A program made the position numbers and the translations under genes. Below, piece after piece: positions 1 to 43,722 of a DNA stretch of 43,722 nucleotides. The stretch is from a virus (taxonomy: Duplodnaviria > Caudoviricetes). The notes below the pieces were generated by a model. That model was not told the origin of the DNA and did no database searches. It saw only the letters and a list, made by a program, of their open reading frames with translations. The stretch is from positions 1-43,722 of the IMG/VR virus record IMGVR_UViG_3300025862_000007. One strand, 5' to 3'. Position 1 is the first letter of the stretch; each line of letters starts with the position of its first letter.

Positions 1-108
1 ATGCAGCTTCTTTGCATCGCAGGTGGATTAGCGATTTCGCAAGTGGTGTGGATTATTTATGTGATTTTGCTATACACCGGGAAAATAAAAATCTGGTCTT
101 GGCTGTAG
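1..108 (+). CDS. small membrane peptide (35 aa, MQLLCIAGGLAISQVVWIIYVILLYTGKIKIWSWL); may be 5'-truncated by the window edge
   Basis: Hand-translated ATG1..TAG108; one hydrophobic segment followed by basic residues. Below the ORF-track size cut-off. Confidence 0.5.
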   Translation: MQLLCIAGGLAISQVVWIIYVILLYTGKIKIWSWL

Positions 109-134
109 CCCCACGCGGGCAGAGGGAGCCGGGG

Positions 135-257
135 ATGAGTGACTTGCTTTACGGATATTTTAGCGGACTACCGATGGGCATTCTTGTTGGCGCGTCATGG
201 ATGCGTTGGTACTACAGAAAATTTATAGCCAAAGCAGCCGCAAAAGAAAAGGCTTGA
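135..257 (+). CDS. small single-TM protein (40 aa)
   Basis: C-terminal part of track ORF 12..257. ATG135 follows GAGGGAG; hydrophobic GLPMGILVGASW then a basic tail. Confidence 0.6.
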   Translation: MSDLLYGYFSGLPMGILVGASWMRWYYRKFIAKAAAKEKA

Positions 258-282
258 CAACCCGGTAGTAGTCGGGTATACT
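254..282 (+). promoter_or_regulatory. sigma70-type promoter TTGACA-N17-TATACT upstream of the SLT gene
   Basis: TTGACA 254-259, 17-nt spacer, TATACT 277-282; inverted repeat ACCCG(260-264)/CGGGT(273-277) across the spacer. Confidence 0.8.
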
Positions 283-302
283 TTACTGGAATCGAGGACA
301 CA

Positions 303-812
303 ATGAACAGGCTAAAAATGGTTTCCGTTCTGGTATCCGTTTTGAGTTTCCCGTCCATGACGGCGAAACCAGTCCAGAGAAGCGTATCAGAGTTTGAGCA
401 GGAAGGATTCCGTACGAGTTCATTCCAAGCTGCCCGTGTTTTCGGGCGTGCCGGCTGCGGTGACCTCCCGTTGGCGGAAATGGTAGCGCGTAGCTCGGCC
501 AAGACCGGGCTGCCAGCCAACGTCATCGCAGCCGAGATTGCCGTCGAATCGACTTGTAACCCGTTGGCGGTCAGCCGGGATGGCGGCGTAGGATTGATGC
601 AAGTCGAGCCACACGTCTGGGCGGGAAAGTACAACAACTTCCGGGACAAGAACCTCTTGAAAGCCGAAGACAGTATGGAAGTCGGATCTGAGATTCTAGC
701 CGAGAACATCCGCCAGTACGGCCTGCGTGACGGGATTCGCAGGTACAACGGCCAAGGTCCGGACGCCGAACTGTATGCCGTGAAGGTCATGCAATTGGCG
801 GGTGCCCGGTAA
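303..812 (+). CDS. lytic transglycosylase (SLT domain) with N-terminal signal peptide
   Basis: SLT motifs: catalytic ES (IAVES), GLMQ, and RYNG; hydrophobic N-terminus; SD GAGGA. Confidence 0.9.
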   Translation: MNRLKMVSVLVSVLSFPSMTAKPVQRSVSEFEQEGFRTSSFQAARVFGRAGCGDLPLAEMVARSSAKTGLPANVIAAEIAVESTCNPLAVSRDGGVGLMQVEPHVWAGKYNNFRDKNLLKAEDSMEVGSEILAENIRQYGLRDGIRRYNGQGPDAELYAVKVMQLAGAR

Positions 813-982
813 TGGCTGAATGGACGATATGCAACGAGTGCGGTGCGGATATCCGAGGCAAGAGCCCGGTTTACACGTGCCAACGGAACGTCCACGACCG
901 CAGGAAGTTTTTCTGCACCATAGTTTGCCTGAACCTGCACACAGACCGATGTATAGCAAAGGAAAAGAGGGCTTCAAGATGA
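812..982 (+). CDS. TRASH/YHS-like zinc-finger protein (56 aa)
   Basis: Hand-translated MAEWTICNECGADIRGKSPVYTCQRNVHDRRKFFCTIVCLNLH...; TAATG overlap with the SLT stop and ATGA overlap with the next gene; CxxC...FCxxxC. Confidence 0.75.
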   Translation: MAEWTICNECGADIRGKSPVYTCQRNVHDRRKFFCTIVCLNLHTDRCIAKEKRASR

Positions 983-1167
983 CTGTTAACAGGGGCAGGC
1001 GGTCGACCGGCGGAGAACTCCTAGTCCCGGCACCGACGTTCGCGGAATCCTTGCTGATGGAGATCTTGATTCACGTGATCCATCCGGACACGACATCCGA
1101 CTCCATCAAGAAAATTTTAACCCGGGCCGGTTTCACGGAAGCAGAGATCGAAAAACGCTTGCAATAG
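979..1167 (+). CDS. hypothetical protein (62 aa, MTVNRGRR...)
   Basis: C-terminal part of track ORF 820..1167; ATGA coupling to the upstream gene and SD-like AGAGG. Confidence 0.6.
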   Translation: MTVNRGRRSTGGELLVPAPTFAESLLMEILIHVIHPDTTSDSIKKILTRAGFTEAEIEKRLQ

Positions 1168-1192
1168 CAGCAAAATTCGCGTAGGAGACACT

Positions 1193-1375
1193 ATGCCGGT
1201 TAAGATTTATAGCGGGATGAAAAACACTTGCAGACGGTGTGGTTGTGTGATACAATGCAACCCGTCGTACATCTGGCACGACAGGCAAGGACACATCTGG
1301 CACTTCTGTTCGAAAGAGTGCCGGTACTTGAAAATGAAATCCGTGAAGGCCACGGTCTCGCCGGGCGTTCTATAG
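1193..1375 (+). CDS. TRASH/YHS-like zinc-finger protein
   Basis: CRRCG...HFCSKEC; SD AGGAG. Confidence 0.75.
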   Translation: MPVKIYSGMKNTCRRCGCVIQCNPSYIWHDRQGHIWHFCSKECRYLKMKSVKATVSPGVL

Positions 1376-1383
1376 GAGGCGCT

Positions 1384-1557
1384 ATGAAAACCCAGAAAGA
1401 GCATAAATGCAAGCGGTGCGGCGAACGATACAATGAACCGAGTTATTGGTTTGCTCCCGTATTAGGGGAAGTCACAACGCTTAACTACTGTTCGGAAGAA
1501 TGCCGGCAAGCCGGGATGGCGACATATCTAGCGAAAGCGAATCGGGAATCAAGATGA
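1384..1557 (+). CDS. TRASH/YHS-like zinc-finger protein (57 aa)
   Basis: MKTQKEHKCKRCG...NYCSEEC; SD GGAGG before ATG1384 (C-terminal part of track ORF 1228..1557). Confidence 0.75.
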   Translation: MKTQKEHKCKRCGERYNEPSYWFAPVLGEVTTLNYCSEECRQAGMATYLAKANRESR

Positions 1558-1694
1558 TTAGTAACCTGTTCGAACTGTTTCTGTGCCCTCAGCACGGCCT
1601 GCTACGACCGGATAATATCAGCCTTGCGCTGGCTTTCGGCCAGACCGTCTGGATGCAGGCTTTCATGACCGCGAAGAGGTTCGGCCTGCTGTGA
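1554..1694 (+). CDS. hypothetical protein (46 aa)
   Basis: ATGA and GTGA coupling on both sides; MISNLFELFLCPQHG... Confidence 0.55.
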   Translation: MISNLFELFLCPQHGLLRPDNISLALAFGQTVWMQAFMTAKRFGLL

Positions 1695-2014
1695 CGCCGT
1701 GTATGAGATGCCCGGCATGCAATAACGATGGACGCGCGAACCCGTGCGCTTTCTGTAGTCGGAGCTGGACAACCGGTTGGAAAAGCTGGAAGTACTGGAC
1801 GAACCCGAAAGTCGTGCATTTTGACGGCCGCGGCGGAGAGATAAGCAGGACTGGTGGAGACAAACCTTTTTTCCGGCACGTAGATATCCGGAAACTGGAG
1901 ATCTCTAGACCCGGGACTATCATGAACGTCACGGAAGAAGAGTTGACACTGATTAGAAAGTACGGCTGGACGCTTGAAGAAATCATGATTTTAAGGGAGC
2001 CAAATGAGGAATAA
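1691..2014 (+). CDS. hypothetical protein with N-terminal CxxC-CxxC
   Basis: GTGA overlap with the upstream gene; CPAC...CAFC. Confidence 0.6.
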   Translation: MTPCMRCPACNNDGRANPCAFCSRSWTTGWKSWKYWTNPKVVHFDGRGGEISRTGGDKPFFRHVDIRKLEISRPGTIMNVTEEELTLIRKYGWTLEEIMILREPNEE

Positions 2015-2234
2015 CTGGGAAGTCATCACAACGAGCGATAAGGCGAAGCGAGACGAGATGTACCACGACTTACGGGAGAACGGGAATAGCCTCGAGCGGC
2101 AGGTCGTGAAGTTCAGCGATTGCGAGTTGACTGATGAGGTAGAATTGGTGTTTTACGAACATGGTGATGACGCGTATCCCCGGCCAGTCTACCGTTCGAC
2201 ATGGAGTATCGCGTATCCGAGGTCGGATGTCTAA
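2004..2234 (+). CDS. hypothetical protein
   Basis: SD AAGGGAG; overlaps both neighbours. Confidence 0.65.
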   Translation: MRNNWEVITTSDKAKRDEMYHDLRENGNSLERQVVKFSDCELTDEVELVFYEHGDDAYPRPVYRSTWSIAYPRSDV

Positions 2235-3303
2235 GCCATGGACGGCTGGATGGAAACCTAATCTACCGGATCCGCTGTCGCCAGTACGGACTGGGTCTCA
2301 CCCGACGTCAGGTTCGACAGAGGCGACCGGTGGATTTGCCGCAAATCTTAAAAAAGCTTTTAAACAATCTAACTTGCAAAACAAAGGATGGCAAATGCCA
2401 AATAAACAGGATGTGAACGAAAAGCAGGCAGGCTGGGCGGTCTCGAAAGGGACGTATCGTAGCGTCGAGGATATCCGCGAGACGCTGCCGCCCGGGATCT
2501 ACACTCTGGACATCGAAGACGGCCACAAACTCTACACGCCAGTCACGGCGCCGAGCGATCAGGCGATCGATTTGCCCGGCCTGCCTTCGAAGTATTTGAT
2601 GGATCAGATCAAGTTGTTCTGGAACCGGGCTGACCGGTATAAGCAGTATCATCTACTCCAGAAGCGCGGCATCCTGTTGTACGGCGAGCCCGGATGCGGC
2701 AAGACGTCGATCATCAGCCTGCTCGGGAAGGACTTGATTGATATCGGCGGCGTGATCTTCCTGATCGATGACTTCGCGACCGCGAGTATCTGCATCCAGC
2801 ACTTCCGGTCCGTCGAGTCCAGCCGTCCTATCATGACACTGATGGAAGACATCGAAGGCGTGTTCAAAGGTGACCAAGGCAACAGGGAAGTCAAGGCCGC
2901 GCTATCGTTGCTTGACGGTCAGGACCAAGTCAACAACATCGTGCATATCGCGACGACGAACCAGCCCGAGGATCTAGCCGACCGTTTCATCAAGCGGCCC
3001 GGCCGTTTCGATTTGGTGATCGGGATCCACGCACCGCAGGCCGACACCCGCCGGGCGTATTTGAAGCACGTCACGCAAGACCAGATCCCGGCCGAGAAAC
3101 TCGATGAACTCGTCGAGAAGACGGAAGGCTTGAGTTTGGCTTACTTACGCGAGATCGCATCGACGTTCTTGTGCCTAGACATCCCGGTCGACGAGACGCT
3201 CACGCGGTTGCAGAAGAATTTTAAACTCAAACAGTTGAAGGGCGGGAAAGGATCGCCGAAGGTCGGATTTAGTATCGGATATGAAGCAGAGGAGGGACGG
3301 TGA
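2227..3303 (+). CDS. AAA+ ATPase (classical clade); start at 2227 or 2395
   Basis: Walker A GEPGCGKT, Walker B LMEDIE, sensor-1/second region of homology TTN...RPGRFD. Confidence 0.9.
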   Translation: MSKPWTAGWKPNLPDPLSPVRTGSHPTSGSTEATGGFAANLKKAFKQSNLQNKGWQMPNKQDVNEKQAGWAVSKGTYRSVEDIRETLPPGIYTLDIEDGHKLYTPVTAPSDQAIDLPGLPSKYLMDQIKLFWNRADRYKQYHLLQKRGILLYGEPGCGKTSIISLLGKDLIDIGGVIFLIDDFATASICIQHFRSVESSRPIMTLMEDIEGVFKGDQGNREVKAALSLLDGQDQVNNIVHIATTNQPEDLADRFIKRPGRFDLVIGIHAPQADTRRAYLKHVTQDQIPAEKLDELVEKTEGLSLAYLREIASTFLCLDIPVDETLTRLQKNFKLKQLKGGKGSPKVGFSIGYEAEEGR

Positions 3304-3593
3304 TGTTCTGGAAGACCAAGAAAGACAAACGGATTGAGCGTCTGGAAAGCGCCAGTATTCACGCTGAAAGAGAGATGTCGAGTATCAGGGACACGATTCG
3401 CGATTTCTTGTATCACAGCAGCGAGTACAGAGAGATTTTCGGCCAGATCGGGATTTCCTACGGTTATCCAGAAACACGTCTGTCCTGCTTGACAGACCAA
3501 ATCAAGAATCAGCAGGATATAAAGACCCGGGAAGCCGAGATCCGCCGGGTCGTGACTTGTATGCAGCAAGAAGAGGAGAAGAAATGCGACTAG
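3300..3593 (+). CDS. hypothetical coiled-coil protein
   Basis: GTGA overlap, SD GAGGAGG. Confidence 0.65.
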   Translation: MMFWKTKKDKRIERLESASIHAEREMSSIRDTIRDFLYHSSEYREIFGQIGISYGYPETRLSCLTDQIKNQQDIKTREAEIRRVVTCMQQEEEKKCD

Positions 3594-3736
3594 GTGAAAT
3601 CGAGCACATCCACACCGTGAAGCCGTTATTCGAGCCGGTCCCGCTAGCCGAGCCGGAGCATCTCGAGCCGGCCGAGACGCCGCAGGAACAACCAGTCAAA
3701 ATCGAAGAACCTGTCCATGACATGGTAGGAGTATAG
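3584..3736 (+). CDS. small Pro/Glu-rich protein (50 aa)
   Basis: Hand-translated MRLGEIEHIHTVKPLFEPVPLAEPEHLEPAETPQEQPVKIEEPVHDMVGV; SD GAGGAG; fills the gap between its neighbours. Confidence 0.65.
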   Translation: MRLGEIEHIHTVKPLFEPVPLAEPEHLEPAETPQEQPVKIEEPVHDMVGV

Positions 3737-3737
3737 T

Positions 3738-4514
3738 ATGCCGCCAGACGACAAGAAGACAAACGCCGCGGACGCGCTGACCGCGCAGGATATTCGAAAC
3801 GCCGTGAATACTTTTACGTCGGCTCCCGTATACAAGTCATACGTGTTCGCGAATCTGTTCGGCTCGCCGTTTATAACCCGACACGCGAGCGATCCAGTCG
3901 TTCCAGAAAAAGCACCGACACCCGCGAGCGAGTCACAGGATCCGATCGTCGGGTACCGCGTCTGGAACCTGAACCCCGACGGCCTGCTCGTCTCGAGCGT
4001 CAAAAAGGAGGTCTGGCCGGCTCGGAAGCGGATGTCTCTAGGCACGAAGGAAGACGACCTCCATCTCGGAATCCACGCCGCGAAATCCATCGACCGGATA
4101 ACCAAACCGCCTGTCTATGAAAGCCTAGAAGAGGATTTGCTGATGTACGGCGGACTGTTCGGCGAAGAGCAGGGATTATGGGACGAGTATCGCGGTCAGG
4201 TCGCCGGTGAAGTCTCGTTGTGGGGCGAGGTCAAGGAATTCAAGCACGGGTATACTGGGGAGTTCGCGTATCCTAGGCGGCTATGGGTATCCGAGACTCT
4301 GGACGTCCTGCAGATCATGCGGCTCGAGCAGAATTACGGAGTCCCGGTCGAGACCCGAGCCAACCTCGGGCCGTGGAAAGAGTCCAGTTTTTCAGTAGCG
4401 ATGCGGTCGATGTTTCTACCGACACCGTTTTTTACAGTCACGGCCGCTCCGACGCACTTCGACCCGTTGGCCGTCACGAATTCCGGGAAATTCGACGAGA
4501 AGGGGAAGCCGTGA
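3738..4514 (+). CDS. phage hypothetical protein (VGYRVW...GIHA...GEVSLWG...GY.GEFAYP motifs)
   Basis: 258-aa ORF with SD AGGAG; motif series of a kind seen in phage uncharacterised proteins. Confidence 0.75.
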   Translation: MPPDDKKTNAADALTAQDIRNAVNTFTSAPVYKSYVFANLFGSPFITRHASDPVVPEKAPTPASESQDPIVGYRVWNLNPDGLLVSSVKKEVWPARKRMSLGTKEDDLHLGIHAAKSIDRITKPPVYESLEEDLLMYGGLFGEEQGLWDEYRGQVAGEVSLWGEVKEFKHGYTGEFAYPRRLWVSETLDVLQIMRLEQNYGVPVETRANLGPWKESSFSVAMRSMFLPTPFFTVTAAPTHFDPLAVTNSGKFDEKGKP

Positions 4515-4732
4515 GTATCGGAAGCACGTGTCAGGTCGCAATCTATATCGAAGGGAGTGCCCGGGAAGGCACGTCCGAGAGCATCTACGACCCGACGAAT
4601 ATCATGGGCGGCGCCCGTTACCGCCTATGCGGTCGGGAAGCGTCCACAAAGTCGTCCGGCTACTGGTTGTGTGAAGAACACGCCGCCAGATATAAAGATT
4701 TCAAGAAAAGACTTGACAAAGAGTCGATGTAG
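4511..4732 (+). CDS. small Cys/His protein (C...C...CxxH)
   Basis: GTGA-coupled start at 4511 within track ORF 4283..4732. Confidence 0.55.
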   Translation: MSIGSTCQVAIYIEGSAREGTSESIYDPTNIMGGARYRLCGREASTKSSGYWLCEEHAARYKDFKKRLDKESM

Positions 4733-4741
4733 GTGTAGAAT
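4713..4741 (+). promoter_or_regulatory. sigma70-type promoter predicted to give a leaderless recombinase mRNA
   Basis: TTGACA 4713-4718, N17, TAGAAT 4736-4741; ATG4748 is the 7th nt after the -10 box and has no SD. Confidence 0.8.
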
Positions 4742-4747
4742 TCCAGC

Positions 4748-5695
4748 ATGATATTCAAACGACAAGCCGAGCACTTCATGCAGTCCGCGACTCAACGCCG
4801 GCGTAATCCGGTCCGTCCGCAGACCGCGAAGATCTATCAAAGTTACCTTGACGCGCACATCCTTCCGGAATTTGCTTATATTTCCACCCACTTAATCGAG
4901 AATGGCTGCATGCGGGACTTTATCGCTGCTCTATCCAAGAAGAATTTGTCGGCTTCGACGATTAACCAGATCTTCAACGTCGCGGCGGCTGTCATTGCAT
5001 CCGAGACAGACTCTAACGGTAACGAGATGAACCCCCGGAAGTGGAACCACGACTTCATCGACTTGCCGATCGTCAGTAAAACCGACACGCGGGCTGAAAT
5101 CGTGACTCCCGAGCAGATCGAGGCCGCGATCGCCGAAGCCGACCCGACTCTCAGGTCGTTAATCGTCCTGCTCGCCGCGACCGGACTGCGGATCGGCGAG
5201 GCTTTGGCCATACAAGCCTCGTACACGAAATACCAGCAAGATACTTGCCAACGAATATCGTACTGGAGCCCGGAAACAGCCACTATCCACGTTAAATCGA
5301 CTCTAGTCCGCGGGAAAATCATGCCGCAGCCGAAAACAGACGCAGGAAATCGGGAAATCGACCTACATCCGGACATTAACGAATACTTAAAAGTCGCAAA
5401 TCTGCCAGACAAGGGTTTTTTGTTTCAAAATAGCGTCGGAAACCACGCCCGGGTCGAGACTCTGTACGACCAACTCGAGGCGCTCGGTCTAGACACGGGA
5501 TTTCACGCATTTAGACGGTTCCGCGCGACACATCTCGAGTCTCAGGGTGTCCCGCGAAGCCTGACGGCTTACTGGCTCGGCCACAATAGCGGCGGTACCG
5601 TGACAGACAGGTATATAAAAATAGATCGAGATCTGGCAATAAGAAAATCTTGGTGCGAAAAGGCAGGATTAGGTTTTGAACTCTCAAAAAGTTAA
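4748..5695 (+). CDS. int: tyrosine recombinase / phage integrase (core-binding + catalytic domains, no evident arm-binding domain)
   Basis: Catalytic set R (TGLRIGE), K (PKT), HxxR (HAFRR), H (WLGH), Y (DRY). Confidence 0.92.
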   Translation: MIFKRQAEHFMQSATQRRRNPVRPQTAKIYQSYLDAHILPEFAYISTHLIENGCMRDFIAALSKKNLSASTINQIFNVAAAVIASETDSNGNEMNPRKWNHDFIDLPIVSKTDTRAEIVTPEQIEAAIAEADPTLRSLIVLLAATGLRIGEALAIQASYTKYQQDTCQRISYWSPETATIHVKSTLVRGKIMPQPKTDAGNREIDLHPDINEYLKVANLPDKGFLFQNSVGNHARVETLYDQLEALGLDTGFHAFRRFRATHLESQGVPRSLTAYWLGHNSGGTVTDRYIKIDRDLAIRKSWCEKAGLGFELSKS

Positions 5696-6311
5696 GCGAA
5701 TTAAGGCGATAGAAAAACTCGGTGGGGTAAAGTGCCCCGGACTGTCTTTTATAGACGGACCTGACTGCCCTGTGCACCCTGAACTTTTAACAGTCGATGA
5801 CATGAATTTTTCACATAGAAAATCGTCGATTCGTAAAAGCTGGAAGAAATCCGAAGACCAGATTCTGGGTATGAAGCGCCCAGAAAAAGTTTTTATATTA
5901 CTTTGTTGTATGTGCAACGAAAGAATGCGCCATCTGGCTAAAGAGTTCGGATTTATAAAATTGCCGAAAAGGGTTATAAGCCTTTACTTAGACAAAAATT
6001 GGTCGTTGGAGAGAATTGCTAACGAGTACGGTTGTATCTACGGAACGGTGTCCGGCTTTCTAAAAAGGAATGGTGTAGAGATCAGAAAAGGGTCAAAAAT
6101 GGGTGGGATGTATACTTGGGGCAACCCAGCGGTTAAAGAAAAATTGTTGAGGGAAAGAAGAACGAGGTGGTTTACTCCAGAGAGAATAAAAACTGCCGAA
6201 GAAATGCTGGAAATGTACGATGGTGGAGATAGTTTAAGGGATGTGGCGCAATGGTTTGGGACGACACACCACTCTGTACGGGCGCATTTGAAACTAATAG
6301 GAGAACTCTGA
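5676..6311 (+). CDS. degenerate HNH-like domain fused to two HTH-like DNA-binding modules
   Basis: LGGVKC...C...LTVDD...LLCCMCN resembles the HNH pattern LGGxC..DH..LCxxCN; SLERIANEYG and SLRDVAQWFG are HTH-like; AT-rich. Confidence 0.65.
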   Translation: MNSQKVKRIKAIEKLGGVKCPGLSFIDGPDCPVHPELLTVDDMNFSHRKSSIRKSWKKSEDQILGMKRPEKVFILLCCMCNERMRHLAKEFGFIKLPKRVISLYLDKNWSLERIANEYGCIYGTVSGFLKRNGVEIRKGSKMGGMYTWGNPAVKEKLLRERRTRWFTPERIKTAEEMLEMYDGGDSLRDVAQWFGTTHHSVRAHLKLIGEL

Positions 6312-6862
6312 TGACTGACATTCCGTTTCCAGAAATGCCGAAGATCCCGCGCCTGAGCCGAGACTGTGTCATCACTGAAAAGATTGACGGCACGAACGCG
6401 AATATCTACATCACGGACGACGGGCAATTCCTCACCGGGAGCCGGACGAAGTGGATCACGCCGGGCAAACAGACTGACAACTACGGGTTCAGTCGGTGGG
6501 CTCACGAGTATCGCGCGGATCTCATGAAGCTCGGCCCGGGCCATCACTTCGGTGAATGGTGGGGACTGGGTATCCAGCGCGGCTACGGTTTGACCGAGAA
6601 ACGTTTCTCGTTGTTCGCGACGCACCGTTGGAGTGACCCGGCTGTCCGGCCGGCATGCTGCTCGGTTGTCCCCGTGCTGTATTACGGGATTTTTAGTACG
6701 GAAGTAATTTGGAGAATAATCGATGATTTAGCTGCGGTAGGTAGCGTCGCGGCGCCGGGATTTGGGCAGCCGGAAGGCGTCGTGATCTACCATGAGGCCA
6801 GCAAACAGCTTTTCAAGAAGACGATCGAGAAAGACGATAAACCTAAAGGGAGCCGAGAATAA
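6311..6862 (+). CDS. RNA ligase, Rnl2-like nucleotidyltransferase domain
   Basis: Motif I EKIDGTN, III GEWWG, IIIa FSLF, IV EGVV, V FKK; TGATG coupling; SD AGGAG. Confidence 0.88.
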   Translation: MTDIPFPEMPKIPRLSRDCVITEKIDGTNANIYITDDGQFLTGSRTKWITPGKQTDNYGFSRWAHEYRADLMKLGPGHHFGEWWGLGIQRGYGLTEKRFSLFATHRWSDPAVRPACCSVVPVLYYGIFSTEVIWRIIDDLAAVGSVAAPGFGQPEGVVIYHEASKQLFKKTIEKDDKPKGSRE

Positions 6863-7062
6863 TGAGCGAGACAACGTATAAGTCCGGTGGTTTGAGTTTC
6901 ACGAGTATCCTGACGCTAATCTTCGTCCTGTGTAAGCTGACGCATTACATCGACTGGAGTTGGTGGTGGGTTCTGTCGCCAGTCCTGATTGGCGCGGCGT
7001 TCGGGTTTTTAACCTTGGCGATCATCGCTATTATCGTGGTTGTAGCGGCGGTGCTGAAGTGA
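6862..7062 (+). CDS. small two-TM phage membrane protein (IDWSWWWVLSP type)
   Basis: Two hydrophobic helices around KL...IDWSWWWVLSP; TAATG coupling. Confidence 0.8.
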   Translation: MSETTYKSGGLSFTSILTLIFVLCKLTHYIDWSWWWVLSPVLIGAAFGFLTLAIIAIIVVVAAVLK

Positions 7063-7493
7063 CGCGGGTAACAAAGGTCGCGCTGACCGGCAAGGAACGC
7101 AGCGCAAGAAAGATGCTCGCCAGCATCGTGAAGTTCCTGCAGGTCGGGGACATAGAGTCCTCCGATTTATGGGCTATCCTGACGGCGCTCCGTGGTCCGG
7201 ACTCCGGGAACGACGAACTGAAGCGAGCCACGACGTCGCGACTCAGGCACGCGATCGGCCTGCGGGAATACGAGTCCGGTCCATTTTGGGGGCACTTCCA
7301 TACAAGCCAAGATCCGTTAACGAGAACCATTTATGCTTATGATAAGAGCGTACATTTTGTAACGCACTTCAACTCCGCGGTGGACACGCTGGATAAATTC
7401 AACCGGCAGGAACAAAAGGAAATCAATGCGAAACTCGATGCCCTTACTTCTGTTTTTGACCGCGACGCTTTTCGCAAAGCCAATACGAAGTGA
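7059..7493 (+). CDS. hypothetical protein
   Basis: GTGA-coupled start within track ORF 6960..7493. Confidence 0.6.
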   Translation: MTRVTKVALTGKERSARKMLASIVKFLQVGDIESSDLWAILTALRGPDSGNDELKRATTSRLRHAIGLREYESGPFWGHFHTSQDPLTRTIYAYDKSVHFVTHFNSAVDTLDKFNRQEQKEINAKLDALTSVFDRDAFRKANTK

Positions 7494-7818
7494 CGACCGT
7501 CATCTTGACGTCTGGTACGCGGCGTACAACCACGAGTATTTCCAAGATAGCCTGCCCAAGACGACGGTCATCACGAGAAACCTCGCGGATGACCGTTTCA
7601 TGGCGCAGACCTTCTACGAAAACGGGTACTACCACATCGCGATTAACCCGCGGTATAACGAATCCGGCAAGACGGAGAAACTCAACTTGCTGCACGAAAG
7701 TTGTCACTTGTATATCTTTGTAACCCATGAAGACGACGAGTACGACGACCACGGCCCGAAATGGCAAGCATGTATGCACAGGCTAGCGGACGAAAACGCG
7801 TTTGAACAACTTTGGTGA
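7426..7818 (+). CDS. SprT-like zinc metallopeptidase with signal peptide
   Basis: YNHEYF..LP, LLHESCH (HExxH), HGPKW; N-terminal hydrophobic signal; SD AAGGA. Confidence 0.85.
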   Translation: MRNSMPLLLFLTATLFAKPIRSDDRHLDVWYAAYNHEYFQDSLPKTTVITRNLADDRFMAQTFYENGYYHIAINPRYNESGKTEKLNLLHESCHLYIFVTHEDDEYDDHGPKWQACMHRLADENAFEQLW

Positions 7819-7827
7819 GGAGACGAT

Positions 7828-8301
7828 ATGCAGAATGAAATAAAGCTTGTTGAAATCAAAAGGAAGCTGGTTGAGGAGTTCTACGGAACAAAAACAGAGA
7901 CAACGATGCGAAGCAACAACTTTATCGGCCTGCACTCAGACCGCGGGACCGGGAAGACGAACGCTTTGCTGCAGTTCGCGGCGGCGCTCACGCTACTCGA
8001 GGGCCTGACCAAAAACGACTGCCCGGATAGCCTGTACGCATTCTATTGTCCGACAGAATCACTCCGGCGCCGATATAAAGAAGTGTATACCAACTCATTC
8101 CCGGGATTCGTCCAACCGGATTTTCGGTGCTTCGATAGTTTGTCGCATGGGTTAAGGCAGGATACAAGGGTGACGGTGGCGTTCGTCGACGAGGTATTCC
8201 GACTGAAGCCGGATCAGCTCGAAGCCTTGAAATTCAACGCGGCAAAAATCATCGGGGTCGGGACGCAATACGAAGCGAATATCCGCATCGTGAGGCTGTA
8301 A
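7828..8301 (+). CDS. small stand-alone P-loop NTPase (terminase/helicase-like single domain)
   Basis: RGTGKT Walker A, VAFVDE Walker B; SD GAGGAG. Confidence 0.65.
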   Translation: MQNEIKLVEIKRKLVEEFYGTKTETTMRSNNFIGLHSDRGTGKTNALLQFAAALTLLEGLTKNDCPDSLYAFYCPTESLRRRYKEVYTNSFPGFVQPDFRCFDSLSHGLRQDTRVTVAFVDEVFRLKPDQLEALKFNAAKIIGVGTQYEANIRIVRL

Positions 8302-8471
8302 TGAGAGACCATTTGATGGTAGGCATCGTATGGCTATCTCTTGTTGATGCGTGCGCTTTCTGGTTGGCGTTATGTACAGGCAAATTAAAAAGCGATTTGT
8401 TCGCAGGTTTTTATATTTTTGTATTCGGGATGGTGTTCGGACTTAGTTTGGTCTGGTTTTTCCTATCCTAA
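8301..8471 (+). CDS. small two-TM protein (56 aa), holin-like topology
   Basis: Hand-translated MRDHLMVGIVWLSLVDACAFWLALCTGKLKSDLFAGFYIFVFGMVFGLSLVWFFLS; TAATG coupling; overlaps the convergent GT2 stop. Confidence 0.6.
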   Translation: MRDHLMVGIVWLSLVDACAFWLALCTGKLKSDLFAGFYIFVFGMVFGLSLVWFFLS

Positions 8472-9236
8472 AAAGGGTTCGAAATCCCCGGTGTATCTGT
8501 CGTTCGGGCTTACGGTTTGCAGGAGCAGCCTGAGCCCGGCGATCTTGTCAGAAATACTTCCCTCCACGCGGTACTGCGGATTCCTGCCGTACATATGAAA
8601 TCCCTGATGAAACGCGATACTCGGGACGGCGCACAACGCCTTCCCGCCGACGGACCGCATCACGCGGCGGATCAGACCGTCGTCGAGGATCCCGGCGTCT
8701 TGCATGTCCGGGAAATGTTTCTCGAGATAGCCTTTCAAATCCGCAAAATACCTGTCGTTGATGTGCGGTACGACTAACGCGAGTTTCTCTCGGCGGTAGC
8801 AGCTGCCGGGATTGCTGAAATACGTCTCGTCTCTATGCCGCAACTTCCGGCCGGAAGTCACGAAGTAATCACCGCTTCGCTGCATTGCTAGATGACGATC
8901 AAAGAAGTCCGGCGCGACCATGACGTCTTCCTCGACAAAGAACACGAATTCCGCGCCAGTCTCGTATCCAGCCTTCAGCGATTGCAGGATGTTCCACGTC
9001 CCTGACGGAACGAGGACATGCTCCCGGGCGTGAAAGATGTCTGCCGTCGGGAAGTACGTATCCCGGACGTAGTCCAGTTCATCGATCCGGGACTGCAGGA
9101 TCGTGTGGTCGAGAAATATCCGGACGTCTAGTTCGTGATTAGCAGCCTGAGTCGTCGAGGCTATTTTTTCCAGAGATAGGGCTAACATCTCGGGCCGACG
9201 ATACGTTGGAATCACCACGACTAACTTCTGGTTCAT
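8463..9236 (-). CDS. glycosyltransferase, GT2/GT-A fold
   Basis: VVVIPTYRRP N-terminal strand motif; FFVEEDV (DxD-like); SD GGAGG. Confidence 0.85.
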   Translation of the reverse strand: MNQKLVVVIPTYRRPEMLALSLEKIASTTQAANHELDVRIFLDHTILQSRIDELDYVRDTYFPTADIFHAREHVLVPSGTWNILQSLKAGYETGAEFVFFVEEDVMVAPDFFDRHLAMQRSGDYFVTSGRKLRHRDETYFSNPGSCYRREKLALVVPHINDRYFADLKGYLEKHFPDMQDAGILDDGLIRRVMRSVGGKALCAVPSIAFHQGFHMYGRNPQYRVEGSISDKIAGLRLLLQTVSPNDRYTGDFEPFLG

Positions 9237-9360
9237 CGTTGTCCTCCGGTGCGAAACACGCGTCCCAATGCTCCTGCGTTACCTTCGTACTTGCTGTCTG
9301 GAATCTCGCTCTCGTCATGCCGCGCGCCAACTGATCGCCGCCACCGTTTTCTGTCCGCAT
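9139..9360 (-). CDS. hypothetical protein
   Basis: SD AGGAGG; its 3' end overlaps the GT2 start. Confidence 0.55.
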   Translation of the reverse strand: MRTENGGGDQLARGMTRARFQTASTKVTQEHWDACFAPEDNDEPEVSRGDSNVSSARDVSPISGKNSLDDSGC

Positions 9361-9387
9361 CTTGCCTCCTATTGTACTTATTGTTAT

Positions 9388-9624
9388 TTAAGTTGTAGAA
9401 ACGTCCCGGGTTCGGTCTTTCGCTGATTTCTCGGTCGCGTTCGGGTTCGGCGAAACAGTCCCGCCCTTCGCCGGGATGTCTTGCGGGACGTACCGTGTCT
9501 GGGTATCCTTATCCGTGAACGACGTCGGTGCGGCTGGTGCGGCCTCGATAGTCATGCTAGTCTCGCCGTGCTTCCGCGCTTCGTGCGCTAGGCTGTAAGG
9601 TGCCTTCGTGGTGTCGTTCGCCAT
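9388..9624 (-). CDS. small hypothetical protein (APYSL motif)
   Basis: TAATG coupling to the 2276-aa gene; SD GGAG. Confidence 0.7.
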   Translation of the reverse strand: MANDTTKAPYSLAHEARKHGETSMTIEAAPAAPTSFTDKDTQTRYVPQDIPAKGGTVSPNPNATEKSAKDRTRDVSTT

Positions 9625-12600
9625 TACTTTTCTCCCAAAGCAGATTGTCCGGCCTGTGTCCCGGCATTTTGTCTCATCATTTCACGGAATCCTTCAGCCC
9701 GCTTCGCGTCAGCCGCCTTGACCGGCTTCTCGCTCGGCGCCTTTAGGCTTCTCGATCCGCTTGATCGGGTTTGTACTTCAGCTCCGCCGGGAGTTCCTGA
9801 TCCGCTCCGTCCGGGATCTCCTGACCCATGTAATTGATGTGCAGGTAGTTCTCCTTCGTCAGCGGTATCTGGTTCTCCTTCATCCACTCCAGAACGTAGT
9901 TTCTGGGCGTAATCGGAGATTTTTGTTCTGGCTTCGTCGGCTGTGATTTGTCCATCTAGATGCTCCTTCCAAATTGAGTCTACTCTGGCCTTCGTTCCTG
10001 CAGTTCTTGTCTCAGGCGGGAACATCTTCCGCCACTCGACCCAGACGACTGACTGGAGTTCCCGGGGATAATTGATCGGCGGCTCGTCGGGGTTCTCGGC
10101 ATTGATTTCAGCCATCGCCTGACGGGTTGCCTCGACGTACAGCGGATATGAGCCGCGGACGCCGGTGATACTCGAGCCGTTCCCGCCGAAATTCGTGGCT
10201 GGTTCAGGATCGCTGCCGGCAACAGGTCGTCCGAGAGACAGACCGACGTGGTGGGTGTCGCTCGTGACGTCAGCGTGCGGCGAATTTGGTTCCATGATGT
10301 TGTTGTAGAAGCTTCTCACCTTATGAGCGTCGCCTAAATTCTGGCTGATGTTCTCGAGTGAGCCGTCCTGCATGATATTTATAGCCTTCGCAATCGAGTC
10401 CAGACCGCCCCACGCGACCTTTTCAGGCGTACCGTCTAAAGTTCGGCGCGGCCCGACAACCGTCCCGTCGGCATTCAGTTCGTCGAAGCCTCGGTCGTTG
10501 TGCGCCTCGTCGTATAGACGGAGCCACGCAGCCTTCGCCGCCGGGCTCCCAATCTCGTTGAACGTCTTGCCCTTGAAGGTGTTCAGAAGCTTCCTCTCGA
10601 CCCACGGCTGGGTAATCTTCTGACCCTTGGCGGCCTTCGCGCGGTTAGACGCGTTGATCTGCTTGATGAATTCCGCGCCCTTCTTCTCCATCTCGGGCGT
10701 CATCTCGACATCGCCTTTGTTCTTCATGACGTCGACGATCCGCTTGTACAGACTGACGTTCGCGTCCCAGTCCTTTTGCGGACTCTGGGTCGCCAAAACG
10801 CCTGCAGCTTGGGCATGGCTTATGCCGTTCGCCTCGGCGTCTGTCTTCGTGAAGGCGTGCGCGCCGTCGTACCAGACACGATCTGCGATATGATTCCCGG
10901 CCGCCTTCGCACGGTAATACGTGGCCTTGATGTTGTCCTTCGCCTGACGGACGAATGAGTCGAAGATGCCTTTCGGTCCCTGAGCAACTTCCTCAGGAGT
11001 GAACACCATCGACTTGTTCTGCTTCACGAGTTTGTCAGCCAGACCCTGAGCGACCTTTGGCCGCTCGAGGATCTTGTCGGCCTCGAGTGTCAGATCGTGG
11101 TTCATCGGATCTTCAGTCCGGTTGACCGCGGTCGGGAACCTCGTGCTTACACGCTGGCTCGTTTCTGGATCGTATGGCGCACTCAGCTGTTGTGGCCCAG
11201 CAACGTTCGACACAGGCCGTGAAACTGTTTTATCGGGGTAAAATTTATCTATATCTCGTCGGAAATCTCCGAGAGACCCTTGACCGGATACAGACTTACC
11301 CTTATTATCAAAAAGGTCCCATACCAAATTTCCGTCCCCGACATCGGATTTTGCGGCAACCTTTAAATCATGCGCCAAAATTTCTAATTGTCCTTGACTC
11401 GGCTGTCGATGTATCTGAAGTCCTATACTTCCTCCGTCATTGGGACCGGGATGTATAACTCTAATTGCTCCGGTATCTGCCAACATTTTCGATATCGCGG
11501 ACTCATTCGACATCCCAGAATCGGCGATATAGCCCGCATTGTGCGCTAGATAGGAATGAGCAAATTTACTTGGCGTAATAAGGCCGTTAGGGAGAATTAA
11601 AGATGGTGCTGTACTGTTACGAAAATACTGATCGTAGGTATAAGGAACCGGACGAGCTTCCCGGTCCGGTGTGCTGCTCAAATCTGGTTTACTTCCTTCT
11701 TTCGAATTTTCTAGTTCCGCGGCATTTGCCCCGAAATTAAAGCTCGTGTCACCGGTTTCTGGCTCGGCTTCCGCAGTCTGGCCGGTCTCGAGGTCGATCC
11801 CGGGCTTCGCGCGCAGGTCGGCCATCCGCTGTGCCAGCGGGTAGTCCGGGAAACTCGTGGTCTTCCCAGTCCCGCCTGTCGGGATTTCCTTCCCGTTCTT
11901 GACGTCCCAGATGCTGATCTGATCGAGTTTCTTTCCCAACGCTTCCGCATTAGCCCGACTGTCCGTGCTCGCCGAGACGTTCAATTCCTTCCCGTAGCCC
12001 CCGACCTTTAATTCCGGATGCTCCGCGAATATCTCGCGATTCTCGTTATAGAATTTCTGGATATCCGCCGGCGTCGCGGGGTGGTCTAAATCAACACGGC
12101 CTTCGGGTGTAGCCTCGACTTGATAGCCTTTCGTCGGGACGTCGCCGTTTCTCGGGTCGATAGTGAATCCGCCGTCTTTATTCTGTTCGGCGGCTTTGTG
12201 CGCCCATGGATCCGCGCCGTGGAACTCCTCGGGTAGCAAGGCAGCCTTCTGAGTCGGGAATTCGCCGGGCTCGCCGCCGGATTCTCGCAAAGCCTTGTTG
12301 TTGAATACCCAGTTCGCCTGACCCTTGGTCTCGGTCGCTAGCGCCGGGATGGCTTCCGGGCTGTAACTCTGCCGATGCAGGTTGTAAGCGTTCTCTTCGC
12401 CCTGCTCGCTGAAATCGTTCTGCCCGACTCCGTGTCCGAGGACGTCGTGGACGCCGCGGAACAGCGTGTTGTAGGGCAAGCCTGTCGAGGGCTCGATTTC
12501 CCGCAACGGGTGGTCTTTCGGCATGTCGCCTTCGCCTGACCAGACCGCGATATGCTTGTTGTCGTGGATATCGCGCAGCATTTCCTGAGCGTCGTTGTAG

Positions 12601-15600
12601 TGGTTCGGGTCGTCCGTGACGGTCATCTTGACGCCCTGCTTCTGCAAAGCCTTCCACTGCTCTAGTGTGTCACGTTTCAGCGCGTCGTAACTCGCCTTGA
12701 CGGCCGGGTCGTTAGGGTCGTGCTTCATCGCGTCATAGGCGTCGGCTATTTTGGCGCCTTCCGCCTTGTCGACCGGGATATTGGTCGGCTCTGGCGCAGG
12801 CAGACCCTTCGCTTGATGGAATTCATCGAGGTTCGGGCCCTTATCCTCGTCGCTCTTCCCGGTCGCGAGGTCGATGCCTGACTTCACAGGCTGGTCGCCA
12901 AACAAGAATACCGAACCTGACTTCGATTTCTTGTCTTCGTAACCATCAAAGCCTGCCTTTTGGAGCGCGGCCTCGGCGTCATTCAACGCCTTCTGACTCG
13001 CGACGGTGTCGTTGTCGCCGGCAGCCTTGTATTTCTCGACCGCAGCAGCGTGAGCGTCCTCGAATAACTTCTTTTCACTCCCGCTGATGTCCGCGATCGC
13101 CTTGTCGCCTTCAATCCCGTACTTGTTGGCGCGTGTCGCGATCTGTGGCTCGGGTCGCGCACCCTCGCGGTATGCGTAGACGCCCGGGACGCGGTTATCG
13201 TGTTCGAGACGGGCTTGTTCTGAACCCGCTTTTGACTTCCCGCGAGACTCGCCGCGTATCTGGCCGTCTTCGGCCGGGACGCTTGAGTAATGCGATCCCT
13301 TAAATGCCTGTTTTTCAGGTGTCTTGACCGCGAACTTCTCCCGACTCTCGTTGAGATGCTTCTGGACGAGTTCCGGCGTGACCTCGCGGTGGTCCAGGGC
13401 TAGCGTACTACCGGTTTCAGGGTCGTGGAACATCGCTAAATTCATCATCTTTCCTGCAGGGATGGCTCCCGCAGATCGGATTGCTTCGTCGGCTTTGTCG
13501 TCGCCGGTCGTCGTTTCTTTTAAGCCTGCCCGGCCGGTTTCGAGATCTCCTGCAGGACCTGCGCCTTCATTGCTGCCTTTTGTTCCGGCGTCATTGCCTT
13601 CACGGATTTGTGCATCATTTCCAGCAATTCGTGCGTCGTGAAGCTCTGTTGGGCTTCCGGCTGAGCCTGACTTTTGTTGTTGATAGTGGTCATCTCGTAA
13701 TCTCCTCATCTCGGCCGCGAAGGCCTCGGTTCTTTCCGGACTCGCGTGCATCGTTTCGCTCAATCCAGACTCCCGGACTCCTGCGTTCTGGACGAGTGTA
13801 TCACCGACGCCCGGAATTTGCAAGTTTCTTTTTGCCCGGTCGAGCGCGTACTGGATCGCGCCCTGCGTCTCTTCCGTCGTTAAACCCAACGACTTCCCCA
13901 TTTCATGGATCACTCGGACGTCGGAATGCAAACCTTGGTTCATCTCGAACGGAATCCCGCTGTGCAACTCGTTGGCTGCGGCGCCGCCCATCGTGGTCGC
14001 CAGCATCTTCCCGAAGTTCTCGCGCAACGTCTCAGGGTCAATTTTGCCGTCCACGACCTTGATGCCTGTATCACCAAAATTAATACGAGCCGCCGCAGCC
14101 GGCCTGTTCTTTGCCGACAACGTGTCGTTCAAATGACTCTTGATGCCTTCGGTCCCGAAGCCCTCGATAGCGGCGTTCGCGACGTGTCCCCACTCGTGGA
14201 TATGCGCATCCCGCTGGAACATACCCTTAGGCATATTCTCTGCAGGAATCGGCATCGGCTTTTCGTAGCCTTCCGGATTTTCTGGGTCGTACGGCTTGAA
14301 ATCCGACCGGACGCCTTCCGTCGGGGCCTTGCCGGTCTCGAGGTCAATCGCGCTGCCGGGGGCCGGTGCCTCGGTAGCCTCGGTAGGGTTTACAGGAGCC
14401 TTCTGGGCGGGCTTTCCTGCTTCGGTTGGGGTTGCAGTCGTGCCAGTCGGAGAAGTCCCTGCTACGGGCTTGGCAGGCGGTGTCTTAGCCTCTACGCCGG
14501 GTGGTCGTATCTCATTTACTGGCCTGTTGGGCTGTTCGACCTGCGCGTTGGCTGATTTCGGGGCTTCCGCGGCCTTTCCGGCTTTCTCAATCGCACTCTG
14601 AATTAAGTACTTCGGACTATTGAGGTATTTTGTCAACTGTGGCACAACCGCAGCCATCGGGTGGCCGCTTGCGAACGCCGCAATTGCGCCGAGACTTTCC
14701 TTCAAGTCGATAGGAGCCTGACGTCCGTACACGACGGCACGCTTCTCGAAGATTCTCTGCATCTGGTTCAAAGCGCCGTAATCCTTCCTCAATTCCGGGA
14801 TGTTCTTCTCGCCGAGTTCTGACAGTTTGGCAAAAGCGGCGTCGCGTAGCGTGTCCGCGGCGTCTTGCAGCATCCCTAACTTCGGGTCGGCCTGAGCCAT
14901 CCTGAACTGATCGCTCGGGCTCTGCTTATAGAAATTCCGCAAATCGGAGTTGAATTTCGTGATTGCGCCCATCGCGGAGTCAAGATCGTACGGGCCCTTG
15001 AAGGTATCCGCCCACTTGTCGATCTGGGCCGCCAACGCAGCGTCATGCTTCCTCGTCGCAGGATTGACGCTGTCCTTTAGTTTCTGGGCAATAGCGTCGC
15101 CGTCGATCGTTTCGCCGGGATGCGGCTTAGCTAACTGCTCATCCCACAATTTCGTCTTCTGGGTGTGTGCGGCTTCCGCCATGTCTTCCGGCGTCTTGAT
15201 CGGGTTTGTCTTGTTCTCGTCAACGATGTACTTCAACGCCCTAGGGATGTTTTCTTGGAAGTCTCGTTCTTGGACTCCCGCCGAGCCGCCTGCCGCGCGC
15301 GTGATCTTCGCCTCAGGACCTTCCGTCATGGCGTTATACGGTTGGGCAACAACGCCCTTGGCTAGTTTCGCCGCGCCTTTAACCAAACCTGCGCCCGGGA
15401 TATTTCCCGCAGCGTCCAAAGCCTTACCGCCGTATTCGCCCGCAGCATGAGTCAAGGCATCAATAGACGTCCCGGCCGTGGTGCCTAGATTTGGATTGAA
15501 AGCCTTCTCACCCGTCTCTTCGTTCGTGCCGAGATGCTCGATTCCCTGCTCGCCCATCGCGAGTCCTAACATCATCTTTGTCAGTTCGTACTGGGCCTCA

Positions 15601-16454
15601 TTCTCGTCGCCACGGGCTAAAGCATCAATGAATTTCGGGGATTCTTGCGCTGTCTGGGAAATAATTTGAAGACTGAAGCCCGCAGTCAATGCCTTGCCGA
15701 TTAGTTTTGGCGCTGGACCCGGCAAATTGCCTAGCATACCAGAACCAACCATAATGGCTAAATTCTCAGGAGACGACAAACCACCAGCCATTTCGAGACC
15801 CGCGTGAAGACGTGGATTATTTTCCTTTTCTTCCGGGGTCATGCCTTGCTCTGGACGCACGAGCGGAATCGAGCCGGCTTGATGGATTTCCTGCGCAGCC
15901 GCGATCGGGCTCATCTTACTTAGCTCGACATTTCTGGAATTCTTGAGTGCATCCGGGTCGATAACCATCCCGGGCCCGGTGATTGTCTTGGCAAGACGCT
16001 GACCGATAGTCGGGTTGGCATTCAACTGGTCTGGAGTCCAGCCGGAAGAATCGATCTTCCCGCCGGCCTTCAGCGCGTCGTGCAGCCTTCCTGCAGGTAC
16101 GATACCATGGGTTCCGTCTGGCGCCAATACTGGAACGCCGATGGATCCGCCTGCCGCGATAGCGTCGTGGACTTTCTCTGACGGGATATCGCCCGGAGTC
16201 CCGTCCGGCGCGAACATCGGGACGGTCGGGGTCGGGGATACAATCGGTGGCGGCAACTTGATTTTCTTCGGATTGGTAGTCGTCTGGACGTCTTTCGGAC
16301 CCGGCGTCGGCGCAGTCGGGCCTTGCGCGACGTCAGACGAGATATCAATCGTGCCGGCTGGCGCGGGTGTCGGGTTCGGTGCGTTATTAACTCCGCCCGG
16401 GTTCAGGTCATCCGGAGTCAGGTTAATTGTTCCGTCTGTCGGGTTCTGGGCCAT
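9624..16454 (-). CDS. large polyvalent internal virion / DNA-ejection protein (2276 aa) with M41-like peptidase, ART-like, HD-zincin-like and DNA-glycosylase-like domains
   Basis: Third and largest gene of the ejection-type trio after the tail genes; motifs HEWGH..GGAAANE..SD, HYS..GVY..GFDGY, FRGVHDVLGH..ETKGQ, WY..SPQ..N..KVRSFYNN..D..QSVVW. Confidence 0.8.
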   Translation of the reverse strand: MAQNPTDGTINLTPDDLNPGGVNNAPNPTPAPAGTIDISSDVAQGPTAPTPGPKDVQTTTNPKKIKLPPPIVSPTPTVPMFAPDGTPGDIPSEKVHDAIAAGGSIGVPVLAPDGTHGIVPAGRLHDALKAGGKIDSSGWTPDQLNANPTIGQRLAKTITGPGMVIDPDALKNSRNVELSKMSPIAAAQEIHQAGSIPLVRPEQGMTPEEKENNPRLHAGLEMAGGLSSPENLAIMVGSGMLGNLPGPAPKLIGKALTAGFSLQIISQTAQESPKFIDALARGDENEAQYELTKMMLGLAMGEQGIEHLGTNEETGEKAFNPNLGTTAGTSIDALTHAAGEYGGKALDAAGNIPGAGLVKGAAKLAKGVVAQPYNAMTEGPEAKITRAAGGSAGVQERDFQENIPRALKYIVDENKTNPIKTPEDMAEAAHTQKTKLWDEQLAKPHPGETIDGDAIAQKLKDSVNPATRKHDAALAAQIDKWADTFKGPYDLDSAMGAITKFNSDLRNFYKQSPSDQFRMAQADPKLGMLQDAADTLRDAAFAKLSELGEKNIPELRKDYGALNQMQRIFEKRAVVYGRQAPIDLKESLGAIAAFASGHPMAAVVPQLTKYLNSPKYLIQSAIEKAGKAAEAPKSANAQVEQPNRPVNEIRPPGVEAKTPPAKPVAGTSPTGTTATPTEAGKPAQKAPVNPTEATEAPAPGSAIDLETGKAPTEGVRSDFKPYDPENPEGYEKPMPIPAENMPKGMFQRDAHIHEWGHVANAAIEGFGTEGIKSHLNDTLSAKNRPAAAARINFGDTGIKVVDGKIDPETLRENFGKMLATTMGGAAANELHSGIPFEMNQGLHSDVRVIHEMGKSLGLTTEETQGAIQYALDRAKRNLQIPGVGDTLVQNAGVRESGLSETMHASPERTEAFAAEMRRLRDDHYQQQKSGSAGSPTELHDARIAGNDAQIREGNDAGTKGSNEGAGPAGDLETGRAGLKETTTGDDKADEAIRSAGAIPAGKMMNLAMFHDPETGSTLALDHREVTPELVQKHLNESREKFAVKTPEKQAFKGSHYSSVPAEDGQIRGESRGKSKAGSEQARLEHDNRVPGVYAYREGARPEPQIATRANKYGIEGDKAIADISGSEKKLFEDAHAAAVEKYKAAGDNDTVASQKALNDAEAALQKAGFDGYEDKKSKSGSVFLFGDQPVKSGIDLATGKSDEDKGPNLDEFHQAKGLPAPEPTNIPVDKAEGAKIADAYDAMKHDPNDPAVKASYDALKRDTLEQWKALQKQGVKMTVTDDPNHYNDAQEMLRDIHDNKHIAVWSGEGDMPKDHPLREIEPSTGLPYNTLFRGVHDVLGHGVGQNDFSEQGEENAYNLHRQSYSPEAIPALATETKGQANWVFNNKALRESGGEPGEFPTQKAALLPEEFHGADPWAHKAAEQNKDGGFTIDPRNGDVPTKGYQVEATPEGRVDLDHPATPADIQKFYNENREIFAEHPELKVGGYGKELNVSASTDSRANAEALGKKLDQISIWDVKNGKEIPTGGTGKTTSFPDYPLAQRMADLRAKPGIDLETGQTAEAEPETGDTSFNFGANAAELENSKEGSKPDLSSTPDREARPVPYTYDQYFRNSTAPSLILPNGLITPSKFAHSYLAHNAGYIADSGMSNESAISKMLADTGAIRVIHPGPNDGGSIGLQIHRQPSQGQLEILAHDLKVAAKSDVGDGNLVWDLFDNKGKSVSGQGSLGDFRRDIDKFYPDKTVSRPVSNVAGPQQLSAPYDPETSQRVSTRFPTAVNRTEDPMNHDLTLEADKILERPKVAQGLADKLVKQNKSMVFTPEEVAQGPKGIFDSFVRQAKDNIKATYYRAKAAGNHIADRVWYDGAHAFTKTDAEANGISHAQAAGVLATQSPQKDWDANVSLYKRIVDVMKNKGDVEMTPEMEKKGAEFIKQINASNRAKAAKGQKITQPWVERKLLNTFKGKTFNEIGSPAAKAAWLRLYDEAHNDRGFDELNADGTVVGPRRTLDGTPEKVAWGGLDSIAKAINIMQDGSLENISQNLGDAHKVRSFYNNIMEPNSPHADVTSDTHHVGLSLGRPVAGSDPEPATNFGGNGSSITGVRGSYPLYVEATRQAMAEINAENPDEPPINYPRELQSVVWVEWRKMFPPETRTAGTKARVDSIWKEHLDGQITADEARTKISDYAQKLRSGVDEGEPDTADEGELPAHQLHGSGDPGRSGSGTPGGAEVQTRSSGSRSLKAPSEKPVKAADAKRAEGFREMMRQNAGTQAGQSALGEK
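9743..9955 (-). CDS. overprinted small gene (70 aa, ..EWMKENQIPLTKENYLHINY..ELPAEL) nested in the +1 frame of the 2276-aa gene
   Basis: SD AAGGAG (9968-9963) 7 nt before ATG; globular-protein-like composition, while the host frame here is a low-complexity G/S/D/E linker. Confidence 0.75.
   Translation of the reverse strand: MDKSQPTKPEQKSPITPRNYVLEWMKENQIPLTKENYLHINYMGQEIPDGADQELPAELKYKPDQADREA
11781..14348 (-). repeat. four dispersed copies of the linker motif (I/G)DL(E/A)TG in the 2276-aa protein
   Basis: IDLETG 14331-14348, GDLETG 13533-13550, IDLATG 12858-12875, IDLETG 11781-11798. Confidence 0.8.
13520..13693 (-). CDS. overprinted small gene (57 aa) nested in the +1 frame of the 2276-aa gene
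   Basis: Hand-translated MTTINNKSQAQPEAQQSFTTHELLEMMHKSVKAMTPEQKAAMKAQVLQEISKPAGQA; SD GAGGAG (13707-13702) 8 nt before ATG; amphipathic helical composition with no Arg. Confidence 0.7.
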   Translation of the reverse strand: MTTINNKSQAQPEAQQSFTTHELLEMMHKSVKAMTPEQKAAMKAQVLQEISKPAGQA

Positions 16455-18556
16455 TACTGATTACCTCTCGCCTTGCCGCCGAGAGCGCCGAAGAATCCAG
16501 TGCCGTCTTGCGGAATCGGGGCCGCGTTAGGCTGGAGTGGCGCCGTTGGCGAAGCCGGAGCGGCCGGTGCTCCGCCGCCTTGCTGAGCCTGTTGACCGTT
16601 CGGTTGCTGACGCTGGCCGCCGAAGTCCTCCGGCGAGGCCTGCCATTTCCGAGTCTGGGCAGCCTGAGCCGCCTTATTTGGGTCGCCGCCCGCCATCGTG
16701 AGATACATACTGGCGGTCACGGGGTCTATCGGGGTATTGTTACCACGAGGAAGTATATCAGTATAACCGAGGACGCGCAACTGTTCTTTCGCGGCATCGA
16801 TATAAGCCTGCCGATAGACGTCCAGCGCGACCTTGCCGTACTTCTGCATCTGGTCTGGCGTGACTATCGCGCCTGTCGTCAAACCTTGGAGTTTAGCCTT
16901 CAGACTTTCGATGACTCCACGGCCTTGGACATGTTCGTCGATGACGTTGTTGTTAATCCTGAAGCCTTTGCCGGCCAGAGGTGTTGCGGAGATACCGATA
17001 GCCGCGAACAAACCTGCAAGAGCTTCCGGAGCGGTCAAGGTATCACCTTTATCAATCTGACCAAGAACGTTCTGGAACTGTTCGTAGCTTCCGGAAAGGT
17101 TCTGGAGCGTCTTCGCCTGTGTGCTCGAACTGAACTGGTCGTAACGCTTGTTGAATTCCTTCGTATCAAGGTTCGACTTGTTGCCAAAGGCGTCGACGTG
17201 GTTTGATAGATCGGCGTCGCGCTTGTCTGATTCCTTCCGGGCGTTTTCTAACTCTACCGCTTGGTCGTGGCGGACCTTTTCTGCGTCGGCCTTCACCTTT
17301 TCCGCATCCTCGGCTTCTTTATTCACTATCGCGTCGAATGCTTTCCCGCCGCCGTAATAAGAAATAAGGTCGCTCGCAGCCTGTCGGTCTGTATGCGCTA
17401 GATAATCGAACATCCCCTGCAGATTGTTTACTGACTGCGACCTAGCCTTGATGTAATCAGGGTTATCCTTCAACCTCGACCAAGCGCCGTCCGCATCAGC
17501 CTGCTGTTGGGCGTTAAGTTTCTTGACATTGATGTCCGCCAATTCTTCGTCGCGTTGGGCTTCAGAAACCTTAGACATCTCGACCGACTTGAGCAAATTC
17601 AATGCCTGCGGACCCGGCAATTTAAGCGTGTCCGGCTTTTCAGGATTATACCCTAAATCGTATCCAAGATATTTTTTAATGTCGGACGCTTGATCGGGAG
17701 TTAAAACCTGTTCTTGCGGGATGCTGACAATCGAGTACGTCTTCTGCTTCACAGGCTGACCATTCGCATCCTTCTGGCCGGGGACATCAAAACTACCCGT
17801 CGCCATCCACGTTTCTTTCGTTGGGTCCCATGATGCGTCATTGATGGCTTTTGTTAACTTGGCTTCCGGGATGTCTGAGGCAATAATCCTTCCGGGCTGA
17901 AGATGATACTTCGCCAAGCCGGTCGTCATCGATTCAAGCATAGCCTTGCCTCTCACGATATCCTGCTCGTTAGCCTCGTCGCTCATCTGGTGCAGCAAGG
18001 CCTGACTATGCATCGTCTGGACATTCGAGGCCGCTACCGCAGCGGCGTCTTTCTGTTGCTGGGATTGGACGAGTTGGGCTTGCTGCTTCCGGGCGGTCTC
18101 GGCATTATGGATACGTCCTACCGCACCCGCGACTCCGCCGTAATTCGGGCCTTCTGCCGCGGCTGTGGCCGCATCCCCTAACGAATCTTGGACAGAGCCT
18201 AGCGCATGCTGGGCACCCGCGATTAGCGATCTCGCCCAAGCGCCGGGCTGAGCCTTCTGTGCGGGCGTTTGCGCCGCCGCCGCGACATTAGCGCCTTGAT
18301 TTATTTTCTGGTTAGTCAACGACAACGGGACGCCATTCGCGGGCTTCGCCAACGCGTTTTGCAAAGCGTTTCCGACACTTCCCGGCGGGGGCGCAGGGGA
18401 CGCCAAGCCTGCCGGAGTCGTAGGCGCTGCGAGGCCATTAATGGGTTGCGTTGGGTTAGGAACCGGTGGCGCTGTCGCAGTAGCCGGTTGCAGAGACGCC
18501 GCGGCTGTTTGAAGGTCAGGCGGAAGTTGTGAAAGATTCTCGAAATTGATGCCCAT
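16454..18556 (-). CDS. putative internal virion / ejection protein (700 aa)
   Basis: Middle gene of the trio; A/Q/P-rich and helical; TAATG coupling. Confidence 0.65.
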   Translation of the reverse strand: MGINFENLSQLPPDLQTAAASLQPATATAPPVPNPTQPINGLAAPTTPAGLASPAPPPGSVGNALQNALAKPANGVPLSLTNQKINQGANVAAAAQTPAQKAQPGAWARSLIAGAQHALGSVQDSLGDAATAAAEGPNYGGVAGAVGRIHNAETARKQQAQLVQSQQQKDAAAVAASNVQTMHSQALLHQMSDEANEQDIVRGKAMLESMTTGLAKYHLQPGRIIASDIPEAKLTKAINDASWDPTKETWMATGSFDVPGQKDANGQPVKQKTYSIVSIPQEQVLTPDQASDIKKYLGYDLGYNPEKPDTLKLPGPQALNLLKSVEMSKVSEAQRDEELADINVKKLNAQQQADADGAWSRLKDNPDYIKARSQSVNNLQGMFDYLAHTDRQAASDLISYYGGGKAFDAIVNKEAEDAEKVKADAEKVRHDQAVELENARKESDKRDADLSNHVDAFGNKSNLDTKEFNKRYDQFSSSTQAKTLQNLSGSYEQFQNVLGQIDKGDTLTAPEALAGLFAAIGISATPLAGKGFRINNNVIDEHVQGRGVIESLKAKLQGLTTGAIVTPDQMQKYGKVALDVYRQAYIDAAKEQLRVLGYTDILPRGNNTPIDPVTASMYLTMAGGDPNKAAQAAQTRKWQASPEDFGGQRQQPNGQQAQQGGGAPAAPASPTAPLQPNAAPIPQDGTGFFGALGGKARGNQ

Positions 18557-18564
18557 GTTTCTCC

Positions 18565-19302
18565 TTAGTTATTACCGGCAAGCGACTGAAATCCACCTGA
18601 AAAGAAATTGCCGAGTTGTTCGCCGCCCGTCGAGTTACCGTTCGGTCCGCTTGCTAGATTTCCGATACCACCGGTAATGAAACCCGCCCCCGTCTTCAAT
18701 AGATTTTCCGCCAAACCGATAGGAGCAAACGCTGCCGCTTGCTTTTCTTGCTGAATCTGGTTGGCGTCTTGCAAGGCTAGTTGTCCGCCTTTTTGTGCCA
18801 TATCGCCGAACTGGCTGGGGTCCTCGGCTGTCGCTAAGGATTTTTCTCCAGCGGTTGCGTTCCAGAAGTTCGCGTTGCCTTGCTGGGCGTTGGCTTCCGT
18901 GGCCTGTAACTGACTAGACGATAACTGGTTTTCCGCCGCGCTCGCCTCGCTTCCGCGAATCTGCGCCTCGATTCCACTCGTCAACCCAGACCCGGCGCCG
19001 CCACCGCCACGACCGGCCAACACTGAGCCGGTAGCCTGTGCGGCATTTCTGGCAGCAGCTCCTGCAGCATTGATGTTCTGGGTGCTGACCGCCGATGCCA
19101 GCTGTGGTGACCAACCCATCTGGCTGGGACCGAGCGCAGCAATCGGGTTCAACTGGCCTTGCAGCGCGTTGAATTCCTGACTCTGCTGACCAAACCTCTG
19201 CCCATAGTTGGATGCGAAGGTTTGGGCTAGCGTTGCCTGCGAGTTAGACAGGTCCTTTTGCTGCTGAGTAGGACCTCCGAAAAGATCCGAGAAAAAACCC
19301 AT
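18565..19302 (-). CDS. putative DNA pilot / small ejection protein (245 aa)
   Basis: MGFFSDLFGG start and G/A/Q-rich composition typical of podovirus pilot proteins; gene position. Confidence 0.65.
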   Translation of the reverse strand: MGFFSDLFGGPTQQQKDLSNSQATLAQTFASNYGQRFGQQSQEFNALQGQLNPIAALGPSQMGWSPQLASAVSTQNINAAGAAARNAAQATGSVLAGRGGGGAGSGLTSGIEAQIRGSEASAAENQLSSSQLQATEANAQQGNANFWNATAGEKSLATAEDPSQFGDMAQKGGQLALQDANQIQQEKQAAAFAPIGLAENLLKTGAGFITGGIGNLASGPNGNSTGGEQLGNFFSGGFQSLAGNN

Positions 19303-19311
19303 ATAGGCTCC

Positions 19312-19440
19312 TTACTGCTCGTCTGCTGGTTTCGGCTGTGAAGCCGCAATCTGGGCTTCAAGTTGAGCAATCTTTTCGTTCGCGACCGTCAGCTGGATGT
19401 GCAACTTGGCGTACTCGATTAAAATCTTTTCGATTGGCAT
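19312..19440 (-). CDS. small coiled-coil protein (42 aa), possibly a fibre-associated chaperone
   Basis: MPIEKILIEYAKLHIQL...; SD AGGAG. Confidence 0.6.
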   Translation of the reverse strand: MPIEKILIEYAKLHIQLTVANEKIAQLEAQIAASQPKPADEQ

Positions 19441-19469
19441 ACTATCTCCTATTTTTATTGATTTTACGT

Positions 19470-20210
19470 CTATGGTCCAACACAGAATGCCCCGACTTGC
19501 GGGACAAAACTGGCGGAAGCGCCGCAACCGCTATACCCCGGTGATGCGCTGCCTGCTGTTGTTCCGGTCAGGGCGCCGGTGTTGCTGTTACCCGATGAAT
19601 CAGGTTCAGGACTCGTGATGCCGCAAAGGTGCAGGTAAGCTACAAGATTCGCCGCGGCGCTCCCGGCATTCGGATTTCCGGAAGTGTCTGCCGCGATAGC
19701 AGCGATTTGTAGCGAAGTCAAAGCGGTGTTGTAGAGTCTGGCTTCCGATATGCTACCAGTGAAAAAATCCCCACCCTCGTCCGTACCAATATAAGCGGTA
19801 GCGCCTGATAAAGATTCGAAACTCGCGCCGCCTTGTGTCTGACTGAAGTAAGTATCTTCCACGCCATTGACGTATAAATGTACAAACTGGTCCGTAGCCT
19901 GATCGTACGTCAGGGCTACGTGTGTCCACGTACTAAGCGTGATTGCCGTAGTCCCGGTACTGGAAGCGTTCGGGGAATTGACGGCCACACTGCCAGACAA
20001 CGCGCCGTTACCGCCGGCGTTTACCAAAAGATAGACATCAATCGGTACAGCGATCGTGCTGAGTGTAAAGACGACATCCGAATTGCCGCCTATGTCTGTC
20101 AGATAAATCCATGCGCAGAGCGATAGTCCCGGACCCATCGATGAGATGGATGCGCTGGGATTTAATGTAATAAGATCTGACGTTCCGTTGAATATTCGTG
20201 ATCCAGCCAT
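19470..20210 (-). CDS. LamG / concanavalin A-like lectin domain protein
   Basis: LSLCAWI, WTHVALTYD, LYVNG, FTGSISEARLYNTALT, and LVAYL..DSSGNSNTG LamG signatures. Confidence 0.88.
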   Translation of the reverse strand: MAGSRIFNGTSDLITLNPSASISSMGPGLSLCAWIYLTDIGGNSDVVFTLSTIAVPIDVYLLVNAGGNGALSGSVAVNSPNASSTGTTAITLSTWTHVALTYDQATDQFVHLYVNGVEDTYFSQTQGGASFESLSGATAYIGTDEGGDFFTGSISEARLYNTALTSLQIAAIAADTSGNPNAGSAAANLVAYLHLCGITSPEPDSSGNSNTGALTGTTAGSASPGYSGCGASASFVPQVGAFCVGP

Positions 20211-21377
20211 TTATCTCACCACTCTCCAATTCAAAGTAATCGCGCCGGGAGTTATTGACGATCCTGTGTTGTTCACGACGATGAAATTCACGCCACCGGC
20301 GGTCGGGAACTTAATAATCGTCAGCATTCCGCTGGCACTCGGCGCGTATCCGGTCACTGCTGTCGGATCGGCATTGAAGTCCGCCATCAAGGTGTCGGTA
20401 GTCAAGACTCCGCTCGCAGACACCGTGACAGTCGTGGCTGCCGCGCCTGACGCGATTAACGTCGTTCCTAGCGTGGCAGTTCCTGATGCTATCGTCTGGG
20501 CCACTACCGCACTGCCGGAAGCCGCGGGTGTTGTTAATCCATTAAAAGAAGCCGCAGTAATACCGATGTCTGCGCTGTCATCTGCGGTACGGAAATGTAA
20601 AATCGTGCTACCCGATCTCGCAAAAATCGCGGGTCTACTTGCAGGCGCTATGGCTCTAGAAAATGATATAGAACCATCGCCTAGGGTAGAATTACCGTTC
20701 GCTATATCAATGTTACCCGGAACCCCGCCAGTTATATTTGTAGAGGTTCCAAATGCTATTTCCGAGTTATTTGGTAGATATAAGAAAGTCCCTACTGCCA
20801 AACTTCCTACGATGTTTACAGCCGTTTGTTCTGAACCTGTTCCGGAAGGAGTAATAAAAAGAGTAGCGGCATTAGTACCCCCGATAGTTGAAACACCTGC
20901 TTGGATAGTCCACGTAGTTGCAGTCGACGGTCCAGTCCCAGCGGCCCATCGATTATACATGAACTCCAAAGCAGGAGACACTGGCGATACTATTGCTGTC
21001 GCGGCAGCCGAATTTATGAAACTAAGAACCTTACCTACGTTATCCCATGTGAAGGTAGGGTCACCACCAAACACGCCGCTGTTATTAAACTGGACATCTG
21101 TGTTAGAACCGCCGGGCGCTGATGTGGAATTAATCGTAAGCGTATTACCGGACGGAACTAGTGTTACATTTGTCCCGGCTGCTAGCGTTACCGCACCGGT
21201 CAAAGAATTTAAAGAAGTAACGCCGGTGTTAGCAAAAGTCCCTTGCAGATTTCCTAGATAATCAATCCACGCGAACACGGTACCGCCGCGGTTCGACGCC
21301 AACTGCAAAAAGTCGTCTTGCGCATTCCGGCCGTTGATGAATGTCCCGATGATTGCTTCTTTTGTAGGTGCGCTCAT
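20211..21377 (-). CDS. tail fibre / virion structural protein
   Basis: GVTSLNSLTGAVTL and PGGSNTDVQFNNSGVFGG fibre motifs; G/T/S-rich. Confidence 0.7.
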   Translation of the reverse strand: MSAPTKEAIIGTFINGRNAQDDFLQLASNRGGTVFAWIDYLGNLQGTFANTGVTSLNSLTGAVTLAAGTNVTLVPSGNTLTINSTSAPGGSNTDVQFNNSGVFGGDPTFTWDNVGKVLSFINSAAATAIVSPVSPALEFMYNRWAAGTGPSTATTWTIQAGVSTIGGTNAATLFITPSGTGSEQTAVNIVGSLAVGTFLYLPNNSEIAFGTSTNITGGVPGNIDIANGNSTLGDGSISFSRAIAPASRPAIFARSGSTILHFRTADDSADIGITAASFNGLTTPAASGSAVVAQTIASGTATLGTTLIASGAAATTVTVSASGVLTTDTLMADFNADPTAVTGYAPSASGMLTIIKFPTAGGVNFIVVNNTGSSITPGAITLNWRVVR

Positions 21378-21384
21378 AATCCTC

Positions 21385-22491
21385 TTACTGGACTAATCCA
21401 ATCCAGTATTTAGTTCCTGCGATATCGATCTCGAGATAATTCACGATAGTCTGTGGCGCCACGGGACCGCTTCCGGTGCCTAACGTTGTCGTCGTAACCG
21501 GTGTAGCGGGTATCCCGTTACCAAATCCTGTAGTCGTTCCTAAACCAACCTGACCGGCTATTGTCGTTGGTGTCGCGCCAGTCAAAATAACTATCGGGGT
21601 GGTTATCCCGGTAACGAATGTCGGAGACGTCGCTAAAACAACCGCGCCTGAACCGGTCACGCCGTTAGACAAATCTGAAGCAGCGGGCTGGGTCTGTGTG
21701 AACAAGCCCGTAACCGCGTTATACGAATTTAACCATTCATGCGTGGCGGCCGTGATGGTCTGGGGGAGTTGCGGCGTTCCAGATATATCTGAATACGCTA
21801 ACTGTCCGACAGTAAAGGCTCCGCCTACCGTAGCCTGCTGGACTACTTGGTGCGCCCCGCCAGTCGCGGAAAGATTTGCTCCGGTTCCGCCGTAAGTCAC
21901 GCCGACAATCCCGGCTAGAACATCCGTGCCGGATAAAACTGCGCTGACGAAATCCGTCCCGTTACCACGGAGATAATGTCCAGCCGTTGCGGCTCCGGCA
22001 ATCTGGAAACCGGTCGTGGCGTTAAACACCGCGGCCGTGATGTTTCCTGAAAGGATCAACGACCCCGAAACGTTGACGCTCCCGGTGATCGTCACGATGT
22101 TGCTTGCGTTGTTGAATGTCAGAACGCTGCTGCCGGACAAAGCACCACCGTTGTTGAACTGAATGGCGCCGTTCGGCCCGCCTGCCACGGCGTTCACGGA
22201 GTTATTAATCGTCGTGGTTGACCCGCTCTGGACTGCCGCGCCGACCGACGGCTGGCCGGACGCCGCTAACGGGACGAGAGGCAGCTTAGCGATGTTGTAG
22301 GTCCCGAGTTGGGTATTGACGAAATTTACGTCGTGTTGCAGAGTCGGGGAAATCGGACCGGAGAAGAAATTAGCCATCGGGTTCGGACTACCAACAGCAG
22401 CCGCTGGGTTGATGGGCGCAGAGTCGATAGGACGCCAAGATTCCGGTAATCCGGCCTCTTCAGCCAGCGTTGGTTCCTTCTTCTCTTCCAT
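21385..22491 (-). CDS. tail fibre-like structural protein
   Basis: GGPNGAIQFNNGG, V.YGGTGA and TGSGAVVLATSPT fibre repeats. Confidence 0.7.
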   Translation of the reverse strand: MEEKKEPTLAEEAGLPESWRPIDSAPINPAAAVGSPNPMANFFSGPISPTLQHDVNFVNTQLGTYNIAKLPLVPLAASGQPSVGAAVQSGSTTTINNSVNAVAGGPNGAIQFNNGGALSGSSVLTFNNASNIVTITGSVNVSGSLILSGNITAAVFNATTGFQIAGAATAGHYLRGNGTDFVSAVLSGTDVLAGIVGVTYGGTGANLSATGGAHQVVQQATVGGAFTVGQLAYSDISGTPQLPQTITAATHEWLNSYNAVTGLFTQTQPAASDLSNGVTGSGAVVLATSPTFVTGITTPIVILTGATPTTIAGQVGLGTTTGFGNGIPATPVTTTTLGTGSGPVAPQTIVNYLEIDIAGTKYWIGLVQ

Positions 22492-23098
22492 TCAATTTAG
22501 CCTGTTGTGCTTTACGTTTTGCCCAACCCCATTTCATTCCATCAATTCTTCTCTTTCTTTGAAGTGGAGTATAGTTATCCCATGCCGATTTCTGGGCTTT
22601 CGCTATCCCCTCTTTATGCGGAGCAGAAAACTTTTTTCCTAAATTGCCTTTATTTCCTATTGCTGAAAGAGCCTTCTTTTTTCTAGTTTCTAAAGAGTCT
22701 TTTTTACCAAATTTCGGGTGATTAACCCCTAAATTAATTTCGCTCAATTTTCTTTTCGTATCGCCTGATAGTTTTCTGCCCTTTTTCCAACCGGGACCAC
22801 CGTCTCCGCCCTTCGTGATGTTGTATCCGCTGTTTCTAGAGTCAAATTTCTTTATATAAAACATTTCAGCTTTATTTAAAGCTTTGTTTGATTTAAAGCC
22901 TCGGGCTAAAATTTCTATCTCCCAGAATTTTAAATCATGCTTCTTAAAAGCCAAATAGAGTTTAGGGCAACCTTTATCTCCAGACCTTCTGATAAGATTA
23001 ACTCGTCTAGGGTATAGTGTATCTTTACCGATATACCCTACTCGGCCTCGAGAACTTCTGTTATGCCATAATCTGTAAACAACCCTATTGGTTTTCAT
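22460..23098 (-). CDS. GIY-YIG homing endonuclease with NUMOD3-like repeats
   Basis: VVYRL..GYIG..R, catalytic E (AEMFYI), GYNITKGGDG, and K-rich repeats (LSGDTKRKLS, SLETRKK); AT-rich free-standing insert. Start at ATG23098 or GTG23104. Confidence 0.88.
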   Translation of the reverse strand: MKTNRVVYRLWHNRSSRGRVGYIGKDTLYPRRVNLIRRSGDKGCPKLYLAFKKHDLKFWEIEILARGFKSNKALNKAEMFYIKKFDSRNSGYNITKGGDGGPGWKKGRKLSGDTKRKLSEINLGVNHPKFGKKDSLETRKKKALSAIGNKGNLGKKFSAPHKEGIAKAQKSAWDNYTPLQRKRRIDGMKWGWAKRKAQQAKLNGREEGTNAG

Positions 23099-23106
23099 AT
23101 ACACTC

Positions 23107-23135
23107 ATTATAACACGTAAACACGATAAAGTCAA
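23107..23135 (-). promoter_or_regulatory. sigma70-type promoter TTGACT-N17-TATAAT (extended -10) of the GIY-YIG gene; near-leaderless
   Basis: On the - strand: TTGACT 23135-23130, TGT then TATAAT 23112-23107; ATG follows after an 8-nt gap. Confidence 0.8.
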
Positions 23136-23138
23136 GCA

Positions 23139-26100
23139 CTAAAATTCGGACATTAGCCTTCCGAAGACGGTGAGGTTAAAAAGCTCATCCCCTACCGAAG
23201 TCTTACCATAATCCACCCGAATTTGAAGGTGTCTGGCTCTAGCAAGACTCTTTGTCGCGCTGAAATAATAACGTAGTGGAGAATACGAACCCGGAACTCC
23301 GGTATTTCCATAAATCGACGGTGGGTCGTACTGCGGGTTTTGGGTAAACGGAAAAAATTCTCCGGAAATTTCGTTCAAAAGAAAACTAACCGTCGGCCGG
23401 AAACTGCGACCACTAAAGTCCATTTCAAGGAATTTGAGGACTGCCAACTGCCCGGGGTGTACAAGCATAATCGAACCCATCGTGAAGTTAGCGTCGTATT
23501 GCACGCCGTTATCCGTAAATTTCTTAAGGTCGCGGTACATGATCTGGTACCCGGGCGCAGGACCTAGCAACGTGATTGAGTTTCCACTCCCGGTGTTGGA
23601 CGGAGAAAAAATCTTGTTGGTGTCGAGAGTCACGGCGCCGTTCTGTGCCCACATCCCGCCGTTCGTCGTTGCGCTCGTGCTTACCGTGATAGACGTCAGA
23701 GCCGCGATAGTCCCGTTGAACACCGCGCTGGTTCCGATCGTGGCCGAACTCCCTACCTGCCAGAATACGTTGGCAGCCAACGCTCCATTCTTCAGTATGA
23801 CAGACCGGCTGTTCGCGACTATCAAAGTCGAGGCTGTCTGGAAGACCCACGTCGAGTCAGGATTTCCAGCCGCGTCGAGTATCAGGTCACCCGACGTGAT
23901 AAAGAACGCGCCGGACGAGCTGCTATAGACACCAGAAATCAAAGTCTGGCCGCCTAAGTCCGGATTTGCCAAAACGGTCGGGACCAGCGTGGCAGCCTGA
24001 TTGTAGGCTTGCGTCAAATCTATCTTAGCTTGAACGGCTGCCGGGTTATCGACGTTCGACGTTCCGGTTACCGTCGGAGATCCGGTGACGGAACTGCCGG
24101 GGCTCAAACCTAGGTCGCCTGTAATGGTCGTCGAACCGGTATTGGTGATCGTCGTGCCGGCCAAGACTCCATACGTTTTTGCGGTTCCGAGATCAATGAC
24201 GCCCTTCGTAGCGAATCCGCTCGCCTGACTTGCTGGACCTGACAGAGTCCCGACCAGCAACTTCTTTAATCCCGGCGCAGTCTGGACGCTCTTAACCATC
24301 TTGCTGCCGTTCGTGATGCTCGCGAAAGGACTCCAGATAGGCTCCGGACCTTGGTATCCGCCCGGTGTCTGGTAAGGGTTCAGCCTGTACCAACCCGTCG
24401 AACCATCGGCAACCATGATGCAGTTATCAATCCCGGTCTGGTGGACCGTGACGTAGCCGGTAGCCGGGTTCCATATCGTATCCGAGACTCCTGACGACGG
24501 CAAGTTGGCGAACTGGTCACCGATAGAGAAGCCGACACGGCTGAGATTCAAACTCGGGCTGATCGCGTAAAACTGGTTATCCGCGCTGAAGAAATAAATT
24601 TCTCCGGCATGGACGTCAATCATGTTGTAGCTCAACAAACCGACGTTCGGAACAAGCTCGACCGAGAAGAACGACGCGGTCTGAGGACCACCGGCGATTA
24701 TCTCGACGCTGTCCGTCAGGAACGTCACCAATCCTTGCGAGTTCTTGACGATAGCCACGACGTTCGCCAAAAACGGCAACTCGTCTGACGGGTTAAACGC
24801 TTCGTTCGGGTTGCCTGTCACGACATCCGGTCCGCCTGAGAAATTTACAGACTGACCTTCCGCACCCCAGATACGCTGGAAGTTATAGACCATCGGCAAA
24901 AATGTCGTGGCCGGCGGATCGTTTGAGTCATCGATTGGCGCCGAAATCAGGACGTTCAGGCCGGGATACAGCGATGTCGGTGCGTCTGGCAAGAAGTCTT
25001 TGAATATCCAGTCGACGTGGACAATACCAGCCGCGGTATTTACTGTAAAAAGTTTCGTTCCAGCCTGAGACGGGATATTCGGGATTTCAGTCAGTTCGAA
25101 CATATTGGTCGGTCCACCACCATCGGCGTCTCGCCAAATAATGATTGTATCGACTTGCGGGTCTGGCGAATAGTTTCCACCGATCGTGTTGACCGCGCCT
25201 GTATCCGCACCCACGATAGTGAACACCGGGGACGCAGTCGAGACAGCATTCGTTTCGCTACCAGTCGGGGCAAGTAATGGGTTGCCCAATCCCGGCGGAA
25301 TCGGGGGATTACCTGTCCCGGCGACGTTGACTGTATAGAAATCAGTCAGTGAACGCGACTTGTAGGAATACGCGTAAACGTGCCCGACTGTCCAACTGAG
25401 AGACTCAGTCGGCGCGACTTCAAGATTGTACCAAAGAGCGGCATTATCGGTCGTGTATTGCCCGATCGGGTTCCATGATGGTGGGCCCGGATTCTCGCCT
25501 ACCCCGCTGTTCGTGACATACTGAATATCCCCGGATTCTACAATCGCGGCTCCGCCGAAAGGCGAACTGCTTGACGGTGGCGAGAATCCAACCGTCGGCA
25601 AAAACCACTTCGTGTTCGGGGCCCATACGTTCGCGACTCCGACGCATGTCCAGACTAGGCCGTCTGTCCCGTCAGTCGTCGTTATGCTTCCATAATTAGA
25701 AGCCCATGTAGGATGGCTTCCGCTTCCGCTCTTTCCTGACGTCGTGCAGACCTGCCAATTCCCATTCGAATCTTTGATGGCCGAAAAAGGCGTCCCGCTC
25801 GCAGTCCATGCAGTATAGTTTGTGCCCGACACCCATGCGTCAGACCCGAGCGACATCCAGATAAGGTCGCCGTCGGTAGTTGGTGTGGTCCCGACCGTCG
25901 CGCCGAAAGGCGGCGGAGTTGTCGCGGATCCAGACGTCCCGCCGTTTGACGAGAATATAAACTCGTACGGAGGACCCGGATTTGGTGGTCCAGAAACTCC
26001 AAGCGTGTTTGGTTCGACAATCGTAGTTGTAGAATCATTATTTGAAACCGTACCGTACGCAGGATACGACTGTCCCGGCTGCCAAATTCCCGGCTGACCC

Positions 26101-27575
26101 GGTAGAACCCCCGGCTGTAAAGCGTTGCCCATATATACCCAGTTCAGACCGTTATCGGGAACGTGCCCATTCGGTCCGGGCACAAATCTCGGGGGTGTGC
26201 TGCCCGCATTTCCCGCAGGACCCGATTGGATATATACAGCCTTTGTTATGGGGTCCCAGACAAAGCACGGCGCAGCGATAGTTCCACTGGTGCTGCCGTT
26301 GCTGTAAAAAGCGTTCGCGACCCATAGACCGACAGGTCCGCGGTTCGTCCAAGTGATTAGACCGTCAGGGACTGTCTGACCGGGAGTCTGCGCCAATGCC
26401 CAGTTAGGCCCGCCTGTTCCGGAAGTCCCGAACTGTGTCGTGTTTGTCGTCGATGCGTTTACGGAAATAAGTTGTTGGACAGAGTTGGTCGTATTATCGT
26501 AGACCAATCCCATCGTCGACCACATCGTGTTCGGTACCCACGTTACCGCCGCGGAGCCGCTCGGAACAATCTGAACCGCAGGCTGGCTTCCCGGCGCAGC
26601 GATTCCCCAGTTCCAGACAGTCCCGTTTGTGTTCAACGGTGTGTACTTCTGGACGTCTACTCCGTCACCGATATAAAGGACTCCGCCGACTGCCGCAAAA
26701 TAGGACTGACCAGCACCGGGCGACTTTCCAAATAGGACAGTCTTGGTGCCGTTCTGGTTATCGACGTAAACCGCGCCTGACGATATCGCGTTGGCTGAGG
26801 CGTTCTCGGATATCGAAAATGAGTTTGCAACAGTCACGGTCAAGTTAGTTGATGCAACGACTGTGAATGTCCCGTTGTTGGACGCGTTTGTGAAACCCGT
26901 TATCGCGAGTTGCAGACCAAAGAAGGCATTATTCGTGGCTGACGGGACAGACGAAGTGAACAAATAGACTGCCGCGCCATCAGCGAAAGCGTTCTTTACT
27001 TCCGCCACGCCGTTCGGATTCGCCAGCGTCAAAGTACTTGTAGTGGATGCCGTGCATAAGAAGACGCCGTTGTTCGCGTTGTTGGTAAATCCGCTAATTA
27101 TAATCGTGTACCCGTTAAAAGCGTTTGAGCCGCCGCCGGTAATGGCTCCGGTATAAACAGTGCTGCCGCCAGAAGCCGCGGCGACAGAAGTCAGCGCGAG
27201 CCTCGGACCGATTGCGCCGTTGACGGTCTGTAGAGGGATGTTACCGGTCGTGCCGGTATCGACAATGACTTGGATGGTTCCGTTGGCGAGTTCAAATGAA
27301 AAAGCAGTGTCTGGCGCAGTAGGGTAGGTGACGGTTGAAAACGGGCTAAGCCCGGGACGACGTTGGAGTGTAAGACGGTTGGTGAGTTCGATGTTGGCGC
27401 CCATCCAGAGCGAGTCAGGACGGCCGCCATAGAACTTAGATTCAATAATGCCGGAAGGGTCGTGCAGCGGGGCGCGTTGTGTGAATAAACCTGTGAAGGC
27501 GCGATCGACAAATAGCGGAACAAATTTAGGTTCCTTCTGTGGTCGCGCGCCTGCTCCTTCCAGTAAATTAGCCAT
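23139..27575 (-). CDS. tail nozzle / stabilisation-type protein (1478 aa) with inserted beta-rich modules, five Trp-rich CBM-like repeats and a DUF3494 ice-binding domain
   Basis: N-terminal L..RPG pattern and position typical of podovirus tail tubular B / P22 gp10-like proteins; DUF3494 signature at about 23607-24200. Confidence 0.75.
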   Translation of the reverse strand: MANLLEGAGARPQKEPKFVPLFVDRAFTGLFTQRAPLHDPSGIIESKFYGGRPDSLWMGANIELTNRLTLQRRPGLSPFSTVTYPTAPDTAFSFELANGTIQVIVDTGTTGNIPLQTVNGAIGPRLALTSVAAASGGSTVYTGAITGGGSNAFNGYTIIISGFTNNANNGVFLCTASTTSTLTLANPNGVAEVKNAFADGAAVYLFTSSVPSATNNAFFGLQLAITGFTNASNNGTFTVVASTNLTVTVANSFSISENASANAISSGAVYVDNQNGTKTVLFGKSPGAGQSYFAAVGGVLYIGDGVDVQKYTPLNTNGTVWNWGIAAPGSQPAVQIVPSGSAAVTWVPNTMWSTMGLVYDNTTNSVQQLISVNASTTNTTQFGTSGTGGPNWALAQTPGQTVPDGLITWTNRGPVGLWVANAFYSNGSTSGTIAAPCFVWDPITKAVYIQSGPAGNAGSTPPRFVPGPNGHVPDNGLNWVYMGNALQPGVLPGQPGIWQPGQSYPAYGTVSNNDSTTTIVEPNTLGVSGPPNPGPPYEFIFSSNGGTSGSATTPPPFGATVGTTPTTDGDLIWMSLGSDAWVSGTNYTAWTASGTPFSAIKDSNGNWQVCTTSGKSGSGSHPTWASNYGSITTTDGTDGLVWTCVGVANVWAPNTKWFLPTVGFSPPSSSSPFGGAAIVESGDIQYVTNSGVGENPGPPSWNPIGQYTTDNAALWYNLEVAPTESLSWTVGHVYAYSYKSRSLTDFYTVNVAGTGNPPIPPGLGNPLLAPTGSETNAVSTASPVFTIVGADTGAVNTIGGNYSPDPQVDTIIIWRDADGGGPTNMFELTEIPNIPSQAGTKLFTVNTAAGIVHVDWIFKDFLPDAPTSLYPGLNVLISAPIDDSNDPPATTFLPMVYNFQRIWGAEGQSVNFSGGPDVVTGNPNEAFNPSDELPFLANVVAIVKNSQGLVTFLTDSVEIIAGGPQTASFFSVELVPNVGLLSYNMIDVHAGEIYFFSADNQFYAISPSLNLSRVGFSIGDQFANLPSSGVSDTIWNPATGYVTVHQTGIDNCIMVADGSTGWYRLNPYQTPGGYQGPEPIWSPFASITNGSKMVKSVQTAPGLKKLLVGTLSGPASQASGFATKGVIDLGTAKTYGVLAGTTITNTGSTTITGDLGLSPGSSVTGSPTVTGTSNVDNPAAVQAKIDLTQAYNQAATLVPTVLANPDLGGQTLISGVYSSSSGAFFITSGDLILDAAGNPDSTWVFQTASTLIVANSRSVILKNGALAANVFWQVGSSATIGTSAVFNGTIAALTSITVSTSATTNGGMWAQNGAVTLDTNKIFSPSNTGSGNSITLLGPAPGYQIMYRDLKKFTDNGVQYDANFTMGSIMLVHPGQLAVLKFLEMDFSGRSFRPTVSFLLNEISGEFFPFTQNPQYDPPSIYGNTGVPGSYSPLRYYFSATKSLARARHLQIRVDYGKTSVGDELFNLTVFGRLMSEF

Positions 27576-27614
27576 TAAACGGGGTCTCTTTTAGTACCAG
27601 TTTTAATATGAATT

Positions 27615-28790
27615 TTATACGCCGCGAGCCTGACTGCCTTGCTGTGTCCGAAGGGTGGACGCCGTCTGTTCAGAATCGCGAGCCAACCATTGCTGGCGGA
27701 AGATGTTGATTTGTGTCTGAGTCAAGCCTTCGGCCTTCGATAGCAATGCCGCGACACCGCGTTGACGGTATCGTGCCGCTTCTTGGTCATCGTTGGCCGT
27801 CTGGAATGCTTCCGATAAAAAAAGATTATTATAAATATCTGAAAAACTATCCGGAATCGGGGCCCAGCTTCCGTTGAAAGCCGTCGCGGCTCCAGTCGGA
27901 GGAGTCTCAGCAACACCGTTCGGGTTCGCCAAAACAAGCTGTGTGCTCGTGCTGGACACGACAGTGTAGGTTCCGTTATTCGGGGAAATGACCGCGCCAA
28001 TCGCAGTCGCCGTTGCAGTCTCTGCAGTTCCGGACTGGCTCACGACAACCAAAGTCGTGCCGTTGACTGATACTATTTTGAATACGCCGTTGTTTCCAGC
28101 GTTAGTGAAGCCGCTAATCGTTACATCGGTTCCGGCGGGGAAATACGCTGTGGTGAACACGCCGGTGTACGTCGTGTACGGACCGACCGAGTTGGCGACA
28201 GACGTGATTCCAGAAACGCCGTAGCTTGTCGAGAAGCCGTCGATAGTCACAGGAGAGCCGGCAGGGAATGATGCCGGGGTAAATATCCCAGTATACTGCG
28301 TGTTTCCGCCTACAGCCGTGGCTGAGTTGACAACAAACGGACCGAACTGAACCGCGATTCCCTGATATGTCAAATTTACTGTGTAGGCTTTATCCGGAAT
28401 CGTGTTGAAACGAATCTTCAGGCTGACACCCGGGACGTACGATATGACTGATACTGCGCTCGGACGCTGGACGGTGCTGTTCTTGGAAAGAGGCGTGGTG
28501 TTCAGGATGTCTTTCAATTCTTGGACGTTCCCAGCCGGGTCAGTCAACGATGCCTTCTCGATAAAACCAAAATTAGTCAATGCGACAGTGTAGTCCTGAT
28601 CTACCAGAGTGGTAGTAATGCTGCTGTCTTCGAAGCGGTTCCAGCTCCACGTCAGCGGGGGATTCATCATCGAGTTACGGACTATCGAGGCAATAGAGGC
28701 CGCAGGCTCAAAACCAGTGTTGTTTGACAGCGGTTGGTTTTGGATATAGGCAAGAGCCCAATTTAATGTCGTTTGAACCGTGTTTGGCAT
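27615..28790 (-). CDS. head-tail adaptor / tail tubular A-like protein with nested repeat modules
   Basis: W.WN..QDY..E pattern shared with the 437-aa protein; lies just upstream of the nozzle gene. Confidence 0.6.
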   Translation of the reverse strand: MPNTVQTTLNWALAYIQNQPLSNNTGFEPAASIASIVRNSMMNPPLTWSWNRFEDSSITTTLVDQDYTVALTNFGFIEKASLTDPAGNVQELKDILNTTPLSKNSTVQRPSAVSVISYVPGVSLKIRFNTIPDKAYTVNLTYQGIAVQFGPFVVNSATAVGGNTQYTGIFTPASFPAGSPVTIDGFSTSYGVSGITSVANSVGPYTTYTGVFTTAYFPAGTDVTISGFTNAGNNGVFKIVSVNGTTLVVVSQSGTAETATATAIGAVISPNNGTYTVVSSTSTQLVLANPNGVAETPPTGAATAFNGSWAPIPDSFSDIYNNLFLSEAFQTANDDQEAARYRQRGVAALLSKAEGLTQTQINIFRQQWLARDSEQTASTLRTQQGSQARGV

Positions 28791-28802
28791 TAGCTCCCCG
28801 TA

Positions 28803-29417
28803 TTAACTGCCCGCGTAGACTTCTTCAGGTTCGTCGGCCGGCTTCAGTAAAGCCTCAACCGAGTATCCGGCCGGGCTTTTGAAGACCGCTAAAACTCCGC
28901 CCGGTTCTACCTTGGCGTGATCCATATCATCGTGAAGCATCCGGTTGATTTCTTTAATGACAGACCCATGGACGCCGACTACGACAGGGTTCTTGGCGGA
29001 TTCGCCTTTGTGAATCAACTGCATTATCTTGGCGTCGACCCGCTTCCGGAAATCACCGACCTTCTCGCCGTCCGGAATCTGTTCTTCCGGATGTTCCCGA
29101 TACCACTTTAATTCTTTCAGGTTTTCTTTATCTTTCGGCTTTCCCGCGAACTCGCCCGTGTCGAGGGAATCTAGAGCCTTCAAAGGCTTCATCTGCATGC
29201 CTTTCGCTTCCATCAACGGCTTCATCGTCTGGGCGACGCGCTTCCGGGTGCTGCCGTACGCTCCGCTGAAAGCCTTATTCGCGAAGAAAGGCACGAGCGC
29301 AGCCGCCTGCTTCTCGCCGTCCGCGTCGAGTGGGATGTCAAGGTCGCCGCGGAATTCGTTTTCTTTGTTGAGTTCTGTTTCTCCGTGCCTGATAAAAAAT
29401 GCGATAATCTTTTTCAT
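28803..29417 (-). CDS. histidine phosphatase (phosphoglycerate mutase superfamily)
   Basis: FIRHGET motif, S..R..QT, GE, VGVHG. Confidence 0.9.
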   Translation of the reverse strand: MKKIIAFFIRHGETELNKENEFRGDLDIPLDADGEKQAAALVPFFANKAFSGAYGSTRKRVAQTMKPLMEAKGMQMKPLKALDSLDTGEFAGKPKDKENLKELKWYREHPEEQIPDGEKVGDFRKRVDAKIMQLIHKGESAKNPVVVGVHGSVIKEINRMLHDDMDHAKVEPGGVLAVFKSPAGYSVEALLKPADEPEEVYAGS

Positions 29418-30071
29418 TTAACCTTCGCTACAATGCCTACAACTTTCTGACTTGATTCCACGATTTACGTGATAACGAATGTGGGCACCTTTTAGAGCGC
29501 CTAATTTGCCGTTCAAAATTCTTTGCTCAGGAGGAATAGAGTGAGACGCTTTCGTCGCTCTCGCTTTCTTTTCTTCAGGAGACAATCTAGCTCTTTCTGC
29601 CCTGATGCCTTTTGTTCTATCGAAACCGGGAGCGAAAATGCCGACTTGTTTTTCTTGCGCTATTTTAGCCCAACTGCTTAACTGCTCAGACGTGGCGTTT
29701 TGATAATTTTTATGTCCTCGAGTTTTATAGAGCGGTTTACCTAATTTAGACTTTCTCATCTTTTCACGGACTTCCGGAGAAAATCCTTCGCTAGTTATGC
29801 CCTCGCCACCGGCTGTGAGATTCCTTAAACAACCAGTCCCCAAATCCAATCTTCCGTAATACTTAATGAAGAATTTCTCTGTCTCAAAAGCTGATTCTTC
29901 GTCGCGACACAGGATAATCTGAATAAACTTGGAATCTCTGGGGACTTTCAACCTATGATCAGCTTGCGTAGAAGCGCGATCACCTTTACCTTTTCCGATG
30001 TAATACGGGCTGCCTATCGGCCACCCGTTAGTATTAGTCGACCGCATCCAGATATATGCATAAAACATCAT
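29418..30071 (-). CDS. GIY-YIG homing endonuclease
   Basis: FYAY...YYIGKG..R, catalytic E (ETEKFFI), NLTAGGEG, and NUMOD3-like SPEVREKMRKS. Confidence 0.85.
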   Translation of the reverse strand: MMFYAYIWMRSTNTNGWPIGSPYYIGKGKGDRASTQADHRLKVPRDSKFIQIILCRDEESAFETEKFFIKYYGRLDLGTGCLRNLTAGGEGITSEGFSPEVREKMRKSKLGKPLYKTRGHKNYQNATSEQLSSWAKIAQEKQVGIFAPGFDRTKGIRAERARLSPEEKKARATKASHSIPPEQRILNGKLGALKGAHIRYHVNRGIKSESCRHCSEG

Positions 30072-30089
30072 TAGAGTTCACCTTGTTTT

Positions 30090-30118
30090 AGCATATCACG
30101 ATGTTGGTTGTTTGTCAA
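30090..30118 (-). promoter_or_regulatory. sigma70-type promoter TTGACA-N17-TATGCT (extended -10) of the second GIY-YIG gene
   Basis: On the - strand: TTGACA 30118-30113, TGA then TATGCT 30095-30090, then SD AAGGTG. Confidence 0.75.
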
Positions 30119-30145
30119 GAGAAAATTTAAAAACCTGTAAGTCCT

Positions 30146-31459
30146 TTATCTTGTTGGATACTGGAACGGCCAACTTGGCCCAAGGAACCTGTTGCGTCCC
30201 GGCGCTCCACCAAGAATCCCACGGTCCGGTACGAATGTATTCTCTTCCATTTCTCGGTCTTCCTTCGACCTAAATTCCTGCAGCGACTTCAGCCAGACAG
30301 CCCACGCGGCTTGAAACTTCGAATACACGGCCTTCTGCGGCGAGAAGCGATACAATTGGGCAATCAAACCCATCTGGAAATGCGGCTCAAACTCGTCCCA
30401 CAGCGGCGCGAGCGTCTGGTTCGTGTTCGTGAAACGGACAGGCTTCATCTGGCCGACGACGTTAAATTGCCAAACGGTTCCGGACTGCGCCGGTACCGGG
30501 AGTAGACGTAGACCTTGGCCGAAAGGATCTACGACGGTCCAGACTGTCGTGGCTCCTACGCCAGAAACCTGTGTTCCGGGAGTCGCACCGATCGGCGCGA
30601 GTGGCGCACCTGTCCCTTCTATCCCGAATCCAGTCAAGACTAGATAATTTCCATTCGCGTCTCGGATCTGAAGGACCGGGTTGTTCGGCATCGAACTCGT
30701 GCTCGAGTTGCCTATCGTTCCGCCGGCTAGATATGTCCCGGGGTCGGGCGTCGCTGATACCACGACCGTGTTATCAATAATGGCTGTCACGGAATACGTG
30801 CTGTTGTATGTCGCTGGGTAGGCTTGCGTCACAACCAGTTCAGACCCTACGGTGAGAGCCCCGGGAACGCTGCTGAGATTAAAACTGATCTGTCCGCCGT
30901 TCGCGCTTGACCAGACGGCCGCCAAGACTGTCGAACCTAGCGGGCTGGTGTAGATTGCGCCGGGATACGGATTATTTCCGGTCGATGTGGTTCCGTTACT
31001 CGGTCCGCCCCACGTTCCGTAATACAACTGGTTATTAAGCATCCAACTGACTAGATATGCCGGGCTCGACATCATCGACGAGTTAAACATCGTGCCTGTC
31101 GACTGTGTCAACTGGCGTCCGGTCTCGATCGGGCGCCACGGCTTCGGCTCGGCACTGTTATTGATATCGATAACCAAACCACGTTCGAGCCATGCTAGAT
31201 TCGTGACTGACGTCCCGTTAGGGTTCACGAGAGCGTAGTCTTGCTGCAGCGTGTTGGTGTAGATGTAAGGCAGGTTGAACTCGTTCCACTTCCAAGGAAA
31301 CTGGACCGCGCAGATCGCGTTCATGACGTTGTTCGCGGCAGTCAGAATGACGCGAGATGTGTTTCCACCGACATTCAAAACGGGTTCAAGATCCGCGAAT
31401 GTCTGCAGGATATCAATCTCGTCTTGAAGCGTCACGGTGCATTGCGAATTCGTTGCCAT
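30146..31459 (-). CDS. head-tail adaptor-like protein (paralogue of 27615..28790)
   Basis: FPWKWNEF..QQDYAL..WLER versus LTWSWNRF..DQDYTV..FIEK. Confidence 0.6.
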   Translation of the reverse strand: MATNSQCTVTLQDEIDILQTFADLEPVLNVGGNTSRVILTAANNVMNAICAVQFPWKWNEFNLPYIYTNTLQQDYALVNPNGTSVTNLAWLERGLVIDINNSAEPKPWRPIETGRQLTQSTGTMFNSSMMSSPAYLVSWMLNNQLYYGTWGGPSNGTTSTGNNPYPGAIYTSPLGSTVLAAVWSSANGGQISFNLSSVPGALTVGSELVVTQAYPATYNSTYSVTAIIDNTVVVSATPDPGTYLAGGTIGNSSTSSMPNNPVLQIRDANGNYLVLTGFGIEGTGAPLAPIGATPGTQVSGVGATTVWTVVDPFGQGLRLLPVPAQSGTVWQFNVVGQMKPVRFTNTNQTLAPLWDEFEPHFQMGLIAQLYRFSPQKAVYSKFQAAWAVWLKSLQEFRSKEDREMEENTFVPDRGILGGAPGRNRFLGPSWPFQYPTR

Positions 31460-34020
31460 TATTCACCCGGCCCGAAAATTCCGGGCGTTCTTGAGTTCTG
31501 TGGTTGCGTGCTAGAATCTACCGGTTTCGACGCGCGTGAATCGGTTCCCGGGACTGCCGGGTTACTCGACGTCTGGACTATGTAGGTAAGCGTTCCGTTT
31601 ACATTGATGGCTAGATTAGGAAACGTAGCGTATTTACGGCAGTCCGGAACACTATAGGCCCCCGCTGAACTGAAGTTCACTCCTGTGACATTAGCGCCAT
31701 TGACCATGACAACAAAACTTGCAGGAGAAAAAGTCCTACCGGACAGCGTCGGTGTGATTGTATATGTTCCGTTCGGAACCGATATAACATAGTTTCCAAA
31801 AACATCCGCCGTAGTTGAGCCAGACGATGTTCCTGTATATGAAACAGTAGCACCCGCTGCCGTGACTCCTAGACTTCCTGAGACACTATAACTATACGAC
31901 GGAAGCACGTTAGCATTGCCGCCCGCCCATGAGGTGATCTGCGCATCAGCCAGAACGGACGTATTGATTTTTATGCCCGGACTTCCCGAGGTGAGCGAGT
32001 TCCCGTAATCCTCGGACTGAAGCATCAAGAATCCGTTTTGATAGAAAGATAAAATCGGATTGCCGTCGCTTGCCGTTGTGACTGCAACTCGTATGACATC
32101 CCCCACTTGCGTCGTGATCGTTATGGTTGGGCCGAACTTCGTGAAAGTTCCTGCTACATCTTTATAAAACACAACATCAGATTCGGACGTTCCTGTTGGC
32201 CCTGTGATATAAACCTGATAGTAGCTCTGCGAGCCACTTTGCACACGGACAAGTGGAGAGATAGAGTGCAGATTGTTCACACTCAAGGTTGAGATTGTGA
32301 ATTCGGAATACTGATCGGCGTTGAAGGCTGCGCCTGAATAATACGCGGCGGAGTCGGCGCTTGTGGATGTCCCTTCTACATTGTTTCCAGAGACGACCTG
32401 TAATGCATTATCCCCCGTGACGGTTGTCCAATTTGCCGATAGCGGCCCCGTTCCTCCCGTGAACCCATCCGAAGCGACCTGACTCATCGCGTCTTCATTT
32501 TTTGTTACGACTGAAGCAATCGGAGTCGGCCCTATTGCTAGGCTAAATTGATATTGCGATGGAGTTTGGCTGTCGCTCGTGGCGCTCTGGATGAACATCG
32601 TCGCCTTGCCGTTGATGTCAAAGATGCCATTCGGATAAGACTGCCCGTAAATGAAGTTCACGCCTTCGTAAATCTGGCTGCGATGCACTGAGTGAACGAG
32701 TCCCGTCCAATGAATGAAGTCCGTTGTCTGGTAGCGAACGCCCTCGCCCGGATCGAGGCTGGGAGTCGAACTACCAGTTCCGGGCTGGTTACCATACATC
32801 CACATATAATAAGTACCACCGACATTAACGACTGCGCCGGAATTGACTACGCTCCCGCCAAGCGGCGCGGTTAGGACAGGATTTCCGCTGTATTTCGTCC
32901 AAGTGATGCCATCGGTTGAAGTGGCGAGTCCCAGTTTTAATTGGTAGACCGCATCATTGTTTGTCCCGTTATAGAGCGCATACCATGTCCCGCCTGTGAT
33001 GGCGACGGGCTGAAAATACCATTGCGTCACGCCATCCCAAACGCCAGATCCCCCGAGCGCACCTAAAATATTTGACGCTTGTAGCGTCCAAGTCAGGCCG
33101 GTTGTGCTCGTATAAACCGAGAAATTTCCGGCTCCCGTTGATGTCGAAGGTTGAACGTACATGTAATATGTCGTTCCGTTCTTGATGATGAAGGGCGAAC
33201 CGAAACTTGACAGGACCGCACTTCCGTAGCGTGTCCAATTAAAGCCGTCAGTGGACTCGGCGTAGTAGGTATTCGTTTCCACCGTTGGATGCCCGGCAGA
33301 AAACCACATTTTGTAGACGGTGCCGGAAAGAATCTGCGCGTTGCCCTCGTACAGCATTGTGGCGTTGGCAAGCCCGCCTGCGCCGGTAGCGATGTCTCCT
33401 GCAAGCGGAGCGAGTCCAGCAACGGTTCCCTGCTTCTGCCAAATGCCATCCTGTTGAACCGCGCTATAGCCTCGCCACGATCCCACTTGCGATGCGGACA
33501 CGGATGCGGTGCTCGATTGAGAGAACCCCGGCGAACCGGAAGTGTAGGTAGCGTCCGCGTAGCGCATCACCATATTGCCGTTTTGATAAACAACGATAAA
33601 AGAACCAGCCGCCTGAATCGTCCAAACATCGCCAACTGTATCGGTCAATCCAGAAAGTACGTCGGTAAGATCGGTAAACGTGCCAGAATCGCAACGATAG
33701 AGTCTTGCGGTGACTTGCGTGGCGCTGCTGCCGATAGACACAACATATCCAGAATACGAACCTGATTGCACGCGAACCCAGAGATCAATGCTGGAAGCAC
33801 TGTCTATCACAAGATGAGCAAAAGTAGCCTCGGATGCTTGATCATTCGGCCATGTTAAACCGCTCCAATACTGACGTCCTGCCGCCGATGTGGAAGGGGG
33901 TTCCGCAACAAACGGCGTTCCTGCCACTTGGCTTTTTACCTGAGTGGGAATTGCCGTCCATCCCGCAGCAAGACTACCAGATGCAAAATTATCGGAAGCT
34001 AGAAGCTGATTGTTCGCCAC
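31459..34020 (-). CDS. virion-associated protein: duplicated lectin-like beta-sandwiches flanking a beta-propeller glycoside-hydrolase-like domain
   Basis: Repeat ASD.F..W..DQ.SE..VRVQSGS..GD..YQNG..TSGSPG occurs twice; propeller blades YKMWF/ESTDGFNWT, YYMY/STTGLTWT, WYALY/ATSTDGITWTKYSGNPV, YYMWMYG/TTDFIHWT. Confidence 0.75.
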   Translation of the reverse strand: MANNQLLASDNFASGSLAAGWTAIPTQVKSQVAGTPFVAEPPSTSAAGRQYWSGLTWPNDQASEATFAHLVIDSASSIDLWVRVQSGSYSGYVVSIGSSATQVTARLYRCDSGTFTDLTDVLSGLTDTVGDVWTIQAAGSFIVVYQNGNMVMRYADATYTSGSPGFSQSSTASVSASQVGSWRGYSAVQQDGIWQKQGTVAGLAPLAGDIATGAGGLANATMLYEGNAQILSGTVYKMWFSAGHPTVETNTYYAESTDGFNWTRYGSAVLSSFGSPFIIKNGTTYYMYVQPSTSTGAGNFSVYTSTTGLTWTLQASNILGALGGSGVWDGVTQWYFQPVAITGGTWYALYNGTNNDAVYQLKLGLATSTDGITWTKYSGNPVLTAPLGGSVVNSGAVVNVGGTYYMWMYGNQPGTGSSTPSLDPGEGVRYQTTDFIHWTGLVHSVHRSQIYEGVNFIYGQSYPNGIFDINGKATMFIQSATSDSQTPSQYQFSLAIGPTPIASVVTKNEDAMSQVASDGFTGGTGPLSANWTTVTGDNALQVVSGNNVEGTSTSADSAAYYSGAAFNADQYSEFTISTLSVNNLHSISPLVRVQSGSQSYYQVYITGPTGTSESDVVFYKDVAGTFTKFGPTITITTQVGDVIRVAVTTASDGNPILSFYQNGFLMLQSEDYGNSLTSGSPGIKINTSVLADAQITSWAGGNANVLPSYSYSVSGSLGVTAAGATVSYTGTSSGSTTADVFGNYVISVPNGTYTITPTLSGRTFSPASFVVMVNGANVTGVNFSSAGAYSVPDCRKYATFPNLAINVNGTLTYIVQTSSNPAVPGTDSRASKPVDSSTQPQNSRTPGIFGPGE

Positions 34021-34040
34021 TCGTCATCCCCGTGTCCATT

Positions 34041-34074
34041 AAAAAAAAAAATCCGGTGTTTTCGGCACACCGGA
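34041..34074 (-). terminator. intrinsic terminator between the head genes and tail genes
   Basis: On the - strand: stem TCCGGTGT/ACACCGGA with a 7-nt loop, followed by 11 T. Confidence 0.88.
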
Positions 34075-34098
34075 AAGCCGTACGTCAGTCCGCTAAAT

Positions 34099-34689
34099 TT
34101 AGATAGTCATTCCGGACAACTCTTCGCCTTCTGGTTGTGCGACGGCTGACACGGCCTGCAGCGGGACTTCGCTGCTGGTCGGGGTATTCGTGGACTGGAT
34201 TTGCATCGCCTGAAACTCCGTCCAGCCTTGCTTCGTGTGGTTTGCGATACGACGCTTCACGCCCTTGCCGTCTAGACGGAACAAGAACTCCGGTGTGTCT
34301 CCCGGTTGCCATCTCATACCACAGTTGTTGCACTTCCCAACGACTTGGTTCTGGATGAAGGTGTGCATCGTGACGTTGTAGTTCGGGACTCCGCCTAAAG
34401 GACCGAGTTTCCCGCCCTTCAAGTGCCGGCATCGAGCCTGCTTCACGAGCTGCTTCTCGACGTGCGCCTTGCTGGACTTTTCACGCTGGGCGTTGCGAGC
34501 CAGACGTGCGGTTTCTTTGTTCTGGTCGTCCTCGGCGATTCTGGCTTCTTTCGTCGCCATCAGCGTCAGAAGGATGTCCAACTTTTCTTCCATGCTGCGC
34601 GGCTTAGCCACCACGGGTACGATTACCGGCGGGACTACAGACTTCGGTCCGTCTTGATTCTGGTTCGGGTCATTTGCTTGATTAGCCAT
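34099..34689 (-). CDS. hypothetical protein: coiled coil plus C.H..H..CxxC putative zinc site
   Basis: CRHLKGG...HTF...CNNCG; SD AGGAG. Confidence 0.7.
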   Translation of the reverse strand: MANQANDPNQNQDGPKSVVPPVIVPVVAKPRSMEEKLDILLTLMATKEARIAEDDQNKETARLARNAQREKSSKAHVEKQLVKQARCRHLKGGKLGPLGGVPNYNVTMHTFIQNQVVGKCNNCGMRWQPGDTPEFLFRLDGKGVKRRIANHTKQGWTEFQAMQIQSTNTPTSSEVPLQAVSAVAQPEGEELSGMTI

Positions 34690-34763
34690 ACTACTCCTGC
34701 TTCCGGATGAATCCGGCTGGGCTTGTTTGGGTGAGCCAACCCTGTTGTACTTCTATAACTTCG

Positions 34764-35339
34764 TTAGACAGTCTTGTTTTGCTTGGACTTGTTGTGGGCG
34801 GCGATGACCTTGTTGATTTCCGCCTTCTTCTTCGGGTTCTTCATCTTCTTTCGCATCTGCGAACCAGACCAACCCTTGATGTCTTTCATCGTGAGTTCGG
34901 GCTCTTTTTCCCCGCCGGCGCTGCTGTCAACGGCGTTTCCGCTCTGACCCGTGGAATTCACGGTGATGTTGTAGACGTGTGGGCGCTTATCACCTGTGTC
35001 TGGTCCGCCGCTTCCCGTGGCTTTCTCGTTGGGCTTTCCTGCGCCTTTACCAGCCGCGCCCTTTCCGCCAGACTTGCCGCCGCCCTTCCCGGAACCTGTG
35101 GTTTCGGTCTCGGTGGACGTTTCGGTGCTCGTGCTTGTGCTGCTCGAACCGGAAATCGTAATCGTGACGGCTCCGCCAGTCGCGGCTCCGGTATTCCGAG
35201 TAGCCGTGGCTCCGCCGGTACTCGTGCTTGTCCCGGGGCCGTGTTGTGCTTTAGCCAAATCTGCCGGTAGGGCAGAGACTGGCGAGGCTGTGGGATCAGG
35301 CTTCTTTGTGTTCGGGGGTGCTACCGGCTTTTTTATCAT
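34764..35339 (-). CDS. low-complexity G/T/S/K protein ending in a copy of the scaffold C-terminal motif
   Basis: LTMKDIKGWSGSQMRKKMKNPKKKAEINKVIAAHNK aligns without gaps to scaffold LTMKDIAGWTGEQMRKEQKNPARKAEIARVIAAYNK. Confidence 0.75.
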   Translation of the reverse strand: MIKKPVAPPNTKKPDPTASPVSALPADLAKAQHGPGTSTSTGGATATRNTGAATGGAVTITISGSSSTSTSTETSTETETTGSGKGGGKSGGKGAAGKGAGKPNEKATGSGGPDTGDKRPHVYNITVNSTGQSGNAVDSSAGGEKEPELTMKDIKGWSGSQMRKKMKNPKKKAEINKVIAAHNKSKQNKTV

Positions 35340-35379
35340 ATGTGTCCAAGGCTGTTTGTCAGCTAGTCAAATTTTACGT

Positions 35380-36036
35380 CTAGAACTGATAATCTTCTGG
35401 GCCGGCATCGACCTCGGCGTGATTGCGGAAGAACCACAACGACTCGCGGTAGATGATACTCGTCTCGCCGTCTGACGGCCTGCCGAAGATCTCGTGCGCC
35501 TTCTTCTCGGTCAGGATCTGTTTCTCGATCAGTTGCATGAGTACGGTCCGCCAGCCTCGGAAGTCCTCTCCCGCGGGCAAGCCGTGGCGGTCGACCTTCA
35601 GGACGGACCATTCGTACATTGCGGGTACCTGTAGATAGCAGACGTACTGCAGTTTATCGCTGTCCGGCCGGATCGCCCACAACGCGATGGTCTGCGGCGG
35701 GAATCCGTTATCGATTGTGAAACACTTCACGCCGTTCCGGCGGAGTTTATCGACGAAGTCGCGCGTTCCGATCGCGTTGATCTTTCGCGCCTTGGCATTC
35801 ATCAACAACTCTTGTCTCTCCATTTTGTACTGGGAAACTTGCGAATCAGATTCTTCCTTGGCGGCTTGGAAACTTTCTCTGACAAAATTCTTGTAATCTT
35901 CTGGCCGCTTAACCCAGTTTGGCGTCCCGTCAGCCAATAATTTTTTAATCGTTGCTTGTGTCGCCTTGATGTTGTGACGGTGCTTGAAGGGATTCGAGAG
36001 GTCGGAGCCTGAAACTATCTTGCGCATGTCTTGCAT
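35380..36036 (-). CDS. hypothetical protein of the head module
   Basis: 218-aa ORF, TAATG coupling; RGWRTVL motif. Confidence 0.7.
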   Translation of the reverse strand: MQDMRKIVSGSDLSNPFKHRHNIKATQATIKKLLADGTPNWVKRPEDYKNFVRESFQAAKEESDSQVSQYKMERQELLMNAKARKINAIGTRDFVDKLRRNGVKCFTIDNGFPPQTIALWAIRPDSDKLQYVCYLQVPAMYEWSVLKVDRHGLPAGEDFRGWRTVLMQLIEKQILTEKKAHEIFGRPSDGETSIIYRESLWFFRNHAEVDAGPEDYQF

Positions 36037-36446
36037 TATTGTTTTCCTTTAAGCCATTCGTGTATTTTTTCTATTTCTTCAAGAGTTGCGTTGTTCTTAA
36101 TTCTGTTTGCCCTAAAAGACATAATAGAAATATTGCCCTTCACGTACCCCAATTCTGGGATGCGTTTATCCAGACTTGGAGAATTGTCTCGAAAACCACC
36201 TATGCCGATATTGTATTTTAACTCTATACCCAAAACCGGACAGTGGGACGGGATATCGAAATCATCGGCGCTCAAGTTAAACGGAACATTTTCTTTTTTG
36301 GCGCGATGTTTTGCACTAGATAACAAACGTAACTTTGGATTTTCTCGACGGTGATTATACCTGCGTTCCTTATAGCAATCGGTACAGACGTTGTTATTCT
36401 TATAATATTTATTTTTAGGCAACTTGCAATTTGTACAAAGTCGCAT
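36036..36446 (-). CDS. HNH-like (beta-beta-alpha-Me) homing endonuclease
   Basis: CxxC..CxxC N-terminus; CPVLG..SPSLDK..GYVKGN..RAN..KN; AT-rich; ATG36446 with SD AAGGAG. Confidence 0.82.
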   Translation of the reverse strand: MRLCTNCKLPKNKYYKNNNVCTDCYKERRYNHRRENPKLRLLSSAKHRAKKENVPFNLSADDFDIPSHCPVLGIELKYNIGIGGFRDNSPSLDKRIPELGYVKGNISIMSFRANRIKNNATLEEIEKIHEWLKGKQ

Positions 36447-36452
36447 TTTAGT

Positions 36453-36503
36453 ACTCTCCTTGAAAGAGTTGGTCGGGAGCACGTTCAAGGCGTGCCCCCA
36501 ACC
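36453..36503 (-). promoter_or_regulatory. structured 5' leader: 13-bp hairpin followed by an RBS-sequestering hairpin
   Basis: Stem 36471-36483 pairs with 36491-36503; second stem 36453-36459/36463-36469 covers the AAGGAGAG SD. Confidence 0.65.
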
Positions 36504-36513
36504 TACTTTTATA

Positions 36514-36542
36514 ATCTTAACACAGATGGCCGTCTGTGTCAA
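36514..36542 (-). promoter_or_regulatory. sigma70-type promoter TTGACA-N17-TAAGAT (extended -10) of the HNH gene
   Basis: On the - strand: TTGACA 36542-36537, TAAGAT 36519-36514; inverted repeat ACACAGA/TCTGTGT (36520-36539). Confidence 0.75.
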
Positions 36543-36551
36543 GAGGTTTGG

Positions 36552-37577
36552 CTACTGAATCGCAGGAACTGAATCGATCCAACGAATACGCTGAGTGTTA
36601 ACACCGGTAGCAGGTGGTAACGTTACTGTTTGGTGAAATTTATACGAAGCCCACCCGCCAATTGTGGCAGTAGGATCGAACGAACTCGGAGGCGCGTCAG
36701 TTACAACGCGGCACTCGATCGTGCGCCAATCGCCTTCGTCCAAGTCGGTGTCTCCCGGAACCTCGAGCCATACGCCGATCAAAGCGTAGTTCCCGAATAC
36801 ATAAGTCCGGTAAGCGATCTTCTGGCTACCTTGGTAGTTCGAAGTCTTGGTAACGAAAGGAGTCTGACGGAACACGATGTTCGTGCCCGGGAGTTCGATT
36901 TCCATGGTCTGGTCAGCGCCAGCCATCTTGTCGAACTTCTCCATGTTTGCGAACTTCCACAAATCAACGATCGAGTTGTTGACGGTCGTTGCGTTGTAGA
37001 TATCACCCAACACGTTCGGGCTGATTGCGCCCATGAACTTACCCTTCTTGCAAGGCAGGACGTCTTCTGAAACAAGCTGCTGCTTCAGTTCACGGATCGT
37101 GCCAAGGTCAAGAGTGTAAGGGCTGGACAGAAGAGCGGACTGGTTGACATTGCTGTCGACCGTTGACGCGCTGTCTGCTACTGCGGAATACAGTTCGGAA
37201 ATCGACTGACCGGCCTGATATCCAAGCTCGACAGCGGAGTTTCCGACCAATTCGTCGATGGAAGCAGCAATCGCGAACGAAGAAAAGTTCGTGTAGTTGT
37301 TCCACTCACCCAGCTGCGCCGGTGCGCTGATCTGTGTGATGAGTTCCGGATTTCCGACAGTACCGTCTTGGCTGGCAGAGATATCGCCGGCAAGAGTGTT
37401 GTACTGGAAGAAGGTCCGGTTAATACCGGCATGCAAAGGCTGCACGCGCCGTTCAGCGCAAGCAACGAATGCGTCCGTCTCGCCCTTCAGGTTCGGGATC
37501 AGTTCCTTATCGAACAAGATCGCCTGAGCCGTCAGGACGTTTGATACGTTTTGTGCGGACGGGTTTGGTCCACTCAT
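36552..37577 (-). CDS. major capsid protein (HK97 fold, N4-gp56/P22-coat-like)
   Basis: 341 aa; directly follows the scaffold; ends with DP..TIGGWASYKF, typical of this MCP class. Confidence 0.85.
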   Translation of the reverse strand: MSGPNPSAQNVSNVLTAQAILFDKELIPNLKGETDAFVACAERRVQPLHAGINRTFFQYNTLAGDISASQDGTVGNPELITQISAPAQLGEWNNYTNFSSFAIAASIDELVGNSAVELGYQAGQSISELYSAVADSASTVDSNVNQSALLSSPYTLDLGTIRELKQQLVSEDVLPCKKGKFMGAISPNVLGDIYNATTVNNSIVDLWKFANMEKFDKMAGADQTMEIELPGTNIVFRQTPFVTKTSNYQGSQKIAYRTYVFGNYALIGVWLEVPGDTDLDEGDWRTIECRVVTDAPPSSFDPTATIGGWASYKFHQTVTLPPATGVNTQRIRWIDSVPAIQ

Positions 37578-37592
37578 AAATCACCTTGTAAC

Positions 37593-38888
37593 TTAGACCC
37601 GTGAGGCTCGCGCTTTGTTGTAGGCCGCGATTACCCGTGCGATTTCTGCTTTTCGGGCAGGATTCTTCTGCTCCTTACGCATCTGTTCGCCGGTCCACCC
37701 CGCGATGTCTTTCATGGTAAGTCCGGACGGAGTAGCCGCCGGTCGAGTCCCTGTGGACTGGCCGGGCAATAGCCCTCCGTTGACTCCCGGTCGGCGGGCA
37801 GGCGCTGGCGGATTAGGCGAGGCGACTGTTGCGACCGGCGTTACTAATGCCGCTTCTGCTACCACCGTCGGTGTTATTTCCGGCGTTGGCGGCTTCGGCG
37901 TGACCTGCTGTACTGTTGACACCGCTGGCGTATTAGTCGCCGGCTGTGCCGTTTCCGTTTCAACTGGCGCCTGAACAGGCACTAGCTGCGGTTCTGATGC
38001 GGCGAACGCGAGTTCAAGGTTGTCTTCGGTCCAAGCCAACGGGTTTCCGTCGGCGTCCGTGTGTTCCTTGAGGTACTCAGTGATGAGTTTCGCATTTGCT
38101 TGGCAAGGGTTGTAATCGTGGCGGTGACGGGCCTTGAAAGCGTTTACGACTTCGTTCTGTCGCACGTTTTCGTCAACTACGGCCTTCTGTTGCTGTCCAC
38201 GAAGAATATCGTCTGACCGAAGTTTACGTTCGGCCTTCAAAACGACCATCTCGTCGTCGCTGTTCAAATCTAGAGCCGCCTGAATCCTTTCGTCCTCTGA
38301 CATCAGAGGTACCTGAGGAATCTTGATTGGCTCGACTACCTTCTTTGTGAAGGTCGTCTTCTGGTCCTTCAAACGGTGGAACGCGCGCGTCGCTTGAACG
38401 TGCGCTTCCTTCTGCTTCCTGACGAGTTCAATCCAGCTGCGCGCCTCGAGGTGAGTCGAGCGGCCGATCGCGTTACCGTGCTCGTCGGTTGCTTGATAAT
38501 CTTGGACAAGTTTGACGATATTGCCGACCGCGTCGCGGTAAACCGTGATGCCGGCTTCAATCAATGCTTGGTCTTCTTCAGACTTACGTGCTTCTTCAAT
38601 CTGGGCTGCTGCAGCTTGTGCCACCGCGGCGTGCGCTTCCGCTGCCTGACGGTCGGCTTCTTCCTGATTGAATTCTTCAACTACCGGGTTATCGACTACT
38701 TCGGTTTCCTCGATAGGTTCTGTTGATGAGCCTGCCGCGATCTCTGCCACGACTCCGCGACCTTCCGGTGTGAGTAAAAAAGCGTTGACTTCCGCTAGTC
38801 TCGCCGGGTTCTTCATAATCTTGTGTAACTCTTCCTGTGACATGTTGACAATATAGTCCCGCGTCAAAGGTGTAGGTGTGGAACTCAT
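37593..38888 (-). CDS. capsid scaffolding protein
   Basis: Acidic coiled coil plus P/T/A-rich linker; located between portal and MCP. Confidence 0.75.
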   Translation of the reverse strand: MSSTPTPLTRDYIVNMSQEELHKIMKNPARLAEVNAFLLTPEGRGVVAEIAAGSSTEPIEETEVVDNPVVEEFNQEEADRQAAEAHAAVAQAAAAQIEEARKSEEDQALIEAGITVYRDAVGNIVKLVQDYQATDEHGNAIGRSTHLEARSWIELVRKQKEAHVQATRAFHRLKDQKTTFTKKVVEPIKIPQVPLMSEDERIQAALDLNSDDEMVVLKAERKLRSDDILRGQQQKAVVDENVRQNEVVNAFKARHRHDYNPCQANAKLITEYLKEHTDADGNPLAWTEDNLELAFAASEPQLVPVQAPVETETAQPATNTPAVSTVQQVTPKPPTPEITPTVVAEAALVTPVATVASPNPPAPARRPGVNGGLLPGQSTGTRPAATPSGLTMKDIAGWTGEQMRKEQKNPARKAEIARVIAAYNKARASRV

Positions 38889-38924
38889 ATTAACTCCCGT
38901 ACAAAATTGGATTGGACTGCCGAA

Positions 38925-39257
38925 TTATTCTTGTTGCTCAGCGACGGCTTCTTGAGCCTTCTGCTGTTCTTCCAAATCTTCGACTACGCCGTGCTGGACG
39001 TGATAGTTAATCGAGTCACGAACCAAACGGGTGAATGCATTCACGTCATACGCATATGCGTGACGTGCTTTGACTTTCTGGTCATAATTGTCTTCTTCAG
39101 GACTGGTGTTGATCGCTGTTGCCGTTGCTTGGTTGCATCCAGCTTCGATGAGTTTCACGATGACCTGAAAGCCGGGTAACCGACTGACCTGACCTAGTGC
39201 TATTTTCTCCCCGAGGGTCAGTTCCTTCATGAGGAGGGGTTTTTTAGCTTCCGCCAT
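38925..39257 (-). CDS. small helical protein between portal and scaffold
   Basis: Position matches the conserved small gene in podovirus head modules; SD AGGAG. Confidence 0.7.
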   Translation of the reverse strand: MAEAKKPLLMKELTLGEKIALGQVSRLPGFQVIVKLIEAGCNQATATAINTSPEEDNYDQKVKARHAYAYDVNAFTRLVRDSINYHVQHGVVEDLEEQQKAQEAVAEQQE

Positions 39258-39272
39258 TGGTACTCCTATTGT

Positions 39273-41396
39273 TTAAAGATTTGTTTCAGTTCCGAAACCC
39301 TGTGGACTCGTGCCCGGCTCTCCGGTATTCTCCATGTCCAAAGAATGCTGGATAGACTGACGGAGAACTTCGCCGCCGGCCTTGCCCAACTGTTTCTGGT
39401 CTTCCATGACCTGATCTTGCTGGAACTTCTGAGCCTGCATCTGCTGCTGGCTCTGGGCTTGCTTTTGCTGCAGCGCCGCCGGAGAGTTGGCGTCATGCTT
39501 CTGCTTCTCGACGTCTGTCATCGGTCGCAAGAATGCCTGACTGAACTTCCAACCGGCCGCGTCTGTAAATGCCTTGAATACCGCGATGCCGTCGAACATG
39601 TATCCACCGTCCGTGACGTTCTGGACGAATGTCGGGTTGTTCAACAACTGGATGATAATCGGTAACGCCTGAGCCATTTCCTTCTTGGCGCCGAGGTGTG
39701 AACCGGCCAGCACTTCGTACTCAAACTTTGCTTCACGGAAATCAATATGGTCGACTTGATACGCGGCGTCTTCCTTCTTAAAAGACTCACCGAGGATGTC
39801 GCGAAGTACCGCCGTCGGAAGAAGGTCGTTGTTCATCGTGTCCATCTGGTACAGCCATGGGACAAAGATCTGTCTGATGAAACGACCGTCCGGTCCGTCA
39901 AGACGGCTTGCGTTCGCCTGTACGACGGCCGCAGCACCGGTTCCTGACCGCATACCGGTCGACTTAATGCCGGCCGAACTGACGCCTTGGACTGTCTGTT
40001 CGTTCGCGCCAGATGACGCTGTCGCGCTGGACTGAGCCTGTTGGATCGCGGCCCACGCGCCCGGAGGAATCGGCGGCATTTCTAGAAACTTGAACGCCTT
40101 GTCGACGTCTTCGTCGACTTCAATGATTCCGCCCTGCTTCCAGCGAGTGTTCTGTGTCGGCGCATTAAAGCCACTCTTCCTAACTGCCGTAGGCTGCAAG
40201 CCGTAAGCAAGAAGGTCAAGCGCCAAGTTAGTAACGCCTTGTTCAACCAATTGTTCGCTGCCAATTAGCACCCCAAGACCCTGTCCGTAAAAGCAGTCAG
40301 GGATGTTGCGCCAGTTCGCGGAGTAGAAAGGCAACTTACCGTAGGGATTGGCTTCGTTACGAATCAAAATGTAGTGACCGTTGAAAGACAGAGCAACGAC
40401 TACGCGCTCTTTATCCCAACGCTCGATGATCTCCATCGGAGACTTCATCGGATCCGCGGAGGTCTTCTGGTTCGCAGGTACGGCGTGCTGGAGATAGCCC
40501 AGCATGCCTTCCGGAATCGTCAACGAGATGTTCTCCATCCCTGACGTGATTCCTTGAATAAAAATGTGCTTCAAAACGTCTTCGTTCGGAATTACGTAGC
40601 CTTCGACGTCGCGGAGCTTTTCAAGATCGGAGTAGGTCGCGTAATCGCGATAGACAACCCAGTTAGCGCACTGGATGTCGCCGTATCGGCAGTTCGGGTC
40701 TACGAGAACCTTCCGGATATCGCAGTACTTAATCCATGGACGAGAAATTAACTTGTCGTCATACTCGATAAGAACTTCGTCGGATCCCGGTGTGTCTACA
40801 AGAGTCGGGGGCCCGCCAAGCGGGTTCGGGATAGACTGCTTCTCTTCCTTCCGCTTGTAACGCTTGACCTTTTCCGGATACTCGAGGTATCCCCACTTCA
40901 TGATGCAGGTTCCGAACAACGCCATCTGATCGAGGGCTCGTTCTGCCTCTTCCTCGAACTTCATGTCCCATAACTGGGCGCTGAAGAGCGCAGTCTTGGC
41001 GCGGACGATATCCTGCGAAACTCCCGGACGGGGACGAAGCAAGAACGGGGGATCTTCATAAAAGATTCCGCCCATCAACTTCGGGACAATCGAGGAGATG
41101 TGGTTGCTTAGAATGAACTTCGGGACGTTGGCTTGGGCGACGTTACTACCGTCAAACGCTGATGCTGCTGCCGGAGATTGGTAAAGCGTGTCTGCCAAGG
41201 TCCAGCCGCTTGCCCATTGATTGATGTTGATGTAATTATCGGCTGTGTTTGTGTCGTCGATTAAAAGTTTGAGCGCAGCCCCGTCCTTGAAACTCATGGT
41301 ATTGGTTTCAGGGTCGACGTGTGCGTTGTCTTCGGTTATCTGCGCATCCGGTATCAGGTATAGATCGTTAGCCTGTACGGATAGGTCCTCGCTCAT
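39273..41396 (-). CDS. portal protein (P22-like)
   Basis: 707 aa after the terminase; FGT.I.K.G, NPY..LPF, FYGQG motifs; Q-rich C-terminal tail. Confidence 0.88.
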   Translation of the reverse strand: MSEDLSVQANDLYLIPDAQITEDNAHVDPETNTMSFKDGAALKLLIDDTNTADNYININQWASGWTLADTLYQSPAAASAFDGSNVAQANVPKFILSNHISSIVPKLMGGIFYEDPPFLLRPRPGVSQDIVRAKTALFSAQLWDMKFEEEAERALDQMALFGTCIMKWGYLEYPEKVKRYKRKEEKQSIPNPLGGPPTLVDTPGSDEVLIEYDDKLISRPWIKYCDIRKVLVDPNCRYGDIQCANWVVYRDYATYSDLEKLRDVEGYVIPNEDVLKHIFIQGITSGMENISLTIPEGMLGYLQHAVPANQKTSADPMKSPMEIIERWDKERVVVALSFNGHYILIRNEANPYGKLPFYSANWRNIPDCFYGQGLGVLIGSEQLVEQGVTNLALDLLAYGLQPTAVRKSGFNAPTQNTRWKQGGIIEVDEDVDKAFKFLEMPPIPPGAWAAIQQAQSSATASSGANEQTVQGVSSAGIKSTGMRSGTGAAAVVQANASRLDGPDGRFIRQIFVPWLYQMDTMNNDLLPTAVLRDILGESFKKEDAAYQVDHIDFREAKFEYEVLAGSHLGAKKEMAQALPIIIQLLNNPTFVQNVTDGGYMFDGIAVFKAFTDAAGWKFSQAFLRPMTDVEKQKHDANSPAALQQKQAQSQQQMQAQKFQQDQVMEDQKQLGKAGGEVLRQSIQHSLDMENTGEPGTSPQGFGTETNL

Positions 41397-41411
41397 TAAA
41401 ATCCTATGCCT

Positions 41412-43430
41412 CTATTGTGGCTTCACCGGCCATGTCGGCCGCCAACCGGCGTCTGGTGCATCGCTCGATGGCGGGACGAATAGTGTCGCGGCTGTCGGCT
41501 TACCGAATATCCTGTCGTACTGGGCTCTCATCTGGGATTTTTTCTTCTCGCCTTCCGCGTACGCCTTGGCTTGCTCGGCGTCTTTTTGGTTCATGGAGGT
41601 GATAGGGAAAAAAGTCAAATGAAAATAACTCATCGCGTCAGGGATGTCGTCTTTACGTCCTTTCGTCTTCTCCTCGCCTGTGTACCTCGTGAGTTGATAA
41701 AAGGTCGGGTCTATCCAGTTACCGATAACGAACCAAAGCAGGTCTTCCTTCAAAAGTGTTTCGAGACCTTTGATTCTGTTTCTCTTCGCGTGTTTCTCGA
41801 GCGATGGTTGCCGCCAGAAAATATCAAGCGTGACGCCGAAGACTGGAGCGAGTCTGTGCAATTCATTCTTGAGCCACTCAGATCCGGTCGAATTTTCGAT
41901 TAACGTCTTTTTTGGATTCCATTTCTTGTTCAGGCTGATGATTTGCAGCGCGAGTTCTGAAGACGTCCACTTATCGCAAACGACTTCCAAAATGACTAGA
42001 CCAGTCCTGCCGTCTTCGCGACGATACACCCGTCCGACAACGCCGGCAGAGTAGTCCGATCGTTTATTCGCGGTCAACGCCCAGTCCCAGCAAATGAAAG
42101 TATCCCCGGTTTGCGGGGCCGCTTCCTTCTGGTAAAGATGTCGGCGAAGAACGTCTTCGTCGAATGAGACCTTAAAGTTGTCGTCGTCCATCGAGCCGGC
42201 TGGCTCGTTGAGTTGTTGACAACGAAACTGTTTCTCGTTCTCGAGAAGTTTAGATCGAAGAGACCGGAACGTCGCCTTCTCCGGGAAATTCAATATCACC
42301 ATTTCTTCAGTCAGGTCCAGTAAAGGAACCTCTGAGTACTCAGGCTTAACTTCCCAGCACTTACGATGGAATATCTTAATCGCGGAATCGCTCGATTCTT
42401 CTGACTTCTGGAGTTTCAGACCATACCAATCCGGGACGGGCTTACCGAAGTATCTCGTTCCGATGGTGTCAGCGAATCCCCATTCGTCAAGGATGCTGCT
42501 CGTTCCGCCGTATTTCTTGTTGAGTTCTTCCCGGACTTCTTCCTTGTTGCAGTTCTTGTCCGTGATGACGTCGTCGCCTTTCTTCAAATCGCAGTGCCAT
42601 CCTGACAAGTTACCGCCGACCGGGCGGACCCAGAACGTCGGCTCTGTCTGGTTATGCTTCCGGCAAGGAATCGTGAAAGGCGTTCCGGTAGAACTCTCTC
42701 TTCCCACTAGAACGTACTCAGGGAAAAGTAAATGAAAGTCTGTCGGCTTCTCGCCTTTAGACAGACACAGATATTTTTTGACCGCGATCATCATGGCCTT
42801 CGCCAAAGAGTGTTCGCCGGTGATTAACAAAATTCGGATGTCCGGGACGTTAATCATCCACTGGACACAATCGACTCGACTGATCGTCGACTTATAGAAC
42901 CCGCGAGGGTCGAGGATCAAGGCTTCTTTCGTCGGGTTACCTTCCGTATCAAAACGCTCTTGTCGGTCAATCGCCTTATGGACGTCGCCGATAGTGTAGC
43001 CATCCGGGAAAGCACCATCGAAGTTCTTCTGGACAAACTGATCGCAAATGACTTGGTGGGTGGTCGAGACAAAGTCGTGCCTCAAAACCGCTGTTCCGAA
43101 CCAGAATAAATCTTTTCGTGCCTTGTCCCGGAGTTCGAGCCATTCTTCAAAAGAGCAACTCAAACCCATAACCTCGGAGTTCGAGGGGTTCGGGATGACC
43201 ATCTTTTTCTTCTTTCGTGGGTCGTCTTCCTCGTCGTCTTCCGCTTCTTTGTAAGACATGCCGAGATAGATCTTTCCTAGGCTCTCATACGACAGCGCCT
43301 CAGACTTATAACGCTTCCCGGCGGACTGCCTATCCTTCTCGAGCAAGGAATCAAGAAACTCGCTGAGCTTCTTTAAATTTTCCTGATAATTCTTATTGTA
43401 CTGCTTCTTTGCTTCGCCTTTTAACGCCAT
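41412..43430 (-). CDS. terL: terminase large subunit
   Basis: PRGFYKST Walker A, G.H.D..DD Walker B, IGTRY coupling motif, RNase H-like D..DY..E..DDIPD. Confidence 0.9.
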   Translation of the reverse strand: MALKGEAKKQYNKNYQENLKKLSEFLDSLLEKDRQSAGKRYKSEALSYESLGKIYLGMSYKEAEDDEEDDPRKKKKMVIPNPSNSEVMGLSCSFEEWLELRDKARKDLFWFGTAVLRHDFVSTTHQVICDQFVQKNFDGAFPDGYTIGDVHKAIDRQERFDTEGNPTKEALILDPRGFYKSTISRVDCVQWMINVPDIRILLITGEHSLAKAMMIAVKKYLCLSKGEKPTDFHLLFPEYVLVGRESSTGTPFTIPCRKHNQTEPTFWVRPVGGNLSGWHCDLKKGDDVITDKNCNKEEVREELNKKYGGTSSILDEWGFADTIGTRYFGKPVPDWYGLKLQKSEESSDSAIKIFHRKCWEVKPEYSEVPLLDLTEEMVILNFPEKATFRSLRSKLLENEKQFRCQQLNEPAGSMDDDNFKVSFDEDVLRRHLYQKEAAPQTGDTFICWDWALTANKRSDYSAGVVGRVYRREDGRTGLVILEVVCDKWTSSELALQIISLNKKWNPKKTLIENSTGSEWLKNELHRLAPVFGVTLDIFWRQPSLEKHAKRNRIKGLETLLKEDLLWFVIGNWIDPTFYQLTRYTGEEKTKGRKDDIPDAMSYFHLTFFPITSMNQKDAEQAKAYAEGEKKKSQMRAQYDRIFGKPTAATLFVPPSSDAPDAGWRPTWPVKPQ

Positions 43431-43445
43431 TGAGGCTCCTGAGTT

Positions 43446-43706
43446 CTATTGGTCCAGTGCTTTTCTCGCTTTATTCACCATGTCTTTCTTGGCCTTTATC
43501 TCGTCGTCCATTGTAGGACCGGAGGGCGTGGACTTCTTGACGAGCGAGTAAGGTGCGTCCGAGTATTCGTGCTTCGGCGCCGGCGCTCGTAATCCTTCCG
43601 GAACCGGTGTCGGTGACGGCCGGGTCAAACGGTCGTTCTCATCCGTGTGCTGGATATCTTCCTTCACTCCAGCCAAGATGTCTGCTGCGGATTTACCAGC
43701 GGCCAT
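43446..43706 (-). CDS. small hypothetical protein upstream of terL (APYSL motif)
   Basis: SD GAGGGG; 86 aa. Confidence 0.65.
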   Translation of the reverse strand: MAAGKSAADILAGVKEDIQHTDENDRLTRPSPTPVPEGLRAPAPKHEYSDAPYSLVKKSTPSGPTMDDEIKAKKDMVNKARKALDQ

Positions 43707-43722
43707 TTACTTTCCCCTCGTT

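Follow-up and report, generated by a model that had tools for sequence, protein, structure and literature searches.

The 70-codon open reading frame (ORF) described here, which lies in the +1 frame of a giant phage gene, is a genuine gene, overprinted on the linker that follows an enzyme domain. It was identified in the window, a linear virus record of 43.7 kb (43,722 nucleotides) that is ~41% complete. In agreement with the original prediction of an overprinted gene, the small frame is under purifying selection, and homologues are found that stand alone or lie antisense to the enzyme. The product is probably a cognate inhibitor, that is, an immunity protein, of a virion-injected effector with a glycosylase fold. 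The features of the window are collected in Table 1.

Table 1. Position of the overprinted genes, the enzyme domains and the putative catalytic residues in the window
Feature	Position	Strand	Remarks
Giant ORF, 2,276 aa	16454-9624	minus	last large gene of the virion gene block; multidomain
HExxH (HEWGH) metallopeptidase-like domain of giant protein	13680..14222	minus	named from motif
Second overprinted gene, 57 aa	13693-13520	minus	+1 frame; AGGAG before ATG; directly behind HExxH domain
Long-form DUF7178 domain	9900..10991	minus	PF23802 split by ~100-130-aa insertion; predicted HhH-GPD glycosylase fold
Lys2045 (HKVRSF)	10320..10322	minus	putative Endonuclease III lyase lysine; equivalence by motif
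Asp2066 (VTSDTH)	10257..10259	minus	putative HhH-GPD catalytic aspartate; equivalence by motif
Shine-Dalgarno-like AAGGAG	9968-9963	minus	7 nt before ATG; made by host-frame Lys-Glu codons
Small gene, 70 codons	ATG 9955 to TAA 9743	minus	+1 frame of giant ORF; conserved core aa 19-60

Structure and selection of the overprinted gene

The ribosome-binding motif, start codon and 70-residue product that had been proposed for the small gene are all present in the sequence, and its register relative to the host frame is +1. In the window a TAG directly precedes the ATG, and the end of the small gene is separated from the host stop by 39 codons. Assembled contigs from two possible source runs cover positions 9490-10517 at a depth of ~18 with no differences and no gaps, so no assembly frameshift is indicated. 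For positions 9400-11200 no RNA data set was listed, a result that has no bearing on expression. The first ~17 codons of the small gene show little conservation and have a pLDDT below 60 in the model of the product; they lie over the last conserved helix of the enzyme domain. Since the Shine-Dalgarno (SD) motif and the ATG are drawn from codons of this conserved host helix, they could partly be by-products in this clade. Over the core of the small gene, the host frame of 29 nested representatives is rich in glycine (16%), serine (11%), alanine (10%) and arginine (10%).

Selection was measured on 89 nested loci, which were reduced to 61 at 97% enzyme identity and gave 214 pairs of at least 65% enzyme identity, including 20 disjoint pairs. 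Over identical bases, pN/pS for the disjoint pairs is 0.35 when read in the small frame and 1.28 when read in that of the host, and their differences fall on positions 1, 2 and 3 of the small-frame codons in the proportion 169/150/351. Conservation was higher in the small than in the host frame in all 20 of these pairs. The same is seen when the window is compared with locus L001 (30/41 identical residues in the small frame, 25/41 in the host frame) and with locus L007 (28/41 and 19/41, respectively). Start signals were scored in 26 of the 29 nested representatives (clustered at 70%), where an ATG is found in 25, against 53% of open +1 control windows, and an ATG with an SD motif in 19, against 11% of these windows. 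The host frame continues for more than 100 aa beyond the small stop in 22 of the 29 representatives, and these are thus true nested genes in a linker.

The 70-aa product has a pI of 4.8 and a net charge of -4. Its predicted structure (mean pLDDT 71) consists of three to four short helices and is acidic in its C-terminal half; no solved structure matched this medium-confidence model above a Z score of 3.7. The family, with the consensus D.VL..MK...IPLTRENYL..AY.G..P..L..E.EA.LP, includes 160 representatives at 50% identity, and 129 of the 149 new ones among those listed measure no more than 100 aa. Its acidic columns 50, 52 and 54 are conserved and Tyr37 is retained in 95% of members. The core carries a negative net charge in 120 of 124 homologues (median -6), the one property on which DNA mimicry would be based. 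No Pfam or PHROG family is common to the 124 members, structural database searches with the small protein returned no usable Atlas match and a single weak BFVD row, and a tblastn search with one homologue against cultured phages and plasmids gave no match. In the public record LS06-2018-MD07 a nested copy lies unannotated within a single giant CDS.

The glycosylase-like domain and the giant protein

The model of the enzyme domain (pLDDT 92.5) displays a two-lobed helical fold. The first 20 rows of the structure search comprise 18 HhH-GPD DNA glycosylases and two queuine-salvage hydrolases. The closest match is OGG2 Tm1821 (3n0u; Z score of 9.0 and rmsd of 3.8 over 183 aligned residues), and others include Endonuclease III (2abk; Z score of 6.5), AGOG (1xqp; Z score of 7.1) and Qng1/DUF2419 (7ugk; Z score of 8.0), with queuine-salvage DUF2419 structures at ranks 2 and 3 (Z scores of 8.0 and 7.8). 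The glycosylase-like character originally ascribed to the domain is thus borne out by the HhH-GPD fold of the model, for which a best Z score of 9.0 in a helical protein represents moderate support. Foldseek of the domain against the PDB gave no match at E 0.001, sequence searches of the PDB gave none, and comparing a shallow profile against five Nth/MutY sequences gave no significant score.

Residues S-P, K, R, N-N, T-D-T-H, Q-S and W are invariant in 81/81 enzyme representatives, although half of this set was picked on the K motif and the invariance of the lysine is thus partly fixed by the choice of loci. From the residue roles in Endonuclease III, together with motif and spacing, we take Lys2045 and Asp2066 to be the putative lyase lysine and catalytic aspartate, respectively. 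The spacing between the two residues is 18 in the short form of the domain, as in Nth, whereas 129 of 168 long forms have a spacing of 21. The domain is predicted to be an active base-excising enzyme with a bifunctional glycosylase-lyase Lys/Asp pair, and some public records already label short DUF7178 forms as glycosylase.

The terminase, portal and capsid genes of the window are all encoded, like the giant ORF, on the minus strand. In a Pfam scan of the giant protein DUF7178 was the sole match, located at the C-terminus in two pieces around the insertion. Relatives combine the DUF7178 domain with ART-PolyVal, LPD38, LPD22 and RadC, and ART-PolyVal or LPD domains were found in 5 of 30 related host proteins scanned. 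The proteins that host the domain extend from about 500 to more than 3,000 aa, some being encoded between portal and capsid genes, and by eye several long-form enzymes (L064; P0017-P0020, P0022, P0024, P0025) resemble internal head proteins of large phages. A MuF domain is absent by Pfam from the window protein and from the 30 related host proteins, some of which are cut by locus ends. According to PMC5512222, the genes of phage polyvalent proteins lie within the late virion genes, and their products are likely carried in the particle and injected. By its gene position and by analogy with these published proteins, the giant protein would be of the polyvalent type and would be delivered by the virion.

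Other genes of the virion block include a 1,478-aa protein with an ice-binding-like domain (23139-27575, minus strand; PF11999, E 9e-54), a histidine phosphatase (28803-29417, minus strand) and three homing-endonuclease-like genes (22460-23104, 29418-30071 and 36036-36542, minus strand). A gene that is glycosyltransferase-like by eye lies two genes past the giant gene (8463-9236, minus strand) and is also present in L001, and an RNA ligase family gene is located at 6251-6862 (plus strand).

Linkage to the enzyme, orphan copies and a second gene

The relation between the small gene and the enzyme was analysed from both sides. The enzyme-picked set comprises the best 80 of 276 viral loci, all with the KVRSFYNN motif, and its 12,887 six-frame segments were searched with a small-gene profile built solely from protein-database matches. 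The small gene was recovered in 70 of the 80 loci, with no other match among the 12,887 segments, and an iterated profile recovered it in 72. When the enzymes were clustered at 70% identity, 35 of 40 clusters had at least one member with the small gene. Among the 70 matches, 67 lie on the enzyme strand and adjoin the domain end, while three lie antisense over the domain 3' end; by layout, 20 are nested, 19 partly overlapping, 16 tandem in +1, 12 tandem in +2 and three antisense. In the converse set, the best 80 of 141 viral loci chosen through the small protein, the enzyme was found in 79 loci, the 80th being cut by the contig end. Homologues therefore exist and are tied to the glycosylase-like domain (70/80 and 79/80), as the original prediction expected.

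In a tree of 81 enzymes, built by a quick method, the layouts are interleaved and the antisense cases fall in two places. Because nested, overlapping, tandem and antisense layouts all occur, the link is functional and not a by-product of the reading frame, and, as its persistence across layouts, host proteins and many unrelated phages shows, enzyme and small gene move as a cassette. Small genes antisense to, and convergent on, the enzyme 3' end are seen in L056 (2229-2507), L060, L063 and L120 (3970-4144).

The small partner of the enzyme is not obligate. Of the ten non-matching enzyme-picked loci, two were regained by the iterated profile, three contain diverged look-alikes identified by eye and one a deleted remnant; L064, L067 and L082/L087 have intact-looking enzymes and no small-gene match. 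The complete genomes CRP-738 and zth2-2 encode an intact long-form enzyme and the small gene was matched nowhere in them. For cultured phages with a short or intermediate DUF7178, the small gene was not found in the whole records of five, nor in the flanks of a sixth. Enzyme and small domain occupy a single frame in protein P0197, a fusion with a degenerate active site that may be a frameshifted remnant. In L031 the small gene has been largely lost to a deletion behind the enzyme domain, which also shortens the host frame; the codons for the acidic tail survive. In P0122, P0195 and L010 (3674-4942) the small domain is located at the start of longer proteins, one of which ends in zeta-toxin/AAA_33. 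Loci L002-L005, initially taken as homologous, were dropped as false positives in T4-like contigs.

Beyond the viral collections, copies of the small gene without the enzyme are frequent, and 9 of 11 genome loci carrying the small gene lack it. Nor was the enzyme found in the eight metagenome-assembled genomes (MAGs) behind the orphan genome loci, which are incomplete, and two linked controls were positive. Acidobacteriota MAGs carry one to four copies of the small gene each. The 80 metagenome loci comprise 37 with the enzyme, 28 without it over at least 400 nt upstream (23 clusters) and 15 that are too short. Since orphans are commonly found without the enzyme, a role independent of the enzyme would also fit. 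Orphans lie near integrases in L184, L198, L200, L203, L244 and L258, and others lie near transposases or a resolvase. Elements flanked by integrases or transposases, with phage-like unknown genes around the orphans, are present in L184 (4900-5450, 6072-9289), L187-L189 and L194-L204, and the orphan-bearing elements could be satellites or decayed prophages. One orphan copy is located directly upstream of a SIR2-like gene (L302, 1068-2318) and another ~2 kb from a type I restriction specificity (S) subunit (L265, 114-989).

The giant ORF contains a second overprinted gene behind its HExxH domain (Table 1), a domain for which no Pfam or PHROG match was found. The second gene is nested in the same manner behind the HExxH domain in every enzyme-bearing locus that its profile matched. 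It is conserved in L001, L007 and the L148-L174 group, with two tandem copies in L163. In addition, it lies 83-535 nt from an orphan first gene, with neither enzyme nor peptidase, in L184/185, L187, L189, L200, L256, L264, L285 and L294. Four database proteins (P0030, P0046, P0185 and P0194) are fusions of the two small genes. Such enzyme-free neighbours come from Acidobacteriota genomes and metagenome contigs, often close to integrases. The second gene was found in three of eight genome orphan loci checked and in 4 of 43 enzyme-free metagenome loci, many of which are short. The two genes, which in the phage lie 3.7 kb apart behind different enzyme domains, thus occur together without the enzymes, a pattern that is typical of immunity genes and hard to explain for helpers. 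For a third +1 ORF (15046-14876) with a weak SD motif, no similar sequence was seen by eye in L001 or L007.

Proposed role and comparison with known systems

The small gene, which has its own SD motif and start, evolves under purifying selection and is co-inherited with the enzyme domain in whichever protein that domain resides. The giant protein, to judge from its gene position and from published polyvalent proteins, would be a late product that is packaged in the head and enters the cell together with the DNA. The small protein would be produced from the same mRNA and may bind the domain by means of its helical core and its acidic tail. In this way it would prevent the enzyme from acting on phage DNA during replication and on the producing cell. 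The enzyme would reach the next cell without the small protein, where it could attack host or rival DNA. With the inhibitor placed within the linker, enzyme and inhibitor would form one cassette that may be shuffled into the middle of giant genes while leaving the frame unbroken, and integrative elements of the host would gather inhibitor genes alone, protecting against injected effectors.

It is unlikely, although tight linkage and co-translation fit this equally well, that the small protein is instead a positive partner, such as a folding chaperone, an activator or a specificity subunit of the long-form enzyme that perhaps binds the insertion. The small gene occurs with the long form, no copy was found for short DUF7178 genes that stand alone, and the in-frame fusion P0197 points the same way. 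However, intact long-form enzymes exist without the small gene, and the orphans, of which a genome often has several, next to the orphaned partner of another domain, lack an enzyme that they could assist.

The analogy with Ugi that accompanied the original prediction stands in part, inhibition being the best reading of the role, while kinship with Ugi is not supported, the medium-confidence, all-helical model having no structural match above a Z score of 3.7. The linkage points to the phage's own enzyme as the target, unlike the host target of Ugi. A strict form of the analogy, in which a DNA mimic blocks a host glycosylase of repair or anti-phage defence, or some other defence protein that binds DNA, and shares a pathway with the phage domain, is improbable. 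The acidic core, its conserved acidic columns and Tyr37 would suit such a mimic, as would the many orphans in cellular genomes and the existence of anti-phage glycosylases (PMC11078745; 10.1101/2025.10.29.685425). Against it, the enzyme accompanies nearly all of the small-protein-picked viral loci (79 of the best 80 of 141), the position at the domain end is kept even in antisense, and an inhibitor aimed at the host would be expected to be encoded early and not within a late virion gene.

Next in descending order of probability, and likewise doubtful, the enzyme could be a nucleotide or tRNA-base hydrolase similar to Qng1, or a base-modifying transferase similar to aGPT-Pplases, with the small protein as its regulator. 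The high ranks of the queuine-salvage DUF2419 structures are consistent with the former, and aGPT-Pplases, described in PMC8989533 as HhH proteins that resemble glycosylases and transfer amino acids to DNA, with the latter. The K...T.DTH signature nevertheless follows Endonuclease III/OGG2, with the short-form spacing of 18 and the mostly 21-residue spacing of long forms, the invariant cysteine of clade 2 aGPT-Pplases is absent, and no Pfam aGPT-Pplase match was obtained.

Programmed frameshifting, by which the +1 frame would serve as a C-terminal extension in a second form of the giant protein, is very improbable: the constant +1 register of all nested cases and the P0197 fusion would agree with it, but a TAG lies right before the ATG in the window and in L007, 25 of 26 scored representatives retain the ATG, and +2, antisense and orphan stand-alone forms exist. 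Finally, a shadow ORF held open by the codon use of the host protein, for which it may be argued that 64 of 624 (10%) 60-codon +1 windows within the enzyme domain are open, is refuted by the selection test (pN/pS of 0.35 versus 1.28) and the profile matches in 70 of 80 enzyme-picked loci, and conflicts with the stand-alone and antisense homologues and the 160 representatives of the family.

A cognate inhibitor of the injected enzyme, the preferred reading, would provide a protein inhibitor of an HhH-GPD glycosylase and a function for DUF7178, and would explain how phages make toxic injected enzymes with their own DNA unharmed. In the literature searched, which covers few subscription journals, no description of DUF7178 or of the small family, and no protein inhibitor of an HhH-GPD glycosylase, turned up. 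A wider proposal is advanced more tentatively. Giant virion proteins may be strings of effector cassettes, in each of which the +1 frame of the linker behind the effector encodes its inhibitor; in one of them, an HhH-GPD glycosylase that attacks DNA would be paired with its own protein inhibitor. In soil bacteria, integrative elements may have captured these antidotes into arrays that immunise against injected enzymes, which would constitute an unrecognised layer of anti-phage defence. Nested genes are a layer missed by annotation, as in LS06-2018-MD07, and if a +1 gene behind a domain is taken as the mark of a self-toxic effector, giant phage genes could be screened for both effectors and inhibitors. 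The orphan arrays are directly testable as defence genes.

As a toxin-immunity pair, the system would be new in its layout, target class and orphan arrays. The MuF polymorphic toxin-immunity pairs of temperate phages, in which a small downstream ORF is read as immunity, are similar in that an enzymatic domain is part of a protein associated with the head and its gene is followed directly by the small ORF (PMC5576092), and some long-form DUF7178 genes also lie between portal and capsid genes (CRP-738 gp40, L060). In contrast, no MuF domain was found here, the glycosylase-fold domain is often in the middle of a protein of 1,500-3,200 aa, and the small gene is overprinted within the gene, that of MuF pairs following the stop. 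The resemblance to polyvalent proteins would lie in giant multidomain proteins encoded among virion genes, with relatives that carry ART-PolyVal, LPD38, LPD22 and RadC. The words "glycosylase" and "overlap" are absent from the main text of PMC5512222, whose supplements could list the domain under another name, and no nested partner genes were seen in the part of that paper available.

The enzyme domain shares its fold and Lys/Asp motifs with HhH-GPD glycosylases (3n0u, 1xqp, 2abk) and Qng1 (7ugk), but differs from them in its large insertion, its lack of Fe-S cysteines, an identity of 6-12% and its location within a virion-block protein. Short stand-alone DUF7178 proteins (DroogsArmy gp83, "glycosylase"; Kumao gp115, "N-glycosylase") belong to the same Pfam family and, unlike the long form, measure ~190-230 aa, lack the insertion, are encoded among small genes at genome ends and had no partner found. 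Ugi, p56 and SAUGI are DNA-mimic inhibitors of uracil-DNA glycosylase, and Ugi blocks the host enzyme. The small protein resembles them as a small acidic protein proposed to block a glycosylase, and differs in its all-helical model, in that no sequence or fold match to them was found and in its proposed target, the phage's own HhH-GPD enzyme. Rz/Rz1 are nested phage genes, and here too the product of an out-of-frame gene likely works with the host-frame product. In contact-dependent toxin systems, arrays of orphan immunity genes are collected without toxins, much as the immunity-like genes described here are gathered without theirs. In contrast with both systems, the two traits are combined here in one family, and, unlike the contact-dependent arrays, the orphans would face enzymes injected by phages and not bacterial toxins.

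Follow-up and report, generated by a model that had tools for sequence, protein, structure and literature searches.

A DUF3494 ice-binding-type cassette in a loop of a predicted podovirus tail nozzle and its recurrence among soil-virus virion proteins

The DUF3494 family (Pfam PF11999, Ice_binding) is also present in ice-free habitats (PMC7783341, PMC12337378): it occurs in the tropics and in hot springs, and its members have been proposed to bind minerals or other substrates of repeating structure (PMC7783341). In viruses, ice-binding or antifreeze genes have been taken as a means of host cryoprotection (PMC11515562, PMC8407431, PMC13547368), and in a catalogue of eCIS fibres ice-binding appears in a reference alone (PMC12923769). 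In the openly accessible literature we found no published description of DUF3494 in a phage tail or virion protein. The domain and the strategy of virion display are each known, and their combination is undescribed. The phage Tunturi 3 provides a cultured reference: it is an Arctic tundra podovirus whose host is Tunturiibacter psychrotolerans, and its relatives occur in permafrost peat, but in temperate US soils as well (PMC11924767).

The window analyzed here is a linear virus record of 43,722 nucleotides (43.7 kb) that is 41% complete. A sequence-only reading had proposed that a complete DUF3494 domain is inserted in frame at positions 23607–24200. This stretch lies on the minus strand and encodes 198 amino acids without stops, corresponding to residues 1126–1323 of a 1478-aa open reading frame (23139–27575). 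A Pfam search revealed PF11999 at residues 1137–1322 (window 23610–24167), covering profile positions 1–207 of 208 with an E value of 8.8e-54 and a score of 182.7 bits (cut-off 28.7), so that the domain is indeed complete; it is the only PF11999 match in the whole window. While the frame is open as proposed, the insert extends further than first delimited. The closest full-length relatives listed, P0004 (88% identity) and P0005 (85%), run uninterrupted over the insertion site with a gap of 0, and the cassette therefore measures 228 aa (Table 1).

Table 1. Features of the nozzle gene, its cassette and the surrounding morphogenesis block (window positions).
Feature	Position	Strand	Remarks
Whole cassette	23556..24239	-	228 aa, aa 1113-1340, linkers included; missing in closest full-length relatives
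DUF3494/PF11999 β-solenoid with bracing helix	23610..24197	-	aa 1127-1322; capless EfcIBP/AnpIBP type
N-terminal linker, Gly/Ser/Ala-rich	24198..24239	-	pLDDT <50 at aa 1112-1120
C-terminal linker, Gly/Ser/Pro-rich	23556..23609	-	pLDDT <50 at aa 1326-1344
Central strand of predicted b-face	23733..23750	-	aa 1276-1281; Ser1276 and Thr1279 equivalent to AnpIBP Ser153 and Thr156
Tail nozzle (hub) gene, predicted	23139..27575	-	1478-aa ORF; platform β-sandwich and β-propeller with inserted modules
Nozzle backbone upstream of cassette	24240..27575	-	aa 1-1112
Nozzle C-terminal part after cassette	23139..23555	-	aa 1341-1478; closing part of the last propeller blade plus platform strands
Likely head-tail adaptor gene, just upstream of nozzle	27615..28790	-	resembles L107 protein and Tunturi 3 gp12/gp13
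Terminase, portal and major capsid genes, morphogenesis block of nozzle	36552..43430	-	Pfam/PHROG matches

A model of aa 855–1478 (pLDDT 77.5, pTM 0.41) shows the domain folded between low-confidence linkers, with a helix at aa 1178–1195 amid short strands, that is, a discontinuous β-solenoid with one long helix. In a Foldseek search with this model the top 31 ranks were all DUF3494 proteins, and nozzles ranked lower. The solved homologues came first, 6eio with a TMt of 0.84 at an rmsd of 2.0 and 7bwx with a TMt of 0.90 at an rmsd of 1.7. Both were also matched by sequence, with E values of 9e-47 and 8e-32, respectively. PF11999 was the sole Pfam family found in the nozzle protein, which contains no mobile-element domain, and a search of the junctions for terminal repeats or a target duplication returned only imperfect repeats of 10–12 nt of the chance type. 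An intein, an intron or an IS was therefore rejected as the nature of the cassette.

Outside the insert, the 1478-aa protein matches neither Pfam nor PHROG families, and a 106-row profile of the backbone gave no PDB sequence match. Since sequence-level identification gave nothing, the assignment as a nozzle rests on fold. As a stand-in we folded P0005, a relative without the insert that shares 85% identity over aa 720–1125, from a 106-row alignment (pLDDT 85.6, pTM 0.71). The top 20 Foldseek ranks were tail proteins of short-tailed phages, including cyanophage A4, P22, SU10, Sf6, T7, and crAss001. VIA-align yielded Z scores of 25.5 for the Pa223 tail, 23.0 for the P22 tail and 22.3 for SU10, whereas unrelated propellers stayed below these values at no more than 19.6. 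The propeller comprises residues ∼72–1045 of the P0005 model, and the insertion point corresponds to a loop at residues 1031–1039, between strands near the propeller end. The genomic context shows the same picture: terminase, portal and major capsid genes lie upstream of the nozzle gene on the same strand, followed by a gene that we name adaptor based on a weak SU10_adaptor match of the similar L107 protein, and an integrase gene is found elsewhere in the window. Both hallmarks of podovirus nozzles, a platform plus β-propeller fold and a gene position after terminase, portal, capsid and adaptor, are found in this locus. Judged by the modeled fold of its insert-free relative, the protein is a podovirus tail nozzle, in agreement with the nozzle-type protein named in the sequence-only reading.

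Among 50,697 GenBank phages, Tunturi 3 is the sole cultured phage with a relative of this nozzle (32% identity). Five related loci come from genome collections; four of them lie in bins labeled Acidobacteriota, with two of these labels assigned to the phylum by us, and one lies in an archaeal bin. The host of the phage is likely a member of the Acidobacteriota, a grading that we do not raise because such bins may contain stray phage contigs.

Some further features of the structural block should be mentioned. Three homing-endonuclease-like genes of low GC content break it (window 22460–23104, 29418–30071 and 36036–36542), one of them immediately following the nozzle gene. A gene of the histidine-phosphatase family (PF00300, E 2e-31; window 28803–29417) lies just before the adaptor gene and recurs in relatives. 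In addition, a module of ∼75 aa is present twice in the N-terminus of the nozzle (window 27015–27239, ∼aa 112–190), again in the adaptor (27615–28790), and in many small neighboring genes of relatives as well as in Tunturi 3 gp7. It represents a second mobile virion module and has no family name.

We then compared the insertion loop between nozzle relatives. The backbone (aa 720–1125) retrieved 453 relatives at E ≤ 0.001, and the best 120 of these 453 were compared: the window protein and 119 others, one of which is truncated and was set aside. Among these listed matches, the loop is empty in 115 of 118 comparable relatives; two carry DUF3494 in the same loop, and in one the next loop is filled by 211 aa of unrelated sequence. 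In a 143-row FastTree of the nozzle core, cassette presence requires five changes (gains or losses), and the window protein and P0003 fall into a group with 99 support together with the insert-free P0004 and P0005. Five of the 30 viral loci retrieved by the nozzle backbone carry DUF3494.

To authenticate the insert, six sequencing runs were examined for contigs over the cassette junctions. Two runs, labeled metagenome and soil and possibly the source of the record, contain 0.99 of the words of the gene, and five peat runs from 2016, perhaps from one campaign, contain 0.21–0.33; runs X8–X11, with a share below 0.2, were left aside. In each of the two 0.99 runs, one contig without any difference (0) covers both junctions. 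A peat contig of 92% identity (93 differences in 1161 bases) covers the whole insert, and another peat run provided two contigs, each bridging one junction. In runs X1 and X2 a second strain is seen on both sides of the insert; no contig of this strain over the insert, or joining its flanks, was found in these two runs. For the peat strains, at least 22 differences are listed within the domain, 19 of them at third positions; of the codons affected by these listed differences, 17 are silent and 3 are changed. Two pairs of relatives with the cassette in the neighboring loop gave dN/dS values of 0.04 and 0.15 for the domain; other pairs of relatives were saturated or nearly so, and between the window gene and loci of other lineages synonymous sites are saturated.

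These results bear on the trivial explanation, under which the cassette is a passenger without fitness effect or else a product of misassembly. Its dispensability, evident from the many empty loops, would fit a passenger. On the other hand, contigs from other runs extend across both junctions, purifying selection is strong, and the domain has been kept at this loop across 58–85% identity. An assembly chimera was rejected on the basis of the bridged junctions, and the trivial explanation as a whole appears very unlikely. The cassette is an in-frame, optional part of the nozzle under purifying selection.

Within the nozzle family, DUF3494 occupies four positions: near the N-terminus (P0098, P0107, P0115, L008, L009), in the loop of the window (P0003, P0009, P0270, P0261, L007, L116), in a loop ∼15 residues further on (P0162, P0164, L017, L046) and in an upstream hairpin (L026). 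Three domain lineages, 39–64% identical to each other, share the loop of the window. Nearby loops of P0024 and L023 are filled by unrelated inserts of 211–255 aa. More generally, unrelated Thr/Gly-rich inserts of 200–600 aa occur in other C-terminal nozzle loops (P0024, P0067, P0084, P0096, P0101, L023:5090-9346). They carry no Pfam name, and in the ESM Atlas the P0024 insert hit nothing but clusters without a name, most of them viral, at 0.77. One relative on a 209-kb contig from a Bryobacterales bin (L040:8490-12161) has the nozzle gene in three frames, reflecting either a decayed prophage or assembly errors.

The domains nearest to the window copy are other phage copies with 64–85% identity. 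No cellular donor could be named; the best non-viral identity among 431 domains is 59%. The nozzle-borne domains are split in a quick tree. In an AU test on the 104 rows that remained once five long branches and one duplicate had been removed, a common clade of these domains was not rejected (p 0.82), and the constrained tree even scored higher. We therefore dropped separate capture from cells at each site as a claim: since the test keeps a single clade, a phage-resident pool of relocating domains explains the data as well as repeated capture. The GC content of the insert (0.57; GC3 0.66) is close to that of the upstream gene (0.55; 0.60) and thus gives no sign of a recent foreign origin.

Is the cassette restricted to nozzles? 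A scan of viral contigs revealed 112 DUF3494 stretches, 80 of which were kept, and only 8 of these 80 loci belong to this nozzle family. Profiling 55 viral carrier proteins gave four matches to tail sheath, two to tail fiber, two weak ones to major-tail and one to head-decoration profiles, next to three matches to families of unknown function. The other 43 carriers lack any PHROG match, so that describing these carriers as mostly virion proteins would be unsupported. The L107 carrier is a relative of the adaptor. No DUF3494 was detected in GenBank phages with different DUF3494 query sequences. Taken together, the insertion seen from the sequence alone as a single event is real and is one instance of a DUF3494 cassette that moves among soil-virus virion proteins.

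Several carriers have additional peculiarities. Two separate DUF3494 genes are located on single viral contigs in a number of cases (L042/L064 and L043/L063, L026/L096, L007/L114, L099/L107), for example in the nozzle gene and again in the capsid block. Viruses outside this group (L031, L032, L035) have small DUF3494 genes that lack signal peptides and lie among unannotated genes. P0350 fuses a LamG part (32% identical to window 19470–20210), DUF3494 and a C-terminal part (51% identical to the 853-aa protein of the window, 31459–34020), indicating that virion-block genes of these phages swap modules.

By a crude hydrophobicity rule, a signal-peptide-like start is present in 2 of 74 viral carriers and in 126 of 211 other DUF3494 proteins; the 74 distinct carriers derive from 90 carrier frames after removal of duplicates and frames without a start. 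This touches on the interpretation of viral PF11999 genes as auxiliary metabolic genes that cryoprotect the infected host, which has been put forward for other viruses (PMC11515562, PMC8407431). The cassette described here lies inside a structural protein that is essential, has no export signal or signal peptide and is not predicted to give a free product, which makes a function of this kind extremely improbable.

We next inspected the putative binding face. The rows of the b-face were taken from AnpIBP as described in PMC7277481 and transferred via the 7bwx alignment, not via model geometry. In the window copy, 19 of 21 outward residues of the predicted b-face are small and Thr occupies five of seven ladder positions, counts that equal the medians of the viral set. 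The two remaining ladder positions are Ile and Phe, the latter replaced by Ser in two peat strains and by Thr in P0003. Ser1276 and Thr1279 are kept; Tyr mutants of their AnpIBP equivalents are reported to retain 17% activity (PMC7277481). Polar b-face positions that point outward show higher conservation than the remaining polar ones, both in 72 viral domains (0.77 vs 0.51) and in ten nozzle domains (0.80 vs 0.71), a contrast that is biased, as the scan pattern fixed one strand and Thr/Ser ladders may persist for stacking alone. Column 2, numbered after PMC7277481 and matched to PMC12337378 by composition only, contains three Ser, two Thr and two Ala and is not an all-Ala trough. According to the latter source, the all-Ala pattern characterizes polar-marine sequences of high activity, while Ser/Thr/Ala columns go with frozen sediment, rock or subsurface as habitat and perhaps with a lower ice-binding efficiency; EfcIBP is likewise mixed in this column, yet active.

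The domain is somewhat more likely than not to have affinity for ice in vitro. That ice is also the ligand on which selection acts is a separate proposition and one we consider doubtful. A cassette selected for ice itself would pin virions to ice or limit recrystallization and thereby aid survival or host encounter. The proven ice binders among the closest solved homologues (6eio, 7bwx), the two retained AnpIBP activity residues, the variant strains in peat runs and the permafrost-peat relatives of Tunturi 3 (PMC11924767) all point in this direction. Against it stand the composition of column 2 with its possibly lower efficiency (PMC12337378), the lack of the domain in the Arctic Tunturi 3, whose relatives also live in temperate US soils, and the small size of six tail domains, which could hardly shield a capsid in bulk. 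Selection for ice in this strict sense therefore seems unlikely. A cold soil or freshwater niche had also been suggested for the phage, and such a niche is a candidate at most: the run labels (metagenome, soil, peat) do not state climate and give just soil and peat as habitats, and Arctic Tunturi 3 has no such domain. Of the virion functions initially considered, adhesion fits the data; the ice-specific ones are weakened by column 2, by the ice-free members of the family and by Tunturi 3.

The alternative with a biological surface as ligand is that the cassette serves as an auxiliary host-recognition domain for exopolysaccharide or another repeating host surface and helps to position the short tail. 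It is located on the tail and hence near the cell at infection, the phage possesses other lectin-like or variable surface genes (LamG, 19470–20210), and neighboring nozzle loops are contested by unrelated inserts. However, a flat face poor in aromatic residues is atypical of lectins, and DUF3494 also occurs on sheaths, on an adaptor and in capsid-block genes, far from the tail tip. Ig-like domains on virions are thought to act in this manner (PMC9022992), but no DUF3494 protein with a glycan ligand was found in the literature consulted on the family. We regard this alternative as improbable.

We favor, with a probability of roughly 0.5, the view that the optional nozzle-loop DUF3494 cassette is an accessory virion adhesin for ordered hydrated surfaces, ice likely included. 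Since the gene is of a structural type, the nozzle should be part of the virion, and since nozzle homologues have C6 symmetry, the cassette would be present in six copies per particle, hanging on flexible linkers. It is expected to face outward, because the loop tolerates varied inserts of 200–250 aa and the channel for the DNA runs along the axis. With its flat Thr/Ser face the cassette would bind weakly, but multivalently, to a periodic lattice of hydroxyl groups or water, with ice in frozen soil, mineral and ordered polysaccharide as candidates, and such adhesion would raise virion persistence or encounter rate. The cassette probably does not itself serve as the primary receptor-binding protein for the host. 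The predicted accessory adhesion role is analogous to the one proposed for Ig-like virion domains (PMC9022992). More tentatively, soil and peat phages might share a mobile pool of ice-binding domains, grafted on nozzles, sheaths, fibers and adaptors, that lets virions adhere to ice and wait at the ice-water interface in freezing soil, where hosts are concentrated; we consider this extension possible at best.

If the adhesin reading holds, the focus for viral DUF3494 genes would move away from cryoprotection of the host and toward the surface of the virion, and a β-solenoid would join the short list of phage-displayed accessory domains. Ice binding would give virions a direct physical way to persist and to meet hosts in freeze-thaw soils; a different ligand would provide a clean handle on what DUF3494 binds in ice-free habitats. 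Both outcomes are testable with the cultured, insert-free Tunturi 3 and with pairs of near-identical genes that differ in the presence of the cassette.

Compared to described systems, the cassette itself is closest to EfcIBP (PDB 6EIO) and AnpIBP (PDB 7BWX/7BWY). It shares with them the fold (TMt 0.84–0.90, rmsd 1.6–2.0, 41–43% identity), the full PF11999 domain, the Thr/Ser b-face and the equivalents of Ser153/Thr156. Those two are free cellular proteins with measured activity, whereas the window copy sits as a cassette inside a phage nozzle protein, lacks an export signal and, unlike them, carries Ile and Phe in two positions of the ladder. In polar viromes, PF11999 “auxiliary metabolic genes” belong to the same Pfam family and also reside in phage genomes, but were taken as host cryoprotection (PMC11515562); one such gene listed there is 1.7 kb long with proline-rich repeats and not a nozzle.

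The carrier protein resembles the podovirus nozzles of P22 (tail, 8U10/8EAP), SU10 (7Z47/7Z4B), T7 (gp12, 7BOY), Pa223 (9NWI) and crAss001 (muzzle, 7QOK). They have the platform and β-propeller core in common with the P0005 model (Z 18–25, rmsd 3–4 over 430–550 residues), and their genes likewise lie after the adaptor and before ejection-type genes. Identity is only 8–14%, the window nozzle is much longer through its inserted modules, and none of these structures was matched via a DUF3494 domain. In the cultured Acidobacteriota podovirus Tunturi 3 (PP885686), terminase, portal, capsid, adaptor and nozzle are orthologous (25–43%) and in the same order; its nozzle continues without a break where the cassette is inserted in the window, and the phage yielded no DUF3494 match. 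The ortholog of the window nozzle is Tunturi 3 gp19 (L117:18182-21592), annotated as “head decoration protein”. The strategy of display, finally, is most comparable to that of Ig-like accessory domains, which are likewise optional, mobile, found on several classes of virion proteins and thought to aid adsorption (PMC9022992). They represent another fold, whereas the cassette described here would present a flat β-solenoid face whose sole proven ligand is ice.
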